Positions 1 to 64,000 of a stretch of 64,000 nt of DNA are shown piece after piece. Under the pieces are notes generated by a model. That model had not been told where the DNA came from, did not search any database, and was given only the letters and a program-made list of their open reading frames with translations. The stretch comes from an uncultured delta proteobacterium. GTDB taxonomy: Bacteria; Desulfobacterota; Desulfobacteria; Desulfobacterales; B30-G6. The DNA lies in NCBI GenBank assembly GCA_963823335.1, contig CAWGLD010000001.1:1440001-1504000 (forward strand), read 5' to 3'. Positions within the stretch are counted from its first letter, which is position 1; every line of letters begins with the position of its first letter. A program made the position numbers and the translations under genes.

Positions 1-1
1 T

Positions 2-862
2 ATCGGATTCGCAAATGCATCTGAATTTTCGAAATATTTATTAAAACAGCATCAAAGGCGAGACCCGAAACTGGCATTGCCAGGTGCAAGATCAATAATA
101 GTAGCTGGCATCTATATTGGCGGTATAACGATGCCTGAATGGGACAACCCCTGGTATGGCCGAACAAGCAGGTTGTATCTTTCGGAGTATTTTCTTGATG
201 TGGTGAAACCACTTGAGCCAATTTCCGATTTCCTAAAGACGAAAGGGTATCAATCCATAGTTTGTGATGGTTCAATGGAAGGCGGTTCCATTATTCCTTT
301 GAAACTTGCGGCAATACGAGCAGGCATAGGGTGGCAAGGCAAGCATTCCCTGCTTATATCAAAGAAGTTTGGGACGTTTTTAGCGCTTGGGGGAATTATA
401 ACTGATGCCGCTTTAGATCATAACGCCATTGAAGAGCCGGACAGATGTCGCAATTGTGATAAATGTCAAACAGCCTGTCCCATGGCGGCCCTCGATCAAT
501 CCTATGTTTTGAATGTCAAAAAGTGTATGTCGTATCAATTACAGGTTGATGGACTGTCCGAAGAAGCTCAAGCAGCAATGGAGAATAGAGTGGGTGATTG
601 TGAGATATGCCAGGATGCCTGCCCTTGGAACGGAAAGCACGTTAAATCTCCCTTATTTACAAAGATGACCGATCATTTTCATGAGAAAATTGTGGAATGG
701 GGAGATTCTTTCTACTTGCCGAATTTAAGAAAATTGTCCGAAAATGGATATAAGGATATGTTCGATCACCTTAACACGGGCATTTCCTACGATCTTTTTC
801 ATCGGAATGTTTTAATCGCAATGGAGAAAGCGGAAAAAATTACAGGAAAGACAAACAAATAG
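2..862 (+). CDS. QueG-like (epoxyqueuosine reductase family) 2x[4Fe-4S] protein, 5' end outside the window
   Basis: The frame is open from base 2 (IGFANASEF...DPKLALPGARSIIV). Motifs AAIRAGIGWQGKHSLLI, CRNCDKCQTACP and CEICQDACPWN are typical of the QueG family. Confidence 0.75.
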   Translation: MGFANASEFSKYLLKQHQRRDPKLALPGARSIIVAGIYIGGITMPEWDNPWYGRTSRLYLSEYFLDVVKPLEPISDFLKTKGYQSIVCDGSMEGGSIIPLKLAAIRAGIGWQGKHSLLISKKFGTFLALGGIITDAALDHNAIEEPDRCRNCDKCQTACPMAALDQSYVLNVKKCMSYQLQVDGLSEEAQAAMENRVGDCEICQDACPWNGKHVKSPLFTKMTDHFHEKIVEWGDSFYLPNLRKLSENGYKDMFDHLNTGISYDLFHRNVLIAMEKAEKITGKTNK

Positions 863-877
863 AAAATACGGATACAC

Positions 878-1285
878 ATGGAATTAGAACTAAGTTTGGA
901 AGACGATATTGCAACTGACGAGGTAATTGCGCTCTATAAAGCCAATGGTTGGTCATCAGCAGAAAAGCCTGAGAAATTAATATCGGCACTAAATAATTCT
1001 GATGCATTGGTTACAGCCAGAATTTCAGGAAAGCTTGTTGGGATTGGAAATGCAATTTCTGATGGCAGCTTGGTTGTCTACTACCCACATATGCTTGTGC
1101 ATCCAACCTATAAGGGTAAAGGCATTGGACGGACCATGATGAAGCTTTTACAACAGAAATATGCGTCATTTCACCAGCAAATGTTAACCGCTGATGTCGA
1201 TGCTGTTGGATTCTACAAATCTTTAGGTTTTGATCGAGCTGGAAAAACAGTGTTCATGTGGATCTATGACGGAGATGAGCATTGA
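878..1285 (+). CDS. GNAT family N-acetyltransferase
   Basis: Acetyl-CoA motif VHPTYKGKGIG and AVGFYKSLGF; 135 aa. Confidence 0.9.
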   Translation: MELELSLEDDIATDEVIALYKANGWSSAEKPEKLISALNNSDALVTARISGKLVGIGNAISDGSLVVYYPHMLVHPTYKGKGIGRTMMKLLQQKYASFHQQMLTADVDAVGFYKSLGFDRAGKTVFMWIYDGDEH

Positions 1286-1397
1286 TACCATATATGGTGG
1301 GGTCTACTATCAAGAAAATTCTTTGATTACTGGCATGAGTTATCAGCGACCCTTCTAAGGGGCTATTCATCTCTAAATCCATTCCATAGGAGCGTTC

Positions 1398-1556
1398 ATG
1401 CATTTGATAATGTTTAATATGGATGGCATTTTGCTTAAATCCAATACTCTGGATGTAGATTGTTTTTATAGTGCCTTCCACAGTGTCATGAGCCTCGAGG
1501 CATCGAAGGAAACTGGACGATTGGGGGAGATCGCAAACCCCAAACCCAGATTGTAG
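1398..1556 (+). pseudogene. Truncated HAD-superfamily hydrolase remnant
   Basis: GGAG RBS, then MHLIMFNMDGILLKSNTLDVDCFYSAF, resembling HAD motif I (hhhFDxDGTL) with the catalytic Asp replaced by Asn. It stops after 52 codons. Confidence 0.55.
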
Positions 1557-1723
1557 CAGTCGAAGAGCCTGGCGGGATCGTTCCCCTTGGCCTGGATCGA
1601 TTGTTTGACAGGTGTATCGAATAAGTGATGGAAATCGATTTAGAATGTGAACCCTTGTGGCGAAAGAGTGTCCGTCGGAAAACACAGTTAGCCTGACCCC
1701 ATATCCAGATATTGTGATGCAAT

Positions 1724-3019
1724 ATGCCAGAAAATCATAATCTCAGATCAGTTTACTTAACATCGCGATCCCCGGCTGATTTTTACGGCTGGTGGATTGT
1801 TGTTGCCGGATCGATCGTATTGTTTGTGTCTTCGGGGATTGGATTCTACGGTCATGGCGTCATCCTGGACCCGTTACGGGGCATTCATGGCTGGTCAAAG
1901 GGAACTATTTCTTCGGCCATCACCCTTTTCTTTTTTTCCAACGGTATAATCGGTCTCATCATTGGACGCTGGATGGACCGTTACGGTCCAAAATGGTTCC
2001 TTGTCTGTGGGTCGGTCGTTTTCGGAATAAGCCTGTGGGCCCTGAACTGGATTGTCTCGGTTCCTCAGCTTTTTTTCACATACCTGATGATGTCGGTCGG
2101 TTTCTGTGCTACGTCACTCGTACCGGTCAACACCCTGATCACCAACTGGTTTATTCGTAAACGTGGATTGGCCATGAGTATTGCCAATACCGGTCTCAGT
2201 GTCGGTGGCGTCATTCTGGTACCTTTGGCCAGCTATCTTATCATTCATAAAGGGTTGCAGATTGCCCTACCTGTACTGGGGTGTATTTACAGCCTGGTCA
2301 TTATTCCCGTGGCTTTATTCTTCATAAAGCAAAAGCCGTCAGACATGGGTCAGTACCCAGACGGGGTAGCTCCTTACAGTACGATTCAGCGCGGCGGGGT
2401 AAAGATTGCCGCCGACCAGATGCAGGTGTGGACCCGTAGGCAGGCTATGAAAACCATGGCCTTCTGGTCCATCGCGCTTGCCTTCATGCTCGCTCTTGGA
2501 GGGCAGATTGCCTATTTGATTCACCAGGTTTCATTTCTCGGTCAGTACCTGGGCCCACAGAAAGCTGCCATGGCGGTCAGCATAACTGCTGCTGCCAGTA
2601 TTACGGGCCGTCTAATGCTGGGAACGTTTGTGGATCGCTGCGACAAGCGTTATGTGGCCATGGGCTGCTTTTTTATACAGGGCCTGGCCGTTCTATTGCT
2701 TGCCCATTTTACTCATGTTGCGCTGCTTTATCTGTGTACCTTTGCCTTCGGGCTGACCATGGGGTCCATCATCATGCTGCAATCTTTGATCATCGGCGAG
2801 TGTTTCGGGATTCCTTCTTTTGCAACGGTTTCCGGCGCAATAGGATTGTTTTCCATGCCAGGTGCGGCTTTTGGCCCGCTGATTGCGGGTGTAATATTCG
2901 ACGCGGTTCTAAGCTACCAGACGGCCTTTAATCTCTTTGCATATGCCAGCTTTGTGGCCATGGTGGTTATTTTTTTTGCCAGACCGGTCGGTGTGGATGG
3001 GAAAAAGACAACTAGCTGA
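1724..3019 (+). CDS. MFS transporter (OFA/monocarboxylate-like)
   Basis: About 12 hydrophobic segments; FYGWWIV N-terminus, GRWMDRYGPK motif A, WFxRKRGLA. Confidence 0.9.
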   Translation: MPENHNLRSVYLTSRSPADFYGWWIVVAGSIVLFVSSGIGFYGHGVILDPLRGIHGWSKGTISSAITLFFFSNGIIGLIIGRWMDRYGPKWFLVCGSVVFGISLWALNWIVSVPQLFFTYLMMSVGFCATSLVPVNTLITNWFIRKRGLAMSIANTGLSVGGVILVPLASYLIIHKGLQIALPVLGCIYSLVIIPVALFFIKQKPSDMGQYPDGVAPYSTIQRGGVKIAADQMQVWTRRQAMKTMAFWSIALAFMLALGGQIAYLIHQVSFLGQYLGPQKAAMAVSITAAASITGRLMLGTFVDRCDKRYVAMGCFFIQGLAVLLLAHFTHVALLYLCTFAFGLTMGSIIMLQSLIIGECFGIPSFATVSGAIGLFSMPGAAFGPLIAGVIFDAVLSYQTAFNLFAYASFVAMVVIFFARPVGVDGKKTTS

Positions 3020-4199
3020 AATCGCCAATCTGCATCATGCGATTTTCCACAAGACGCTCATTCATATAGGTGGCATCTGCACCGATTTCCCGTGCCAGGT
3101 GCTTCATCTGATCGACACTGATGATGTTCTCTTCCGAAAAGAGGTAGATGAGCGCCTTTTCAGCAATACAGCTCACCTTCAGGGCATTCATCATGATTCG
3201 CTCCGGGTTTTTGACCTGGATATACTTTTGTATGAAATGCTTGTAGAGCGCCGAGTGTTCGATATGGTTTTTCAATAGATCGAGCTCATTTTTCAATGGA
3301 CTTAGATCTCCTCCGTAGGCTTTTTCTCCGAGCGGTTTCAAGACCATAAAGGCATATTCTTTTCCGGGTAGATAGTGATGATGGTCGCAACGGGTGGAAT
3401 AGTTGGGTGTTTTGGGATCTTCACTGTGTTTATCACCGCCCACGATGATGAGAGGATCGAAATAGAGGGCCGGGCATTCAATACCGTCCACCGCGTAGTA
3501 GCGGTAGGTATAATAGGAATCGGTGATACAGTCCGGATGCTCGCAATACGCGGTGAGGGGGATCACGTCGGTGGATTCCTCCATGATGAGTCTTGCCGTT
3601 CGGTTGAAGATGTCTTTGCGGAAGTTGAGAATGAGCATGGGGAATATGAAATTTAGCAGATCCTGTTTGGCCCGGCGGGCGATAACATAGGCGATGCGTT
3701 CGTCAAAGAACTCCACCTCGTCCACGATCCATGTCCCAACGGTCAGGTTGTTTTCAAATACCTTTTCGAGTCCAAAGGAATCCGAGATGCTGGCAATATT
3801 GTTTCCCAGTTCGACATGTCCCCCCCGGTAGGCGATGGATTTGGTGGGACTGTCCCCGAAGCGTTTGTCGTCAATTTTTGAACGCACGTAAAAGACATTA
3901 CGCAGATCGACCTGACCGCTGGTGGTGAGCATTCTCACCCGGGCGGATTTCTGCATCGCCACTTGAGAGTCGCGATATATCCGGGCAGAGTACTCGGTCT
4001 TGCCGGATCCCATGGGACCGATGATCAGTGTCCGGCGATCGGGTTGGGTAAAGTCGAAGTGATTGATGGCATGATGGATCTGAAGATCAGGAAAACCCAA
4101 GCTTTTTAAAAAGTGGCGTGTCTGAACAGAATTTTCGGTGAGTGCCAATATATTCTCCTTTAAGACCCTTATTAGCCTTCGGCGGTCATTAGTAGTCAT
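3012..4199 (-). CDS. tdk: Thymidine kinase, long form with C-terminal extension
   Basis: Walker A GPMGSGKT, Walker B WIVDEVEFF, NFRKDIF, TAYCEHPDC, IIVGG and YSTRCDHHH (TK1-type motifs); lies in a nucleoside cluster. Confidence 0.8.
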   Translation of the reverse strand: MTTNDRRRLIRVLKENILALTENSVQTRHFLKSLGFPDLQIHHAINHFDFTQPDRRTLIIGPMGSGKTEYSARIYRDSQVAMQKSARVRMLTTSGQVDLRNVFYVRSKIDDKRFGDSPTKSIAYRGGHVELGNNIASISDSFGLEKVFENNLTVGTWIVDEVEFFDERIAYVIARRAKQDLLNFIFPMLILNFRKDIFNRTARLIMEESTDVIPLTAYCEHPDCITDSYYTYRYYAVDGIECPALYFDPLIIVGGDKHSEDPKTPNYSTRCDHHHYLPGKEYAFMVLKPLGEKAYGGDLSPLKNELDLLKNHIEHSALYKHFIQKYIQVKNPERIMMNALKVSCIAEKALIYLFSEENIISVDQMKHLAREIGADATYMNERLVENRMMQIGDFS

Positions 4200-4248
4200 T
4201 TGTCCTATCGGACGACATTAGCGCTTTGCGCGTCATTTATTGTTGTTG

Positions 4249-4881
4249 TCAACCACTAAAACCGGTCGCTATGTTTTCGGCCAGGGCTTCATAAAACCTT
4301 CCCACATGAATTCCATCCACCAGTGCGTGATGGACCTGCACGCTTACCGGTATGGTCTTGTTGGATCCCTGGCTATCCAGCTTTCCCCATGATATTCTTG
4401 GAATACAGTCATCCGGTCCGCCATGAGGGTTGGTCAAGGCCGTGAAATTCATCCAGGGCAGACAGCTTAAAAAAATCCATTCATCTGAGGTGTCGATGTG
4501 TTCCTGCAGCCTATTCTGCTGTTTGGCTTTTTCCAGGGCGTCCACACAACTTGCGTTGAATGCCTTCCACTCCGGTACATATTCGATACCGCAAAAAGCG
4601 AACCGGTCATCGTTGAGGGGCACCGTGACGGAGGCGTTGACCACATGGTGTTCGACAACGGTATCTTTACGGAATCGCAACCGTAGTTCCGGGACAGCAT
4701 TGGCGGCAGTCATGATACAGTAGAGAAAGGCATTGAAAAAGGAAAGGCCCTCTTTTTCTCTCTGCTTTACCAGCGCCGCTACATGCACACTTGCGGTGAT
4801 ACTGAAATGAGGTGCCGGAAGTTGTTTAAAAAAATCAAACTGGCTCTTTCTGGGCCAGGTTGCCATATCAATGATGTTCAT
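4249..4881 (-). CDS. CatA-like O-acetyltransferase (chloramphenicol acetyltransferase family)
   Basis: W.RK..F.FF N-terminus, SCLPWMNF, PRISWGK and catalytic VHHALVDGIH; 210 aa. Confidence 0.88.
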   Translation of the reverse strand: MNIIDMATWPRKSQFDFFKQLPAPHFSITASVHVAALVKQREKEGLSFFNAFLYCIMTAANAVPELRLRFRKDTVVEHHVVNASVTVPLNDDRFAFCGIEYVPEWKAFNASCVDALEKAKQQNRLQEHIDTSDEWIFLSCLPWMNFTALTNPHGGPDDCIPRISWGKLDSQGSNKTIPVSVQVHHALVDGIHVGRFYEALAENIATGFSG

Positions 4882-5005
4882 GATACTGTTTGCTCCCTTG
4901 ACAGCTTTCCATGCTGTATGCTTTACATTTAAAATTCAAAGCCCTTGGTATGTCAACAGTTATCCTCCCGGGGTGAGTGCTTCAGAAGCACAAAAAAGGA
5001 TACCC

Positions 5006-5878
5006 ATGAACGAGCAGATTCGAATCGGTATTATCGGCGGCAGCGGTCTTTATGACATGGACGCGCTTTCCAGCGTCACCACGGTGTCGGTTGCGACACC
5101 TTTCGGACATCCGTCGGACGACTTTGTGATCGGCACGCTTCAAGGTGTGCGGGTCGCTTTTTTGCCCAGACACGGCCGGGGTCACCGGCACACGCCGTCG
5201 GAGGTCAATTTTAGGGCAAACATTTACGGATTTAAACAACTGGGTGTCTCACACATCATATCCGTCACAGCCGTGGGCAGCCTGAAAGAAGATATTCAGC
5301 CCCTCGACATGGTTATCCCCGACCAATTTTATGATCGCACCAGGAATCGCAAGAGCACCTTTTTTGGCGATGGACTGGCCGTCCATATTGCCTTTGCACA
5401 ACCCATATGCCCTGAACTTGCGACATTGCTTTATGAGACAGCCGTTGAAACAGGTGTCAAAACGCACAACGGCGGGACGCTCATATGTATCGAGGGGCCG
5501 GCCTTTTCTACCCGGGCGGAGTCGAATACGTATCGTCGGTGGGGAATGGACATCATCGGTATGACAAGCCTCCAGGAAGCAAAGCTGTCACGGGAGGCTG
5601 AAATCTGTTATGCGGCCTTGGCGCTGGTTACCGACTATGACTGCTGGCATGCGGATGCGTCCGGAGTGACGGTGGAAACAGTGCTACTGAACCTGAACAA
5701 AAACATTTCCCACGCCAAGAGGATACTGCAAAAGATCGTGCCGAAGATTCCGAAAACGAGGGACTGCCTTTGTGCCACGGCACTGGAAAATGCCATCATG
5801 ACGGATGTGCGTGACATTCCAGCAGAAACACGCAAGAAACTTGGTATTCTTGTAAATAAATACCTCCCACGGTCCTGA
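5006..5878 (+). CDS. mtnP: S-methyl-5'-thioadenosine phosphorylase
   Basis: IGIIGGSGLY, LPRHGRGH, EGPAFSTRAES, GMT and VTDYD motifs. Start moved to ATG 5006 behind an AAGGA RBS. Confidence 0.92.
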   Translation: MNEQIRIGIIGGSGLYDMDALSSVTTVSVATPFGHPSDDFVIGTLQGVRVAFLPRHGRGHRHTPSEVNFRANIYGFKQLGVSHIISVTAVGSLKEDIQPLDMVIPDQFYDRTRNRKSTFFGDGLAVHIAFAQPICPELATLLYETAVETGVKTHNGGTLICIEGPAFSTRAESNTYRRWGMDIIGMTSLQEAKLSREAEICYAALALVTDYDCWHADASGVTVETVLLNLNKNISHAKRILQKIVPKIPKTRDCLCATALENAIMTDVRDIPAETRKKLGILVNKYLPRS

Positions 5879-5952
5879 CTGAGGGAGGTATCTATGCCGA
5901 TTGCAAAAGAAAGCGACATCGTCGCATTCGATAAAACAGTTTTACGATTTTA

Positions 5953-6798
5953 TCAGGGTTGATAATCCCAGCGCCGGAGATGGTCTTTTCTCATCTTGTC
6001 TTTCTCTGCCGGGCTCGCCCCCCAGTTGCCATTGTAAACGGCACCTTCCCAGTCGCCATACATGGGGTTCGGAATCAGGATAAACTTTTTGCCCCATGCT
6101 TCCTTGATCTTGTCCACCTCAGCAGAACGGGCATCAACCGGTTTCTTGCTGAAAACGTTTAGGAAGTCATTCAAGTTGTCACCCATGAGAAGAGCAATCT
6201 CATAATCCTTTTCCACCATATCCCTGCGGGGCTGTTTGTCGCTGGTATCGGTCCTGAACAGAAGATGCTGCTTGTCGATATAGGGGTATCCAAGGGCATC
6301 GAGTTTCTTGCTGGCATGTTCGTAATATTGCATTTTAATATTGGTGATGTAAAATACTTCAACGCCTTTTGATTTGGCGTAATTTAAAAAATCATGGGCG
6401 CCGGGATAAGCCGTGGCTTGGCCGGCTTCTTGCCACGGGCCCCAGGTTTTTGATGAATAACCAAAGTCATTCCCGATAAGAAACGCCTCATAGGCCGAGT
6501 TGTCAATCAGGGTTTCATCCACGTCAACACTGATAGCTATTTTTTTGGATCCGGAATACGAAGCCAGAAAAGCATCAAGATTCATCTTGGCCAGGTTAAA
6601 TGCCTGATAACACAATGCCTTGAATTCAGCGGAGGTCTGAACCCAGAGCGTCGCCATGACGAGCTGTTCGTTCAGGTCTTTTGTTGTGTAATGACTATCT
6701 GCGAAGCCGTTGTTTGTAAGTGGCCCTCCGATAGCGAGCATACCGGCTGCAACGAAAATGACAAAAAGTACACCAAGTTGTTTTTTAATTTTTTTCAT
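5953..6798 (-). CDS. Secreted 5'-nucleotidase / class C acid phosphatase, e(P4) family
   Basis: Signal peptide without a lipobox Cys; DVDETLIDNS, GDNLNDF and PNPMYGDWE motifs; GGAGG RBS before ATG 6798. Confidence 0.9.
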   Translation of the reverse strand: MKKIKKQLGVLFVIFVAAGMLAIGGPLTNNGFADSHYTTKDLNEQLVMATLWVQTSAEFKALCYQAFNLAKMNLDAFLASYSGSKKIAISVDVDETLIDNSAYEAFLIGNDFGYSSKTWGPWQEAGQATAYPGAHDFLNYAKSKGVEVFYITNIKMQYYEHASKKLDALGYPYIDKQHLLFRTDTSDKQPRRDMVEKDYEIALLMGDNLNDFLNVFSKKPVDARSAEVDKIKEAWGKKFILIPNPMYGDWEGAVYNGNWGASPAEKDKMRKDHLRRWDYQP

Positions 6799-7076
6799 AG
6801 GTTCGCCTCCTTTTTGGGTAATAATAGTGATATAAATTGTATTTCCGTTGGATATCAAGCTAATTTTCTTATTTGCAATTCTTTTTTATGAGCGACAACG
6901 TCGCGTCTTATATAGGGGTTGTCAGAAAAACGTTCCGATTGAGGACCTTTTTTCTGCTACAACCCCTTATGCCGCCATCCTATTTTCGGAACATTATTAT
7001 GACAAGCGGTATAAAAGCGTGAAACGTTTTTATTGAGGATCCTCTTGACCGACATGGTCGATTAAAATTACACTAC

Positions 7077-8264
7077 ATGCAAATGATTAACAGAATCATA
7101 CTTATTATTTTGGACAGCCTTGGCGTGGGTTCACTTCCCGATGCAGCCGTATTCGGCGATGCGGGGGCTGCTACGTTGCCGCACATCTACGCGCATCAAA
7201 ACAGGCTGGAAATCCCCCATTTATGTTCCCTGGGTCTGGGAGAAATCGTTTCCATCGGCTGCGGTCCCGGTACTGTTTCAGGCGCCTATGGCAAGATGGC
7301 GGAGCAATCGTCCAACAAGGACACCACTTCCGGGCACTGGGAGATTGCCGGTCTGGTTTCAAGAGAAGCCTTTCCGACCTATCCGGATGGATTTCCCTTG
7401 GATGTCATCCACACTTTCGAAGAAAAGATCGGGGTAAAAACCCTTGGAAATTATCCAAGATCCGGCACATTGATCCTGGAAGAATTGGGGCAACGCCACC
7501 TTGATACGGGTTTCCCGATCGTGTACACATCGGCCGATTCCGTATTCCAGATCGCTGCCCATGAGACGATTACCTCGTCGGAAACCCTCTATGGCTATTG
7601 CCGGATCGCCAGAAATATTTTGAAGGGTCCGCATTCCGTCGCAAGGGTGATTGCAAGACCTTTCAAGGGAAGACCGGGACAGTTTGAAAGAAAAAACAGC
7701 CAGCGAAAGGATTATTCCATTGAACCCCCTGCAAAAACGCTTCTGGATATCTTGCACAGCGCGGGGTTTCTGACGGTCGGCATCGGCAAAATCGGCGATA
7801 TTTTCGGCCACAGGGGACTTACGGAAGAGATCCACACCAATAACAACCTGCATGGCCTAGAGATGACCTGCGAAGCCATGCAGCGCCATGGAGATGGCAA
7901 AGGACTGATTTTCACCAATTTGGTGGACTTCGACATGCTCTACGGACACAGACGGGACGCAGAGGGCTATGCCATGGCGCTCCAACAGTTTGACGAAAAC
8001 CTGCCCCGAATCATCAACAGCATGTCGAGCAAGGATATTCTGATAATTACCGCCGACCACGGCTGCGACCCCACTTACACGCATCATACCGATCATACCC
8101 GGGAGTATGTACCCCTGCTGGTATACGGTGAAGCAGTCAAACAGGGGGTCGCCCTCGGTATTCGGGATACGTTTGCCGATTGCGGCCAGACCATCGCCGA
8201 TCTTCTGGGAGCGGGCAAGCTCCTTAACGGAAAGAGTTTCAAAGATGACATCGTATGCGAATGA
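7077..8264 (+). CDS. deoB: Phosphopentomutase
   Basis: ILDSLGVG, KDTTSGHWE, YTSADSVFQIAAH, NLVDFDMLYGHRRD, TADHGCDP and TDHTREYVP motifs. Confidence 0.97.
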   Translation: MQMINRIILIILDSLGVGSLPDAAVFGDAGAATLPHIYAHQNRLEIPHLCSLGLGEIVSIGCGPGTVSGAYGKMAEQSSNKDTTSGHWEIAGLVSREAFPTYPDGFPLDVIHTFEEKIGVKTLGNYPRSGTLILEELGQRHLDTGFPIVYTSADSVFQIAAHETITSSETLYGYCRIARNILKGPHSVARVIARPFKGRPGQFERKNSQRKDYSIEPPAKTLLDILHSAGFLTVGIGKIGDIFGHRGLTEEIHTNNNLHGLEMTCEAMQRHGDGKGLIFTNLVDFDMLYGHRRDAEGYAMALQQFDENLPRIINSMSSKDILIITADHGCDPTYTHHTDHTREYVPLLVYGEAVKQGVALGIRDTFADCGQTIADLLGAGKLLNGKSFKDDIVCE

Positions 8265-9072
8265 ACAGGTTATGGAGGCGGTTAGCTTTCTGAGACAGCG
8301 TCTTTCTGTGGCTCCGGCAGTCGGGATTGTCATGGGCAGCGGGCTGGGCGGACTTGTGGAAGAAATGGAGCGTCCCACCCGTATCCGGTATACAGACATA
8401 CCCCATTTCCCCGTATCTTCGGTAAAGGGGCATGCGGGTGAAGTCGTTGTGGGTTGTCTTTCAGGCAGGCATCTTTTCGCCCTTTCCGGAAGGGTCCATT
8501 GTTACGAAGGGCACCCGCTGGAAACCGTTGTGCTTCCGATAAAAGTCATGGCCTCTTTCGGCGTCAGGTATGTTATTTTGACCAATGCCGCCGGCGGTAT
8601 CAATCATAATTTTTCGCCCGGTGATATCATTGTCATCACCGACCATATGGATCTAATGTGGAACATTCCTCTGAAATCGTCCCTGGGATTGCAGCGTTCC
8701 AAAGAAATATACGATTCCACATGTAGAAAGAAGGCCGCTTGTGCTGCCGTGGAAGTTGGTGTAACACTCAAGACGGGTGTTTATGCTGCACTATCAGGCC
8801 CGTCCTATGAAACACCCGCAGAAATAAGGGCCCTGAGGATCATGGGCGCAGACATGGTGGGCATGTCAACCGTTCCGGAGGCGACTGAAGCGTGTCGATT
8901 GGGCATGAAGGTGCTGGGGTTTTCATTTATAACGAACCAGGCAGCTGGATTGAGCCAAACACCCCTATCGCATCAAGAGGTCATTGAAACCTCGCTACGC
9001 CATTTAGGGACCGTTAAAAAATTTATTAAACAGGTCATTAAAAACCTGGACCCGGCAACCACGGGCACCTGA
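8245..9072 (+). CDS. punA: Purine-nucleoside phosphorylase (trimeric PunA/XapA type)
   Basis: GSGLG, GHAG, GRVHCYEG, TNAAGG, GPSYETPAE, GMSTVPE and ITNQAAG motifs. The start is approximate and overlaps the end of deoB. Confidence 0.92.
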   Translation: MTSYANEQVMEAVSFLRQRLSVAPAVGIVMGSGLGGLVEEMERPTRIRYTDIPHFPVSSVKGHAGEVVVGCLSGRHLFALSGRVHCYEGHPLETVVLPIKVMASFGVRYVILTNAAGGINHNFSPGDIIVITDHMDLMWNIPLKSSLGLQRSKEIYDSTCRKKAACAAVEVGVTLKTGVYAALSGPSYETPAEIRALRIMGADMVGMSTVPEATEACRLGMKVLGFSFITNQAAGLSQTPLSHQEVIETSLRHLGTVKKFIKQVIKNLDPATTGT

Positions 9073-9086
9073 AATCGTTCAAGCCC

Positions 9087-9188
9087 TGAACCGAAAAAGC
9101 GAGCGCATTCCCCGTAGGTTCTGCCGTTCGGCAGTGCTTCGCATGCTGCGGGATTAGCGAGCGAATCTAAATTCGACAGAACTCCTTA
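9087..9188. repeat. Palindrome-rich dispersed repeat, copy 1 (partial)
   Basis: 102 bp matching the reverse complement of 45592-45693 with 4 mismatches by manual alignment; intergenic between punA and pdp. Confidence 0.92.
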
Positions 9189-9217
9189 TCGCGCGATAAC
9201 AACAGGTTATTAGTATC

Positions 9218-10549
9218 ATGAACACCTACGAACTCATTAAAAAGAAACGGGACGGCCGATCACTATCGACAGAGGAGATCGGATATCTGATCAACGGCTA
9301 TACCAACGGCCATATCCCGGACTATCAGATGGCTGCCTTTTTGATGTCGGTCTATTTCAAGGGCATGAACGCTCGTGAATGCAGGGACTTGACCATGAAA
9401 ATGGTTGACTCCGGAGTGTCTGTGGATTTGTCTCCCATCAAAGGCTTTAAAGTCGACAAGCATTCCACGGGAGGTGTGGGGGACAAGACAACCCTTGTGC
9501 TGGCACCTCTGGTGGCTTCCTGTGGCGGTATTGTGGCCAAAATGTCCGGCAGGGAACTGGGCCATACGGGTGGTACTGTTGACAAACTCGAATCGATTCC
9601 CGGGATGCGGACAGATTTTACCCAGGATCAGTTTATCGATATTACCAACCGGGTCCATGTGAGCATCATTGCCCAAACCGAGACACTGGCGCCGGCGGAC
9701 AAGCGGATCTATGCCTTGAGAAACGTCACGGCTACCGTGGACGCCATTCCGCTGATAGCCAGTTCGATCATGAGCAAGAAACTGGCTGCCGGTGCAGACG
9801 GTATCGTTCTCGACGTCAAGACGGGTGCCGGAGCGTTTACACCCCTTTATGCAGACGCCGTGAAGCTGGCAAAAACCATGGTCGGTATCGGCGAAGGTTT
9901 GGGCAAGAAGATCACCGCTTTTATCACAGGAATGGCGCAACCGTTGGGATATGCCGTCGGAAACGCCTTGGAAGTCAAAGAAGCCATCGATACGCTCAAT
10001 GGATCGGGGCCGCCCGACTTGACGGAACTGGTGCTGACATTGGGCAGTGAAATGCTTATGCTGTCCGGAATAGGTCAATCCCATTCGGAAGCAAAAGCGA
10101 TGTTGAAAGCACAACTTGCCAATAAAAAAGGGGCCCGGAAATTAAAGGCCTTTATAGAAGCCCAGGGGGGTGACCCGGGGGTGGTCGAGAACACCGGTCT
10201 GCTGCCCCGGTCCAGAACAATCCTCCCGTTGGAATCGGATAGCACGGGCGTCATTCAGGGGATCGACGCGCTTGAAATAGGGATGGCCGCTAAGCTACTT
10301 GGCGCCGGCAGGCAGACCAAGGAGGACGCCATCGACCTGTCCATCGGTGTGGTCTTGTGCAAAAAAGTCGGCGATTCCGTCCAGAAAGGTGAACCCCTGG
10401 CAAGGCTTCACTCGGACGGAGACGCTGCCAAAATCGATCCTGCCGTTAAACGGTTGTTTAGGGCCTACACCATCGGTCCTGAAGCTATCATCCCGCCGAG
10501 GCTTGTTCTGGCAAGGATTTCCGGCGATACCGTCAAAGAGGTGAATTGA
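9218..10549 (+). CDS. pdp: Pyrimidine-nucleoside (thymidine) phosphorylase
   Basis: IKKKRDG, DKHSTGGVGDK, KMSGRELGHTGGTVDKLESIPG and SIMSKKLA motifs. Confidence 0.96.
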   Translation: MNTYELIKKKRDGRSLSTEEIGYLINGYTNGHIPDYQMAAFLMSVYFKGMNARECRDLTMKMVDSGVSVDLSPIKGFKVDKHSTGGVGDKTTLVLAPLVASCGGIVAKMSGRELGHTGGTVDKLESIPGMRTDFTQDQFIDITNRVHVSIIAQTETLAPADKRIYALRNVTATVDAIPLIASSIMSKKLAAGADGIVLDVKTGAGAFTPLYADAVKLAKTMVGIGEGLGKKITAFITGMAQPLGYAVGNALEVKEAIDTLNGSGPPDLTELVLTLGSEMLMLSGIGQSHSEAKAMLKAQLANKKGARKLKAFIEAQGGDPGVVENTGLLPRSRTILPLESDSTGVIQGIDALEIGMAAKLLGAGRQTKEDAIDLSIGVVLCKKVGDSVQKGEPLARLHSDGDAAKIDPAVKRLFRAYTIGPEAIIPPRLVLARISGDTVKEVN

Positions 10550-11496
10550 TGAGGGCAACCCGCACAGATCGATTCGAATCGGTCTTGAGCACATTCCCGA
10601 AGTCTGTCCAGCCACTTCTGCGATACCTGCCACAGCAGGGGGGCCAACTTTCTCCAGAAGCGTGTAACACCCTCATGGACCTGCTGGATCTGTCCGTGGA
10701 AGAGTTGATGATGCGTCTCCTGCCGTTGGCAAAAGTTTTTACCCTGGCATCGGTGTCCAATTTTCATGTGGGTGCGGTTGCACTGGCAAAAGAAAATTCT
10801 GCTGATGGACCAAAGCATCTCTACCTGGGGGCCAATATGGAATTCGAGCACCTGGCCCTGAACATGTCGATTCATGCAGAACAAGCGGTGGTCGTAAATG
10901 CCTGGCATCACGGAGCGCGTCGTATCAAAGCCATTGCCACCTCCGAGCTTCCCTGCGGACATTGTCGCCAGTTCCTACAGGAGCTTGGCGGCAGCACCGA
11001 TCTGATGGTTCTGAAGCCTGTTGGGCAAGGGAATGACTATCACGCAAAGCAGTTATCGGAAATCCTTCCCACAGCTTTTTCCCCAACGGATCTGGGCAAC
11101 AGCCAGGGCTTTATGGCAGCCCCCGAAACAATCCGACATCTCGGGCTGGTACACCCGTCGGACGATCCGTTGATTCAGGCGGCACTATCGGCTGCCGTGG
11201 CATCCTATGCCCCATATACCGGGAACCTTGCCGGCTGTGCGCTAAAGACCTCGCAAGGGGAAATTGTAAACGGGCGCTATGTGGAATCCGTCGCCTACAA
11301 CCCGAGCATATCACCGCTCCATTCGACACTATTGCGGCTGAATCTGATGACGCTTGAGGACAAGTATGCCATCGAGCGCATTGTTCTGGTGGAAAGACCT
11401 ACACGTATCCGCCAGAAAGATCTTGTGGAAATGCTGATCAGATCGTGGATGCAAGAGGCCGAACTCGAGTATTATATTGTCCAAGAGGAGGAATGA
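10549..11496 (+). CDS. cdd: Cytidine deaminase, long homodimeric (E. coli Cdd-like) form
   Basis: S.FHVGA, GANMEF, HAEQ and PCGHCRQF zinc motifs plus a second pseudo-domain (SYAPYT, ESVAYNPS). TGATG coupling to pdp. Confidence 0.93.
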   Translation: MRATRTDRFESVLSTFPKSVQPLLRYLPQQGGQLSPEACNTLMDLLDLSVEELMMRLLPLAKVFTLASVSNFHVGAVALAKENSADGPKHLYLGANMEFEHLALNMSIHAEQAVVVNAWHHGARRIKAIATSELPCGHCRQFLQELGGSTDLMVLKPVGQGNDYHAKQLSEILPTAFSPTDLGNSQGFMAAPETIRHLGLVHPSDDPLIQAALSAAVASYAPYTGNLAGCALKTSQGEIVNGRYVESVAYNPSISPLHSTLLRLNLMTLEDKYAIERIVLVERPTRIRQKDLVEMLIRSWMQEAELEYYIVQEEE

Positions 11497-11498
11497 GC

Positions 11499-12197
11499 AT
11501 GAAAGACCAATTGGCAAATGCCACCATCACATTAGAAACCATGGCAAAGGCAATCGATCATACCGCACTGAAACCGGATGCACTGCAAACCGAGCTGGAT
11601 ATTCTCGCTGAAGAAGCCATGACACATGGCTTTGGTGCCGTGTGTGTCAATTCGTGTCATGTCAAACGGGTTTCCGACATGCTGAAAGATAGCGGTGTTC
11701 ACGTATGCTCTGTCGTTGGGTTTCCCCTGGGGGCCATGCACACAACGGCCAAGGTATGCGAAGCGGAAACAGCGATAGAGGACGGGGCTGTGGAACTCGA
11801 TATGGTCTTGAACATAGGCGCTCTCAGATCCGGGGATTTTAAAACTGCACAAGCAGATATTCAGGCGGTGCGTGAAGTCACCGGCCCCGACATAATTCTC
11901 AAAGTGATCATCGAAGCCTGTCTGTTGACGGAAAAGGAGATAATGCTGGCCTGTAAAATAGCCATGTCGGCCAATGCGAACTTTGTCAAAACCAGCACCG
12001 GTTTTTCTAGCGGGGGTGCAACCATTTCAGATGTCAGGCTGATGAAGCAAACCGTTGGCGACACTATGCAGGTCAAGGCCAGCGGCGGTATCAGGGACTG
12101 GGATACCGCAGCAGCCATGCTTAGGGCCGGTGCCAGCCGCATCGGCACCAGTTCCGGTGTGACGATTCTTCAAAACGCACCTGAAAAGCAGCGATGA
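11499..12197 (+). CDS. deoC: Deoxyribose-phosphate aldolase
   Basis: IDHTALKP, VVGFPLG, LKVIIE, FVKTSTGF, KASGGIR and RIGTSSG motifs; GAGGAGG RBS. Confidence 0.97.
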   Translation: MKDQLANATITLETMAKAIDHTALKPDALQTELDILAEEAMTHGFGAVCVNSCHVKRVSDMLKDSGVHVCSVVGFPLGAMHTTAKVCEAETAIEDGAVELDMVLNIGALRSGDFKTAQADIQAVREVTGPDIILKVIIEACLLTEKEIMLACKIAMSANANFVKTSTGFSSGGATISDVRLMKQTVGDTMQVKASGGIRDWDTAAAMLRAGASRIGTSSGVTILQNAPEKQR

Positions 12198-12364
12198 AAC
12201 GCCTGTACAAGGGACGATAATATGCTTGCAATAAACCTCCCGAGCAATTAATATCGCTCTGCAAAGGCTGCAAAGACATTTCTTTTTTGCTGACGTATCC
12301 TTTCTGGTATCTATCGGACTATGTTTTTCGTTCTATTCATAATTCAGAACAATGAGGAGGACCT

Positions 12365-13372
12365 ATGAAAAGATTCAGATTCATCCACCTGATGTTGGTC
12401 GCGATCGCATTATTGATCTGTTTCGGCACCCCGGCAATGGGTGCAAAACTAAGAATCGCCATGGTCACCGATGTGGGGGGTGTCAACGATCAGTCATTCA
12501 ACCAGTCGGCCTGGGAGGGACTCCAGCGATTGGAGAAAGACTTCGGTATCAACGTGGCATACAAGGAATCCAAGCAGGACGCGGATTATGCCCCTAATAT
12601 GGAAACCCTGACCGATGCCGGGTTCGATCTGATCTGGGGAATCGGTTTTCTGATGGGCGACGCCATCAAGACCACGGCACAAATCAATCCAGACCAGAAG
12701 TATGCCATCATTGATTTTGCCTATGGTCCTGAAACCCCCAAAAATGTGTCCGGTGTGGTATTCCAGGAAGAGCAACCCTCCTTTCTGGTGGGCTATATCG
12801 CCGGCAAAATGACGAAAACCAACAAAATCGGTTTTGTGGGTGGCATCAAGTTTCCCCTCATCGAAAGATTCGAATATGGCTATATGGCCGGGGCCAGGAT
12901 GGCCAATCCCAAGTGTGAAGTCCTGTCCCAGTACGCGGAATCTTTTACCGATGCTGCCAAGGGCAAAGCCATTACCAACAATATGTATCAAAAGGGTGCC
13001 GACATTGTTTTCCACGCCTCCGGCGGTGTCGGTGACGGCGTCATCGAAGCGGCCAAGGAAAAGGGCAAATGGGCCATCGGTGTGGACAAGGATCAAAACT
13101 TTCTGGCACCGGACAATGTGCTTACCTCGGCCATGAAACGGGTGGACAATGCCATATACGATGTGGGCCACAAGTTGAAAGAAGGTCAATGGAACGGTGG
13201 CGAAACCGTGGTTTACAATCTTTCCAACGACGGTGTCGGCATCGCTCCGACGTCTAAAAAACATGTTCCGGCCAATATTCTGGCCGAGGTGGATCAATTG
13301 GTCGCCAGGATCAAAAAGGGAGATTTCAAGGTACCCTCCACCAAGGCCGAATTCGATGCATTCAAGTTCTAA
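12365..13372 (+). CDS. BMP-family nucleoside ABC transporter substrate-binding protein (NupN/PnrA-like)
   Basis: Signal peptide; TDVGGVNDQSFNQSAWEG, IGVDKDQ and TSAMKRVD motifs. Confidence 0.93.
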   Translation: MKRFRFIHLMLVAIALLICFGTPAMGAKLRIAMVTDVGGVNDQSFNQSAWEGLQRLEKDFGINVAYKESKQDADYAPNMETLTDAGFDLIWGIGFLMGDAIKTTAQINPDQKYAIIDFAYGPETPKNVSGVVFQEEQPSFLVGYIAGKMTKTNKIGFVGGIKFPLIERFEYGYMAGARMANPKCEVLSQYAESFTDAAKGKAITNNMYQKGADIVFHASGGVGDGVIEAAKEKGKWAIGVDKDQNFLAPDNVLTSAMKRVDNAIYDVGHKLKEGQWNGGETVVYNLSNDGVGIAPTSKKHVPANILAEVDQLVARIKKGDFKVPSTKAEFDAFKF

Positions 13373-13482
13373 CCCGACTGGATAACGTCCTTGGCCACTT
13401 GTCTGATGTCGTTCCCCGGTTGTGCTTTGCATGGGCTCTGACCAAGCGCGCAGGGTTTAGAAAGATCATGGAAAACGAGCAA

Positions 13483-13510
13483 GCCGGCCCTTTTGAACAA
13501 CAGGGCCGGT
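13483..13510 (+). other. Intercistronic stem-loop after the binding-protein gene
   Basis: GCCGGCCCT...AGGGCCGGT inverted repeat with no U-tract; may stabilise upstream mRNA. Confidence 0.4.
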
Positions 13511-13590
13511 GACGCTTCCAATATCATCCCCACAAACGGACCCCGCCGGCGTCAACGCCTTGTACTGGAACGAAAACCCGCAAAGGAGAC

Positions 13591-15129
13591 ATGCATGTGA
13601 CGACCATCGATTTTTCCCAAAAAGTCGTTGAGATGATCGATGTAGTAAAAAAATTTGGTGATTTTGTCGCCAACGACCGGATCAGTTTAACGGTACACAA
13701 AGGCGAAGTGCATTCGCTCTTGGGGGAAAACGGAGCCGGCAAGACGACCCTGGTGAACTGTCTTTACGGTCTCTACCGTCCTACCCAGGGCAGGATTTGC
13801 ATCAAGGGGCAAGAGGTCGAAATCAGCGATCCCAATGTGGCTATCCAGCACGGTATCGGCATGGTTCATCAGCACTTCATGCTGGTGGATACCTTTACGG
13901 TTACCCAGAACATCATTCTGGGGAGAGAAACCACCAAAATGATGGGGATTCTCGATATAGCCGCTGCCGAGAAAAAAGTGTCCGAGATTTCCGAACGCTA
14001 CGGATTGGCCATCAACCCCCGGGACAGGATTCAAGACATCTCCGTCGGCAGCCAGCAACGGGTGGAGATTCTAAAGGCTCTCTACAGGGGCGCTGAAATT
14101 CTGATTCTGGACGAGCCCACCGCCGTTCTGACCCCCCAGGAGATCCAGGAGCTGGTGACGATTATCCGCAACCTCACCCAAGAGGGCAAGTCCATCATCA
14201 TCATCACCCATAAACTCCACGAGATCAAACAGATGGCCGACTATTGCACCGTTATCCGACGAGGTAAATTTGTCGATACCGTTGAGGTGGATAAGATCAC
14301 AGAACAGGAGCTGGCCTCCATGATGGTGGGTCGTGAAGTTTCCTTTATGGTGCAGAAAAAGGTTCAGCAAAAAGGGGCGCAGATTCTTGCCATCCAGGAT
14401 CTGGTGGTAAAGGACAACCGGGGTATTGCGGCTGTTAACGGGCTCAGTCTGTCGTTGTACAAAGGGGAAATTCTCGGTATTGCCGGGGTGGACGGCAATG
14501 GTCAATCCGAGCTTGTGGAGGCGCTGACCGGGCTGCGCAGGGTTGCCGGGGGAACCATCACCCTGCATGGCAAGGAGATCACCGGATCGAATCCCAAGGA
14601 AGTGATCAACCGCTGTAACATACGTACCATCCACGAAGACCGGCAGAAAAGAGGCCTGGTCATGGAGTTCGATGTGGCCGAAAATCTCATTCTGGAAACT
14701 TACCACGACAGCCCCTTTTCCAATCACGGGATGTTGAACCATGAGAAAATATATGCCTGGGCCGATCACTGCACCGAGGCGTATGATATCCGCCCCGCGA
14801 ATCCTTATCTGGCGGCCAAATCCCTGTCCGGAGGGAACCAGCAAAAGGTGATCATTGCAAGGGAGGTGAGCAACGACCCCGAAGTCCTGATTGCTTCCCA
14901 GCCCACGCGGGGTCTGGACGTGGGAGCCATCGAGTATGTCCACACGGCATTGGTGAATCAGCGGGACAGGGGTAAGGCGGTACTGCTGATATCCTTCGAT
15001 TTGGACGAGATCATGAATGTGTCTGATCGCATTGCCGTCATTTTCGAGGGTAAAATTGTGGGAATTGCCGATGCGATCGGTGTCGATGAGAACGAAATAG
15101 GCCTCATGATGGCAGGGGGCAGCCCATGA
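13591..15129 (+). CDS. Nucleoside ABC transporter ATP-binding protein (two fused ABC domains, NupO-like)
   Basis: GENGAGKTT, ILDEPT, GVDGNGQ, LSGGNQQK and QPTRGLD motifs. Confidence 0.95.
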   Translation: MHVTTIDFSQKVVEMIDVVKKFGDFVANDRISLTVHKGEVHSLLGENGAGKTTLVNCLYGLYRPTQGRICIKGQEVEISDPNVAIQHGIGMVHQHFMLVDTFTVTQNIILGRETTKMMGILDIAAAEKKVSEISERYGLAINPRDRIQDISVGSQQRVEILKALYRGAEILILDEPTAVLTPQEIQELVTIIRNLTQEGKSIIIITHKLHEIKQMADYCTVIRRGKFVDTVEVDKITEQELASMMVGREVSFMVQKKVQQKGAQILAIQDLVVKDNRGIAAVNGLSLSLYKGEILGIAGVDGNGQSELVEALTGLRRVAGGTITLHGKEITGSNPKEVINRCNIRTIHEDRQKRGLVMEFDVAENLILETYHDSPFSNHGMLNHEKIYAWADHCTEAYDIRPANPYLAAKSLSGGNQQKVIIAREVSNDPEVLIASQPTRGLDVGAIEYVHTALVNQRDRGKAVLLISFDLDEIMNVSDRIAVIFEGKIVGIADAIGVDENEIGLMMAGGSP

Positions 15130-16253
15130 AATTGAGTGCGGGGCTTATAAGAAACAGATTTTTGAACGGTTCCCTGGGACTGACCCTGATTTCGATCTTG
15201 CTGGGATTTCTGTTGGGGGCCATCGTTCTGCTGGTGGCCGGTTTCAACCCTCTGGAAGCGTACTGGGTTATCCTCAAGGGGATCTTTTCACGCTCCAAAT
15301 ACATGTCCTACGTGATCATCTACGCCACACCCTTGATCATTACGGGGTTGTCCGTGGCCTTTGCCCTGCGTACCGGTCTGTTCAATATCGGTGCCGAGGG
15401 ACAATATATCGTGGGTGCCATTGTGGCTGCCGCCGCAGGCTATTTTTTCAAGCTGCCCCTGGTCCTGCATGTGACCGTGGCTGTGGGGCTGGCGATGATC
15501 GCGGCTGCAATCTGGGGCGGACTGGCTGGTTACATCAAGGCCCGTTTCGGGGTTCACGAGGTGATCTCCACCATCATGCTGAACTGGATCGCCCTCTACC
15601 TTTCCAATTTTGTGATTACCCTGCAAGCTTTCGGCAGTCAGGGGACCGGTAAATCCTATGCCATTCAGTCCACCGCCAGGATCAATCTGTTGAGTGACTG
15701 GAAGCTCTCAGAGGCCGGTTTCGAGTTTATGCGCAGCCATAGGGTACTGGGAGATATCCTCAAGACCCCCATCAATCTGGGTATCATCTTTGCCATCCTG
15801 CTGGCCGTTCTGGTGTGGTACATACTCAACAAGACCACCCTGGGCTATGAACTGCGGGCCGTCGGTTTCAATCCCCATGCGGCTGAAGCCGGGGGCATCA
15901 ATGTAAAGAAAAGCATGGTGATCTCCATGCTGATCTCGGGCGCACTCGCCGGAGCGGCGGGGGCCTTTCAGGTGCTGGGGGTCAGCCATCGCATCGCAAA
16001 ACTGGCTGCCATGGAGGGCTATGGGTTCGACGGCATCGCTGTCTCGCTGATCGGCAACAACACCGGGGCGGGCAGTGTTCTTGCAGGCCTTTTATTCGGT
16101 GCCCTGAAGTACGGAGGGTCAAAGATCCAGGACGTCATGCAGGCACCCACCGAGGTGATCAACATCATGATCGGAACCATTATTCTATTTGTGGCCATGC
16201 CGAAATTGATACGGCTGATCCTGACTATTTTAGAGAGACGGGCGAAGAACTGA
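15126..16253 (+). CDS. Nucleoside ABC transporter permease (NupP-like)
   Basis: GLFNIGAEGQ, HEVISTIMLNWI and GFDGIAVSL motifs; ATGA overlap. Confidence 0.93.
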   Translation: MKLSAGLIRNRFLNGSLGLTLISILLGFLLGAIVLLVAGFNPLEAYWVILKGIFSRSKYMSYVIIYATPLIITGLSVAFALRTGLFNIGAEGQYIVGAIVAAAAGYFFKLPLVLHVTVAVGLAMIAAAIWGGLAGYIKARFGVHEVISTIMLNWIALYLSNFVITLQAFGSQGTGKSYAIQSTARINLLSDWKLSEAGFEFMRSHRVLGDILKTPINLGIIFAILLAVLVWYILNKTTLGYELRAVGFNPHAAEAGGINVKKSMVISMLISGALAGAAGAFQVLGVSHRIAKLAAMEGYGFDGIAVSLIGNNTGAGSVLAGLLFGALKYGGSKIQDVMQAPTEVINIMIGTIILFVAMPKLIRLILTILERRAKN

Positions 16254-17206
16254 TGGAAGCAATCATAAAAGACATGGGATTTATTATCGGGACGACGCTG
16301 ATGTACTCGACCCCCTTGATGTTCACCTCCCTGGGAGGTGTCATTACCGAGCGCAGCGGTGTGGTCAACATCGGTCTGGAAGGCATGATGTTCTTCGGTG
16401 CCTTTGTGGGCGCCACCGTGGCTTATTTTTCCCACAGTCCCTGGCTGGGTTTTGTTTGTGCCGGGCTGGGCGGAGCGTTGCTGGGCTTGATCCATGCCAT
16501 CGCCTGCGTTTCCTTTGCTGCCGAGCAGATTGTTTCCGGAATTGCCATCAACTTTCTGGGGCCCGGTTTTGCCCTTTTCCTGAGCCGCCTGTTTTTTGAC
16601 GGGGCTACCCAGACTCTTACGATACCTGAAAAAATTCCTTTGCCTTTAAGCTTTTTGTTTGGAGAGGGAAAACTATTCAAATCCGCCGGCTTCATGGATC
16701 TCATGTTCAACCGCTTCGCCACCGTTTACCTGGCTTTTATCCTCGTAGCCGTGGTCTGGTTTGTGCTTTACAAGACCAAGATCGGTATGCGTGTCCAGGC
16801 CGTGGGGGAGCATCCCGAGGCAGCCGATACGCTAGGTATCAGTGTTTACCGTATCCGCTATGGCGCCGTCATGGTTTCCGGTTTTTTGGCCGGTCTGGGC
16901 GGGGCTGCCATGAGTATTGCAGTGGTCTCCCGTTTCAGCAATACCTTGATATCCGGGCACGGCTTTATCGCCCTGGCAGCCATGATTTTCGGCAAGTGGA
17001 AACCCCAGGGCGCCATGCTGGCCTGCCTGCTTTTTGGCGCTGCCAAAGGCGTGGAGATCTATCTGGGTGCCAGGGGGTTCCCGGTGCCTTCCAGCCTGCT
17101 GGCCATGCTGCCCTATATTCTGACCATCATCGTGCTGGTGGGTGTCGTGGGAAAGACCACGCCTCCGGCAGCCATTGGAAAAATTTTCGATAAAAGCGGC
17201 AAGTGA
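16253..17206 (+). CDS. Nucleoside ABC transporter permease (NupQ-like)
   Basis: ERSGVVNIGLEG, GEHPEAADTLG, GFIALAAMIFGKWKP and LPYILT motifs. Confidence 0.93.
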   Translation: MEAIIKDMGFIIGTTLMYSTPLMFTSLGGVITERSGVVNIGLEGMMFFGAFVGATVAYFSHSPWLGFVCAGLGGALLGLIHAIACVSFAAEQIVSGIAINFLGPGFALFLSRLFFDGATQTLTIPEKIPLPLSFLFGEGKLFKSAGFMDLMFNRFATVYLAFILVAVVWFVLYKTKIGMRVQAVGEHPEAADTLGISVYRIRYGAVMVSGFLAGLGGAAMSIAVVSRFSNTLISGHGFIALAAMIFGKWKPQGAMLACLLFGAAKGVEIYLGARGFPVPSSLLAMLPYILTIIVLVGVVGKTTPPAAIGKIFDKSGK

Positions 17207-17266
17207 AGAGACTTCTCTCCCGGCCTGAAATATCCCCATGACGATGACGACAAATGAAATAGCGGA

Positions 17267-17295
17267 TTGATCTTTATGGTTTTAATTCGTATACT
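17267..17295 (+). promoter_or_regulatory. Putative sigma70 promoter of the methyltransferase-gabT-aor-pylB-liv cluster
   Basis: TTGATC-N17-TATACT. Confidence 0.55.
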
Positions 17296-17420
17296 ACCTT
17301 AAGGTGTAAGGTCGACAATTCCTCGTTGTTTTAGGGGCGAAATGGAGAGCCCGCTTGGGGGTCTGCGCGGCTCTTCAATTATTTTTTTCAATCGAGAACA
17401 GCTGTAAAAGGAGAAAATTA

Positions 17421-18218
17421 ATGCTTATTGTTGGAGAACTCATTAATGCCAGCCGCAAAGCCATTGCAACGGCTATCGAAACACAGGATGGTGATGCCAT
17501 CAAAAAGGTTGCCCAGGATGAATTCGAGGCGGGTGCCCACTACATCGATGTAAACGCAGGTGTCTTTGTGGGCCGGGAGCCCGAGTATCTGACCTGGCTG
17601 GTGAAAACCGTCCAGTCTGCCGTCGAAGCACCCTGTTGTATCGACAGCCCCGATCCGAAGGCCATCGAAGCGGCCCTCTCGGTACACAAGGGAACACCCA
17701 TGATCAACTCCATTTCCCTGGAAAAAGAGCGTTACAACAGCCTGCTGCCCATTGTAGCCAACACGGACATGAAAGTTGTGGCGCTCTGCATGAGCGACGA
17801 GGGCATGCCCGAGACAGCCGATGACCGCATGGCTATTGCCGACAAGCTGGTCAACGGGCTTTTGCAAAAGAATGTTTCCATCGAGAATATTTATGTGGAT
17901 CCCCTGGTGCAACCGGTTGCCACGAACGAGACCTTCGGGGTTGAATTTCTGGAAACCATTGAAAGACTCACGCAAACTTTCAAGGGAATCCACACGGTTT
18001 GCGGGTTGTCCAACATCTCTTTTGGTCTGCCGAACCGGTCTTTTTTAAACCAGACCTTTATGAGCATGGCCATTGCCAAAGGGCTTGACGGCGCGATCAT
18101 CAATCCATTGGACAAAAAGATGATGGCCAACATCATTGCTGCCACTGCCCTGGCAGGTCAGGATGATTATTGCATGAATTATCTAAAGGCGTACCGGGCA
18201 AACCGTTTCGAGTTCTGA
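17421..18218 (+). CDS. Methyltetrahydrofolate:corrinoid methyltransferase (AcsE/MtqA-like pterin-binding protein)
   Basis: GELINASRK, DVNAG, IDS, INSIS, VDPL and GLSNISFGLPNR motifs; AGGAG RBS before ATG 17421. Confidence 0.9.
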   Translation: MLIVGELINASRKAIATAIETQDGDAIKKVAQDEFEAGAHYIDVNAGVFVGREPEYLTWLVKTVQSAVEAPCCIDSPDPKAIEAALSVHKGTPMINSISLEKERYNSLLPIVANTDMKVVALCMSDEGMPETADDRMAIADKLVNGLLQKNVSIENIYVDPLVQPVATNETFGVEFLETIERLTQTFKGIHTVCGLSNISFGLPNRSFLNQTFMSMAIAKGLDGAIINPLDKKMMANIIAATALAGQDDYCMNYLKAYRANRFEF

Positions 18219-18278
18219 TATCTCGGCGGATTGATATCGGCACGGATAACATGGAATTATCTATTATGGAGGGAAGAC

Positions 18279-19544
18279 ATGACGGAGCTCACAACCAATC
18301 AAGAACTGCAGACAATGCGCAGTGAGGTTATTTCCAACGGATACGCCAGTGGTACGGGCTGTTATATAGCCTCTGCCAGAGGGGCTTTGATCCAGGATGT
18401 GGAAGGCAAGGAGTATATCGACTTTGCAGGCGGGATTGCCGTGATGAACATCGGTCACAGCCATCCCAAGGTGGTGGCGGCCATCAAGGCCCAGGCGGAA
18501 AAATTCACCCATACCTGTTTCATGGTGACCCCGTATGCATCCCCGGTCCGCCTGGCCAAAAGGCTGTGCGAAATTACCCCGGGAGACTTTGCAAAGAAGG
18601 TCCTCTTTATCAACAGTGGGGCCGAGGCTGTGGAGAATGCCGTCAAGATCGCCCGTTACTATACCAAACGACCGGCGATCATCGTATTTGAAAACGGTTA
18701 CCACGGCCGAACACTGCTGACCATGACCATGACCAGTAAGGTCAAACCCTACAAACTGGGTTTTGGTCCCTTTGCCCCGGAGGTGTACCGCATGCCTTTC
18801 GGGGATGTTGTCGGTCCGGAGAAGCTTGAGGATTTTTTTATCAAGCACGTCAACCCCGAGGCGGTCGCAGCGGTGGTGGCGGAACCGGTTCAGGGAGAAG
18901 GCGGGTTCATCGCTCCCCCGGACGGATATTTCCAGAAACTGGTGGAGATCTGCCGGAAAAACGGTATTCTGTTCATCAGCGACGAGATCCAGACCGGTAT
19001 GGGCCGTACGGGCAAGATGTTTGCCATCGAGCACTGGGGCGTAGAACCGGACCTGATTACCGTGGCCAAGAGCTTGGCAGCCGGCATGCCCTTGAGCGCG
19101 GTTGTGGGCCGCCAGGAGATCATGGATTCCATACACCCGGGTGGGCTTGGCGGCACCTATGGTGCCAACCCCCTGGCCTGTGAAGCGGCCTTGGCCGTGC
19201 TGGACGTGTTCGAAGAAGAAAAAATGCTCGATAAATCGGTGGCCTTGGGCGAAAAACTGTTGGCCCGTTTTAAGACCTGGCAGCAGCAGTACGACATCAT
19301 TGGCGAAATCCGGGGCTTGGGCGCCATGCTGGGATTAGAACTGGTAAAGGGTCCAGAGTGTTCTCCTGCCGCAGAAGAGGCCAAAGCTCTGGCAGCGGCC
19401 TGTTTTGAAAACGGGTTGAGCATACTGGTCTGCGGTAGTTACGGAAACATCATTCGTGTATTGGCTCCTTTTGTCATTACCGATGAACAGTTGAATAAAG
19501 GTCTCGATATCATGGAAGCGTGTATCAAAAAGATCAGTGCGTAA
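18279..19544 (+). CDS. gabT: Class III PLP omega-aminotransferase (GabT/DavT-like)
   Basis: DFAGGIAV, NSGAEAVENAVK, YHGRT, EPVQGEGG, DEIQTG, AKSLAAG and GGTYG motifs. Substrate uncertain. Confidence 0.85.
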   Translation: MTELTTNQELQTMRSEVISNGYASGTGCYIASARGALIQDVEGKEYIDFAGGIAVMNIGHSHPKVVAAIKAQAEKFTHTCFMVTPYASPVRLAKRLCEITPGDFAKKVLFINSGAEAVENAVKIARYYTKRPAIIVFENGYHGRTLLTMTMTSKVKPYKLGFGPFAPEVYRMPFGDVVGPEKLEDFFIKHVNPEAVAAVVAEPVQGEGGFIAPPDGYFQKLVEICRKNGILFISDEIQTGMGRTGKMFAIEHWGVEPDLITVAKSLAAGMPLSAVVGRQEIMDSIHPGGLGGTYGANPLACEAALAVLDVFEEEKMLDKSVALGEKLLARFKTWQQQYDIIGEIRGLGAMLGLELVKGPECSPAAEEAKALAAACFENGLSILVCGSYGNIIRVLAPFVITDEQLNKGLDIMEACIKKISA

Positions 19545-19567
19545 TCTTTAAGTAGGGGAAAATACCA

Positions 19568-21349
19568 ATGCTGGGTATATATAATCGCATTTTAAAGGTG
19601 GATTTGACCAACAAAGCTTTTAAAATAGAGGACAACGGCATTCCATTATCCATTTATGAAACTTTTCTGGGAGGCAAGGGATTGGGTACCTACCTTCTCT
19701 ACAAGTATAACCCGCCGGGTGTTGATCCCCTTTCTCCGGACAATCACATTGTTTTTGCCACAGGTCCTGTAACAGGGAGTCGTATCTGGGGAAGCTGCCG
19801 GTATGGCGTCTTCACCAAGTCACCCCAGACCATGCTTTACTCGGAGTCCTATTCAGGCGGCAAGGCACCCGAAGCCCTGGACAGTGCCGGGTACGATGCC
19901 ATCGTCATTTCCGGTAAAAGCGCGGCCCCGATCGTGTTGTCTGTTCACCCGGAGGGTGTGACCTTCCATGATGCCGGCGATATCTGGGGAAAAGACACCT
20001 ATGACACCGAAGACATCCTGCTGGAGCGCTTCCGGCTGACCAACGAGACCTATGGGAAACCCGGGGCGGTGGTGATCGGGCCGGCTTCGGAGAATCTGGT
20101 CAAATTCGGGGTGATTGAAAACGATTACTGGCGCTCGGCGGGCCGTACGGGTGTGGGTACGGTATTGGGGGCCAAGCATCTTAAAGGGATTGTGTTTCAG
20201 GGAGATTGCCAGCGCCCTCTGGCGGATCCGGATGCGGTGAGCGTGTTCTCCCGTGAGCTTGCCATGGATAACAAGGAGAGTCCGGGGGTCAAGGCCTATA
20301 AAAGCATGGGCACCCCCATGATGGTCAAGCTGCTCAACAATGCCAAGGCATTTCCCACCCGGTACTGGTCTGCAGGTACGTGCGAGCACTGGGAGAAGAT
20401 CAGCGCCGATGCCCTGCACAATCAATGCGAGGTCAAACCCAGGGCTTGTCTTAAATGTTTCATGGCCTGTGGCAGGATGAGTCGTGTTCTGCAGGGACGC
20501 CATTCCGGATTGCGTCTAGAAGGACCGGAGTATGAAACCATTTATGCCTTTGGCGGGTTGTGCATGGTGGACAGCATCGAGGAGATCATCTATCTCAACG
20601 ATATCTGTGACCGCCTGGGGATGGACACTATTACCGCCGGCAATCTCTGTGCCTTTGCCATGGAAGCCGGGAAACGGGGCCGGATTGACCCGGCCATCGA
20701 TTACGGCGATGTGGACGCCATTGCTGATCTGTTAAAGAAAATTGCCTACCGGCAAGGGGTCGGCGACATTCTGGCCGACGGTATTCGACATGCCGCCAAA
20801 ATGTGGGACCTTGAAGAGATTGCCGTACATTCCAAAGGGTTGGAACCGGCCGGTTATGATCCCCGTGTTCTCAAAGGCATGGGTCTGGCCTATGCCACAT
20901 CGGACCGGGGCGCCTGTCACCTGCGTAGCACTTTTTACAAACCGGAACTGTCCGGTATGATTGCACCGGAAAAGATCCAGGGTAAAGCCAAAGTATTTGT
21001 CGACTTTGAAGATCGGCTGACGCTGTTTGATGCGCTGGTCTTCTGCAGATTTTATCGGGACATGTACGCGTGGGAACAGCTGGAGAAAGTTGTTCGCATG
21101 GTCACCGGTATCGATGTAGACAAGCCCGGGCTTCAGCAGATGGCTGCCGGCATATCCACGCTGGTGCGTCGCTTTAACATCAGAGAGGGCATGCGGCCCG
21201 AAGACGACGCTCTTTCTGCAGGGTTGTTCCGGAAATTACATGGGGCCGATAATCAACTCACCAAGGACGAGCTTGACTACATGCTCAAAGACTATTACCA
21301 GCTTCGGGGGTGGGATGAAAGAGGGATACCGTTTCTGGAATGCGAATAG
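19568..21349 (+). CDS. aor: Tungsten-dependent aldehyde:ferredoxin oxidoreductase family protein
   Basis: FLGGKGLG, AGRTGVGTVLGAKHLK, CLKCFMAC, EYET, DRLGMDTI, YDPR and RGACH motifs. Confidence 0.93.
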   Translation: MLGIYNRILKVDLTNKAFKIEDNGIPLSIYETFLGGKGLGTYLLYKYNPPGVDPLSPDNHIVFATGPVTGSRIWGSCRYGVFTKSPQTMLYSESYSGGKAPEALDSAGYDAIVISGKSAAPIVLSVHPEGVTFHDAGDIWGKDTYDTEDILLERFRLTNETYGKPGAVVIGPASENLVKFGVIENDYWRSAGRTGVGTVLGAKHLKGIVFQGDCQRPLADPDAVSVFSRELAMDNKESPGVKAYKSMGTPMMVKLLNNAKAFPTRYWSAGTCEHWEKISADALHNQCEVKPRACLKCFMACGRMSRVLQGRHSGLRLEGPEYETIYAFGGLCMVDSIEEIIYLNDICDRLGMDTITAGNLCAFAMEAGKRGRIDPAIDYGDVDAIADLLKKIAYRQGVGDILADGIRHAAKMWDLEEIAVHSKGLEPAGYDPRVLKGMGLAYATSDRGACHLRSTFYKPELSGMIAPEKIQGKAKVFVDFEDRLTLFDALVFCRFYRDMYAWEQLEKVVRMVTGIDVDKPGLQQMAAGISTLVRRFNIREGMRPEDDALSAGLFRKLHGADNQLTKDELDYMLKDYYQLRGWDERGIPFLECE

Positions 21350-21407
21350 TGAGCGCTCATGTACAGCCGGGAACCCGGTAAACCACCATATAAAGACCTA
21401 TTGATTG

Positions 21408-22487
21408 ATGACTTTATCGACCCTACATCTCAAAAACATGTTGTCCGACGTTCAACTAGGCCGCAAATTGAGTGCGGCCGATACGGTTCATTTATTGAGC
21501 CTGGAGTATGAAGATACCCTGGAGATGGTGTTTGAGGCCGCTCGGAACCTTCGTAAAACAAATTTTGGCCGTAAGATATTTACCTACGGCTTTGCCTATA
21601 CCAGCACATTCTGTCGTAACGACTGCATCTTCTGCTATTTCCGTCACTCCAACAAGCAGCCGCAGCGGTATCGAAAAGAGGTCCGGGATGTTCTGGAAAT
21701 TGCCAGGTACATGTCCAGGGAAGGGGTCAATCTCATGGATTTGACCATGGGAGAGGATCCACGGTTTCAGGATTCTAAAAACGGGGCCATGGATGCCCTG
21801 GTTCAACTGGTCAAAGACATCAAGGCCGTGACAGAGTTGCCTGTTATGGTATCCCCTGGTGTTGTTCCGGATGAAACCCTGGCCATGTTGGCTGCCGCCG
21901 GTGTCACCTGGTACGCCTGCTACCAGGAGACCCATAATCCGGAACTGTTTAAAACCTTAAGAATCGGGCAATGCTTTGAAGAGCGTCTGGAGAAAAAGCG
22001 GGTGGCCAAAAAACTGGGACTGCTGATTGAAGATGGGATTTTAGCCGGTGTGGGTGAGTCGTCGTCGGACATCGCGCATTCCATCCAGGTGATGCGCACC
22101 CTTGATGTGGATCAGGTTCGGGTCATGAAGTTTGTGCCACAGCCCGGAACACCCATGGCAGCGCATGCTGGGGAAACGTCACTGCGTGAGTGTCTTGTCA
22201 TCGCCGTCTTGCGCTTGTCTTTTCCTGATCGCTTGATTCCGGCATCTCTGGATGTGGATGGTCTGGCGGGATTGAAGATGCGTTTGAATGCCGGTGCCAA
22301 TGTCATTACTTCCCTGGTGCCCCCGGATTTTGGCCTTTCGGGTGTGGCGAACAGTGACCTGGATATTGAAAATGCCAATCGGACCATGGCCGGGATACGC
22401 CCCGTACTGGAGGATTGCCATCTTAGCGCTGCCAAAAACATAGACTATCTATCATGGGTACGGGCACGTCAAGATGCCTTTTTGTAG
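21408..22487 (+). CDS. pylB: Methylornithine synthase PylB (radical SAM lysine mutase)
   Basis: STFCRNDCIFC (CxxxCxxC) plus PylB-type blocks DLTMGEDP, PVMVSPG, YQET, LRIGQ, EDGIL.GVG, VRVM.F.PQ.GTP, RLIPASLD.DG, RLNAGAN..TS and GVAN, as I recall them from Methanosarcina PylB; about 360 aa. Confidence 0.9.
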   Translation: MTLSTLHLKNMLSDVQLGRKLSAADTVHLLSLEYEDTLEMVFEAARNLRKTNFGRKIFTYGFAYTSTFCRNDCIFCYFRHSNKQPQRYRKEVRDVLEIARYMSREGVNLMDLTMGEDPRFQDSKNGAMDALVQLVKDIKAVTELPVMVSPGVVPDETLAMLAAAGVTWYACYQETHNPELFKTLRIGQCFEERLEKKRVAKKLGLLIEDGILAGVGESSSDIAHSIQVMRTLDVDQVRVMKFVPQPGTPMAAHAGETSLRECLVIAVLRLSFPDRLIPASLDVDGLAGLKMRLNAGANVITSLVPPDFGLSGVANSDLDIENANRTMAGIRPVLEDCHLSAAKNIDYLSWVRARQDAFL

Positions 22488-22579
22488 GTAATTGTCCGCT
22501 GAGGGAAACCCAAAAACAGGTTGTGTTTTTTCGGTTATATGACGTATATATCGAGTTTGTTACAAATTAGGATGATGGA

Positions 22580-23296
22580 ATGCTCAAAGCGATCAATGTG
22601 ACAAAAAAATTTGGTGAACTCAAGGCGGTGAATGACCTCAGCTTTGAAGTTCAGGAAGGACAGATCTTTGGTATTGCCGGGCCCAACGGTGCTGGAAAAT
22701 CAACGGTTTACAACCTCATTACCGGTTTTTACCCTTATGAGGGTACCATCGAATTTATGGGCCGCAACATAGCCGGCCTGCCGCCCTATCGTATCGCCAA
22801 AGCCGGTATTGCCCGTACGTTCCAGATCCCGCAGGTTTTTCCCAGTCTGACCGTGCAGAAAAGCATTTCTGTGGGCAGCCGTTTCGGTGCACGCGGCGGT
22901 CTCGATGCGGCCCATGTAGACGAGGTGATTCGTTTTGTGGAACTTGAAGAGGAGCGTTTACAAAACACCGGTCTTTTAAACCTCCTTTCCAAAAAGAAAC
23001 TGATGATCGGGGCCGCCCTGGCTACGAAGCCCAGAATTCTCATGCTGGACGAACCCATGGGGGGATGCAATGCCAATGAAATAAGAAGCCTGATGGATCT
23101 GATCAAGCGTATCAACCAGGAACTGGGTGTTACGATCATTATTATAGAGCATTTTATGAAGGTCTTGACTGAACTGACCGAAAAACTGCTGATCATCGAA
23201 TCCGGGACAGAGATCTGCTGCGACACACCCCAAAAAGCAGTCGACAATCCAAGGGTGATCGAGTGTTATCTAGGGGATTCATATGCTAAATGTTAA
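22580..23296 (+). CDS. LIV-type ABC transporter ATP-binding protein (LivG-like)
   Basis: GPNGAGKS, GIARTFQ, LDEP, IIEH and VIECYLG motifs. Confidence 0.92.
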   Translation: MLKAINVTKKFGELKAVNDLSFEVQEGQIFGIAGPNGAGKSTVYNLITGFYPYEGTIEFMGRNIAGLPPYRIAKAGIARTFQIPQVFPSLTVQKSISVGSRFGARGGLDAAHVDEVIRFVELEEERLQNTGLLNLLSKKKLMIGAALATKPRILMLDEPMGGCNANEIRSLMDLIKRINQELGVTIIIIEHFMKVLTELTEKLLIIESGTEICCDTPQKAVDNPRVIECYLGDSYAKC

Positions 23297-23987
23297 AAAA
23301 TTGAATGCCTATTATGGCCAGTCGCATGTTCTGAAAGATGTCTCTATTGCGGTCGAACAGGGTCAGGTAGTGGTCATTTTGGGGCCCAATGGACATGGCA
23401 AGAGTACCCTCTTGAAATCCATCTGCGGCCTGGTGAACAAGGCCAACGGCCGTGTCATCTACAAAGGGCACGACATCATGGGCCAGGCAACCGAAAAGAT
23501 CGTCAACACGGGCCTGATCTATATCGCTGAAAATCGAGAGCTGTTTCCCCATATGACCGTTTTGGAAAATCTCAAACTGGGTGCCTATTCCAAGAATGCC
23601 CGATCCCGGGAAAAGAAAAATCTGGAACGGGTATTCGATCTATTCCCGCGATTGGTGGAACGTCAGAAGCAATCTGCTTCGACCATGAGCGGCGGCGAAG
23701 CTCGCATGCTGGCAGTGGCGCGGGGATTGATGTCCAACGCTGATTTTTTGTGCATCGATGAGCCCTCCTTGGGACTTCAGCCCAGTTTGCGTCACGAAAT
23801 TTTTTCCACCATCAAGCGGATCAACGAGCAAGGCAAGACGGTTCTTCTGGTGGAACAGAATATTCCTCAGATAACTGAACTGGCTGATAGAATTTATGTC
23901 ATGGAGGAAGGGCGGATTTCCTTTGAGGGGAGCAAGGACGAAGCAATGGGGAATAAGGATTTAAAGGAAATTTTTTTAGGAATGTAG
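23283..23987 (+). CDS. LIV-type ABC transporter ATP-binding protein (LivF-like)
   Basis: GPNGHGKS, LFPRL.ER, MSGGE, DEPSLGL and LLVEQN motifs. Confidence 0.92.
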   Translation: MLNVKKLNAYYGQSHVLKDVSIAVEQGQVVVILGPNGHGKSTLLKSICGLVNKANGRVIYKGHDIMGQATEKIVNTGLIYIAENRELFPHMTVLENLKLGAYSKNARSREKKNLERVFDLFPRLVERQKQSASTMSGGEARMLAVARGLMSNADFLCIDEPSLGLQPSLRHEIFSTIKRINEQGKTVLLVEQNIPQITELADRIYVMEEGRISFEGSKDEAMGNKDLKEIFLGM

Positions 23988-24221
23988 CAAATTTTGATCA
24001 TCTCTAATGCGTTGATCAAAATATAGGGTACAAGGGTCCGAGGGTGATACAAGGGTTATAGGGTGGCTAACAGCTAACAACGGACAGTGGCATCCAAACT
24101 TCTAAGCATCCTATCTTCCCGGCATACAAGGGGGTCGACGGTACCAGGGTACGAGGGTGGTGGTTTGACACTTATAATCTGTGTAGCAACTGACTAAGCT
24201 TGGCATAGAAGGTGACAAAGC

Positions 24222-25124
24222 ATGTTTAGCGAAGACACCATTTTATTGTTTTATGAAATTACGGACGTCATTATCGCCGGCTTGTCCACCGGTTCCGTAT
24301 ACGCCCTGATGGCCGTGGGCATGACCTTGGTCTATGGTGTGACCAAGGCGTTCAATTTCGCCTATGGAGATTTTTTCAATATGGGCGGCTATTTTGCGTG
24401 GATATTGATCTTTGGCATCGGTCTTCAATTCGGCGGATATCTGACAGTTCTGCTCATTGTGATGCCGCTCATGTTTGTTGTAGGATACGGACTTGAAAAA
24501 CTCATGATTGCACCCTTGAGGAAGCGGGATGATTGGGAAAACAAGGTCATGATGCTGACTCTGGGTCTGGCGCTCTTTCTGACCAGCCTATATTCGGTGA
24601 TCTTCGGTGTGCGTATGAAATCGTTGCCCCCCATCCTAGAAGGGACGATAGAGGTAGGCCAACTGGTGTTTGCCCACCAGGACATTTTGATTTTCTTCAT
24701 GTCATTGGGCGGCATCCTGGTTTTTGGGTGGATGCTTAACAACACCCGCCTCGGCTTGGCTGTACAAGCTGTAGCCCAGAACCCTATGGGGGCCAAAATC
24801 GTGGGGATTCCACAGGAGCGTATTTTTGCTGCCACCTTTGCCATTTCAACCGTCATGGTGGGATTTGGCGGAATCCTATTGAGTCAGAAGTGGTTCATCA
24901 ATCCCAATTCAGGCGGCACGATCATGATCAAGGCCTGGGTAGTAACCGCATTCGGCGGAATGGGTTCTATCCGCGGAGGTCTTTATGCTGCTTTCATCAT
25001 TGGCATGCTGGAAGCCTTTGTGGGTTGGATATTCGGTATGAGCTACGGCATTATTGCGCTTTTTATTCTTTTGTTGGCGACCCTGGCGTTGAGGCCTCAA
25101 GGTTTAATGGGAAAAGGCGACTAA
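24222..25124 (+). CDS. LIV-type ABC transporter permease (LivH-like)
   Basis: YALMAVGMTLVYGV..FNFAYG and FGGMGS motifs. Confidence 0.92.
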   Translation: MFSEDTILLFYEITDVIIAGLSTGSVYALMAVGMTLVYGVTKAFNFAYGDFFNMGGYFAWILIFGIGLQFGGYLTVLLIVMPLMFVVGYGLEKLMIAPLRKRDDWENKVMMLTLGLALFLTSLYSVIFGVRMKSLPPILEGTIEVGQLVFAHQDILIFFMSLGGILVFGWMLNNTRLGLAVQAVAQNPMGAKIVGIPQERIFAATFAISTVMVGFGGILLSQKWFINPNSGGTIMIKAWVVTAFGGMGSIRGGLYAAFIIGMLEAFVGWIFGMSYGIIALFILLLATLALRPQGLMGKGD

Positions 25125-25127
25125 ACG

Positions 25128-26087
25128 ATGCGTATGAAACATATGGCAATCATCATCGGTGTTTCCTATGGAATTATGGCTATCCTGCCTATTATTGTAG
25201 GGGATATCCCCTTTATCATGAATATTTTGATCATGTGCCTCATCTGGGCTGTGGTGGCCTCCTGCTGGGATGTCATGATGGGGTTTGCAGGTATTTTCTC
25301 ATTCGGTCAGGTGGCTTTTTTTGTCATAGGTGCCTATTGCTCCGGTATTCTATCCATTGACCATCATGTGACACCGGTATTGTCCATTCTGATGGCCGGT
25401 CTGTTTACAGCAGGTGTGGGCGTTCTTGTGGGGTTGCCCTGTCTGAAACTGGCTGGGCCCTATGTAGCCCTGGTGACCTTTGGTGTGCACATGGCTTTGC
25501 AGCCCACATTAAGGGGTGAGATCGGCATTGCCCTGGGGTCCGGTGGCTCGGTGGGTCTTCTGACCATCCCTCCCATCAGTATATTCGGCTATACGTTCAG
25601 TTCAGCCAATATTGTCCCGACTTTTTACCTGACGCTTCTGGTATCCCTTGTCTGCGCACTGATTATTATGTTTGCCATTAAATCTTACTGGGGCGTTGCC
25701 TTTCTGGCCCTTAAAGATTCTCAGGATTTTGCCATGAGCCTGGGTGTCAGTGCATTTAAATATAAGTTGATGGTCTTTGCCCTGACCTCTTTTTTAACCG
25801 GTATCATTGGAGCATTTTACGGTCATTTTTACGGAGTGCTTTCTTTTCGCATGCTGGATCTGGATCTTTTCAGCATCTTGATGGTCATGATGCTGGTGGG
25901 CGGCTTGGGACATTTTCCCGGCGCTATCCTGGGTGCATTCCTGGTCGTCGCAGGCAGCGAACTCATGGCGCCTCTGGGCGCATACCGGGCTGTGGCCATG
26001 GGTGCTTTGGTGGTCATTCTGGTGTTGGCCCTACCAAACGGTGTTATGGGCCTTTTTTTAAGGCGTTCGGCAAATAGAATCGTATGA
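25128..26087 (+). CDS. LIV-type ABC transporter permease (LivM-like)
   Basis: GFAGIFSFGQVAFF..GAY, L.GPYVAL.T, VGGLG and PNG motifs. Confidence 0.92.
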   Translation: MRMKHMAIIIGVSYGIMAILPIIVGDIPFIMNILIMCLIWAVVASCWDVMMGFAGIFSFGQVAFFVIGAYCSGILSIDHHVTPVLSILMAGLFTAGVGVLVGLPCLKLAGPYVALVTFGVHMALQPTLRGEIGIALGSGGSVGLLTIPPISIFGYTFSSANIVPTFYLTLLVSLVCALIIMFAIKSYWGVAFLALKDSQDFAMSLGVSAFKYKLMVFALTSFLTGIIGAFYGHFYGVLSFRMLDLDLFSILMVMMLVGGLGHFPGAILGAFLVVAGSELMAPLGAYRAVAMGALVVILVLALPNGVMGLFLRRSANRIV

Positions 26088-26159
26088 TAATTTTATGAAA
26101 CCCGACGCTGTCGCTATAATTTGGATCTAACTTTAATTTCAACAAAAGGGAGGTAATGT

Positions 26160-27380
26160 ATGAAAAGAATCAGTCTGTTAACCTTGGTTATGGCGGTGAG
26201 TCTGTTTTGCGCCCCCGCAGTCATGGCGGCCGATACCATTCCGGTGGGTGTGCCGATTCCCATGACCGGCTGGGCTGCCGGCTCAGGATCAGATTATTTC
26301 AAGGGTATCAACATGGCTATTGATGAGATTAATGAATCGGGTGGCCTTCTGGGTAAACAACTTGAAATCATCCGTTTCGATTCCAAGGGGTTTGAGCCCG
26401 AAGTGGTCATGCAGGCCGCAGATTATCTCTGTGGCCAGAAGAATGTGGCATCCGTGCATGCCGGTTGGGCCGGCTGGGGCCAAGACGTTCGTGCTTACGG
26501 AAAATATGACGCTCCATTTTTTGCTGATGACGGCTCCCAGGCGGCGGTGGATATCTTCAGAGAAGATCCTGAGAAGTATTATAATATCTACCAGACAACC
26601 GATGTGGGTGTCGAGCAGGCAAAAAGCATGTTTCGTGCCCTGATGGCGCTTCCTTACAAATACCCCAATAAAAAGGTTGTGATTATCAATACCGACGATT
26701 CATGGGGTCTTGAAGTAGGTGACACGCTGAATAAAAGCTTTGAGGATAACGGCTGGAAAGTGGCCAAACGTGAGACCGTACCTTACGGCACCAATGAGTG
26801 GGGAGTCATTCTTTCGCAGATTCGCAGGATCAAGCCGGCTCTCATCCATATTGAAATCCCCAGTGGTCAGGAAAATATCACGTTTATCCAACAATTTCTG
26901 AAGAACCCTTCCGACGCCATTATCAGTCTTGGCTGGGGTGTTACACCGCGTGAAGTGGTGGACACCCTGGGTACGCAGGCCGACGGTATTGTGGGCGAAA
27001 TGCCCAGCGGGCTACCCGGACCCAAGGCGCCCAATGCAGCCGGACAAGCCTGGGTTGATAAGTTCGTCAGCATCAACAAGCATCAGGTCCCGGCCGGTGC
27101 CTGGATTGCCTACACGGCTGTGAAGGCATGGGCCAATGCGGTGACCAAGGTGGGGGATGCCTATGATTTCAAAGCCGTGAATGCTTATATCAAACAAAAC
27201 GGTTATGTTGGTGAGTTAGGCCAGATCACCTGGGACAAAGATAATGTCCTGCGTGCCCAAGCAGGAGCACCGGTGGTACACTACCAGGTGCAAGGCGGTG
27301 AGCTGCAGCCGATTTTCACCGATCCACCCCTGACACCGTATCCGGGCACGACATTTCAAAAACCACGCTGGATTAAATAA
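26160..27380 (+). CDS. LIV-type (periplasmic binding protein type 1) substrate-binding protein
   Basis: Signal peptide, P.TG..A..G and AIDEINESGGLLGKQLE motifs; GGGAGG RBS. Confidence 0.88.
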   Translation: MKRISLLTLVMAVSLFCAPAVMAADTIPVGVPIPMTGWAAGSGSDYFKGINMAIDEINESGGLLGKQLEIIRFDSKGFEPEVVMQAADYLCGQKNVASVHAGWAGWGQDVRAYGKYDAPFFADDGSQAAVDIFREDPEKYYNIYQTTDVGVEQAKSMFRALMALPYKYPNKKVVIINTDDSWGLEVGDTLNKSFEDNGWKVAKRETVPYGTNEWGVILSQIRRIKPALIHIEIPSGQENITFIQQFLKNPSDAIISLGWGVTPREVVDTLGTQADGIVGEMPSGLPGPKAPNAAGQAWVDKFVSINKHQVPAGAWIAYTAVKAWANAVTKVGDAYDFKAVNAYIKQNGYVGELGQITWDKDNVLRAQAGAPVVHYQVQGGELQPIFTDPPLTPYPGTTFQKPRWIK

Positions 27381-27412
27381 CGGCAGCAAACATTTCTACA
27401 TATATTTGTTAC

Positions 27413-27454
27413 CTGGTCAGTCCGGACATTTTGTGAAACGTCCGGGCTGACCAG
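27413..27454 (+). terminator. Long stem-loop at the end of the liv cluster (possible terminator)
   Basis: CTGGTCAGTCCGGAC...GTCCGGGCTGACCAG, about 15 bp stem; no clear U-tract. Confidence 0.5.
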
Positions 27455-27589
27455 TACGCCTCTCGAAATGTCTGATAATGAAAATCTTTAAGTAATAATT
27501 GTAAAGTACTCTGTTGGATTCATACCAGCTAAATCTTGCTTGAAATTGGATGAGAAAACCATCGGTGGCAAGAGATAACGCGGGAAAGC

Positions 27590-28879
27590 ATGGCCCATAC
27601 CGTTGAACAATCTGCCTACCGGCGCTTGACCGAGCGCCTGAACCGTTTTCCCCAGGGTGCGCCTCCCTCCAAGCTCCTTACAAAAATTTTGATGGTGTTG
27701 TTCAAGGAAAAGGACGCAGAACGGGTTTCTCTGCTTCCCATCAGACCTTTTACGGTGCGCCGGGCTGCCCGCATCTGGCAAGTGCCCAACAGCGCGTCAC
27801 GCAAAATTTTGGATGGCCTTGCACAAAAAGCCCTGCTGGTGGATTTTGAGGTTGCGGGAGAAATGCACTACGTCCTCCCGCCGCCCATGGCAGGTTTTTT
27901 CGAGTTCTCCATGATGCGTATTCGTGATGACATCGATCAGAAACTACTGGGGGAGCTTTTTTTCGAGTATCTCAATGTCGAAGAGGATTTTGTAAGGGAG
28001 CTTTTTACCCGGGGAGAAACGCAGCTGGGAAGAACCTTTGTGCACGAACCTGTACTGTCGGCGGAGAACGCCTTGCATGTCCTCGACTATGAAAGGGCCA
28101 GCAGCGTGATAAAGACCGCTTCCCACAGGGGTATCAGCATGTGTTACTGCCGACACAAGATGATGCACAAGGGGAGGGCCTGTGAGGCACCCATGAACAT
28201 CTGTATGACCTTCAACACGACAGCCGAATCCCTGACCCGGCACGGTCATGCACGGGCGGTGGATATTTCTGAAGGGTTGGATCTGCTGGCCCAGGCTCAC
28301 GAATCCAATCTGGTGCAGTTTGGCGAAAATGTACGCCAGGGTGTCAACTTTATATGCAACTGCTGTGGCTGCTGCTGCGAGGCCATGATCGCAGCGCGTC
28401 GATTTGCTGTCATGCAGCCTATTCATACCACCAATTTTTTGCCGGTTGTTCAAGAGAATACCTGTGACGGCTGTGGCAAATGTGTGGCTCTTTGTCCGGT
28501 GGAGGCCATGACCCTGGTATCTGCCAATCATCCGCACAAACCGAAGAAAAAGATCGCCAGAATCGACGAAGACCGCTGTCTTGGTTGCGGCGTGTGCGTG
28601 AGAGCCTGTACGAGATGTAATTCGATCTCCATGATTTCCCGGCGGCAGCGGATCCTTACACCGTTGAACGGTACCCATAGGGCTGTGGTGATGGCTCTGG
28701 AGCGGGGCAAGCTTCAACATCTGATCTTCGATAACCGGGTTCTCTGGCACCACCGTGCTTTGGCCGCTGTTTTGGGCGCAATCCTTCGTTTGCCGCCTGT
28801 CGACCGGGTGCTGGCCACCCAACAGGTGAAATCGCGCTACCTGGAGGCCCTGGTGGAGCGTTTTGAACGCGGGAAATGA
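27590..28879 (+). CDS. 4Fe-4S dicluster domain (Fe-S binding) protein
   Basis: CYCRH, ICNCCGCCC, CDGCGKCVALCP and CLGCGVCVRAC motifs. Confidence 0.85.
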   Translation: MAHTVEQSAYRRLTERLNRFPQGAPPSKLLTKILMVLFKEKDAERVSLLPIRPFTVRRAARIWQVPNSASRKILDGLAQKALLVDFEVAGEMHYVLPPPMAGFFEFSMMRIRDDIDQKLLGELFFEYLNVEEDFVRELFTRGETQLGRTFVHEPVLSAENALHVLDYERASSVIKTASHRGISMCYCRHKMMHKGRACEAPMNICMTFNTTAESLTRHGHARAVDISEGLDLLAQAHESNLVQFGENVRQGVNFICNCCGCCCEAMIAARRFAVMQPIHTTNFLPVVQENTCDGCGKCVALCPVEAMTLVSANHPHKPKKKIARIDEDRCLGCGVCVRACTRCNSISMISRRQRILTPLNGTHRAVVMALERGKLQHLIFDNRVLWHHRALAAVLGAILRLPPVDRVLATQQVKSRYLEALVERFERGK

Positions 28880-28887
28880 TGCCGTGA

Positions 28888-29130
28888 TGCTTACTTTTCG
28901 CAGAGAAATTCCAAGGACGTGGTTTTGGATGCGAAGCACTGAACCAGATCCGTACGCTGGCAAGGTCATGGAATTGTCGCGCCATCAGGGTTGCTGTCAT
29001 GGAAAACAACATGCCTGCCCTCATGTTTTGGGAGAAAGAGGGCTTTGGCCGGTTGTACCGGAAAACCTTAAAGGGATGTATCGGTGACGTTATTGTAATG
29101 GAAAGCCTTCTCCACCTTCCCACCAATTAG
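28888..29130 (+). pseudogene. 5'-truncated GNAT acetyltransferase fragment
   Basis: An unlisted frame reads LLFAEKFQGRGFG...VMENNMPALMFWEKEGF...stop. It is preceded by an in-frame TGA at 28885 and the N-terminal half is missing. Confidence 0.65.
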
Positions 29131-29288
29131 GGACGGGTATTCATATATTACTCTCAAGGGCCAGAGTGGCATTCCACCAAGCCCTTGCCGCTGTCAGCGA
29201 CTCTCGGCCCCTTGTATCTTGACCGGCCGGTGCAATATCTGCATAACTGTGTTTAGGGTCACAGAACATTGCAACCCGGTGTGGCCGA

Positions 29289-30626
29289 TCATCTGTCCAT
29301 TTTCTTGAATGTGGTTGCAGGGAAAAAGCAGTAGGGACATTCCTTGGGCGGTTTTTTCCCATGGTGGATGTGGCCGCATATGCGGCAGCGCCACGCGGGC
29401 TTTCCGCTGCCCTTTTTGCCCGGCTCCAGGGGATTTCTATCTCTGAATACCGGCAGGTCTTCCAGCGCGGGCATGATGGGTTGATAGGCGTACATGGCAT
29501 GAGCGGAAACGATCATGCGCTGAATTTCGCTGGTCCCTTCATATATTCTCAGCAGGCGGATGTCCCGGAAGAGTTTTTCCAGGGGAAACATTTTCGTATA
29601 ACCATAACCACCGAGTATCTGCAATGCTTCGTTGACGACTTCCAGGGCTGTTTCGGTCGCGAAGAACTTGGCGATGGAGGCGTTTATGGTTGGGTCCAGG
29701 CCCTGATCCGCTTCCCAGGCCGCCTTCCAAACCAGCAAACGTGCTGTTTCAACTTTCTGGTACATCTCGGCAATTTTAAACTGAACGGCCTGAAAATCAC
29801 CGATCTTGGACCCAAACGCCGTGCGTTTTTTTGCGTAATCGATGGCAAACTCCATGGCGCTTCGAGCACCTCCCACACCAAAAGCCCCCACAACCGGGCG
29901 TGTCCTGGAAAAGGTTTTCATGGCGAGTTTAAAGCCTTCTCCGGGCGGAGCCATAACATTTTCTTTGGGTACCCTGACATTTTTCAACCTGAGACCAGCG
30001 GTATTTGAACAACGCTGTCCAAGCTTGGGAATTGCCTTGCCAATGGACACGCCTTTCCAGGATTTTTCCACCAGAAAGGCCCCGATGCCCTCATGACCGG
30101 ATTTCGGGTCTTCGGTGGCAAATACGGAAAAATAATCGGCCACCCCCCCGTTGGTAATCCAGTATTTGGTTCCGTTCAACAGGTAGTCATTCCCCTCTCT
30201 TTCAGCTTTACAGCGCATACCGGCAACGTCGGATCCCATGACAGGTTCCGAAGTGGCAAAACAGATCAGTTTGAACTCCTTTATAAGTCTGGGAAGATAT
30301 TTATTTTTCAGCGCTTCGTTGGCACAAAGAATAAGGGGTTCCGCACCCAGTGAATTATCGAAAAGCGAGGTGGCAAGACCTGGGCAGGCAGCCGCAATCT
30401 CCTCGGTCATGATAGCGCCTTCGAGGATTCCATATTCATTGCCCCCGTATTTTTTGGGTATGTCGTTGTTCATCAGACCTTCATCATGGGCCTTTCTTAG
30501 CACAGACAGGGGAATTTCATCTTTCTCATCGTGATACCATGCCACGGGTAGAATCTCTCTCAACGCGAATTCACGTGCTTTCTGTTGAATGTCGAGTTGC
30601 TTTTTTGACAAATTGAAATTTAACAT
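29289..30626 (-). CDS. Acyl-CoA dehydrogenase with C-terminal rubredoxin-like domain
   Basis: FATSEP..GSD, NGTKYWITNG, QILGGYGY and IYEGTSEIQR motifs; C-terminal WRCRICGHIH...PPKECPYC. Confidence 0.93.
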   Translation of the reverse strand: MLNFNLSKKQLDIQQKAREFALREILPVAWYHDEKDEIPLSVLRKAHDEGLMNNDIPKKYGGNEYGILEGAIMTEEIAAACPGLATSLFDNSLGAEPLILCANEALKNKYLPRLIKEFKLICFATSEPVMGSDVAGMRCKAEREGNDYLLNGTKYWITNGGVADYFSVFATEDPKSGHEGIGAFLVEKSWKGVSIGKAIPKLGQRCSNTAGLRLKNVRVPKENVMAPPGEGFKLAMKTFSRTRPVVGAFGVGGARSAMEFAIDYAKKRTAFGSKIGDFQAVQFKIAEMYQKVETARLLVWKAAWEADQGLDPTINASIAKFFATETALEVVNEALQILGGYGYTKMFPLEKLFRDIRLLRIYEGTSEIQRMIVSAHAMYAYQPIMPALEDLPVFRDRNPLEPGKKGSGKPAWRCRICGHIHHGKKPPKECPYCFFPATTFKKMDR

Positions 30627-30644
30627 GGGGCCTCCTGCTTGGGG

Positions 30645-31859
30645 TCAATTTGATTTCTTTTCCGGGATATCCTCGGCATTAATAAATGCCATCAGTTCTT
30701 TGGCCTGTCTGTTAGCATCCTTTTCACCCAGTTTAATCAGACGGGCCAGATAGGTCGGATCAAACATGACCATGCTCAACCAATCTGGACTCGATGTTTC
30801 ATGGGTGCCGAGACCCCGGAAAAGATGCCGAAACATGTAAGGCAGTTGTGGTTCCAATTCACCCGCTAATTTTCCCAGATCCTCTGATGGTCGCATGACA
30901 AATTGATGGACCACGCGCCTGTCATGGTGTTGCTCTTTTGGGATCTGAAAGAGCAGTTGATTGGTACGCCTGAGTGTTCGAACATCTTGATCCAGCACAT
31001 CTAAGAAAATAGAATTCATTAATGTGCCTGCTATTTGGGCGGGTGGTGGATATCCGGCGCACACAGGTTTTTTTGCGTCTTTTATTGATTTTCGATGATG
31101 CGTCGAGACGGCAAGGATTTGGGTTGCGCCCAGATATATCGCCGGCGAGAGCGGTGCCGATTGTCGTATACCGCCGTCACCATACCATTCGTTCCCGACG
31201 CGTACGGCTGGAAAAAGCAGTGGTAGAGAGGCTGATGACATAATGTGATCAATGCTAATGTCAGTAGCTTCACTTCGTCGCCAGGGTCGTTCCCACAGAC
31301 GAATATCCTTACCCATGACCCATGTCACGGCCTGACCGGTAGTATAGTTGGTACCTGTGATGGCAACAGCTTTAAGTTTGCCCTGATTCAAATTTTTACC
31401 AATACCGGCAATTACATTCCCTTGAGGTAAAAGCGCTTGTTGCAGAAGCTCTCGAAGTGGTCTTGAATTCAACAGACTTATGGCGGAAGATTCTTTGGTC
31501 ATGCCTCCTGAAATAAGACGGAACCCCCATCTGAAAACATTTCGTACAAGTTCCCAGGTGTCCACACAAAAAATCCGATCTACGGACAGGTTCAGCCAAA
31601 GCTCTGACAGTTCTCGCACCGCTTCAGCGAAAGTACCTTCATGATTTGCCAGAAATGCAGCATTAATGGCTCCAGCGGAAACACCGGTGATAATGGGGGG
31701 ATGGAGATCAGGAAAATGTTGGGCAAGACATTTCAAAAAACCGACTTGATATGCGGCTCTCGCTCCACCACCACTTAAAACGAGTGCCAAGCTATTTTTA
31801 TCGCCGGTCATAATATGTGTCCTCTTTGAAGATTGAACCACAACAGCGGGCACATTCAT
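30645..31859 (-). CDS. Patatin-like phospholipase family protein
   Basis: LSGGGARAAYQVG, GVSAG nucleophile and DGG motifs. The start may be a later Met. Confidence 0.9.
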   Translation of the reverse strand: MNVPAVVVQSSKRTHIMTGDKNSLALVLSGGGARAAYQVGFLKCLAQHFPDLHPPIITGVSAGAINAAFLANHEGTFAEAVRELSELWLNLSVDRIFCVDTWELVRNVFRWGFRLISGGMTKESSAISLLNSRPLRELLQQALLPQGNVIAGIGKNLNQGKLKAVAITGTNYTTGQAVTWVMGKDIRLWERPWRRSEATDISIDHIMSSASLPLLFPAVRVGNEWYGDGGIRQSAPLSPAIYLGATQILAVSTHHRKSIKDAKKPVCAGYPPPAQIAGTLMNSIFLDVLDQDVRTLRRTNQLLFQIPKEQHHDRRVVHQFVMRPSEDLGKLAGELEPQLPYMFRHLFRGLGTHETSSPDWLSMVMFDPTYLARLIKLGEKDANRQAKELMAFINAEDIPEKKSN

Positions 31860-32013
31860 TTTTGGTGAGGAGACTAGCTCACCGGATACGTGCTGCAGGG
31901 TTCTTTTATATGAACGGTGTGTTAGATTTTGACCTTGCTAATTGTTTATGATAGTTGAGATTGATTATAGTGGCAAGCAGATTTTATTCTTAATAGAGGA
32001 GAGATAGTTTTAA

Positions 32014-32238
32014 ATGAATACTAAACTCGTTATCGCAATTGCTGTCCTGTTCGTTTTTGCCGTGTTCATTGTTCAGAATGCACAGGTTGTAACGGTCAGC
32101 TTTCTTTTCTGGAAAATCGAAGCGTCCAGGGCCATTGTCCTGATGGTGACATTTGTGCTGGGATTGTTTACCGGATGGATAGTGACCCAGCTTTTTAAGA
32201 AATCAAATAAGGATCTGAAGCGTAACAGCGAAAGCTAA
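32014..32238 (+). CDS. LapA/DUF1049-like small membrane protein
   Basis: Two transmembrane segments with F.VQN...V.V.FLFW; GAGGAG RBS. Confidence 0.8.
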   Translation: MNTKLVIAIAVLFVFAVFIVQNAQVVTVSFLFWKIEASRAIVLMVTFVLGLFTGWIVTQLFKKSNKDLKRNSES

Positions 32239-32389
32239 CCCCATACAGTGCCGCGGCGTTAGCGGACGAATCCGACACAGTCAGAAGTCCTTAACAAGTA
32301 TTGATCTTTTGGCATTCGTTTTTCCAGAGATAGTAATATATGAATCCCCGTCCCCAATGGTTTGTATAATTATAAATGGCGGTGAGCGG

Positions 32390-34684
32390 CTATTTCAATC
32401 CGCTTTTTAACAGCGCCTCTGCCAGAGAGCCCTGGGGGGATGGTTTTTTTTCAGGTTTGCGGGCTTTTTGCGGTTTTGGTCCGTTTGGACGCGTTCTTTT
32501 AATTTCGGGTTTTGGCGTGCTTTTTTCCATGGGGTCGACGGCCTTTTTCATGGAAAGGGAGATACGGTTTCTATCCATATCGATGTCGAGTACGGATACG
32601 GTGACCTTTTGCTGTACCTTGACGATATCGGCCGGGTTTTTCACGAAGCGATCCGCCATCTGGCTGATGTGAACGAGGCCGTCCTGATGGACTCCGATGT
32701 CTATGAATGCGCCAAAGGCCGTTATGTTCGTCACGATACCGGGAAGCTGCATGCCTTTACGCAGATCGGCGATTTTTTCGATACCGTCGGTAAATGAAAA
32801 AGCCTCGAATGTTTTTCTTGGGTCGCGACCGGGTTTGACCAGTTCATCCAGGATGTCATTCAGTGTGGGGATGCCGATGGTGGTCGTTACATAGCGGGGT
32901 AGATCGATCTGACGCCGCAGATCAGGCTGTTTCATCATGTCGGTTACTGACAGACCCAGGTCTCTGGCTATGGCATCCACGATGTCATAGCTTTCGGGAT
33001 GTACTGCACTGGCATCGAGGGGGTTCTCGCCGTCCATGACGCGCAGAAAACCTGCAGATTGCTCAAAGGCCTTGGGCCCCAGTCGAGGTACTTTCAGGAG
33101 TTGTTTGCGGTTCCGGAAGGGGCCCTGGGTGTCACGATGGAGGACCATGTTTTTGGCGATGCCGGCATTTAAGCCCGACACATAGGTCAAAAGCTGAGCA
33201 CTGGCCCTGTTCAGGTCGACACCGACACTGTTGACGCAGCTCATCACGACATCGTCGAGGGTCTGCTTGAGAGATGTCTGGTCCACATCGTGCTGGTACT
33301 GGCCCACACCGATGGCTTTGGGGTCTATTTTCACGAGTTCGGCCAGGGGATCCATCAGGCGCCGTCCGATGGAAACCGCTCCACGGACGGTCAGGTCGTG
33401 ATCCGGAAATTCTTCACGGGCCACTTCCGAAGCAGAATAAACCGAGGCACCGCTTTCATTGACCATGAGTACCTGTGTTATTTCCGATGACAGAGCCGTC
33501 TTGACAAAAGCTTCGGTTTCCCTGCCAGCGGTGCCGTTTCCCACTGCAATGGCTTCGATTTTAAACTGTTTGCACAGGGCTTGTAATCTGGTGCTATCTT
33601 CGCGTGCTTTATTCTGGGACATGTGCGGAAAAATCGTATCGTGATGCAGAAGTGTTCCCTGGCGGTCCAGGCAGGCAACCTTGCACCCTGTTCTGAATCC
33701 CGGATCGATCCCCATTACACGTTTTGCTCCCAGCGGTGGCGACAAAAGCAGCTGGCGCAGGTTTTCTGCAAAAACCTTTATGGCTTCGTTGTCGGCACGT
33801 GTTTTGGTATACATACGGGCTTCTGTTTCCATGGAATTGGACAGGAGCCGCTTGTAAGCGTCGATGACAGCCAGTTTCACCTGGGCTGAATCTTGCCCCT
33901 CACCCGTTACAAACAAGGCGTCGATCATGGCGACGGCGTCTTCTTCCACAGGCGAAATGTCCAGGATCAGCACGTTTTCCTTTTCTCCGCGCCGCATGGC
34001 CAGCATCCGGTGAGACGGTACTTTGGCAATCGGTTCCTCCCATTCGAAATAATCCTGGAACTTGGTACCGGTTTCCTCCATGCCGATGACCACCCGACTC
34101 TTTATCCTGGCCGTGGTAAGAAACAGGTTGCGCAGCCGGGAGCGGATTTCGTCGTTTTCATTGATGACTTCGGCTATAATATCCCGGGCACCGGCAAGGG
34201 CGTCCTCTATCGTGTCAACCTTTTTCTCAGGATCGATATAAAGGGCTGCTTCCTGAAATGGATCGATGTTTTTCTGTTCCAGGATCGAATGCGCCAGGGG
34301 TTCGAGGCCTTTTTCTTTTGCTATGACGGCTTTGGTGCGCCGTTTCGGTTTAAAGGGCAGATATATATCTTCAAGCACTACCATGGTCTGCGCCTCGAGG
34401 ACCTTTTGTTGGAGCTCATCTGTCAGGTGCCCGTGTTTTTCAAGAGATTTCAGGATGGCAGCCTGTCTTTCGCCTAGATCCCGCAACTGGTTTAGTCTGT
34501 CCCGTATGGTTGTCACGGCGACCTCATCCAGGCTTCCGGTAACCTCTTTTCGATAGCGCGCGATAAATGGAATGGTAGATCCATCCGCAAGCAGCGCAGC
34601 TACGGCACCTACGTATTGGTTCGTGATGCCAAGTTCCTTTGCTATGGTGATGATGGAGGTGTCTGTGTGCATGATCATACTCAC
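32390..34684 (-). CDS. tex: Tex-family RNA-binding transcription accessory protein
   Basis: TIPFIARYRKE.TG.LDE, GIDPGFRTGCK, IGVGQYQHDV and C-terminal S1 domain (FGAFIDIGVHQDGLVHIS). Confidence 0.96.
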   Translation of the reverse strand: MSMIMHTDTSIITIAKELGITNQYVGAVAALLADGSTIPFIARYRKEVTGSLDEVAVTTIRDRLNQLRDLGERQAAILKSLEKHGHLTDELQQKVLEAQTMVVLEDIYLPFKPKRRTKAVIAKEKGLEPLAHSILEQKNIDPFQEAALYIDPEKKVDTIEDALAGARDIIAEVINENDEIRSRLRNLFLTTARIKSRVVIGMEETGTKFQDYFEWEEPIAKVPSHRMLAMRRGEKENVLILDISPVEEDAVAMIDALFVTGEGQDSAQVKLAVIDAYKRLLSNSMETEARMYTKTRADNEAIKVFAENLRQLLLSPPLGAKRVMGIDPGFRTGCKVACLDRQGTLLHHDTIFPHMSQNKAREDSTRLQALCKQFKIEAIAVGNGTAGRETEAFVKTALSSEITQVLMVNESGASVYSASEVAREEFPDHDLTVRGAVSIGRRLMDPLAELVKIDPKAIGVGQYQHDVDQTSLKQTLDDVVMSCVNSVGVDLNRASAQLLTYVSGLNAGIAKNMVLHRDTQGPFRNRKQLLKVPRLGPKAFEQSAGFLRVMDGENPLDASAVHPESYDIVDAIARDLGLSVTDMMKQPDLRRQIDLPRYVTTTIGIPTLNDILDELVKPGRDPRKTFEAFSFTDGIEKIADLRKGMQLPGIVTNITAFGAFIDIGVHQDGLVHISQMADRFVKNPADIVKVQQKVTVSVLDIDMDRNRISLSMKKAVDPMEKSTPKPEIKRTRPNGPKPQKARKPEKKPSPQGSLAEALLKSGLK

Positions 34685-36516
34685 TTGTATTTGGCCGCGT
34701 TTGCGGTATGACGTTTTGAGGCGGAAAGAATGGTTTTACGCATACGCAATGAGCGGGGGGTTACTTCTAACTGTTCATCTTCACGAATAAAGCTGATGGC
34801 AAATTCGAGGGTAAGCGGCTTGATGGGTGAGAGGATAACCGCTTCATCCTTGCCGGAGGCACGCATGTTGGTGAGCTTTTTTTCCTTGCAGGGGTTTACA
34901 TTGATGTCCTGGCCCCGGTTGTGCTCACCGATGATCATCCCCGCATAGGTTCGGTCCCCCGGTTCAATGAAGAGCCGCCCCCGGGGTTCGAGATTGAACA
35001 GCGCATAGGCTACCGCGGTCCCGGTTCGATCCGCAACCAGGGACCCGGTGAAGCGGCTGGAACAGTCTCCTCTGTAGTCACCGTATCCGTCAAAAATAGA
35101 ATTCAGGATACCGGTGCCGCGGGTGTCGGTGAGGAACTCATCCCGGTAGCCGATCAGGGCCCTGGCGGGGACCGAAAATTCAAAGCGCACCCGACCGCTG
35201 CCGTTGTTGACCAGGTTGATCATTTTTCCTTTGCGGAGGGAGAGTTTTTCCACCACGATGCCCAGGAAGGACTCTTCACAATCCACGAAAAGCTTTTCAA
35301 TGGGCTCCAGCCGTTTTCCCTTCTCGTGCCGGAAGATGACCTCCGGCTGTCCCACGCAGAACTCAAAGCCTTCGCGTCGCATGGTTTCAATCAAGATAGC
35401 CAGCTGAAATTCCCCTCTGCCCTTGATCAGAAAGCTGTCACGCTCATCGGTCTCAGCCAGCTGCACGGCGACGTTCTGGAGCGTTTCCTTTAGCAGTCGT
35501 TCACGCAGACGGCTCGACTGGACATATTTGCCTTCCTGGCCACCGAATGGTGACGTGTTGACCGAAAATTTCATGGAAACCGTGGGTTCGTCGACACGGA
35601 TCCTGGGGAGCGCTCTGGGGTGTTCGTGGTGGCAGATGGTATCACCGATCTTGACATTTTCGATACCGGCGATGACCACAATGTCGCCGGCTTGGACATC
35701 ATCCACACCGGTGAGGGTCATGCCTTCATAGATCTGCAGTTTGGAGACTTTCAAGGGGATCTGCTTCCCATTTTCCCCGATACAGACCAGGCTGTCGCGT
35801 GCGCGTGCGCTGCCGTTGAATATTTTGCCCACCGCGAGCCTCCCCAGGTAATCGGAATAACTGAGATCGGAGACACGCAGTTGAAACGGAGCTCCGGGAT
35901 CGTAAGAAGGGCCGGGTATTTCCTGAATAATGGTGTCGAACAACAGGTCCAGATTGTGGCCCTCTTCATCCGGCTTTTTGATAGCGATACCATCACGACC
36001 GATGGCATAGACAAGGGGGAAGTCGATCTGTTCATCCGTGGCCTCCAGATCGATGAGAAGATCATAGATTTCGTCGAGAACCGCATGGACGCGGGCATCC
36101 TGACGATCGATCTTGTTGATGACAACCACGATCTTGAGACCTGCCGCCAGGGCCTTTTTAAGGACAAAGCGGGTCTGGGGCAAAGGCCCTTCGGATGCGT
36201 CGACCAGCAGAATGGCGCCGTCTGCCATGGAAAGGGCACGTTCGACTTCACCGCCGAAATCGGCATGACCGGGAGTGTCTATGATGTTGATCCGCACTCC
36301 CTTCCACACAACCGAACAGTTTTTGGCTGCGATGGTGATGCCGCGTTCGCGCTCGAGGTCCATGGTATCCATGAGCCTGTCGTCCATAACCTGGCTGTCT
36401 CTGAAAAGGCCGCTCTGGCGAAACATGGCGTCTACCAGCGTTGTTTTGCCATGATCGACATGGGCAATTATGGCAATGTTTCTCAACTGGTTGTTTTGTT
36501 GGGGTATTACCGGCAT
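34681..36516 (-). CDS. typA: Translational GTPase TypA/BipA
   Basis: RNIAIIAHVDHGKTT, ERERGITI, DTPGHADFGGEVER, NKID, GRGE.QL and KKLTNMRASG motifs. Confidence 0.97.
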   Translation of the reverse strand: MPVIPQQNNQLRNIAIIAHVDHGKTTLVDAMFRQSGLFRDSQVMDDRLMDTMDLERERGITIAAKNCSVVWKGVRINIIDTPGHADFGGEVERALSMADGAILLVDASEGPLPQTRFVLKKALAAGLKIVVVINKIDRQDARVHAVLDEIYDLLIDLEATDEQIDFPLVYAIGRDGIAIKKPDEEGHNLDLLFDTIIQEIPGPSYDPGAPFQLRVSDLSYSDYLGRLAVGKIFNGSARARDSLVCIGENGKQIPLKVSKLQIYEGMTLTGVDDVQAGDIVVIAGIENVKIGDTICHHEHPRALPRIRVDEPTVSMKFSVNTSPFGGQEGKYVQSSRLRERLLKETLQNVAVQLAETDERDSFLIKGRGEFQLAILIETMRREGFEFCVGQPEVIFRHEKGKRLEPIEKLFVDCEESFLGIVVEKLSLRKGKMINLVNNGSGRVRFEFSVPARALIGYRDEFLTDTRGTGILNSIFDGYGDYRGDCSSRFTGSLVADRTGTAVAYALFNLEPRGRLFIEPGDRTYAGMIIGEHNRGQDINVNPCKEKKLTNMRASGKDEAVILSPIKPLTLEFAISFIREDEQLEVTPRSLRMRKTILSASKRHTANAAKYK

Positions 36517-36726
36517 TTCTTGTATCCTTGTCTTCTGTTCTAAAAACAAATTAAAAAGCATCAGCGCGGTACCGATGGTTGCCCGCTAATGCTATAGTAT
36601 GATGTCACGCTGAATACCTGGTTCAATGGATATGAAGGTAAGACGTTTCCTTGTGATTGCAAGAGGCTGGAAAGAAATAGAACAGTTACCTAAAACAGGT
36701 GACGACATCGCCTTGGATAAAAGGTA

Positions 36727-37953
36727 TTACCCGATTTTATTTGGAACCCCTTTTATGGCAGCGACGATGCGCCCAAGGGCCTCCATGAGAAGGGTCCGCG
36801 GACAGGCAATGTTGATGCGCTGGAATCCATCTCCTTCGGGTCCGAACAGGCTTCCTTCATCCAGAAAGACACGAGCCTGGTTCAGGAAGAGGTTTCTAAA
36901 CTGATGTTTGTCCAGGCCGAGGGAGCGACAGTCGAACCAGACAAGATACGTCCCCTGGGGCTGAATGACTTTGATTTCCGGGAGATCGCTCTTAAAAAGA
37001 CGCGTCAGCTCATTCAGATTTTTATTGAGATAGTGCAGAAGATCTTCAAGCCATGGTTCTCCCTGTTCATATGCGACACGGCACGCTGTTGCGCCGAAGG
37101 GATTGATTCCGAACAAACCGTTGGCAAGAAGACTTTCTTTGAATTGTTGACGGGTTTTTCTGTCCGGGATAAAGATGTTGGAAGTTTGAAGGCCTGCCAG
37201 GTTGAAGGTTTTACTCGGTGCGGTGCAGACGATACTGTTTTCTTGAAAGGCGCTGTCTGCCATGGAAAAGGGGCAGAACATCACACCTGGATAAACCAGG
37301 TCCCCGTGAATCTCATCTGAAATGACCTGCACGTGGTTGCGTTGACAGATGTGGCCAAAACGCTGGAGTTCTTCACGTGTCCAGACGCGGCCAACAGGAT
37401 TATGAGGACTGCATAAAATGGCCAGCTTGACATCCGGGTCGGCTGCTTTGCTTTCCAGGTCATCGTAATCCATGTGATATTGACCCTCAGTCAATACAAG
37501 GGCGTTGGATACGATCTGACAACCATTATTTTCTATGGCGCTGAAAAAGGGATAGTAGACGGGTTGCTGAATCAGAATCTTGTCTCCAGGTCGGGTAAGG
37601 GCCCGCACCAGCAGGTGCAGTGCCGGAACCACTCCCTGGGTAGTCACGATCCACGATTCTTCCACCGGCCATCCATGTCGCTTTTTCATCCAGCCGGTCA
37701 CGGCTTCCAAATAGGCCTGGTCGGGTTGCGTATAACCGAAAATGCCGTGTCGGGCGCGTTCCTGCAAGGCCTTGACAACCGGTTCAGGACTTGAAAAATC
37801 CATATCCGCCACCCACATGGGCAGAATCCGGTTTTCGCCGAAACAGGCATCGGTTCTCTTCTTTTTGGACGGGTCTTCCGAATCTAGAACAAATTCCCAT
37901 TTGACGGAACCGGTATGGCGGCGATCTATCTCGATGTCGAAGTTTGTCGGCAT
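36727..37953 (-). CDS. MalY/PatB family PLP-dependent enzyme (cystathionine beta-lyase-like)
   Basis: LPMWVADMDF, LCSPHNPVGRVW, SDEIH, APSKTFNLAGL and GTYLVW motifs. Confidence 0.93.
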   Translation of the reverse strand: MPTNFDIEIDRRHTGSVKWEFVLDSEDPSKKKRTDACFGENRILPMWVADMDFSSPEPVVKALQERARHGIFGYTQPDQAYLEAVTGWMKKRHGWPVEESWIVTTQGVVPALHLLVRALTRPGDKILIQQPVYYPFFSAIENNGCQIVSNALVLTEGQYHMDYDDLESKAADPDVKLAILCSPHNPVGRVWTREELQRFGHICQRNHVQVISDEIHGDLVYPGVMFCPFSMADSAFQENSIVCTAPSKTFNLAGLQTSNIFIPDRKTRQQFKESLLANGLFGINPFGATACRVAYEQGEPWLEDLLHYLNKNLNELTRLFKSDLPEIKVIQPQGTYLVWFDCRSLGLDKHQFRNLFLNQARVFLDEGSLFGPEGDGFQRINIACPRTLLMEALGRIVAAIKGVPNKIG

Positions 37954-38016
37954 GGTTTACTTCCCTTTTTTATATTGCCATGGTTATGGCATGCGGGTCG
38001 GGTGAAATCAAGCGGA

Positions 38017-38191
38017 CTTTTAGCCTTAAGCGACAACTCAACTTTCGGGGTTCAGCGAACACGAAATGAATAATCCCCTGGCACTTTGCGAACTCGCCGT
38101 AAGGAACCCTAAACGCCTCAAACAGCGCAAATCGCCATTGGATCACCCATTTCGCTCTATCGATGGTGAAAACCAAAAGTTAAGCTAAAAG
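38017..38191. repeat. Long imperfect intergenic hairpin (REP/MITE-like)
   Basis: Nested inverted arms: CTTTTAGCCTTAA/TTAAGCTAAAAG, CGAAATGAATAATCC/GGATCACCCATTTCG and TGGCACTTTGCG/CGCAAATCGCCA. Confidence 0.6.
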
Positions 38192-38361
38192 CAATAAGCA
38201 TTTAGCGGCTCAAGGCTTACAGCTTATAGCTTAAGCCTCAAATAAGAAAATTGCAGAAATCTACTTCCCGTGATAATGTGCGCTGAATTGTATCTTACAC
38301 AACCTATCTGGAACCCTTGATCTTTGATCTTGGCCGAAATTATTTATTGAAAGGTTGCTAA

Positions 38362-40203
38362 ATGAAATTACCATTTCAGTGTCTCAAGCGATATATCACC
38401 TGGATGATAGCGGGGGCTATCGCTTTATCGTACACACCCTCTCTTTACGCCGCGGAATCAGAAATGCAATCCATTTCATGGTTTTTTCTCTGTGTCAGTA
38501 TGCTGGGCGGGTTGGCGTTGTTCCTTTACGGCATGGAAAAAATGAGTACCGGTCTGAAACGAACCGCCGGTAACAAGATGCGCGCTATACTTGCGGCACT
38601 GACCAGGAACCGCGTCATCGCGATGTTTGTAGGGGCCTTCGTTACGATGGTTATCCAGTCGAGCAGCGCCACGACGGTGATGCTGGTCAGTTTTGTCCAG
38701 GCGGGTCTGATGACATTTGTGCAGTCCATGGGGGTCATCCTGGGGGCCGATATCGGGACCACCGTCACGGCGCAGCTGATCGCCTTCAAGCTGACGGACT
38801 ATGCTCTGCTGATGGTCGCCATCGGGTTTTCGCTGCATATGTTCGGGAAGAAGGACATGACCAAAAACATCGGCGATGTAATTCTGGGGTTCGGCATTCT
38901 TTTTTTCGGCATGAAGCTCATGAGCGACGCCATGCAACCCCTGAGAACCTATGACGTGTTCATCGACACCATGAGGGAGATGGAGAATCCTTTGCTGGGA
39001 ATTTTGATCGGGGCTCTGTTTACGTCTCTGGTCCAGAGCAGCAGTGCTACTACCGGTGTCGTTATTGTTCTGGCTCAGCAGGGGCTTTTGACCCTCGAAG
39101 CAGGTATACCGCTGGTGTTCGGTGCCAACATCGGTACCTGTATCACGGCAGGGCTGGCTTCCATCGGCACTTCGCGTGAAGCCAAGCGGGTGGCCCTGGC
39201 GCATGTCCTTTTTAAAATTGCAGGTGTGCTCCTTTTTGTTTTCTGGATTCCGGGATTTGCGGAATTCATCCGCATGCTTGCTGAAAGGTTCGACTCCGGA
39301 ACAGCGCGCCAGATAGCCAATGCCCACACCATTTTCAACGTTGCTCTGGCCCTGATATTCCTGCCATTCACCGAACACTTTTCGCATCTCATTTTAAAGA
39401 TCCTTCCCATGGAAGAAAAGCCAAAAGATGTCATTATGACCACCAAGTACCTGGACGAGGAGAGCATCTCCACCCCGGCCGTGGCCCTGGACCTGGCCCG
39501 GGCGGAGGTTGCCAGGATGGCCAAGCTGGTCTGGCGGATGCTGGCCTCCATTATCATTCCCTTCATGTCGGATGAGAAGCTGATTGCAAAAGAAATATCA
39601 GACCCGGAGGAAAAGGATTTTCTCCTGCGGGAAATTCCTACAAAAGATGCCTGGCGGACGGACCTGACGCTTCTCCAGGGAATCGACATGCGGGAAGAAA
39701 AAATCGATTTCATCGAAGAAAAAATCCGGGAATATCTCTTCAAAATAACGGCCCGTGGTGTAGCCCCGGAACAGGCCAACGAAGCATTCGGCATGATTTC
39801 CATCGCAAGTGACATAGAGAGTGTGGCCGATCTCATTCACCGCAATATGGTGCCCCTGATCGCCAAGAAAAAAGATCTCATGATCGATTTTTCCGAAGAA
39901 GGAAAAGAGGAAATTCTGATATATCACCAGAAAGTCTGCCGGCGGATTGAACTCCTCAAAGAGTCATTTATGCAAATGGATCTCAATGCAGCCCGGGAGA
40001 TCATGTCCAGCGAACGCACGTATCTGGATCTGGAAGAGCAGTACCGCGCCAGGCATCTCGAACGTATTCGCCAGAAAAAGGCGGCGTCCGCCAAAACCCA
40101 CGAAATCCATATGGAATTGATGGACTTGCTGAAACAGATCGTGGTCTATTCGAGCAACATTGCCAAAACATTTCTCACAAAATGCCAGACCGAGAAGGAT
40201 TAG
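38362..40203 (+). CDS. Na+/Pi cotransporter family protein with PhoU-like C-terminal domains
   Basis: Two QSSSATT repeats, GADIGTT and GANIGT motifs; helical C-terminus. Confidence 0.92.
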   Translation: MKLPFQCLKRYITWMIAGAIALSYTPSLYAAESEMQSISWFFLCVSMLGGLALFLYGMEKMSTGLKRTAGNKMRAILAALTRNRVIAMFVGAFVTMVIQSSSATTVMLVSFVQAGLMTFVQSMGVILGADIGTTVTAQLIAFKLTDYALLMVAIGFSLHMFGKKDMTKNIGDVILGFGILFFGMKLMSDAMQPLRTYDVFIDTMREMENPLLGILIGALFTSLVQSSSATTGVVIVLAQQGLLTLEAGIPLVFGANIGTCITAGLASIGTSREAKRVALAHVLFKIAGVLLFVFWIPGFAEFIRMLAERFDSGTARQIANAHTIFNVALALIFLPFTEHFSHLILKILPMEEKPKDVIMTTKYLDEESISTPAVALDLARAEVARMAKLVWRMLASIIIPFMSDEKLIAKEISDPEEKDFLLREIPTKDAWRTDLTLLQGIDMREEKIDFIEEKIREYLFKITARGVAPEQANEAFGMISIASDIESVADLIHRNMVPLIAKKKDLMIDFSEEGKEEILIYHQKVCRRIELLKESFMQMDLNAAREIMSSERTYLDLEEQYRARHLERIRQKKAASAKTHEIHMELMDLLKQIVVYSSNIAKTFLTKCQTEKD

Positions 40204-40295
40204 AAGGGTTGAAGACAAATTATCATGTCCTGACGCGCATAACGAAACATGAAACAACGACAACATATCATTAACTGTTCACACAGGAGAGAAAC

Positions 40296-40886
40296 ATGAT
40301 AGCACTCATAGTCATCGGCGGCATGATACTGCTGCTGATAGTCATCGGCGCAGGAATCTACAACGGAATGGTTACAGCACGGAATCAGTTCAAAAATGCC
40401 TATTCTCAGATCGATGTTCAATTGAAACGGCGTTACGATTTAATTCCCAACCTGGTAGAAACAGCCAAGGGGTACATGAAACATGAACGGGAGACCCTGG
40501 AGGCGGTCATAACGGCACGCAACCGTGCCATGAACGCCAACCAGCAGGCCTCCGGAAACCCGGGTGATCCAACCGCCATGAAAACGCTTGCCGGTGCGGA
40601 AGCATCGCTGACTGGAACCCTGGGGCGTCTTTTTGCCCTGGCGGAGAACTATCCGGATCTCAAGGCCAATGAGAACATGATCCAGCTTCAGGAAGAACTG
40701 ACCTCCACGGAAAACCGCGTCGCTTTTTCCCGGCAGGCATTCAACGATGCCGTCACCGAATTCAATACGCGTTGTGAAAAATTTCCTGCCAACCTCATCG
40801 CCGGATCCTTTGGTTTTCATCCGGCCGAACTTCTGGAATCAACCGAATCTCCAGAAGAACGAAAACCGGTCAAGGTATCTTTCTAA
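40296..40886 (+). CDS. lemA: LemA family protein
   Basis: N-terminal TM, IDVQLKRRYDLIPNLV, ENYPDLKAN and FPANLIA motifs. Confidence 0.95.
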   Translation: MIALIVIGGMILLLIVIGAGIYNGMVTARNQFKNAYSQIDVQLKRRYDLIPNLVETAKGYMKHERETLEAVITARNRAMNANQQASGNPGDPTAMKTLAGAEASLTGTLGRLFALAENYPDLKANENMIQLQEELTSTENRVAFSRQAFNDAVTEFNTRCEKFPANLIAGSFGFHPAELLESTESPEERKPVKVSF

Positions 40887-40887
40887 G

Positions 40888-42771
40888 ATGGATTTTTTTG
40901 CCCGACAGAATCAATCACGGAAGCAGTCTCTATACCTGACCTTCCTGTTTGTTCTGGCAGTCATCTTTGTGGCCGTGGCTGTTTTTTTTGCTGTGAAGCT
41001 GGCCTTCTATGTATCCATGGACACGCTGAGTCTTTCAATGAATGGATTCAAATGGTTTGACCTTCAGTTGTTCCTGCTGGTGACAGTCGTGACCCTGGGC
41101 GTGATTATCCTGGGAAGTCTATTCAAGATGCTGCAGTTGAAAAAAGGGGGCAGCTATGTAGCGGAACACCTGGGTGGAAGACGGGTAACCCGTTTGTCCG
41201 CCGACAAGGACGAAAAAAGACTGCTCAATGTAGTGGAGGAAATGGCCATTGCCTCCGGTGTGCCGGTACCCCAGGTGTATCTCATGGCGGAGGAGACCGG
41301 CATCAATGCATTTGCGGCCGGCTACACCCCGGGGGACGCCGCCATTGCCGTCACGCGCGGCTGTCTTTCGACCTTGAACCGCGAGCAGTTGCAGGGGGTG
41401 ATCGCCCATGAGTTCAGCCATATCCTGAATGGTGACATGCGCTTGAACATACGCCTGATCGGGTTCTTATACGGCATCATGGTGATCGCGATCATAGGGC
41501 GGGGTCTCCTGCGGGGCAGTGGAAGGACGCGAAATAAAAAGGGGGGTGGCCAGACCATCCTGCTGGCCCTGGCCTTGATGGTGATCGGCTATATCGGCCA
41601 GCTTTTTGGCCGGATTATCCAGAGTGCGGTCTCACGCCAGAGAGAATTCCTTGCAGATGCATCTGCTGTTCAGTTTACGCGAAACCCAGGAGGTATCGCC
41701 GGAGCCTTGAAAATTATCGAAGGGTTCACCAACGGATCCAGGATTGCGTCTCCCAACGCACATGAAGCCAGCCATTTGTTTTTTTGCATGGCGATTCGTA
41801 GCTTGTTTGCAACACATCCTCCTTTGAATGAAAGGATCCGCAGGCTTGATCCCGGGTATTCCAGCCAGGTGAATGAATCCGGTTCAGTCCCCGGGGCGGT
41901 TTCCGGAGAACGATTCGATGCGTCGGTTTCCATGATGGCCGCCGATTCAGGCGAAGCCAGACAACACATCGGCCAAATAACACCCCGTCACGTAGACTAC
42001 AGCTCCAGACTTCTGGCCGCGCTTCCGGGAAAGATACGGGATGAACTGGATGATCCGCTGGGGGCCACGGCAATTGTCTGCGGCCTCTTGCTGGACAGGG
42101 ATCCAAAGGAAAGGGAGCACCAACTCAAGGTGATGGGCAATATGGCACCGCTTGAAGTGGTCCGCCAGACGTTGATGCTCGAAAAGGAGATACGAAGCCT
42201 GAAACCTGTTTTTTATCTTCCTGTTTTGGAACTGGCCATCCCTACTCTTAGGTGTCTGTCGGCAGCACAGTTTGCAGGGATGAAACGCTATGTTCAGGCC
42301 CTGGTAGAGGCGGACGGCAAGCTGACCCTGTTCGAGTTCGTATTACAGAAGATAGTGACACACCAGCTTGGTACGGGTCGCTTTCACTCCAGAACGCAGG
42401 ATATGGTTAAACAAATAGACCCCCTGCTGCCACAGATGGTCAACCTGCTGTCCATGCTTGCAAAATCGGGAAACACGGATATTCAGATGGCTGGAAAAGC
42501 GTTTAAGTCAGGATTTGAACAGCTGAGATCGGCGGGTGTCACAGGCAAGGAATCCCTGCTGGAAAGCGTATCTTTCAACGAGCTCGATATTGCTCTCGAT
42601 CGATTGGCACTGGCTGCTCCGAGCATCAAACGCGTAATTTTCGATGCCTGTTGCGGGTGTGTTTTATTTGACAAGAAAATCTCGCTTCCGGAAGCGGAAC
42701 TATTGCGGGCCACGGCTTCGGTCCTGGACATCCCCGTGCCGCCCTTTTTGTTTCACCCAATAAAATCGTAG
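40888..42771 (+). CDS. M48 family (HtpX-like) membrane zinc metallopeptidase, long form
   Basis: NVVEEMAIASG, INAFAAG, AHEFSH, SRQREFLADA and THPPL motifs; directly follows lemA. Confidence 0.92.
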   Translation: MDFFARQNQSRKQSLYLTFLFVLAVIFVAVAVFFAVKLAFYVSMDTLSLSMNGFKWFDLQLFLLVTVVTLGVIILGSLFKMLQLKKGGSYVAEHLGGRRVTRLSADKDEKRLLNVVEEMAIASGVPVPQVYLMAEETGINAFAAGYTPGDAAIAVTRGCLSTLNREQLQGVIAHEFSHILNGDMRLNIRLIGFLYGIMVIAIIGRGLLRGSGRTRNKKGGGQTILLALALMVIGYIGQLFGRIIQSAVSRQREFLADASAVQFTRNPGGIAGALKIIEGFTNGSRIASPNAHEASHLFFCMAIRSLFATHPPLNERIRRLDPGYSSQVNESGSVPGAVSGERFDASVSMMAADSGEARQHIGQITPRHVDYSSRLLAALPGKIRDELDDPLGATAIVCGLLLDRDPKEREHQLKVMGNMAPLEVVRQTLMLEKEIRSLKPVFYLPVLELAIPTLRCLSAAQFAGMKRYVQALVEADGKLTLFEFVLQKIVTHQLGTGRFHSRTQDMVKQIDPLLPQMVNLLSMLAKSGNTDIQMAGKAFKSGFEQLRSAGVTGKESLLESVSFNELDIALDRLALAAPSIKRVIFDACCGCVLFDKKISLPEAELLRATASVLDIPVPPFLFHPIKS

Positions 42772-42823
42772 ATACGATTTTATATGACGCGACGCTATCG
42801 CTTTTTTTTAAAAGGAATGAACC

Positions 42824-44029
42824 ATGCCAAAACCAACCGGCAATCCAGATTCACGGTTTCCGATTCATTTTGAGGATACGTCCATTGCGTTTAAACATAA
42901 ATCCGACCGGGATCTGCTGCTGTCGTACCTGATCTTTCTTCTGACCAAACACCCCTTTCTGGTAAAATTTCTTTCGAGAGCCGCCAAACTGTCCCTGGTC
43001 ATGGGACTTCCCGTCAAACCGCTCATCAAGGCCACTGTTTTCAGGCAATTCTGTGGTGGTGAAACCCGTCGGGAATATCAGAACGTGGTGGAACAACTGG
43101 GCAAATCGGGTATCGGTGCCATTCTGGACTATTCCGTGGAAGGGGGAGAGGACGAAGCCGGTTTTGAAGAAACAAAGAATGCGATCCTGCAGACCATCCA
43201 ACAGGCGGAATCGGATAAGAACATTCCCTTTGCCTGTATGAAAATGACCGGTATTGTCGCTGAATCCCTGCTTGAAAAGATGACAGCCGGGGGTGTTTTG
43301 TCAAGGGAGGATGAACCGGCCTGGGAACGCTTGAAGGAACGCCTGTCTGACATCTGCGAACAGGCCGGGAAAAGCGGCACACCCATTTTCATCGATGCGG
43401 AAGAGAGCTGGATCCAGGGTGTCATCGATGATCTGGCCGAAGAAATGATGCTGACCTTCAACCGGAAAAGGGCCGTTGTTTTCACGACCCTGCAGATGTA
43501 CCGCACAGACCGGGTCGGCTATTTTAAACGATTGATTGAAAATGCCCGGCGCAACGATTTTCTGCTGGGCGTTAAAATCGTTCGGGGTGCCTATATGGAA
43601 CAGGAAAGAGATCGGGCCAGGCACCTGGGGTATCCATCACCCATCCATCCGGACAAGCCGGCAACCGACCGGGCTTTCGACGAAACATTGCGTTTGTTCA
43701 TGGACCATATGGATGCGGTGGAGATATGTGTGGGAACCCACAATGAAGCCAGCTGCAAGCTGCTGGCGGGCTTGATGGCGGAGAAGGGTATTCCCAATGA
43801 CCATCCACACATCTGTTTTTCACAGCTATACGGTATGAGCGATCACATCAGCTACAACCTGGCCCATGCCGGATACAATGTGACCAAGTACCTGCCCTAT
43901 GGCCCGGTGGCATCGACGCTGCCGTACCTGGCCAGACGGGCCGAGGAAAATACGGCCATTGCCGGTCAGATGGGCAAAGAGCTCGAAATCATAGTCAGGG
44001 AGCGGCGTCGGCGGCGGACTGCCGTTTAA
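42824..44029 (+). CDS. Monofunctional proline dehydrogenase
   Basis: QFCGGE, LDYSVEG, IDAEE, K.VRGAYME.E, GTHN, QLYGMSD, KYLPYGP and YL.RRAEEN motifs. Confidence 0.93.
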   Translation: MPKPTGNPDSRFPIHFEDTSIAFKHKSDRDLLLSYLIFLLTKHPFLVKFLSRAAKLSLVMGLPVKPLIKATVFRQFCGGETRREYQNVVEQLGKSGIGAILDYSVEGGEDEAGFEETKNAILQTIQQAESDKNIPFACMKMTGIVAESLLEKMTAGGVLSREDEPAWERLKERLSDICEQAGKSGTPIFIDAEESWIQGVIDDLAEEMMLTFNRKRAVVFTTLQMYRTDRVGYFKRLIENARRNDFLLGVKIVRGAYMEQERDRARHLGYPSPIHPDKPATDRAFDETLRLFMDHMDAVEICVGTHNEASCKLLAGLMAEKGIPNDHPHICFSQLYGMSDHISYNLAHAGYNVTKYLPYGPVASTLPYLARRAEENTAIAGQMGKELEIIVRERRRRRTAV

Positions 44030-44223
44030 ACCTTATTTTTTAACTCCGCGAGTGGCATTCACGCCCTTCGACTTGATATGATGACTGGTTTTCCGTTATA
44101 TTATGGATAGTTGTGACTTCACAACATCCGAGTGGACAAGACAGAATGGAGGTAGTTGCCCTTTCAAGACAATAGGTAGGATTCGATTTCATCAAACGGC
44201 ATGTGCTGGGTGATGTCTGCGTG

Positions 44224-45387
44224 TCATCTTTTCTCCCGCAGCCTGGGTGGCTGTACATAGACCCTGCGGTGTCCTTCTTTGAGTGAAATGGCGTTATCCG
44301 GGCAGAATCTGGCGCAGACACCACACCCGATGCAGGCATTTTCATCCCGCTCTGCCAATCCGTCATCATCCAGCACAATCGCATCCGTTGGGCACCAGTC
44401 AACACAGGTGCCACAGCCGGTGCAGTGGTCTTGGTCGATCATGGCAAGATGATAGGTGGAGTTGATCAACGGCAGGGTCCCGTTGCGCCAGAGACCGAAG
44501 GTGTCGCAACAGTCCTTGCAGCAGTTACAGATGCTCGTCTCCGGGCTGGTTTCCCTGGCTCCGGGGTGAAAGGCCTTGTGGACAAGGCCGGCCTCTTCGG
44601 CCTCTTTCATGATCTGCAGGGCTTCGGCCCGGGTAATCTTTTTGGCAAACCCCTGGGCAACCGTGTGCCGGGCGGATTTTCCGAAGGTAAAGCAATTCAA
44701 CATGGGGGCGCTGGTGGCGCAGTCATCCCCCAGAAGACTCCGCCGCTGCCTGCAGAAACAATATCCTACGGCAATTTCGTCAAACTTGTTGATGATGTCT
44801 TCGATTGTCTGGCTGGGGAGGACAACGTCTTCCGGCATGTCAACGCTTTGGTCGACCGTTATCTTTTGAATTGTTTTGCCGTCGTCGGTCTGGCCTGTGG
44901 GGACGGTGCGATCAACGGCCGGCGCGACTTCAAACAGGGGTTTGAGGGCATCGTAATTATTCTGAATCTCGTCTTTCAACTCTGCCAGAAGGGTTTCGAA
45001 CAGTTCAGCCAACTCCCGCTCCTCATCGCTGCCGGTCAGCGGGGTCATGAATTTGTATTCCATAAGACCGATCATCACCAGCGGAAGCAGGCGATAAATC
45101 ATCATGCCCTTCGAACTGGGCTGGTTGAAGAGCAAACCCGCTTTAGCAAGACTGCTGGTGAGTTTTTCGATGGTCTCCTCGGAAAAGCCGCTGGTCTGCT
45201 TGAGCTGTTCCATGGTTTGTGAGGAGGCATCGTTGAATGCGCAGATCAGATCGAGTTCCTGTTCTTCTTTCACCACGCGACGGATGATGGTAATGGCTGT
45301 TTCACTCAAAGGGAAAGGAAACATGCCCTGTTTGCAGATAACACCCGTAGCCTTCTTAAGTTTGTCCTCTCGTATCAGATCTGTCAT
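44224..45387 (-). CDS. 4Fe-4S binding protein (same family architecture as 27590-28879)
   Basis: CFCRQ, ICNCCKDCC, CTGCGTCVDWCP and CIGCGVCARFCP motifs. Confidence 0.85.
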   Translation of the reverse strand: MTDLIREDKLKKATGVICKQGMFPFPLSETAITIIRRVVKEEQELDLICAFNDASSQTMEQLKQTSGFSEETIEKLTSSLAKAGLLFNQPSSKGMMIYRLLPLVMIGLMEYKFMTPLTGSDEERELAELFETLLAELKDEIQNNYDALKPLFEVAPAVDRTVPTGQTDDGKTIQKITVDQSVDMPEDVVLPSQTIEDIINKFDEIAVGYCFCRQRRSLLGDDCATSAPMLNCFTFGKSARHTVAQGFAKKITRAEALQIMKEAEEAGLVHKAFHPGARETSPETSICNCCKDCCDTFGLWRNGTLPLINSTYHLAMIDQDHCTGCGTCVDWCPTDAIVLDDDGLAERDENACIGCGVCARFCPDNAISLKEGHRRVYVQPPRLREKR

Positions 45388-45527
45388 CGTGTTTTCTCCA
45401 TTACGGTGAAAAAGGGTGGTTGTCCATACCAGATAGCGCATTTATGTTGCTGATTGGCAGCCAATGTTTTATTGGGGACATACCATACTATTGGCGTATT
45501 TGACAGATTGTTGTAAAAAAATAAGGA

Positions 45528-45693
45528 TTGAAGAACCTCGCAGCAAGCTACGAGGAATGTTCTGTCGTGCGACAGTGCTTCGCAGCGACCGTAAGGAATT
45601 CTGTCTAATCTAGATTCGCTCGCTAACCCCGCAGCATGCGAAGCACTGCCGAACGGCAGAACCTACGGGGAATGCGCTCGCTTTTTCGGTTCA
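45528..45693. mobile_element. Putative non-autonomous palindromic element (REP/MITE or IS200/IS605-end-like), longer copy of the 9087-9188 repeat
   Basis: Two related hairpins, CCTCGCAGC-AA-GCTACGAGG (45536-45555) and CCCCGCAGC...CTACGGGG (45627-45670), each followed by AATG. AGGA on both flanks. The right 102 bp are duplicated at 9087-9188. Confidence 0.6.
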
Positions 45694-45705
45694 AGGAGTC
45701 TTCAG

Positions 45706-46128
45706 ATGGTCGATGCAGTATTTGAAAAGGTCACGACATCGGATAAACTGCTCTACGGTCCCCGGAAATTTTTGCTGTGCGGGTTTTCATCTGCAGCCCA
45801 GCCCAAATTCGAAACCGTTCTTGAGATGGTCGCGTTAGGGGAAGTCCCAAAGATCTGGGTATCGGATGATAAGGGCGATATGGTATTGTCGGCACTTTTG
45901 CAGCTTCCAGACAACAGCGGTGCGTCTGTTACATCGGGTTTTCCCCGGGCGATCGTTGTTTCGGGAATTTCACAAAATGAGCTCATCAACCTCATGGCGG
46001 TGTGCAAGAAAGCTGGTATGATGAATGCTTTGTGGGCGACGCTGACACCTGTGTCGGAGAACTGGACCATCCAGCAGCTGCTTGCGGAGCTCGCAGCAGA
46101 GCGGAAAGCCATGACAAAGAATCCATAA
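45706..46128 (+). CDS. DUF3783-like protein
   Basis: C-terminal LWATLTP.SENWT...LL.EL..ER pattern; AGGAG RBS. Confidence 0.75.
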   Translation: MVDAVFEKVTTSDKLLYGPRKFLLCGFSSAAQPKFETVLEMVALGEVPKIWVSDDKGDMVLSALLQLPDNSGASVTSGFPRAIVVSGISQNELINLMAVCKKAGMMNALWATLTPVSENWTIQQLLAELAAERKAMTKNP

Positions 46129-48605
46129 TGCCTAACTTGAGAGATACAATAGAAAAGCGGTTCGAATGGTTGGGCACATGGTTGTATGACAACCCCATCA
46201 AGGTACTGCTGGTCACATGTCTGCTGGTGGGATTTTTTGTGTTTCAGATACCCTCTATCTCCATCGATACCTCTTCAGAGGCCCTTCTCAGGAAAGAAGA
46301 CCCCAGTCTTTTGGAATACAACCGCTTCCGGGACCAGTTCGGACGGGCGGAATTAGTTGTCATCGCCATTCAATCCCCGGAAATATTCAGCAGTGTTTTT
46401 TTCTCAAGACTTCAATCCTTTCACCAGGACCTTGAAGAAGAGATTCCCTATCTCCGCGATGTCACCAGCCTCATCAACGCCCGAAGTACCAGGGGCGACA
46501 AGGATAGTCTCATCGTAAAGGATCTCCTGGAGGACTTGCCCGAGACTCCGGTGAATCTGGCACGATTGAGAACAGAAGTCATGTCCAATCCTTTCTATCT
46601 CAATTACCTCATATCCGAGGATGCCCAGATAACCGCTATCATTGTCGAGACGGAAGCGGCGGTGACAGAAGATGCTTCCCGGGCGGAGGATTTGCTGGAT
46701 GCGTTTGATGAGCAACTCCCTGAAACGCCACTGCCGGAAAAAAAACCGCACTATTTTTCGGAGAAAGAGAATAAAGAAGTGGTCACGGCCATCAACCAGG
46801 TGGTGACGCGTCACAGCAGGGACGACTTTCCAATCACGGTCTCCGGCGGTCCGGTAGTGGTGGATGCCTTCAACCGTGCCACCATGAGTGATATCCGTAG
46901 ATGTATTGTGCTGTCGCTGGTGTCTGTGGCATTGTTTCTGGGGGTTCTTTTTCGAAGGAGTTCGGGCGTGGTCCTGCCCATGATCATCATCAATTCAGCC
47001 CTTTTTTCCACCATCGGTCTCATGTCTGTTACCGGGGTTCCCATCAAGATTACCACCACCGTTATTCCGGCATTCCTTCTGTCTGTCGGTGTTTGCGATT
47101 CGGTACATGTGCTGGCCATTTTCTACCGGCAGCTTGATCGGGGACAGAGCAAAAGAGCTGCTATTGCACATGCCCTGGGACACTCGGGGATTCCCATCGT
47201 CATGACAAGTCTGACAACCACCGCCGGGGTCCTCTCTTTTCTCTTTGCCGATTTGAGAGCCATCGCGGAAATTGGCATCTTTGCCGCAGCCGGTGTGGTG
47301 CTGGCGCTGCTGTTCACGGTCGTTCTGCTACCCCCGATGGTGGCCTTGATGCGGATTACGGCAAAACGTTATATGCCCGTCCGCAAAGGGGCCATGGACC
47401 GATTTCTCGAAGCGGTTGCCGTTATATCTACTTCCCACCGAAAAAGAATCATCCTGGCCGGCGGTATAATCTTTATGGTGTTTTTTCCGGCGGTATTTCT
47501 GCTCAATTTTTCTCACAATATCGTCGAGTATTTTCCGGTCGACTCCCCTTACAGACAGGATCTCGGTTTTATCGACACCCGTCTGAAGGGCAGTATTACC
47601 CTGGAGATCGTGATGGACACCCATCGTGAAAACGGGTTGCATGAGCCTGAAATCTTAAACCGGATCGAGGCCTTTGGCAGACAGACAGAAATGTTCCACC
47701 AGGACGGTATCGCGGTGGGGAAGGTCTTTTCCATCACAGATATTTTGAAGGAAATCCATCAGGCCTTGAATGAGAACAATCCGTCCTATTACCGTGTTCC
47801 ACAGGACCGGAGTGTTGTGGCACAGGAATTTCTGCTGTTTGAAAACAGCGGGTCGGACGACCTGGAACGCATCGTGGACAACCAGTTCAGCCAGACGCGG
47901 ATCACCATCAAAACACCCTGGGTGGATGCCGTAGTCTGCAAGAAATTCATCGATAATATACAGCAACGGCTGTCAGATCAATTCCAGGATTCCACCTCGG
48001 TTCATGCTACGGGTCTGATGGCCCTTTTGGCCAGAGCTATCAGCGCCGCCATTTACAGCATGACAAAAAGTTATATTGTGGCTTTCGTCGCCATCACCAT
48101 TCTGATGATCGTCCTGATCGGGAAATGGAAACTCGGTCTGGTGAGTATGATTCCAAACTTTCTACCGATTCTCACGACCATGGGAATTATGGGGCTGCTA
48201 AATATCCCCCTGGACATCAACAGTCTGATGATCGGAAGCATCGCCATCGGTATCGTGGTGGATGACACGGTGCACTTCATCTACAACTTCCAGAAATATT
48301 ATGAGCGGACCTCGAATCCGTATGAAGCCGTGCGTGAAACGCTGCTGGGGACCGGACGGGCGCTCTTGATAACGTCACTGGTTCTCTGCACCGGGTTTTT
48401 TATCCTCATGTTCGCATCCCTGAACCACCTGGTAAACTTTGGCTTTTTTACCGGGATCACCATCTTGATCGCCCTGGCAGCGGATTTTTTCCTGCTGCCG
48501 GCGATTTTGGTGATGATGAACCTCCCCCGAAGAAACGCTCAACTCAGGGTCATGGATTCAGCCATAGCGTCGTCCGGGCATGGGCCTGGATCGCTTGATC
48601 GCTGA
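46128..48605 (+). CDS. MMPL/RND family transporter
   Basis: Duplicated TM bundles, GVCDSVH and GIVVDDTVH, TSLTT..G motifs; TAATG coupling. Confidence 0.9.
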   Translation: MPNLRDTIEKRFEWLGTWLYDNPIKVLLVTCLLVGFFVFQIPSISIDTSSEALLRKEDPSLLEYNRFRDQFGRAELVVIAIQSPEIFSSVFFSRLQSFHQDLEEEIPYLRDVTSLINARSTRGDKDSLIVKDLLEDLPETPVNLARLRTEVMSNPFYLNYLISEDAQITAIIVETEAAVTEDASRAEDLLDAFDEQLPETPLPEKKPHYFSEKENKEVVTAINQVVTRHSRDDFPITVSGGPVVVDAFNRATMSDIRRCIVLSLVSVALFLGVLFRRSSGVVLPMIIINSALFSTIGLMSVTGVPIKITTTVIPAFLLSVGVCDSVHVLAIFYRQLDRGQSKRAAIAHALGHSGIPIVMTSLTTTAGVLSFLFADLRAIAEIGIFAAAGVVLALLFTVVLLPPMVALMRITAKRYMPVRKGAMDRFLEAVAVISTSHRKRIILAGGIIFMVFFPAVFLLNFSHNIVEYFPVDSPYRQDLGFIDTRLKGSITLEIVMDTHRENGLHEPEILNRIEAFGRQTEMFHQDGIAVGKVFSITDILKEIHQALNENNPSYYRVPQDRSVVAQEFLLFENSGSDDLERIVDNQFSQTRITIKTPWVDAVVCKKFIDNIQQRLSDQFQDSTSVHATGLMALLARAISAAIYSMTKSYIVAFVAITILMIVLIGKWKLGLVSMIPNFLPILTTMGIMGLLNIPLDINSLMIGSIAIGIVVDDTVHFIYNFQKYYERTSNPYEAVRETLLGTGRALLITSLVLCTGFFILMFASLNHLVNFGFFTGITILIALAADFFLLPAILVMMNLPRRNAQLRVMDSAIASSGHGPGSLDR

Positions 48606-50955
48606 ACCACCAGTAAACTTTTTCACCGCTGATAAAAGGTTTGATCTGATCTTTGGTGTGTGGATGAAACAAGCGTCCGCTCACACCCCCCGGCAGCACC
48701 GCCAGGACCTTGTCCGGGTCGCCCAGGTCGGCGACCATGCGCATGGAATCAGAGACGGTGACATCGAAGGGTTTGTTGAAGTCATAGTAATTGCGCAACA
48801 GCGTCTCGGAAGAACCGCTCACCGGAATTCTGCCACTCCCCAGCAATCCTTTGGCGAAGCCTTCCCGCCGGATGGGGCTGACATGTTCGATGGCGTGTAT
48901 TTTTCCCCAGGCCCACTTGTCAGTTGAGGCACCCATGTCAGCTTTTAGCTGGAGCGCGGCCTCACGGCCTGCCCGCAGGAAAAGATCGTCCCGGGACTCT
49001 TTTTTGTGTTCCGTGGAAATGTCATCGAACCAGGGGGAATCATTTTCTTGCACCATTTCAAGCAGTTTTTCCTGCCAGAAATACCAGTTGTCCAGCAGCG
49101 CCCCGCTAAGGTCCTCACCCAGTTCGTCCTGAAGGGTCATCAGTGCAAACAATCGGTAGGTGGACTGGAAAATGGCCGGGCCGGCCTGGTCGGCATCGTC
49201 ATGAAAATTCCATTCAGAAAGGATGCGGGCCATCTCGGTGGTTTCCTGGTGGCCCTCCAGGGCGCGGGCCATGATGGGCGCGATGGTCTGTGCCATAAGA
49301 TTCAGGGTGTCCCGCTGATATTGCCAGTGATCTTCAGGCGTTTTCGGACCCGGCTGTTCCAGAAGCTGTTTCAGACGCCGGTATCGAAAGGAAGACGCTG
49401 CGTGAGAAGAATAGTAATAAGGATAGTCACTCGGGGGGGTGTAATGATTGCAGGTCCCAATCCAGCCCTTATCCGGGTTGACAGCCTGGGGCATCTCTTC
49501 GAAGGGGATCCATCCCTTCCAGTTGTCGCTGCTCCCTGAAACCACGTAAGGAAGGGTACCGTCTCTCTGTTCCCGGATTGGCAGTTTCCCGGAGGTCTGC
49601 CAACCGATGTTGCCATCCACGTCTGCAAAAACGTAGTTGAGCATGACGATGTTGAGATCTTTGAGGGAGGAGCGGATTTCGTCAGCAGACCGGGCATACA
49701 ACAGGCTGGCCAGACCGATATTTGGTTGGATGGTCTCGAAAGGTGCCCACCGAAGAGAAAGGATCTTGTCGGTCTTGAGCTTGGGAAAGATATCGGACAC
49801 CACCGGTCCCCGGTGGGTCATGCGAATTTGAATGGTTTCCTGACGAATGCCGTCGGGGGCCTTTTTATCCTTGATGGAGAGATTTTCTTCAAGAACACTG
49901 AAGGGAATCGAGAGCTGTCCCTCCAGGTAATGATCCGGGTTTTGAGGGTCCACGGTCTCCACATACAGATCCTGGGCATCGCCGTAGGAATTGGTAACAC
50001 CCACGGCGACATGCGTGTTACGAAAGACGATCATGCCGCCTAAACCCGGGAAGCCGGTTCCCACAACACGAAGATCAGGCGTTATCAGTGCACAGGGGTA
50101 CCACGGGCCGGGTAAAATCCGGGCATCCAGGTGGGGGTCGTTGGCCAGTATGGGTTTACCACCTGAGGAAAACCGGGAGGAGATTACCCAGTTGTTGCTG
50201 CCGATTTTAAGGGGACCGTCGGAGAGAAAATGCTTTATCTGCGAATCCGAGGCCAGGCCGAGAGACTTTTGCAGCACATTCAGAGCATATTCGTTCCGGA
50301 GATTTTCAGACGGATCATCCGGGTTGATATTGAGGGGGAAAAGGCTCGTGGCTTTTTCAGGACCCATGGCATCCACCAGCATCTGGGCGATGATTTCCGT
50401 CTTGAGATTGGCTGCGGAATTCCAGCTCAAGAGATAAGCCAGGGACAGGGAATCCTGGACGGTCCATTTTGTAGGCGCGATACCGGCTAGGCTGAACTCG
50501 AGGTGGTGGGTGTCCTGGCGGGTTTCGATGTAGGCGTTGACACCGTCGACGTAGCGCTGAAGCAGGCGTCGGGGTTCCGGTGCCAGGATGGCGGCCTGTT
50601 GTTTTGCATGTCGAAAAAACCCAAGGGTACGCATGCGGATATCTAATGCCCGGGCTTTTTCCCCGGCGAGTTCGCAGATCCTTCCCTGGGCAAAACGCCG
50701 GGTGACCTCCATCTGGAACAACCGGTCCTGGGCGGTGACAAAACCGTGGGCCATCATGGCGTCATCTCTGTTCTGGGCGTAGATATAGGCCATGCCTTTT
50801 TCGTCCCGCAAGACCTTTACGGGCGCATTCAGGCCGGCCAGATTCAGTTCGCCGCTGTCCTGATAATCGTTCAGAAAAGAACAGCCCCAGAGAAATGTGC
50901 AACTGACGACGAGCAGTACGACAACCTGGGTCCTGATTTGATTTTTGATTCGCAT
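48550..50955 (-). CDS. Penicillin acylase family (Ntn hydrolase), probable lipoprotein
   Basis: AQDRLFQME, GSNNW, LANDPHL and THRGP motifs; LWGC possible lipobox. Confidence 0.93.
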   Translation of the reverse strand: MRIKNQIRTQVVVLLVVSCTFLWGCSFLNDYQDSGELNLAGLNAPVKVLRDEKGMAYIYAQNRDDAMMAHGFVTAQDRLFQMEVTRRFAQGRICELAGEKARALDIRMRTLGFFRHAKQQAAILAPEPRRLLQRYVDGVNAYIETRQDTHHLEFSLAGIAPTKWTVQDSLSLAYLLSWNSAANLKTEIIAQMLVDAMGPEKATSLFPLNINPDDPSENLRNEYALNVLQKSLGLASDSQIKHFLSDGPLKIGSNNWVISSRFSSGGKPILANDPHLDARILPGPWYPCALITPDLRVVGTGFPGLGGMIVFRNTHVAVGVTNSYGDAQDLYVETVDPQNPDHYLEGQLSIPFSVLEENLSIKDKKAPDGIRQETIQIRMTHRGPVVSDIFPKLKTDKILSLRWAPFETIQPNIGLASLLYARSADEIRSSLKDLNIVMLNYVFADVDGNIGWQTSGKLPIREQRDGTLPYVVSGSSDNWKGWIPFEEMPQAVNPDKGWIGTCNHYTPPSDYPYYYSSHAASSFRYRRLKQLLEQPGPKTPEDHWQYQRDTLNLMAQTIAPIMARALEGHQETTEMARILSEWNFHDDADQAGPAIFQSTYRLFALMTLQDELGEDLSGALLDNWYFWQEKLLEMVQENDSPWFDDISTEHKKESRDDLFLRAGREAALQLKADMGASTDKWAWGKIHAIEHVSPIRREGFAKGLLGSGRIPVSGSSETLLRNYYDFNKPFDVTVSDSMRMVADLGDPDKVLAVLPGGVSGRLFHPHTKDQIKPFISGEKVYWWFSDQAIQAHARTTLWLNP

Positions 50956-51093
50956 GTCTGAATAGCTCTCTTATGGCTTCGGTGTGAATAACGTTCCGAA
51001 ACTGCTTCGGCAAAGAATGTCTAACGGAACGTATTTATGTAAACTACTATAGAAATGTCCACAAGAAAATCTTCAAAAAAACGTCCCACGATT

Positions 51094-51942
51094 TCAGGCC
51101 GAAATCAAAAGGAGAGCCACCAGCGCCACCACAACGCCGCACCACTGATTGCGATTGAGTTTTTCCTTGAGAAAAAGCCAGGCCAGCGTGACGGTGGCCG
51201 CTGGAAAGAGGGAGGAGAGCATAGCGGATATATCAAGACGGCCCATGCTGGTTGCCAGGGCAAAGAACATATTGCCCAGAACATCGCAAATGCCTGCTGC
51301 CGAAACAAAGGGGAGTTGACTTCTTTGTGGGACCCGCGCATTTGAACTGGCCATGAAAAGAATTGACATCATCAGGAGCGATACGCAGCGTGTTCCCACC
51401 AGGGGCCAGAGAACGGATGTGTGACTGGCCGCGTCGATGAGAATAAAGAAAAGGCCAAAGCAGATTCCAGACAGCAGAGGTAGCGTAAACTCGGTAAAAC
51501 GATGCTTTTTCTGTACGCCTTTTGAAAAAGAGAGCAGCCAGACTGAAGAAAGCGCCAGTCCCAGTCCCAGGATCTGTGGGACCCTCGGTAAGCCCTCCTG
51601 AAAAAAGGCAAAACCGATGGGGATCAGGGCCGTAACGATGGCGGACATGGGTGCAACGATACCCATGCGGCCCCGGGAGAGACCCTCGTAGAGGGCCATG
51701 AGACCCAATACACCAAAAATACCAGCCAGTCCTCCAAAGACCATATCCCGCAGTGGCGGGAATGACCTGGAGAAAATCATTGCCAGCAGAAAGAGAAATG
51801 TGGCACCGATGAGTTGTGAAAAAAGAATCACACTGACAACACCGCTTTTCCGCGAGGCAAAGCCGGCGCTGAAATCCCCGGCCCCCCAGGCGATGGCGGA
51901 GCTGAGACCATAGGTGATAGCCAATGTTTCCGGGCCGATCAA
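51094..51942 (-). CDS. DMT/EamA family transporter
   Basis: About 10 TM segments; WGAGDF..G and LFPAATV.LA..FLKEK motifs. Confidence 0.88.
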   Translation of the reverse strand: MIGPETLAITYGLSSAIAWGAGDFSAGFASRKSGVVSVILFSQLIGATFLFLLAMIFSRSFPPLRDMVFGGLAGIFGVLGLMALYEGLSRGRMGIVAPMSAIVTALIPIGFAFFQEGLPRVPQILGLGLALSSVWLLSFSKGVQKKHRFTEFTLPLLSGICFGLFFILIDAASHTSVLWPLVGTRCVSLLMMSILFMASSNARVPQRSQLPFVSAAGICDVLGNMFFALATSMGRLDISAMLSSLFPAATVTLAWLFLKEKLNRNQWCGVVVALVALLLISA

Positions 51943-53339
51943 CGAATTTCTCCTTCCTTGCTAGAAGATCCCAGTTTGTATTTGGCAAAGACCAGAAAAA
52001 TGGACAATCCGATGACAAATGTCCAGGGGAACCATTGAAAAGATTGCATAAAGACCAGATTTTCCAGGAGTTCGGGTACGAGATGGGGGTACTTTTCTGA
52101 AATACCGGGTCTCAGCATGGTAATCAGGAACGCGTAGAGTAACCCGATCATACCGTAAAAGAGATTCATGAAAAGTCCTTTGAAACTTAAAACCGTGGCG
52201 CGCTGATGCGATTCCGTAATGTGATTCAGGTAGTGACTTACAAAGAATCCGATCATGTAGCCGCCACTGTAGAGGATAACGATTGGAATCAACCCGTAGT
52301 GCGGTTTGAAAACAGTCATGCCGTAAAGACCGACAATGGTGGTGGTGCTGACCACCAGCAGATTGAACCGGGGCGTGTGTTGCTCGACCATTTTCATGGC
52401 TATGCGCGGTATGATGATACCTATCAGGGCCATGCCGGAACCGATGATGCCGAACAGGGCTTCGGGGATCTCGATCAGCCGGTAATATTGGCTGGCGAGC
52501 GTGCCTGCCATACGGATGATGCTGTCAAAAAGGAACCCTGCGGCGATGATGACCATGGCAAAGGGGGTCTGCAGTATCCATTTCCCGGCGCCCACTGTCT
52601 GCAAGACAATTTCTCTGACAGTGAGTCTGCAGGTTTCCAGGTCACTGCATTCGTCGCTCAATAGAGACGATTGTGGGTCTGCCATGCATAGGGTCGAATA
52701 TAAGGTCAAGAAGGCCATGATAAGGGTCAGGTATATGGGGAATCGGAGGGTGACATCCTGGGTCAGGGAGACCTGCCATCCGATCCAGCCCATCAGACGC
52801 TGCATAAACACCGGATCATAGACAGCCGCTCCCACAGCCATGGCGAAAATGCGTCCAATAGCGCGCATACGCATTTGCGTAGCCAGGACCTTGCTCCATT
52901 CTCCCGTCAGCCCGGCCTCCTTCAGTGAATCGAAGGCAATGGCCTCGTCAGCGCCGCTGGCGGCTGCTTCGGCGGTACCGCTCAGCACACGGTTGACCAG
53001 AAAGATGGCAAACAACAGGGTCGGGTTTCCCAGGGGGACGATGCAAAGAAGCAGCAACTCAACAATCATCAGCAGACTGGAAAAGATGAGCATGTTGCGG
53101 CGCCCCCAGATGTCCGCCAGGGCTCCGGACGGAACTTCCATCAAAACGATGGCGCCGGCCCAGACGGCATTCAGGATGGCAAACTGGGAAAGGGTGAGAC
53201 CAAAGTCGAGAAACAGAATCGTGAACACCGGGTAGTAGAACCGGGCGTTGAAAAAGACCCGGAAGGCAATGAACATGCGGATATTGTTCAAGGCAAATGG
53301 CGATGAAGGGGGTTGTGTATCATTCATGTGTCTGCTCAT
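51939..53339 (-). CDS. MFS transporter
   Basis: EVPSGALAD.WGRR, SGADEA..FDSL and RATVLSF motifs. Confidence 0.88.
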   Translation of the reverse strand: MSRHMNDTQPPSSPFALNNIRMFIAFRVFFNARFYYPVFTILFLDFGLTLSQFAILNAVWAGAIVLMEVPSGALADIWGRRNMLIFSSLLMIVELLLLCIVPLGNPTLLFAIFLVNRVLSGTAEAAASGADEAIAFDSLKEAGLTGEWSKVLATQMRMRAIGRIFAMAVGAAVYDPVFMQRLMGWIGWQVSLTQDVTLRFPIYLTLIMAFLTLYSTLCMADPQSSLLSDECSDLETCRLTVREIVLQTVGAGKWILQTPFAMVIIAAGFLFDSIIRMAGTLASQYYRLIEIPEALFGIIGSGMALIGIIIPRIAMKMVEQHTPRFNLLVVSTTTIVGLYGMTVFKPHYGLIPIVILYSGGYMIGFFVSHYLNHITESHQRATVLSFKGLFMNLFYGMIGLLYAFLITMLRPGISEKYPHLVPELLENLVFMQSFQWFPWTFVIGLSIFLVFAKYKLGSSSKEGEIR

Positions 53340-53639
53340 TAATCATGGCTACGCTGGTGTAGCGCTAAGGTTCTTTTGTCCGGTGCAGAAAAAAACAACC
53401 TCCAACATAGGCATTCATCGAAGATTTGCAATATATATGTTGAACCGTAGCGCCGTGTGCCGAACGGGTGACTTGCTGCCAAGAATCTTCAAAAATGGGC
53501 CTTGTACTCAGATGTCAGTTGTCATACTGTTTATGGGTGCAATAAGCTGTAAGCGGTATGCTTTAGCTGGCTTATGGCTAATAGCTTAAGGCTTACAGCT
53601 GTATTCCAACAAGCGGTTCCAGCACAGGGGGGCGACACG

Positions 53640-55301
53640 ATGACGAAGTTGAACGTTTTTAGACTCAAGAATGCCTTGCTTTTTGCAAATTGTATTTCAA
53701 ACGCCTTCGGTATTATAGTGATTGTTTTCATTCTCAGGGGCTTGGGTGACCTGATTACACCTGAGGTCCGGATGCTGGCCAATCGTATCCATATATTTTT
53801 TCTGCCCCTGTCCTTAATTGTTCCTATTGCCATCGCCGTGGCTTATGAAAAGCCCATCCGGCGCTACTTGGACAGGCAGTATCGAAATGAACCCGTTTCG
53901 GAAGAGTCCACGCTTCTGGTACGTCGGCGGCTTCTTAACGAACCGATTTTCTTGATTGTGCTGAATTTCATTGTCTGGCTAATCGCTGGGTGTGTCTATT
54001 CAGGGGTATTCTGGCTAAATGGTGCCGACCGGGAGTCCGTCTGGGAGGCCTTCTTTCAAAATATTTTTACCGGGATCATCACCGTAACCATCGCCTTTTT
54101 TGTGTTAGAATTCATTTTTCAGCGATGGGTGGTGAAATATTTTTTTCCGGAAGGCGGTCTGTCCGCCACGGCCAAAACCTTTCATATACGTATAAAGACG
54201 CGTTTGATGGCCCTGCTCCTGGCCATCAATATCGTACCGCTGATGGCGATCTATGGCGATGTGTCCAAAATATACACGCCCGGGACAGGTATTCATCCGT
54301 ATATCTACCAACTGGAAGAGGCTATCAAGTTTGAAGTTTTGATGTTTGTCTGTGTCGGTATCTGGGTTGTCTTTCTGGTGAGCAGCAACCTGACCAAACC
54401 GTTCAAGAACATCATCCAGGTGCTGCACAACATAAAAAAGGGAAATTTTTCCAGCCGGGTTCAGGTGACATCCAACGATGAAATCGGGTACACCGGTGAC
54501 ACCATCAATGAAATGACCCAGGGGTTGCTGGAGCGGGACAGAATTCAACAGTCTCTGTCCCTGGCCATGGAGATCCAGCAGAATCTTGTTCCAAGAAAGA
54601 ATGTAAAGACCAATGGGCTGGATATGGCCGGGCGTAGTGTCTACTGTGATGAAACCGGTGGTGATTACTATGATTTCATTCCCATGGCCGGCAATGAAAC
54701 TCCAAAAACAGGTGTTGCCATCGGCGATGTGTCCGGCCACGGTATATCGTCGGCACTGCTCATGGCAACGGTACGGGCATCCTTGCGGCAACGAACATCC
54801 TTGCCGGGGGGGCTCGCGGAAATGATATCGGATGTCAATTTTCAACTCGCCAAAGACGTTGAGTACTCCGGAGACTTTATGACCTTGTTCTTCCTGGTGA
54901 TAGACACCCTGAAGGGGCAGCTCGAATGGGTGCGCGCGGGCCACGATCCGGCTGTCATATATACACCGGAAACCGATTCATTTCAGGAACTGGAGGGCGC
55001 CGGCATGGCGCTGGGTGTGCAGGCTGACGCGTGTTATGAAGAGGTTCAGCTGCAGGGTCTGTCCAGGGGCCAGATCATTCTGCTTGGAACGGATGGCATC
55101 TGGGAGGCCCAGAACCGGAAAGGTGTGCGTATGGGCAAGGATCCCGTCTATCGGGTTATCCGTGAGCATGCTGCCGAAAGCGCACCGGAAATTCTCCAGG
55201 CTGTTTTTGACAGCCTCAAGGCGTTTCAACAGGGCGCAAAGAGAGAGGACGACATCACGGCGGTTGTCGTTAAAGCTGAAACATCGATTGGGGGTGGGTA
55301 A
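53640..55301 (+). CDS. Membrane-bound HAMP + SpoIIE/PP2C-type protein phosphatase (RsbU-like)
   Basis: About 6 TM segments, HAMP (NDEIG), GGDYYD, GDVSGHG, AGH, TDG and DDIT motifs. Confidence 0.92.
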   Translation: MTKLNVFRLKNALLFANCISNAFGIIVIVFILRGLGDLITPEVRMLANRIHIFFLPLSLIVPIAIAVAYEKPIRRYLDRQYRNEPVSEESTLLVRRRLLNEPIFLIVLNFIVWLIAGCVYSGVFWLNGADRESVWEAFFQNIFTGIITVTIAFFVLEFIFQRWVVKYFFPEGGLSATAKTFHIRIKTRLMALLLAINIVPLMAIYGDVSKIYTPGTGIHPYIYQLEEAIKFEVLMFVCVGIWVVFLVSSNLTKPFKNIIQVLHNIKKGNFSSRVQVTSNDEIGYTGDTINEMTQGLLERDRIQQSLSLAMEIQQNLVPRKNVKTNGLDMAGRSVYCDETGGDYYDFIPMAGNETPKTGVAIGDVSGHGISSALLMATVRASLRQRTSLPGGLAEMISDVNFQLAKDVEYSGDFMTLFFLVIDTLKGQLEWVRAGHDPAVIYTPETDSFQELEGAGMALGVQADACYEEVQLQGLSRGQIILLGTDGIWEAQNRKGVRMGKDPVYRVIREHAAESAPEILQAVFDSLKAFQQGAKREDDITAVVVKAETSIGGG

Positions 55302-55365
55302 ACGGGAAACCACACGCTTGGCAACGACTGTAGGCGGCAGACAAGGGTACTGGTTTACACTCGCA

Positions 55366-56190
55366 TCATCGCCAGCTCACCCTTGGGGAATTCCTCAACG
55401 GCAAGCGCTGATATCTGAGTTGGGGGTATCCCACCATCACCGCCCCGAAGGCCCGGTGCCGGGCCGGCAGTTCCAGGGCCTTAAAAAGAGGCGGGTAGGC
55501 ATTGACCGCCGAATAAAAATAGCCCCCCCAGCAGGATCCCAGACCTATCGTGGGGGCAAACAGTTCAAAGTAACTTAACGCCAGGGCGGAATCCTCGGCG
55601 CCAAACCCGTAGGTTTTGTCGCCATGGACCACAACCATGTGCGGTGCCCCCCGGCAGATTCGTTCTTGTCCGCCATCCCAGGCATTCACGACTCTGGGCA
55701 GACCCCTGAGCTGGGCCTGTTCCGGATACTGCTCGATGACCGTGCGCATCCAGTCAACCACCATTTCCGCGTATCGCCTGACATCGGCCGGGTCTTCCAC
55801 CACGGTCCAATACCAGGGCTGGTTGTTTTTTGCCGAAGGTGCATAGCAGGCAATTTCAATCAGTTTCTGCAGCTTATGGCGTTCGACCGGCCGGCGCCTG
55901 AAATTACGGATGGATCGGCGAGAGCGTATAAACTGCTCAGCCTGTTCTGCAGTGAGAACAAGATCCTTATTGAGGGGTGGCCAGGTTTCAGGGCCGAGCC
56001 GTTCCATTTGAAAGGCCCCTGTTGGGCAAACCGCCACACAGTGGCCGCAGTTCAGACAGTGGTCTTCATAATCCAATGTCCGGACGGGATGTTTTCCCAA
56101 TGCATCCAGCTGAATTACGCCGGTGGGACAGGCTTTGATGCAAATTCCGTCTTTGTCGCATTTCTCCAGATCAATCGTGAAAGATGGCAT
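55366..56190 (-). CDS. Nitroreductase family protein with N-terminal 2x[4Fe-4S] ferredoxin domain
   Basis: CDKDGICIKACP, CLNCGHCVAVCP, RRSIR, APSAKN.QP and GLGSCWGG motifs. Confidence 0.92.
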   Translation of the reverse strand: MPSFTIDLEKCDKDGICIKACPTGVIQLDALGKHPVRTLDYEDHCLNCGHCVAVCPTGAFQMERLGPETWPPLNKDLVLTAEQAEQFIRSRRSIRNFRRRPVERHKLQKLIEIACYAPSAKNNQPWYWTVVEDPADVRRYAEMVVDWMRTVIEQYPEQAQLRGLPRVVNAWDGGQERICRGAPHMVVVHGDKTYGFGAEDSALALSYFELFAPTIGLGSCWGGYFYSAVNAYPPLFKALELPARHRAFGAVMVGYPQLRYQRLPLRNSPRVSWR

Positions 56191-56370
56191 ATAGCTGACT
56201 CCTGCTTTTATCACGCAACATTAAAATTCACCCTGACGGGTACCTGATTCTTCATAAAACAGAAATAGACCATATCTATAAAAAGCCCAATTGTAAAGAT
56301 AGCGGGGACGGGTATTATTGTATTACTTAATCCCCATCCGACAACAAAATAAGCTGCAGACGGTTTGTTC

Positions 56371-56399
56371 TTGACCCGTCTTTCGCTAAGACGTATAAA
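56371..56399 (+). promoter_or_regulatory. Putative sigma70 promoter of HU gene
   Basis: TTGACC-N17-TATAAA. Confidence 0.55.
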
Positions 56400-56446
56400 C
56401 AAGGCCCCTAATTTTTGGGGAAAAAATAAAACTGGAGGTAATAGAA

Positions 56447-56719
56447 ATGAATAAAGGCGAATTGATCAATGCAGTGGCTAACGTCGTATCTTCAAAAAAG
56501 GAAGCCCAGGCTGCGGTGGATTGTGTTTTGTCAGAGATTGTGGGTGCACTGGAGAAAAATGAAGCGGTTCAGCTTGTAGGATTTGGAACGTTTAAGGTCA
56601 ACAAGAGAAGTGCAAGGGAAGGTAGAAATCCGCAAACGGGAGAGACCATGCACATTGAAGAGAAAATGGTTCCGAAGTTCGTGCCGGGAAAAGCCCTGAA
56701 GGATGCTGTAAACAAATAG
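56447..56719 (+). CDS. hup: DNA-binding protein HU
   Basis: MNKGELI, GFGTF, REGRNPQTGE and PKFVPGKALK motifs; GGAGG RBS. Confidence 0.97.
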   Translation: MNKGELINAVANVVSSKKEAQAAVDCVLSEIVGALEKNEAVQLVGFGTFKVNKRSAREGRNPQTGETMHIEEKMVPKFVPGKALKDAVNK

Positions 56720-56762
56720 CTGCTCAGTGATAACGGTATGCTGATATATGTATTTGTACCTG

Positions 56763-56801
56763 AAAACCCGATTTCCGGAAACGGATTTCGGGTTTTATTT
56801 T
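56763..56801 (+). terminator. Rho-independent terminator, probably bidirectional
   Basis: AAAACCCGA...TCCG-GAAA-CGGA...TCGGGTTTTATTTT between convergent genes. Confidence 0.7.
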
Positions 56802-56900
56802 GATAGATGGGAAAAATGGTTTACTTTTTTTGCTTGAGTTGGGTATTGTCCAACACCGTTCCTATGTTTCAATTTACCTGGAATTGAACATTTTGACTGT

Positions 56901-57707
56901 TCACAGTCTGTAGAAAGGGCGTTCACCTTTCTGCTCGTAATAGGGCATCATTTTGGGCACAAAAGTCGCAAGCTTTTTTTCTCGGTTTTCTGGAGAAGGA
57001 TGGGTACTGAGAAATTGGGGAGGACCCTTACCACCGACTTTAGCCATCTTCTGCCAGAGGGCGATCGATGCCCGGGGGTCATAACCAGCCTTTGCGGCCA
57101 GTTCAATCCCGATTTCGTCCGCTTCGGACTCTGCTGCACGACTGTTAGGTTTCTGGATCACCAGGGCAGCAGCGAGAGCCGCTCCAGTCAACGCCAGGGC
57201 CTTATTGTCGGCTGCGACAGCAACCGCAGCCACCCCAATCGAACTTGCCATGTACACCGACATTTTCTCAGCTGAATGCTTGGCCAAGGCATGGGCAATT
57301 TCATGACCAAGAACTTGTGCTAGCTCATCATCTGTTGCTTTGAGTTTTTCCACGAGACCGGTGTAAAGGGCCATTTTGCCACCTGCCATCGCCCATGCAT
57401 TGACCGTTTCCGGGTCATCAATAATTTTGATGCTCCAGCTCCAATCTTTGGTTTCGGGCCGCATTTTAATTGCCTGTGCGATTAGGCGTCCAGTAATCCG
57501 GTAAACACGATCCCTCAATGCCGGATTGTTGTCAATTTTCCCCTGCTTTTCATAGGGTTTGAGCATCTCTGTATACGCCTGCTTTGAAGCGGCAATGGCT
57601 GAGTCTTCCGAGACAATCATAAGCTGATGTCTTCCGGTAGGGCTTGTGGCGCAGGACACTATTAGAATTGTAAACAGTAGAAAGATAGCATAACGTATTT
57701 TTTTCAT
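56901..57707 (-). CDS. M48 family metallopeptidase lipoprotein (LoiP/Oma1-like)
   Basis: Lipobox IVSC, NAWAMAGG, GHEIAH, ESEAD and FLSTHP motifs. Confidence 0.9.
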   Translation of the reverse strand: MKKIRYAIFLLFTILIVSCATSPTGRHQLMIVSEDSAIAASKQAYTEMLKPYEKQGKIDNNPALRDRVYRITGRLIAQAIKMRPETKDWSWSIKIIDDPETVNAWAMAGGKMALYTGLVEKLKATDDELAQVLGHEIAHALAKHSAEKMSVYMASSIGVAAVAVAADNKALALTGAALAAALVIQKPNSRAAESEADEIGIELAAKAGYDPRASIALWQKMAKVGGKGPPQFLSTHPSPENREKKLATFVPKMMPYYEQKGERPFYRL

Positions 57708-57874
57708 ATCGACAATCCGAATTGACATTATTATGAATTCTTTGATCTATATTATTTTATTTACATTAACATTCATTAGCTCACGATAGCACCACAGCGG
57801 CTAATTGCCAATAAGATACAGTTTATCTTGGCGTAAGACAGAGAAACCTATAGACATTCTTCTCTATTAGAAGT

Positions 57875-58180
57875 CTACCAGAGACCTATATCATAAAAAT
57901 TGTATTCCGCCTTGCTTACAAGTTGTTTTTCGATGTTGTTAACCAGTTCGATCCGACGCTTGTTCCTATGAAATTTCTGCCAATACTCCAAAGATGTCCA
58001 TCTACCAATAACCACGCATTCTTCAGTGCGATCTAAGTTAAAAAATGTTTCGCCTGAAATGTATCCCGGCTGTCTGACTGCGAGAGACCTTAACTCTATT
58101 ATAAGAGGCATAAGCTCCTTTGCATCAACACCAGGCTTTGTTACACGTTTTATTAGAACTCCAATCGCCATATTTTTCAC
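57875..58180 (-). CDS. Antibiotic biosynthesis monooxygenase (ABM) family protein
   Basis: LRS.A..QPGYISGET and W.S.E.W pattern; about 100 aa. Confidence 0.8.
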   Translation of the reverse strand: MKNMAIGVLIKRVTKPGVDAKELMPLIIELRSLAVRQPGYISGETFFNLDRTEECVVIGRWTSLEYWQKFHRNKRRIELVNNIEKQLVSKAEYNFYDIGLW

Positions 58181-58337
58181 CTCTATTAAATAGATAGCCG
58201 ATATTTTCAGCGTTGTTGGAAGGCTGCAAATTTACACCAATTTCAAATATCATCGATATCACTACTTTTTTAATCCTTATAAAGTTTGAACGTGTTGGGA
58301 GTTTGTCATATGCACACGTCACATTAAAATTAGCAAT

Positions 58338-58766
58338 TTATTGTCTTTGACGAACACACCGAACATAAAGTTCAAATGCCTTCTCGTCGCTGACTAACAT
58401 ACCATTGCTGAAATCAATAGCATACGCAGCACCATCCCTTCCCTCGTATGTAGTTGCAGACCAGTAGTGTGAGGGCTTGGTTAGTGGAAACACAACCAGG
58501 TCAATCGTCATCCCGGAACTTGTTATAACTACAATCGTTTCTAGTGCCCTGATACTCGGTAAATGCCAGTCCTGCTGGTTGGCATAATCTAACTCTTCGC
58601 AGTAGGCTATTGCGGATCCCCAGTCCTTTTTAGTATCTGTTGTCTGCCAGATTAGTCCTGTGGCAGGGTCCGCAAATACCTTATCCTCACTACCTATGAA
58701 CTTTTCTGTACAACCACTCACAAAGAAAACAGATAAGATCAGTACAATAAAATTGACATTTTTCAT
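58338..58766 (-). CDS. DUF1566 (Lcl-like) domain lipoprotein
   Basis: Lipobox VSGC, D..TGLIWQ, W..A..YC, DW.LPS, YWS.T and VRCVR motifs. Confidence 0.85.
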   Translation of the reverse strand: MKNVNFIVLILSVFFVSGCTEKFIGSEDKVFADPATGLIWQTTDTKKDWGSAIAYCEELDYANQQDWHLPSIRALETIVVITSSGMTIDLVVFPLTKPSHYWSATTYEGRDGAAYAIDFSNGMLVSDEKAFELYVRCVRQRQ

Positions 58767-59021
58767 TTGCGATCCTCCTTTCTCATTTTTATGAAAGAGC
58801 ACAGAAATTTCTATTCTACTGTATAAGATTAAGGGCTAATGCAAGATTTTACGTTTTTGAAAGGTAAGAACAGACCGAGGATAGGCCAACTCAAATATAG
58901 ATTTGGAAATGAGTATCAGATCAGGTGTGATTCAGATGCGTTATAAGTTGCATACATTATTTGGATAGCGGAGTCAAGAAATGGGTTTCTCAGCGGTACG
59001 GATACATCTTTTTACATTAAG

Positions 59022-59270
59022 TTACATTTTTATCTTTTTCTCTTCTAATTCACTGATGAGTTGCTTTAGATGAAAATCCCTGGCTTCGACTTTAATCATC
59101 ATCATACTGAATGACTCGGCCATTTCTGAAAAAATATGCGGATATCTGCCGGTCTTCGATAGCTCCAATAACCTTTCGACATCTTTTTTGTCGTATTTGC
59201 CTGAAGCGATCTTTTTGAATGAAGAATTCATCATATCCAGGAGATCTAAATAGTAGCGTTCATAATCCAT
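59022..59270 (-). CDS. Small helical hypothetical protein (HAMP/coiled-coil-like)
   Basis: About 82 aa with GGAGG RBS; the segment EMAESFSMMMIKVEAR resembles the second HAMP helix. Confidence 0.55.
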   Translation of the reverse strand: MDYERYYLDLLDMMNSSFKKIASGKYDKKDVERLLELSKTGRYPHIFSEMAESFSMMMIKVEARDFHLKQLISELEEKKIKM

Positions 59271-59491
59271 GTCTAATTCCTCCAACTATAAATTATGTAT
59301 AAATAACAGACAGCTATAATGCTCAAAGAAAGAGAACTCATATATCAGTTTCTGCTAACTTCAGATTTATTCGATATCACAACTTATTTAGCCAGATAAA
59401 TTTTACAACGCAACTGGAGGTAGCGCAAGTTTTATATATGAAAGCTCTTTAATTCGCATTTTGACTATTCTGTTCTTTTGTATCCGGGTTT

Positions 59492-60463
59492 TCATTTTCC
59501 TGACGGCATTATCGACTTCGACTGCAATGACGCGGCCAACGCCTGGGCGATGTTTTCGGCCAGTTTCTGGCCAGACGCTTCGTGCACACCGGCGAAATAT
59601 GGACCCACGGAAAACATGAGATCAAAGCTTCCCATGATTTCTATCATTCGGGCACCCAGGAGGGCGATTCCCGGTTTCACATCTCTGCCGCCGTAGTTCT
59701 TAAAGTATGTATGAAGATCATCCACCAGCTCCCTGGCATCTTGATCTGTTTTGCGTATTGAAAAGTAGGCCGTTGCCCGGTCTTCACCGGCCTGGTATTC
59801 GGCTGTGAAGACATTATCAAGGGAATTTAAACCAAAGACATCCCTGGAAATCATGGATGCGCTGCCCCTAACGAGGTTTTCCAATGGAAAGCGTGCCAGT
59901 TGAGGAAGTTCTTGCTCTTTCACGGGTGTCTCCCGGACAAATTGTTCAGCCAGGGATTTCAGAAGGGTTATGTCACCGTCCAGGGGTTGGATCCAAAGTA
60001 TTTCCACATAATAAGGACCATGCACCAGGTAAACGGTGTTTTCAGTTTGATATGCAAACGCGGTCACGTCCATAACTTGCGCATTGTCACGTCGTTGCAG
60101 GCTGAAAACAGAAAACGCATTCAACAGGCTTCCCATGTGAAAGATATTGACCTCTATCATGGAATCGACATGTTCAATAGCTTCATACAACTGGCTGGTG
60201 AGGGAGACAAAGCCTGCTGAAAGATAAAATTCCGCCTGTCCGTTAATTTTTTCCCAGAGGGTGTCCGGGCTGAATACCTCCGCAGCACCAGACACGTTGA
60301 GACCAGGGAGATGGGCTATGGAAGGCGCCAGCTTTTCGGATTGTCCCGCCACAGCGGCTTCAAAGACCAACAGCAGACCGAACAGGATGACTGCGAGGCC
60401 AGATATGATCAAGCTCCGACAAGGGATACTGCCAAGGTCTGCTGGTTCACTCTTTGTGATCAT
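59492..60463 (-). CDS. Exported/membrane-anchored hypothetical protein (DUF6599-like)
   Basis: N-terminal hydrophobic segment; LWEKING.AEFYL..GF and F.M....NAF.VFS patterns; follows a Tat-exported aldo/keto reductase. Start uncertain. Confidence 0.6.
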   Translation of the reverse strand: MITKSEPADLGSIPCRSLIISGLAVILFGLLLVFEAAVAGQSEKLAPSIAHLPGLNVSGAAEVFSPDTLWEKINGQAEFYLSAGFVSLTSQLYEAIEHVDSMIEVNIFHMGSLLNAFSVFSLQRRDNAQVMDVTAFAYQTENTVYLVHGPYYVEILWIQPLDGDITLLKSLAEQFVRETPVKEQELPQLARFPLENLVRGSASMISRDVFGLNSLDNVFTAEYQAGEDRATAYFSIRKTDQDARELVDDLHTYFKNYGGRDVKPGIALLGARMIEIMGSFDLMFSVGPYFAGVHEASGQKLAENIAQALAASLQSKSIMPSGK

Positions 60464-60480
60464 GAGGTGCAATGTCCGGG

Positions 60481-61725
60481 CTATGCGAATTTTTCTGACG
60501 CTTTCCGCATGAGTTTTGTTATGGGCATGTTCTGGGGGCATCGACGCTCGGCCTTTGAAAAATCCGTCACAAGGAGCTGCCTGCCCACGGCCGGCGCAAT
60601 TTTTTTCAAGTATCCAACGGACATCTCCGGCTTTCCATAGGCATTTTCGTACATGAGATTGCGCATGATATCGCTGATGGGGACATCTGCACCCACGCAG
60701 GATTCACAGATATCTGCACAGCCGGCGCAGTAACCAGGAGCCGTCCGCCGGGCATAAATTTCCAGACGCTGTTTGTCACCAGCGGACAGATTTTTCTTAT
60801 TCAACGCCGCAGCCACATTGGCCTGCAGGATTGTCATGTTCGGCATGGCCGAGCAGATGCTGGCAATATGCGGGTTTTCCCACACAGCCCTGAGCTTGGC
60901 CTGTTCGGCCGTATACCCTTTTTCCAACAGCCTATCGGTCATTTTCTGCGCTTCATCTGTTTCAGACCCTATGGATGAATAAAAATTTGCGGAGAAAGAG
61001 GCCTGAGTTTTCATGGCAGTCAATCCTATTCCGGCCTTGACACAGGCATCCACCGCTCTTTTCATTTCGCTTTTTACCATGAGCCTGTAATTATAACTCA
61101 CCATGATACCATCGATCCATCCAAGTTCAGCTGCGGCAAGCATGTTGTTTTCCATGTTTGTATGGGCGCTGAATCCAAACAAACGAATCTTTCCCTGGGC
61201 TTTGGTCTTTTCAGCCCAGATCTTGACGCCATCTGTCAGCCGGTCTTTAACATTACCCACATGGTGAATAAAATACAAATCGATGTAGGATGTATGCATT
61301 CTTTGAAGGGATTCGTTTAATTTGTCCGTCAATGTTTCAGGATCTGAAGAGCCTGCTTTGGTTACAAGGAACACTTTTTGGCGGTCGTCTGGAAACCTGG
61401 AAAAATATTTGCCGATGGCCTTTTCGTTTTTCCCCCAACCATATGAATCTGCCGTGTCCCAATAGGTGACACCCATTTTAATCGCTTGACTGAACATGAG
61501 CTGGTCTGACATGCCCAATACACCACCGAGGGAAAGAATCGATACCTCGACGCCGGTTTTTCCAAAGGGCCGTGTGGGCACGAGCATGGGTTCGGAATTC
61601 ACTGCTGCTGTGCTTCCAGATGTCTGTGCCAAAGCGTTAAAGGGTAAAAGTGATGATCCTAAACCGATGGCTCCGGCGGTCTTGATAAAATCTCTCCTCG
61701 ATAACTTGCCGGTTTTTTTGGACAT
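60481..61725 (-). CDS. Tat-exported aldo/keto reductase family protein with C-terminal Fe-S cysteines
   Basis: SRRDFIK Tat signal; DTADSY, LVTK, IDLYFIH and AMK motifs; C-terminal CAGCADIC and CPQ. Confidence 0.9.
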   Translation of the reverse strand: MSKKTGKLSRRDFIKTAGAIGLGSSLLPFNALAQTSGSTAAVNSEPMLVPTRPFGKTGVEVSILSLGGVLGMSDQLMFSQAIKMGVTYWDTADSYGWGKNEKAIGKYFSRFPDDRQKVFLVTKAGSSDPETLTDKLNESLQRMHTSYIDLYFIHHVGNVKDRLTDGVKIWAEKTKAQGKIRLFGFSAHTNMENNMLAAAELGWIDGIMVSYNYRLMVKSEMKRAVDACVKAGIGLTAMKTQASFSANFYSSIGSETDEAQKMTDRLLEKGYTAEQAKLRAVWENPHIASICSAMPNMTILQANVAAALNKKNLSAGDKQRLEIYARRTAPGYCAGCADICESCVGADVPISDIMRNLMYENAYGKPEMSVGYLKKIAPAVGRQLLVTDFSKAERRCPQNMPITKLMRKASEKFA

Positions 61726-61813
61726 GCTTCATTTCTCCCGTTAATGTATGATTAAGCAATACAGAAACTAGTATTTAATGCTATGGCCGTGCAGCGTCCC
61801 AACGCAATGGTTT

Positions 61814-62935
61814 CTAACGGCGGGGTGTTAACTTTAACAAACGACCACCGGAACCGTCTTCAAGCACGTACAAAGCCCCTTCGGGCCCCTGTTCGATCTC
61901 GCGTATACGCTCACCCCATTTAAATCGTTCGGCTTCTTCGGCAGTGTCTCCTTTCAAATCGACACGAATAAGGGCTCTTGATACAAGTCCACCGATAATC
62001 GCACTGCCTTTCCAATCGGCAAACATGTTACCGTCATAAATAACAAGACCGGACGGTGCAATGGAGGGCACCCAAAAAGTCCGAGGGGCTTCGAATTCAG
62101 GACGGGTGTCATGATCGGGGATCGGCATACCCGAGTAGTGGTCGCCGTTCGATACGATCGGCCAGCCATAATTTTTTCCAGCAATGATCAGATTCAACTC
62201 ATCGCCGTGGCGCGGACCCATCTCATGGACCCACAAACGTCCGTCGGCATCAAAAGCGATGCCCAGCATGTTGCGGTGACCGACGGTCCAGAATTGCTTG
62301 GCAATCTCACCACGATTCTGCCACGGATTGTCATTGGGCACTGTTCCATCGTCGTTTAAGCGCAGCACCTTGCCAAGATGGCCGTCAAAATTTTGGGCCG
62401 GGGTAAGTTTCTGACGGTCTCCGGAGGTGATAAACATTTTACCATCTGGGCCGAACCCGATGCGATGGCTGTAATGTCCTTTTCCGGTAACTTTTGGCTT
62501 CTGAGCCCACAGTTTCTCCACTGACGCGAGCTTGAGCGGGCTGTTTTTAAGATCGAGTTTTGCACGGACCACCACCGCACCGAATGTGGCGTTATCCTCC
62601 CCGCGTTCGGCGTAAGACAAGTAGACCCAGGAATTGCGTTCAAAATCAGGATGCAGCACCACATCACCCAAGCCACCTTGACCGCCATAAGCGACCTTCC
62701 ACAAGCCCAGCACTTCTGCTTTCGATCCGTCTTTGGGAACATGCCACAGCATCCCTTTCTTCTCGGTCACCAAAAGAGTGCCATCGGGCAGGAAAGCCAT
62801 GGCCCAGGGCTCATCGAAAGTAGCGACCCGCGTGGCCGTAAGTTCGGTGCCCTTCGTGCCCTCAATTGGAAAGTCTCCGGCTGCAACCGGTACAGTCATT
62901 GTAATGATAATCAGCAAGGAGATAATCAAGCGCAT
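61814..62935 (-). CDS. PQQ-dependent sugar dehydrogenase (glucose/sorbosone, YliI-like)
   Basis: Signal peptide MRLIISLL with [45 protein letters not shown] and RIRE..QGP.G motifs. Confidence 0.9.
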
Positions 62936-63127
62936 AGATGTGAGTCCTTTTCCTGTTTTTTGATATTCATTCCACAGCAAGACTGCAAAGAAGCCATCAA
63001 CGAAATCATTAAGGTTCTGCCCATGGGCATAGGTTTGTATGTTTGCTCCATCATAAAGAGCGATTGTTGTAATGTCGCCATAATCCCGTTCCATCCCAAT
63101 GGTTTCAATGTCCAGATAGGCAGTCAA
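62936..63127 (-). pseudogene. Internally deleted remnant of an RNase H-like (YprB/RNase_H_2) exonuclease
   Basis: AYLDIETIG...ITTIALYDG (Exo I motif) is joined directly to [11 protein letters not shown], normally a C-terminal motif. It is in frame with the downstream dehydrogenase. Confidence 0.6.
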
Positions 63128-63306
63128 TTCTCTGGATATTTATAAACGTTTAAACCAATAACGGCATTGGTCCCCTCGATCTTCTGGTTGCCCTTTGTAC
63201 TGGCGATGGTTATCGTTTTCCCGGATTTCGAGAGCCCGCTTTCTAATGATAAATCAACTTCGATAATCAGTTTGTTGTCTTTGACTTCCCATTTCACATT
63301 TTCCAT
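63124..63306 (-). CDS. Small conserved hypothetical protein (60 aa)
   Basis: G.S.SGKT..IAST.GN...GLNVY pattern typical of a small conserved family; GGGGG RBS. Confidence 0.7.
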
Positions 63307-63405
63307 GAGGCCCCCTATTATTCATATTTGATTCGTATCAACTTCGCCTCCACAATAAATCTTTTTATACCATCGATGGGCAACATGCTCAACAAGCTAT
63401 ATAAT

Positions 63406-63456
63406 CCACAGGGATCAGTTATCTCTCCTGTACTTGCCAATATGACCCTGGATGGA
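63406..63456 (+). mobile_element. Tiny remnant of a group II intron reverse transcriptase gene
   Basis: Translates as PQGSVISPVLANMTLDG, matching the RT domain 4 motif PQGxxxSPxLANxxLxx. There is no YADD and no other RT sequence nearby. Confidence 0.65.
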
Positions 63457-63609
63457 CGGGATTCGGCCTCAAAATTGAAGATAGCTCCCCTACACCTCAA
63501 CGGTAAAAGGAGCTTCTGAAAATCTGATAACATACTATTAAGTGATGTCTTGGCTTGAATGTCGGTCTTGTCAATTCAAGTATAGGTCAGGGCAGCTTGA
63601 CCCCCAATT

Positions 63610-63999
63610 TTATCTTTTTAAGAATTTGACAACCAGTTCTGCAAATTCTTCCCCGCAATCTTCCTGAAGAAAATGGCCACCACCCTTGATCGTTGTATGT
63701 GTCTGTCCTTTTGCACCGAGTACTGATTTTTGAAATTTGCGTTCCCCGCCACCGGTAATCGGATCCCCATCGCTGAAGGCTGTCAGGAATGGCCGATTAA
63801 AACCCTTCAGCACATCCCAAGCCTTTCTATTTGCAGGAGAGGCTGGATCATTGGATGTAATGGGAACTAAAGATGGAAGAATCCTTGCCCCCTCTTTGAA
63901 AGTATCATCAGGAAAGGGAGCGTTGTAGGCGGCAGCTACTTCATCAGGCACCCCTTTTTTGCAACCCATAGCCACTATGCTTCCAACGTCAAAATTCTC
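63610..63999 (-). CDS. Haloalkane dehalogenase family alpha/beta hydrolase, C-terminal part (start outside window)
   Basis: AAYNAPFPD, PFLTAFSDGDP and GGGHFLQED motifs; frame open to the window edge. Confidence 0.88.
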   Translation of the reverse strand, partial: ENFDVGSIVAMGCKKGVPDEVAAAYNAPFPDDTFKEGARILPSLVPITSNDPASPANRKAWDVLKGFNRPFLTAFSDGDPITGGGERKFQKSVLGAKGQTHTTIKGGGHFLQEDCGEEFAELVVKFLKR

Positions 64000-64000
64000 G

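Follow-up and report, generated by a model that had tools for sequence, protein, structure and literature searches.

Organization of the locus

The window analyzed here, a stretch of 64,000 nucleotides (C1:1440001-1504000), belongs to the genome of a sediment Desulfobacterales bacterium (G000) whose nearest relative is G001. Its plus strand carries, in this order, genes for a pterin-binding methyltransferase (MeTr), an aminotransferase of the GabT family, an aldehyde:ferredoxin oxidoreductase (AOR), PylB, the components of a LIV-type ABC transporter and an Fe-S protein (Table 1). The spacers between the first four genes are 60 nt (MeTr-GabT), 23 nt (GabT-AOR) and 55 nt (AOR-PylB). MeTr starts at the ATG at 17421, preceded by the ribosome-binding site AAAGGAG, and GabT likely starts at the ATG at 18279 behind GGAGGG, not at the TTG at 18231. 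Promoter and terminator scans placed a promoter-like site at 17267-17295 and a hairpin with a T-run at 17357-17385, just 5' of the MeTr ribosome-binding site; no Rfam family was found in this leader. The 3' end of pylB also carries a terminator-like hairpin (22462-22479), and the transporter genes may therefore form a separate transcript. Joint transcription of MeTr and gabT, assumed in the preliminary description of this DNA, finds support in the RNA-library contigs X2, X3 and X4, which bridge the MeTr-GabT junction, as X1 bridges that of AOR and PylB; such contigs may contain DNA and do not show strand or level.

Table 1. Coordinates of the features of the locus within the window.
Feature	Position	Strand	Basis
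Leader of the inserted ~1.04-kb segment	17231..17420	+	promoter-like site and hairpin/T-run before the MeTr RBS
Methylcorrinoid:tetrahydrofolate methyltransferase (MT2; MtqA/MtgA-like, non-acs MeTr), 265 aa	17421..18218	+	NF005719
Class-III aminotransferase, GabT family (4-aminobutyrate:2-oxoglutarate type), 421 aa	18279..19544	+	TIGR00700
Tungsten-type aldehyde:ferredoxin oxidoreductase, 593 aa	19568..21349	+	AFOR_N and AFOR_C
PylB, methylornithine synthase (radical SAM)	21405..22487	+	TIGR03910
LivG-, LivF-type ABC ATPases	22580-23296, 23283-23987	+	ABC_tran, BCA_ABC_TP_C
LivH, LivM permeases	24222-25124, 25128-26087	+	BPD_transp_2
LIV-type substrate-binding protein	26160-27380	+	Peripla_BP_6
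429-aa Fe-S protein, 2x[4Fe-4S] ferredoxin domain	27590..28879	+	Fer4 families only

The methyltransferase and its relation to AcsE

MeTr matches Pterin_bind (PF00809) with 78.2 bits (cut-off 25.5) and NF005719 with 359.4 bits (cut-off 259) over 263 of the 268 model positions; with the AcsE-specific model NF040758 it reaches 156.2 bits, below the cut-off of 370. Its best PDB match is 4o0q (2.4e-56), deposited as 'Dihydropteroate synthase DHPS' and presumably the O-demethylase MT2 of Desulfitobacterium hafniense, followed by the AcsE entries 2yci (2.4e-52) and 2e7f (1.9e-42). With these proteins it shares length, the TIM-barrel family and the THF-binding Asp/Asn residues of 2e7f: D75, N96, D160 and N198 of the query align with D75, N96, D160 and N199, which we take to be the folate-binding and catalytic residues of the M. 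thermoacetica MeTr. Unlike AcsE or an MT2 of the 4o0q type, it sits in neither an acs nor an O-demethylase cluster. Nor is it the only AcsE of the genome, an outcome that would have weakened the earlier proposal, as a separate 293-aa Pterin_bind gene, 35% identical to it, ends the complete acs cluster on contig C4. This copy and the low NF040758 score led us to reject MeTr as the AcsE of the genome. Nearly every relative carries both types, with about 35% identity between the types and 56-91% among the MeTr orthologues.

The preliminary description had seen a stand-alone enzyme, and this was confirmed by the open reading frames, the Pfam scans and the genome-wide matches. Among the larger ORFs of the window, Pfam scans found no corrinoid protein, MttB-family or acs gene, and the window holds none of the genome's 26 MTTB matches and none of its 18 B12-binding matches. 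MeTr is not encoded together with a corrinoid protein and a substrate methyltransferase here or in G001; its orthologues in other relatives are (G002, G004-G007, G009, G011, G013, G016 and G024). Orthologues of 68-91% identity in relatives have a hydantoinase-like gene on one side and a corrinoid protein gene on the other, lie directly before pylT/pylS, or stand beside MttB and MtbB.

Recent relocation of MeTr

The claim that MeTr heads the gabT-aor cluster holds for its position in G000, but that position is a recent relocation limited to G000 and G001. MeTr is carried by an insertion of about 1.04 kb (about 17231-18267) ahead of gabT, present only in these two genomes; homology to G005, G004 and G006 ends near 17230 and restarts near 18268. 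In G005 and G006 the order gabT-aor-pylB-liv-FeS is syntenic and lacks MeTr, as it does in G004, where aor is missing too. In five congeners the orthologues follow the order hydantoinase-like gene, MeTr, corrinoid protein, pylTSCD, and a 40-nt relic persists at the old site on contig C2 of our genome.

PylB and the demethylation repertoire of the genome

PylB scores 455.4 bits against TIGR03910 (cut-off 348.2), which no other gene of the genome passes, and aligns with PDB entry 3t7v (2.7e-82) with the radical-SAM CX3CX2C motif kept. The remaining genes, pylT-pylSc-pylC-pylD, lie on C2 without pylB, whose only copy is the one on C1 in the window. The canonical bacterial order, with pylB between pylSc and pylC, is thus not found in this genome; it occurs as pylT-pylSc-pylB-pylC-pylD in G002, G010, G016 and G024. 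G008 and G009 have yet another context (Opp transporter, CN-hydrolase, PylB, then a glycyl-radical enzyme cluster), which indicates that pylB is mobile in the genus. IS200-like transposases flank pyl clusters.

The enzymes that the locus lacks are plentiful elsewhere. As the preliminary description had anticipated, the genome has MttB homologues: 19 near-full-length genes among the 26 MTTB matches, six of them with one in-frame TAG. Five Pyl-type MtbB genes, each with a TAG, accompany them, together with four or five small corrinoid proteins and four RACo-type activases. The proposal that Pyl-dependent enzymes encoded elsewhere explain pylB agrees with this repertoire, the sole pylB serving the pylTSCD cluster on C2. 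TAG-bearing MtbB copies number 1-12 per genome among the relatives searched. MtmB homologues occur in 16 of the 41 relatives, and in none of the 41 did the search find one interrupted by an in-frame stop; the canonical Pyl-MtmB route is therefore closed to the primary amines that MtbB yields.

GabT, AOR and the transporter

GabT exceeds the cut-off of TIGR00700 (548.8 bits against 506.65) and stays below those of four other GabT models. Its PDB matches are GABA aminotransferases (4atp, 7.4e-130; 3q8n; 1sf2, 3.6e-119), and by sequence it classifies as a predicted 4-aminobutyrate:2-oxoglutarate transaminase. AOR is full length (AFOR_N 225.4 bits, AFOR_C 389.1 bits) and matches 9mqx (1.5e-109) and 1aor (2.8e-94), both over residues 1-590, and the P. 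furiosus FOR 1b25 (5.2e-85); it is not of the YdhV type (equivalog NF007354, 168 against a cut-off of 868). The AOR and FOR of P. furiosus (1aor, 1b25/1b4n) belong to the same enzyme family. FOR oxidizes succinic semialdehyde and glutaric dialdehyde and has been solved with glutarate, giving a possible precedent for AOR substrates that are acid-substituted aldehydes. Unlike the P. furiosus enzymes, the window AOR belongs to a bacterial subfamily that is usually encoded beside GabT, and a fused paralogue exists: a 1054-aa aminotransferase-AOR protein is encoded in one frame in G000, G007, G010 and G024.

In the GABA shunt, GabT carries out the transamination, succinic semialdehyde is then oxidized to succinate, and the pathway is encoded with an uptake system. 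The present operon resembles gabDTP of E. coli and other bacteria in pairing a GabT-family transaminase with such a system. It is not a gab operon (gabT-gabD-gabP), as it contains neither an Aldedh nor an APC permease gene; AOR and the LIV-type ABC transporter occupy their places. The NAD(P)-dependent GabD would accordingly be replaced by a tungsten-type, ferredoxin-reducing AOR, the GabP permease is replaced by the LIV-type transporter, and pylB and the MT2 are additions. The LIV substrate-binding protein has 3h5l as its best PDB match (1.2e-27), other amino-acid binders matching weakly. The LivG/LivF-type genes are syntenic in G001, G004, G005 and G006, and the transporter is not orthologous to that of the widespread gabT-aor module (28-34% identity for LivH/M).

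Repeated joining of gabT-aor to methyl-transfer and pyl genes

The conserved core of the operon is gabT-aor. Seventeen relatives have orthologues of both genes, side by side in 12 of them, and GabT (at least 50% identity) was found in 43 of 80 AOR orthologue loci, or 40 of the 62 whose upstream sequence extends for 3 kb or more. The core also stands alone: PylB was over the cut-off in none of five tested genomes with the module, and one AOR clade (26 rows) has gabT-aor without methyl-transfer neighbors. The basic job of the module therefore needs no methylated substrate.

These observations count toward an explanation without any metabolic link, in which gabT-aor-liv would be a common module for the use of GABA, other omega-amino acids or polyamine-derived compounds, and genome rearrangement would have brought pylB, and later MeTr, next to it, with at most shared regulation, for example in scavenging organic nitrogen and carbon. 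The stretch from deoC to ACAD is syntenic across the genus, so the linkage there may be plain inheritance; of the 17 PylB-bearing genomes among 41 relatives, six have a GabT or AOR orthologue no more than 10 kb from PylB, but five of the six are one genus and hence kin rather than independent cases. The recent arrival of MeTr, the mobility of pylB (G008, G009) and the transposases at pyl clusters point the same way. Against it, methyltransferase genes occur in 13 and pyl genes in six of the 80 AOR loci, spread over at least six subclades of the AOR tree, and GabT, AOR or both stand among pyl, MtbB, MttB, corrinoid and MeTr genes in a wide variety of orders. Locus L102 reads GabT-pylS-thioesterase-pylB-pylC-AOR-pylD-...-RACo with tight spacers, placing AOR between pylC and pylD; G016 has GabT between MeTr and pylS (MeTr-GabT-corrinoid-pylSBCD). 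L093 and L107 read GabT-MtbB-(corrinoid)-AOR-pylS, and L127, L130 and L137 read MttB-GabT-AOR. Our genome holds a second AOR-MttB-aminotransferase group (C1:1097123-1102878). Repeated chance landing in so many orders and subclades is unlikely, and the single copies of the MT2 and pylB are both in this one operon. We regard the explanation without a link as possible, though rather doubtful.

A possible composite operon for demethylation and amine oxidation

Our preferred reading, held tentatively, is a composite operon in which a core for omega-amino-acid uptake and oxidation was joined in this genus to the only pylB and, in G000 and G001, also to the genome's general corrinoid:THF methyltransferase, its MT2. 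Co-expression is the likely reason for this arrangement. The LIV-type transporter would import a primary amine of the GABA or omega-amino-acid type, GabT would pass its amino group to 2-oxoglutarate, and the tungsten AOR, in place of an NAD(P)-dependent semialdehyde dehydrogenase, would turn the semialdehyde into the acid while reducing ferredoxin. The many MttB and MtbB enzymes encoded elsewhere would load methyl groups onto corrinoid proteins, from which the MT2 would accept them, yielding methyl-THF for the Wood-Ljungdahl pathway. The operon would in this way supply both shared parts of Pyl-dependent N-demethylation, namely the MT2 and the enzyme that opens pyrrolysine synthesis, and the co-expressed GabT and AOR would dispose of the demethylated carbon-nitrogen skeleton. 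Gene identities, the relocation, the conservation of gabT-aor and its recurrent association with pyl and methyl-transfer genes are observed; the passage from demethylation to GabT and AOR and the nature of the substrate are inferred. Several observations count against this reading: gabT-aor occurs in genomes without PylB, the place of MeTr is recent and confined to two genomes, the LIV transporter is not orthologous to that of the widespread module, and the MtbB beside GabT at L093 and L107 is 65-70% identical to ordinary pyl-cluster MtbB, equal to MtbB away from GabT, with no specialized paralogue seen in the comparison.

Two other readings give GabT and AOR a different task. They might act within the pyrrolysine pathway, removing or recycling (3R)-3-methyl-D-ornithine, D-ornithine or a ring-opened pyrroline aldehyde by delta-transamination and subsequent oxidation to 3-methylglutamate, or PylB might double as a lysine mutase that opens lysine degradation. 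The position of pylB directly 3' of gabT-aor in G000, G001, G005 and G006 (of gabT in G004), the loci L101 and L102 with AOR between pylC and pylD and GabT before pylS, and the class-III family shared with ornithine and acetylornithine aminotransferases would fit; however, GabT passes the GABA-transaminase equivalog cut-off and not those of the ornithine models, the same GabT-AOR pair is common in genomes without PylB, the only pylB is needed to make the Pyl that the TAG-bearing genes require, and oxidation of an aldehyde intermediate would probably oppose Pyl formation, which makes this role improbable.

Still less probable is that the pair stands in for the missing Pyl-type MtmB by transaminating monomethylamine to formaldehyde, which AOR would oxidize to formate as a formaldehyde:ferredoxin oxidoreductase. 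The lack of a stop-bearing MtmB in the 41 relatives alongside many TAG-bearing MttB and MtbB, the GabT genes that directly adjoin MtbB (L093, L107) and the 1b25 match of AOR agree with it, but we know of no physiological methylamine transamination, GabT matches carboxylate-binding GABA transaminases well, the best AOR-family matches are AORs rather than FOR, and a non-Pyl MtmB homologue beside a corrinoid protein may do this job or another. Least credible is that MeTr acts as an additional AcsE, supplying methyl-THF to the acetyl-CoA synthase CoFeS protein independently of methylamines: the family and the 2yci and 2e7f matches fit, but the NF040758 score, the acs cluster's own copy, the co-occurrence of both types in nearly all relatives and the MeTr orthologues beside corrinoid proteins, MttB, MtbB and pyl genes speak against it.

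Under the composite-operon reading, the recurrent interleaving in several Desulfobacterales lineages makes catabolism of N-methylated omega-amino acids plausible, as first suggested, although gabT-aor also occurs in genomes without PylB. The arrangement hints at demethylation of methylated amines with complete oxidation afterwards. Gamma-butyrobetaine, 5-aminovalerate betaine and methyl-lysine, the substrates suggested earlier, are named by none of our results. According to the portions of PMC8604678 that describe them, the known MttB-family enzymes take off one methyl group only, and E. limosum does not use 4-dimethylaminobutyrate or 4-methylaminobutyrate. The MtqA/MtqC/RamQ proteins of E. 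limosum, which serve MtyB, MtcB and MtpB in gamma-butyrobetaine, carnitine and proline betaine:THF methyltransferase systems, resemble the case proposed here in that one pterin-binding corrinoid:THF methyltransferase, MtqA, is shared by several MttB-family enzymes and encoded apart from them. As far as that report describes it, E. limosum removes a single methyl group and excretes the tertiary amine, and has no linked aminotransferase, AOR or pyl gene, whereas our MT2 sits with GabT, AOR and PylB. Our genome, unlike the E. limosum system, also carries Pyl-type MttB and MtbB.

In marine Deltaproteobacteria, the same kind of organism, a MetH-family 'second methyltransferase' near a Pyl-type TMA methyltransferase and corrinoid protein was proposed to methylate THF, leading into the Wood-Ljungdahl pathway (Kivenson et al. 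2021, PMC8318568). The main text of that paper has 0 occurrences of 'aminotransferase' or 'aldehyde'; compared with the systems described there, pylB is here split from pylSCD and, like the MT2, forms part of a gabT-aor operon.

The gene for the 429-aa Fe-S protein follows livK and is conserved in G001, G004, G005 and G006. The N-terminal part of the protein, outside the ferredoxin domain, has no family assigned. Its Atlas names are generic Fe-S only, and we consider the protein a candidate electron partner of AOR.

Identity of the methyltransferase and its gene row

The corrinoid:tetrahydrofolate methyltransferase of the window (MeTr) belongs to a known enzyme type, here in a new setting. The four genes for MeTr, GabT, AOR and PylB follow one another in that order on the forward strand and are separated by 60, 23 and 55 nt. 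Family scans confirm that MeTr is the first gene of the row and that no corrinoid protein, MttB-family or acs gene lies in the window, as the preliminary description held. The best PDB match of MeTr is 4o0q (2.4e-56), followed by the AcsE entries 2yci and 2e7f, and the Asp/Asn residues of 2e7f that we take to bind folate are conserved. GabT matches the GABA transaminases 4atp, 3q8n and 1sf2, AOR matches 9mqx and 1aor, and PylB, which retains the CX3CX2C motif, matches 3t7v (2.7e-82). In the Fe-S protein Pfam and NCBIfam recognise a ferredoxin domain alone, and the Atlas names are generic Fe-S ones. The closest solved relative of the binding protein is 3h5l, which carries a generic deposited name; other matches are weak, and no ligand could be named from the PDB comparison.

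Coordinates of the features discussed. Locations without a prefix are window positions; C, contig of this genome; L, locus examined; G, related genome.
Feature	Location	Strand	Basis
Pterin-binding methyltransferase (MeTr), 265 aa	17421-18218	+	NF005719, 359.4 bits (cut-off 259)
GabT-family class-III aminotransferase	18279-19544	+	TIGR00700, 548.8 (cut-off 506.65)
AOR-family enzyme	19568-21349	+	AFOR_N and AFOR_C domains
PylB	21405-22487	+	TIGR03910, 455.4 (cut-off 348.2)
livG/F, livH/M	3' of pylB		Family searches
LIV-type binding protein	3' of pylB, 26160-27380		Family searches
Fe-S protein, 429 aa	3' of pylB, 27590-28879		Family searches
Nucleoside-catabolism cluster	4871-17206	+	
Acyl-CoA dehydrogenase	29289-30626	-	C-terminal rubredoxin-like domain (RUBY_RBDX)
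AOR paralogue-MttB group	C1:1097123-1102878 (L027:13123-16403, L179:5682-6878)		
Aminotransferase-AOR fusion, 1054 aa	C1:696612-699773 (L183:6609-9773)	-	
Hydantoinase/oxoprolinase-like (ASKHA) protein, ~670 aa	C2:81269-83278 (L026:9266-11278)		
MttB and histidine-utilisation-like genes	C7:386001-405000 (L175)		
AOR orthologue with in-frame TAG	G025:C27:31979-33748		

Three pterin-binding genes are present in the genome: one, presumably FolP, that reaches 297 bits across the full model, MeTr itself, and a 293-aa gene on contig C4. Since the last closes a complete acs cluster (RACo, CdhD, CODH, ACS, CdhD/FeS), MeTr is not the AcsE of the genome, let alone its only one; its score against the AcsE-specific model NF040758 (just 156 bits, cut-off 370) rules this out as well.

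MeTr has matches in 36 of 41 related genomes (this one, G000, counted), which are kin and not independent samples and whose ORFs, outside this genome, were called by a simple script. The orthologues are 56-91% identical, and a separate AcsE-type paralogue (~35%) is likewise present in nearly all genomes. Five congeners (G004, G005, G006, G007 and G009) share the order divergent Pyl-type MttB, hydantoinase-like gene, MeTr, corrinoid protein, (pylT) pylSc, pylC, pylD; G002 begins in the same way and continues with AOR. The orthologue adjoins MttB and MtbB in G011 and G013, and in G016, from another family, the order is corrinoid protein, MeTr, MetH-activation-domain-like gene, GabT, corrinoid protein, pylSc-B-C-D. 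Such neighbours are those expected of a second methyltransferase (MT2), which would move methyl groups from methyl-corrinoid proteins to THF. For marine Deltaproteobacteria, Kivenson et al. propose a MetH-family neighbour for this role and call the enzyme uncharacterised (PMC8318568); MeTr is a candidate for the shared second methyltransferase of bacterial Pyl-dependent systems. Eubacterium limosum likewise has one MtqA shared by several MttB enzymes, with its gene away from those of its partners (PMC8604678).

The ASKHA protein is encoded between a Pyl-type MttB gene and the MeTr/corrinoid/pylT genes, and is conserved at orthologous places in G002, G004-G007, G009 and G024; its role may be that of an ATP-dependent activase or of an enzyme acting on a substrate.

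Relocation of MeTr and expression of the row

By synteny, MeTr is a relocated gene and the gabT cluster predates its arrival. The order MeTr-GabT-AOR-PylB-Liv is shared with the nearest relative G001 only, where MeTr is 91% identical. In the congeners G005 and G006 the syntenic row (nucleoside permease, GabT, AOR, PylB, LivGFHMK, Fe-S protein) has no MeTr, and in G004 it has neither MeTr nor AOR. Homology to these three genomes ends near 17230 and restarts near 18268, which indicates an insertion of about 1.04 kb. At the ancestral site on contig C2 the hydantoinase and corrinoid genes now adjoin, and the spacer holds a 40-nt remnant that matches the 3' end of MeTr at 82.5% identity. The placement of MeTr at the head of the cluster therefore holds for G000 and G001 as the product of a recent insertion and does not extend to G004-G006.

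Part of the region 17200-22600 is contained in 16 estuary metatranscriptome runs, and the contigs of four (X1-X4) were compared with the window. They cover 29-30 of the 30 bins of 15000-29500 at 95-99+% identity; gaps between contigs, such as that at the GabT-AOR junction, carry no meaning, and genes were not ranked by depth. One X4 contig (17020-18756) runs from the upstream permease through the whole of MeTr into GabT, X2 and X3 have one contig each bridging MeTr and GabT, and an X1 contig covers the end of AOR and all of PylB to 22567. As contigs from RNA libraries carry the MeTr segment, the population in the field has the insertion. Read-through is compatible with these contigs, in which neither strand nor level is visible, and such libraries can contain DNA. 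Identical foreign sequence stands just before 22567, in the pylB-livG gap, in contigs of X1, X2 and X4, and points to a strain variant with another junction. One X1 contig stops at the left border of the MeTr insertion (17231).

Terminator-like hairpins occur at the end of pylB and before the ribosome-binding site of MeTr. Rfam returned no match in the whole window at gathering thresholds and two chance-level matches in a permissive scan of 17100-17500, so that no known riboswitch was found in the MeTr leader. The sigma-54 promoter pattern matched 77 times (70.6 expected by chance), never in the spacers before MeTr, GabT or livG. When the MeTr leader was compared with the sequences upstream of 19 methylamine-related genes of the genome, only words of 9-11 nt were shared, at near chance level, and no common operator emerged.

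Methyltransferase repertoire of the genome

The assembly, a MAG of 4.37 Mb in 11 contigs, is 93.9% complete with 4.6% contamination; the contig of the window measures 2.0 Mb. The preliminary description placed demethylases, possibly Pyl-dependent ones, elsewhere in the genome, and MttB-family genes are abundant there. Twenty-six matches to the MTTB family were found, 19 of them spanning the greater part of the model and six of the 19 bearing one in-frame TAG, together with five MtbB genes, all TAG-bearing, 4-5 small corrinoid proteins and four RACo-type activases. The genes for tRNA-Pyl, pylSc, pylC and pylD are grouped on C2 without pylB, a split seen again in congeners, and pylB of the window is the sole match above the cut-off. 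Each MtbB gene lies near an MttB-family gene, and three of these partners bear a TAG. Among the 41 genomes, 17 have 1-12 TAG-bearing MtbB copies each, a marked expansion of this Pyl-type enzyme. MtmB homologues, one of them in this genome, occur in 16 of the 41; none has an in-frame stop, i.e. they are non-Pyl forms, so the primary amines that MtbB leaves behind lack the canonical Pyl-MtmB route. On C5, an O-demethylase-like cluster includes an MtrH-type methyltransferase, which could provide a second route to folate.

The gabT-aor module and its linkage to methyl transfer

AOR and GabT orthologues are both present in 17 of the 41 genomes and adjacent in 12 of the 17. We also scanned AOR loci with one genome per species, which gave 80 loci, mostly from Desulfobacterota, with AOR 56-87% identical. 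GabT (at least 50% identity) occurs in 43 of these (40 of the 62 loci with at least 3 kb of upstream sequence) and LIV-type transporter genes in 28; the commonest form is sigma-54 activator, GabT, binding protein, LivHMGF, AOR. The genome further encodes a class-III aminotransferase-AOR fusion in a single open frame (aminotransferase, residues 76-456; full AOR, 475-1051), which is one frame in G007 (93%), G010 (90%) and G024 (79%) and in three pieces in G005. The fusion is independent evidence that both activities work in sequence. In our interpretation the pair corresponds, in ferredoxin-linked form, to GabT plus semialdehyde dehydrogenase, and the conserved module with its natural fusion is a candidate ferredoxin-linked version of the GABA shunt. 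Our literature search found no paper on such a GabT-AOR pair and, among the papers listed, none joining GabT/AOR to pyl or MttB genes.

The fusion gene is followed by a ferredoxin-like gene and ABC transporter genes. In G025, where no PylB was found, an AOR orthologue (63% identical) bears one in-frame TAG; a pseudogene or an error in sequencing may account for it.

Methyl-transfer genes neighbour AOR in 13 of the 80 loci and pyl genes in six. The linked loci come from at least six subclades of the 51-row Desulfobacterales clade of the AOR tree; the 26-row Desulfobulbales and Desulfovibrionales clade has none. Their arrangements vary: GabT, pylS, thioesterase, pylB, pylC, AOR, pylD, ..., RACo, with spacers of at most 56 nt save one of 315 nt (L102); MttB(TAG), corrinoid, MeTr, GabT, pylS, ..., pylB, pylC, AOR (L101); Liv, GabT, MtbB(TAG), corrinoid, AOR, pylS-B-C-D (L093); AOR paralogue, GabT, MtbB, AOR, ..., pylS-C-D (L107); MttB, MtbB, corrinoid, activator, MttB, AOR (L109, L110); and MttB, GabT, AOR (L127, L130, L137). 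In a second group of this genome, a 611-aa AOR paralogue and a non-Pyl MttB share 4 nt at the start of the latter, and a class-III aminotransferase follows 1.3 kb further, past an opposite-strand GntR regulator. ETF and DAO-type flavoprotein genes lie near this group.

Possible function of the MeTr-gabT-aor-pylB row

Linkage and the MtbB/MtmB pattern fit a putative flow from demethylation through transamination to aldehyde oxidation. We tentatively propose, at somewhat less than an even chance, that MT2 and pylB, single-copy shared parts of Pyl-dependent demethylation, were brought together in an operon that serves to import a GABA-type amine and oxidise it in a ferredoxin-linked way, this amine probably being the demethylated product. 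The substrates named in the preliminary description, such as gamma-butyrobetaine, 5-aminovalerate betaine and methyl-lysines, are guesses.

The main rival, to which we give an appreciable minority of our belief, is that MeTr and pylB are merely co-located with gabT-aor, with no metabolic flow between them. The gabT-aor module functions in Pyl-free genomes, and none of five tested genomes carrying it has PylB above the cut-off. Of the 17 PylB-bearing genomes among the 41 relatives, six have PylB no more than 10 kb from GabT or AOR, five of the six being from one genus, and in G008 and G009 the setting of pylB is a different one (Opp transporter, CN-hydrolase, glycyl-radical cluster). The transporter of the window is not an orthologue of that of the widespread module. 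MtbB genes that adjoin GabT are orthologues of the ordinary pyl-cluster kind, with the same 65-70% identity to pyl-cluster MtbB as those elsewhere; no specialised MtbB paralogue was seen next to GabT. A flow from demethylation to GabT is further opposed by the characterised MttB-family enzymes, which, according to PMC8604678, take off one methyl group only.

We consider it unlikely that the flow extends to full anaerobic mineralisation of betaines and N-methylated amines by these Desulfobacterales. Non-Pyl MttB enzymes would take the first methyl, and the expanded Pyl-type MttB/MtbB paralogues would act on dimethylamino- and methylamino-compounds beyond TMA and DMA; with gamma-butyrobetaine, 4-dimethylaminobutyrate and then 4-methylaminobutyrate would be the Pyl-enzyme substrates. 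The leftover primary amine would be converted to a dicarboxylate by a dedicated GabT/tungsten-AOR pair. Full mineralisation would account for the presence of the pair inside pyl/methyltransferase operons and for MT2 and pylB having been drawn in, and if true, the substrate range of pyrrolysine enzymes would be wider than the three simple methylamines. 

Among the major substrates that osmolytes supply to marine and estuarine sediments are methylated amines and betaines, whose use is usually credited to methanogens. A lineage of sulfate-reducer type may move all methyls into folate and burn the amine skeleton via a ferredoxin-reducing AOR; if so, it would be a competitor of methanogens for these substrates, and carbon would be drawn away from methane. 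The placement of pylB, the committed step of pyrrolysine synthesis, in a catabolic operon instead of with pylSCD bears on how Pyl supply and demand are matched.

Additional observations

The detached pylB of the congeners G008 (L083) and G009 (L084) follows the Opp-type ABC transporter and CN-hydrolase genes; its other neighbours are a sigma-54 activator, a glycyl-radical enzyme plus the activase of that enzyme, and an APH-family kinase, and the whole may represent a TMA-forming cluster of the choline type. On C7 two non-Pyl MttB genes stand on either side of histidine-utilisation-like genes (formiminotransferase-cyclodeaminase parts, amidohydrolase, aromatic amino acid lyase, urocanase), and a further urocanase is encoded close to MtmB on locus L029; histidine betaine (hercynine) or ergothioneine may be processed by this route. 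The nucleoside-catabolism cluster directly upstream of the MeTr segment encodes two PNP/UDP-type phosphorylases, phosphopentomutase, pyrimidine-nucleoside phosphorylase, cytidine deaminase, DeoC and a Bmp/PnrA-type ABC transporter, and an RNA-library contig extends from the final gene of this cluster into MeTr. The acyl-CoA dehydrogenase gene of the window is syntenic in G005.
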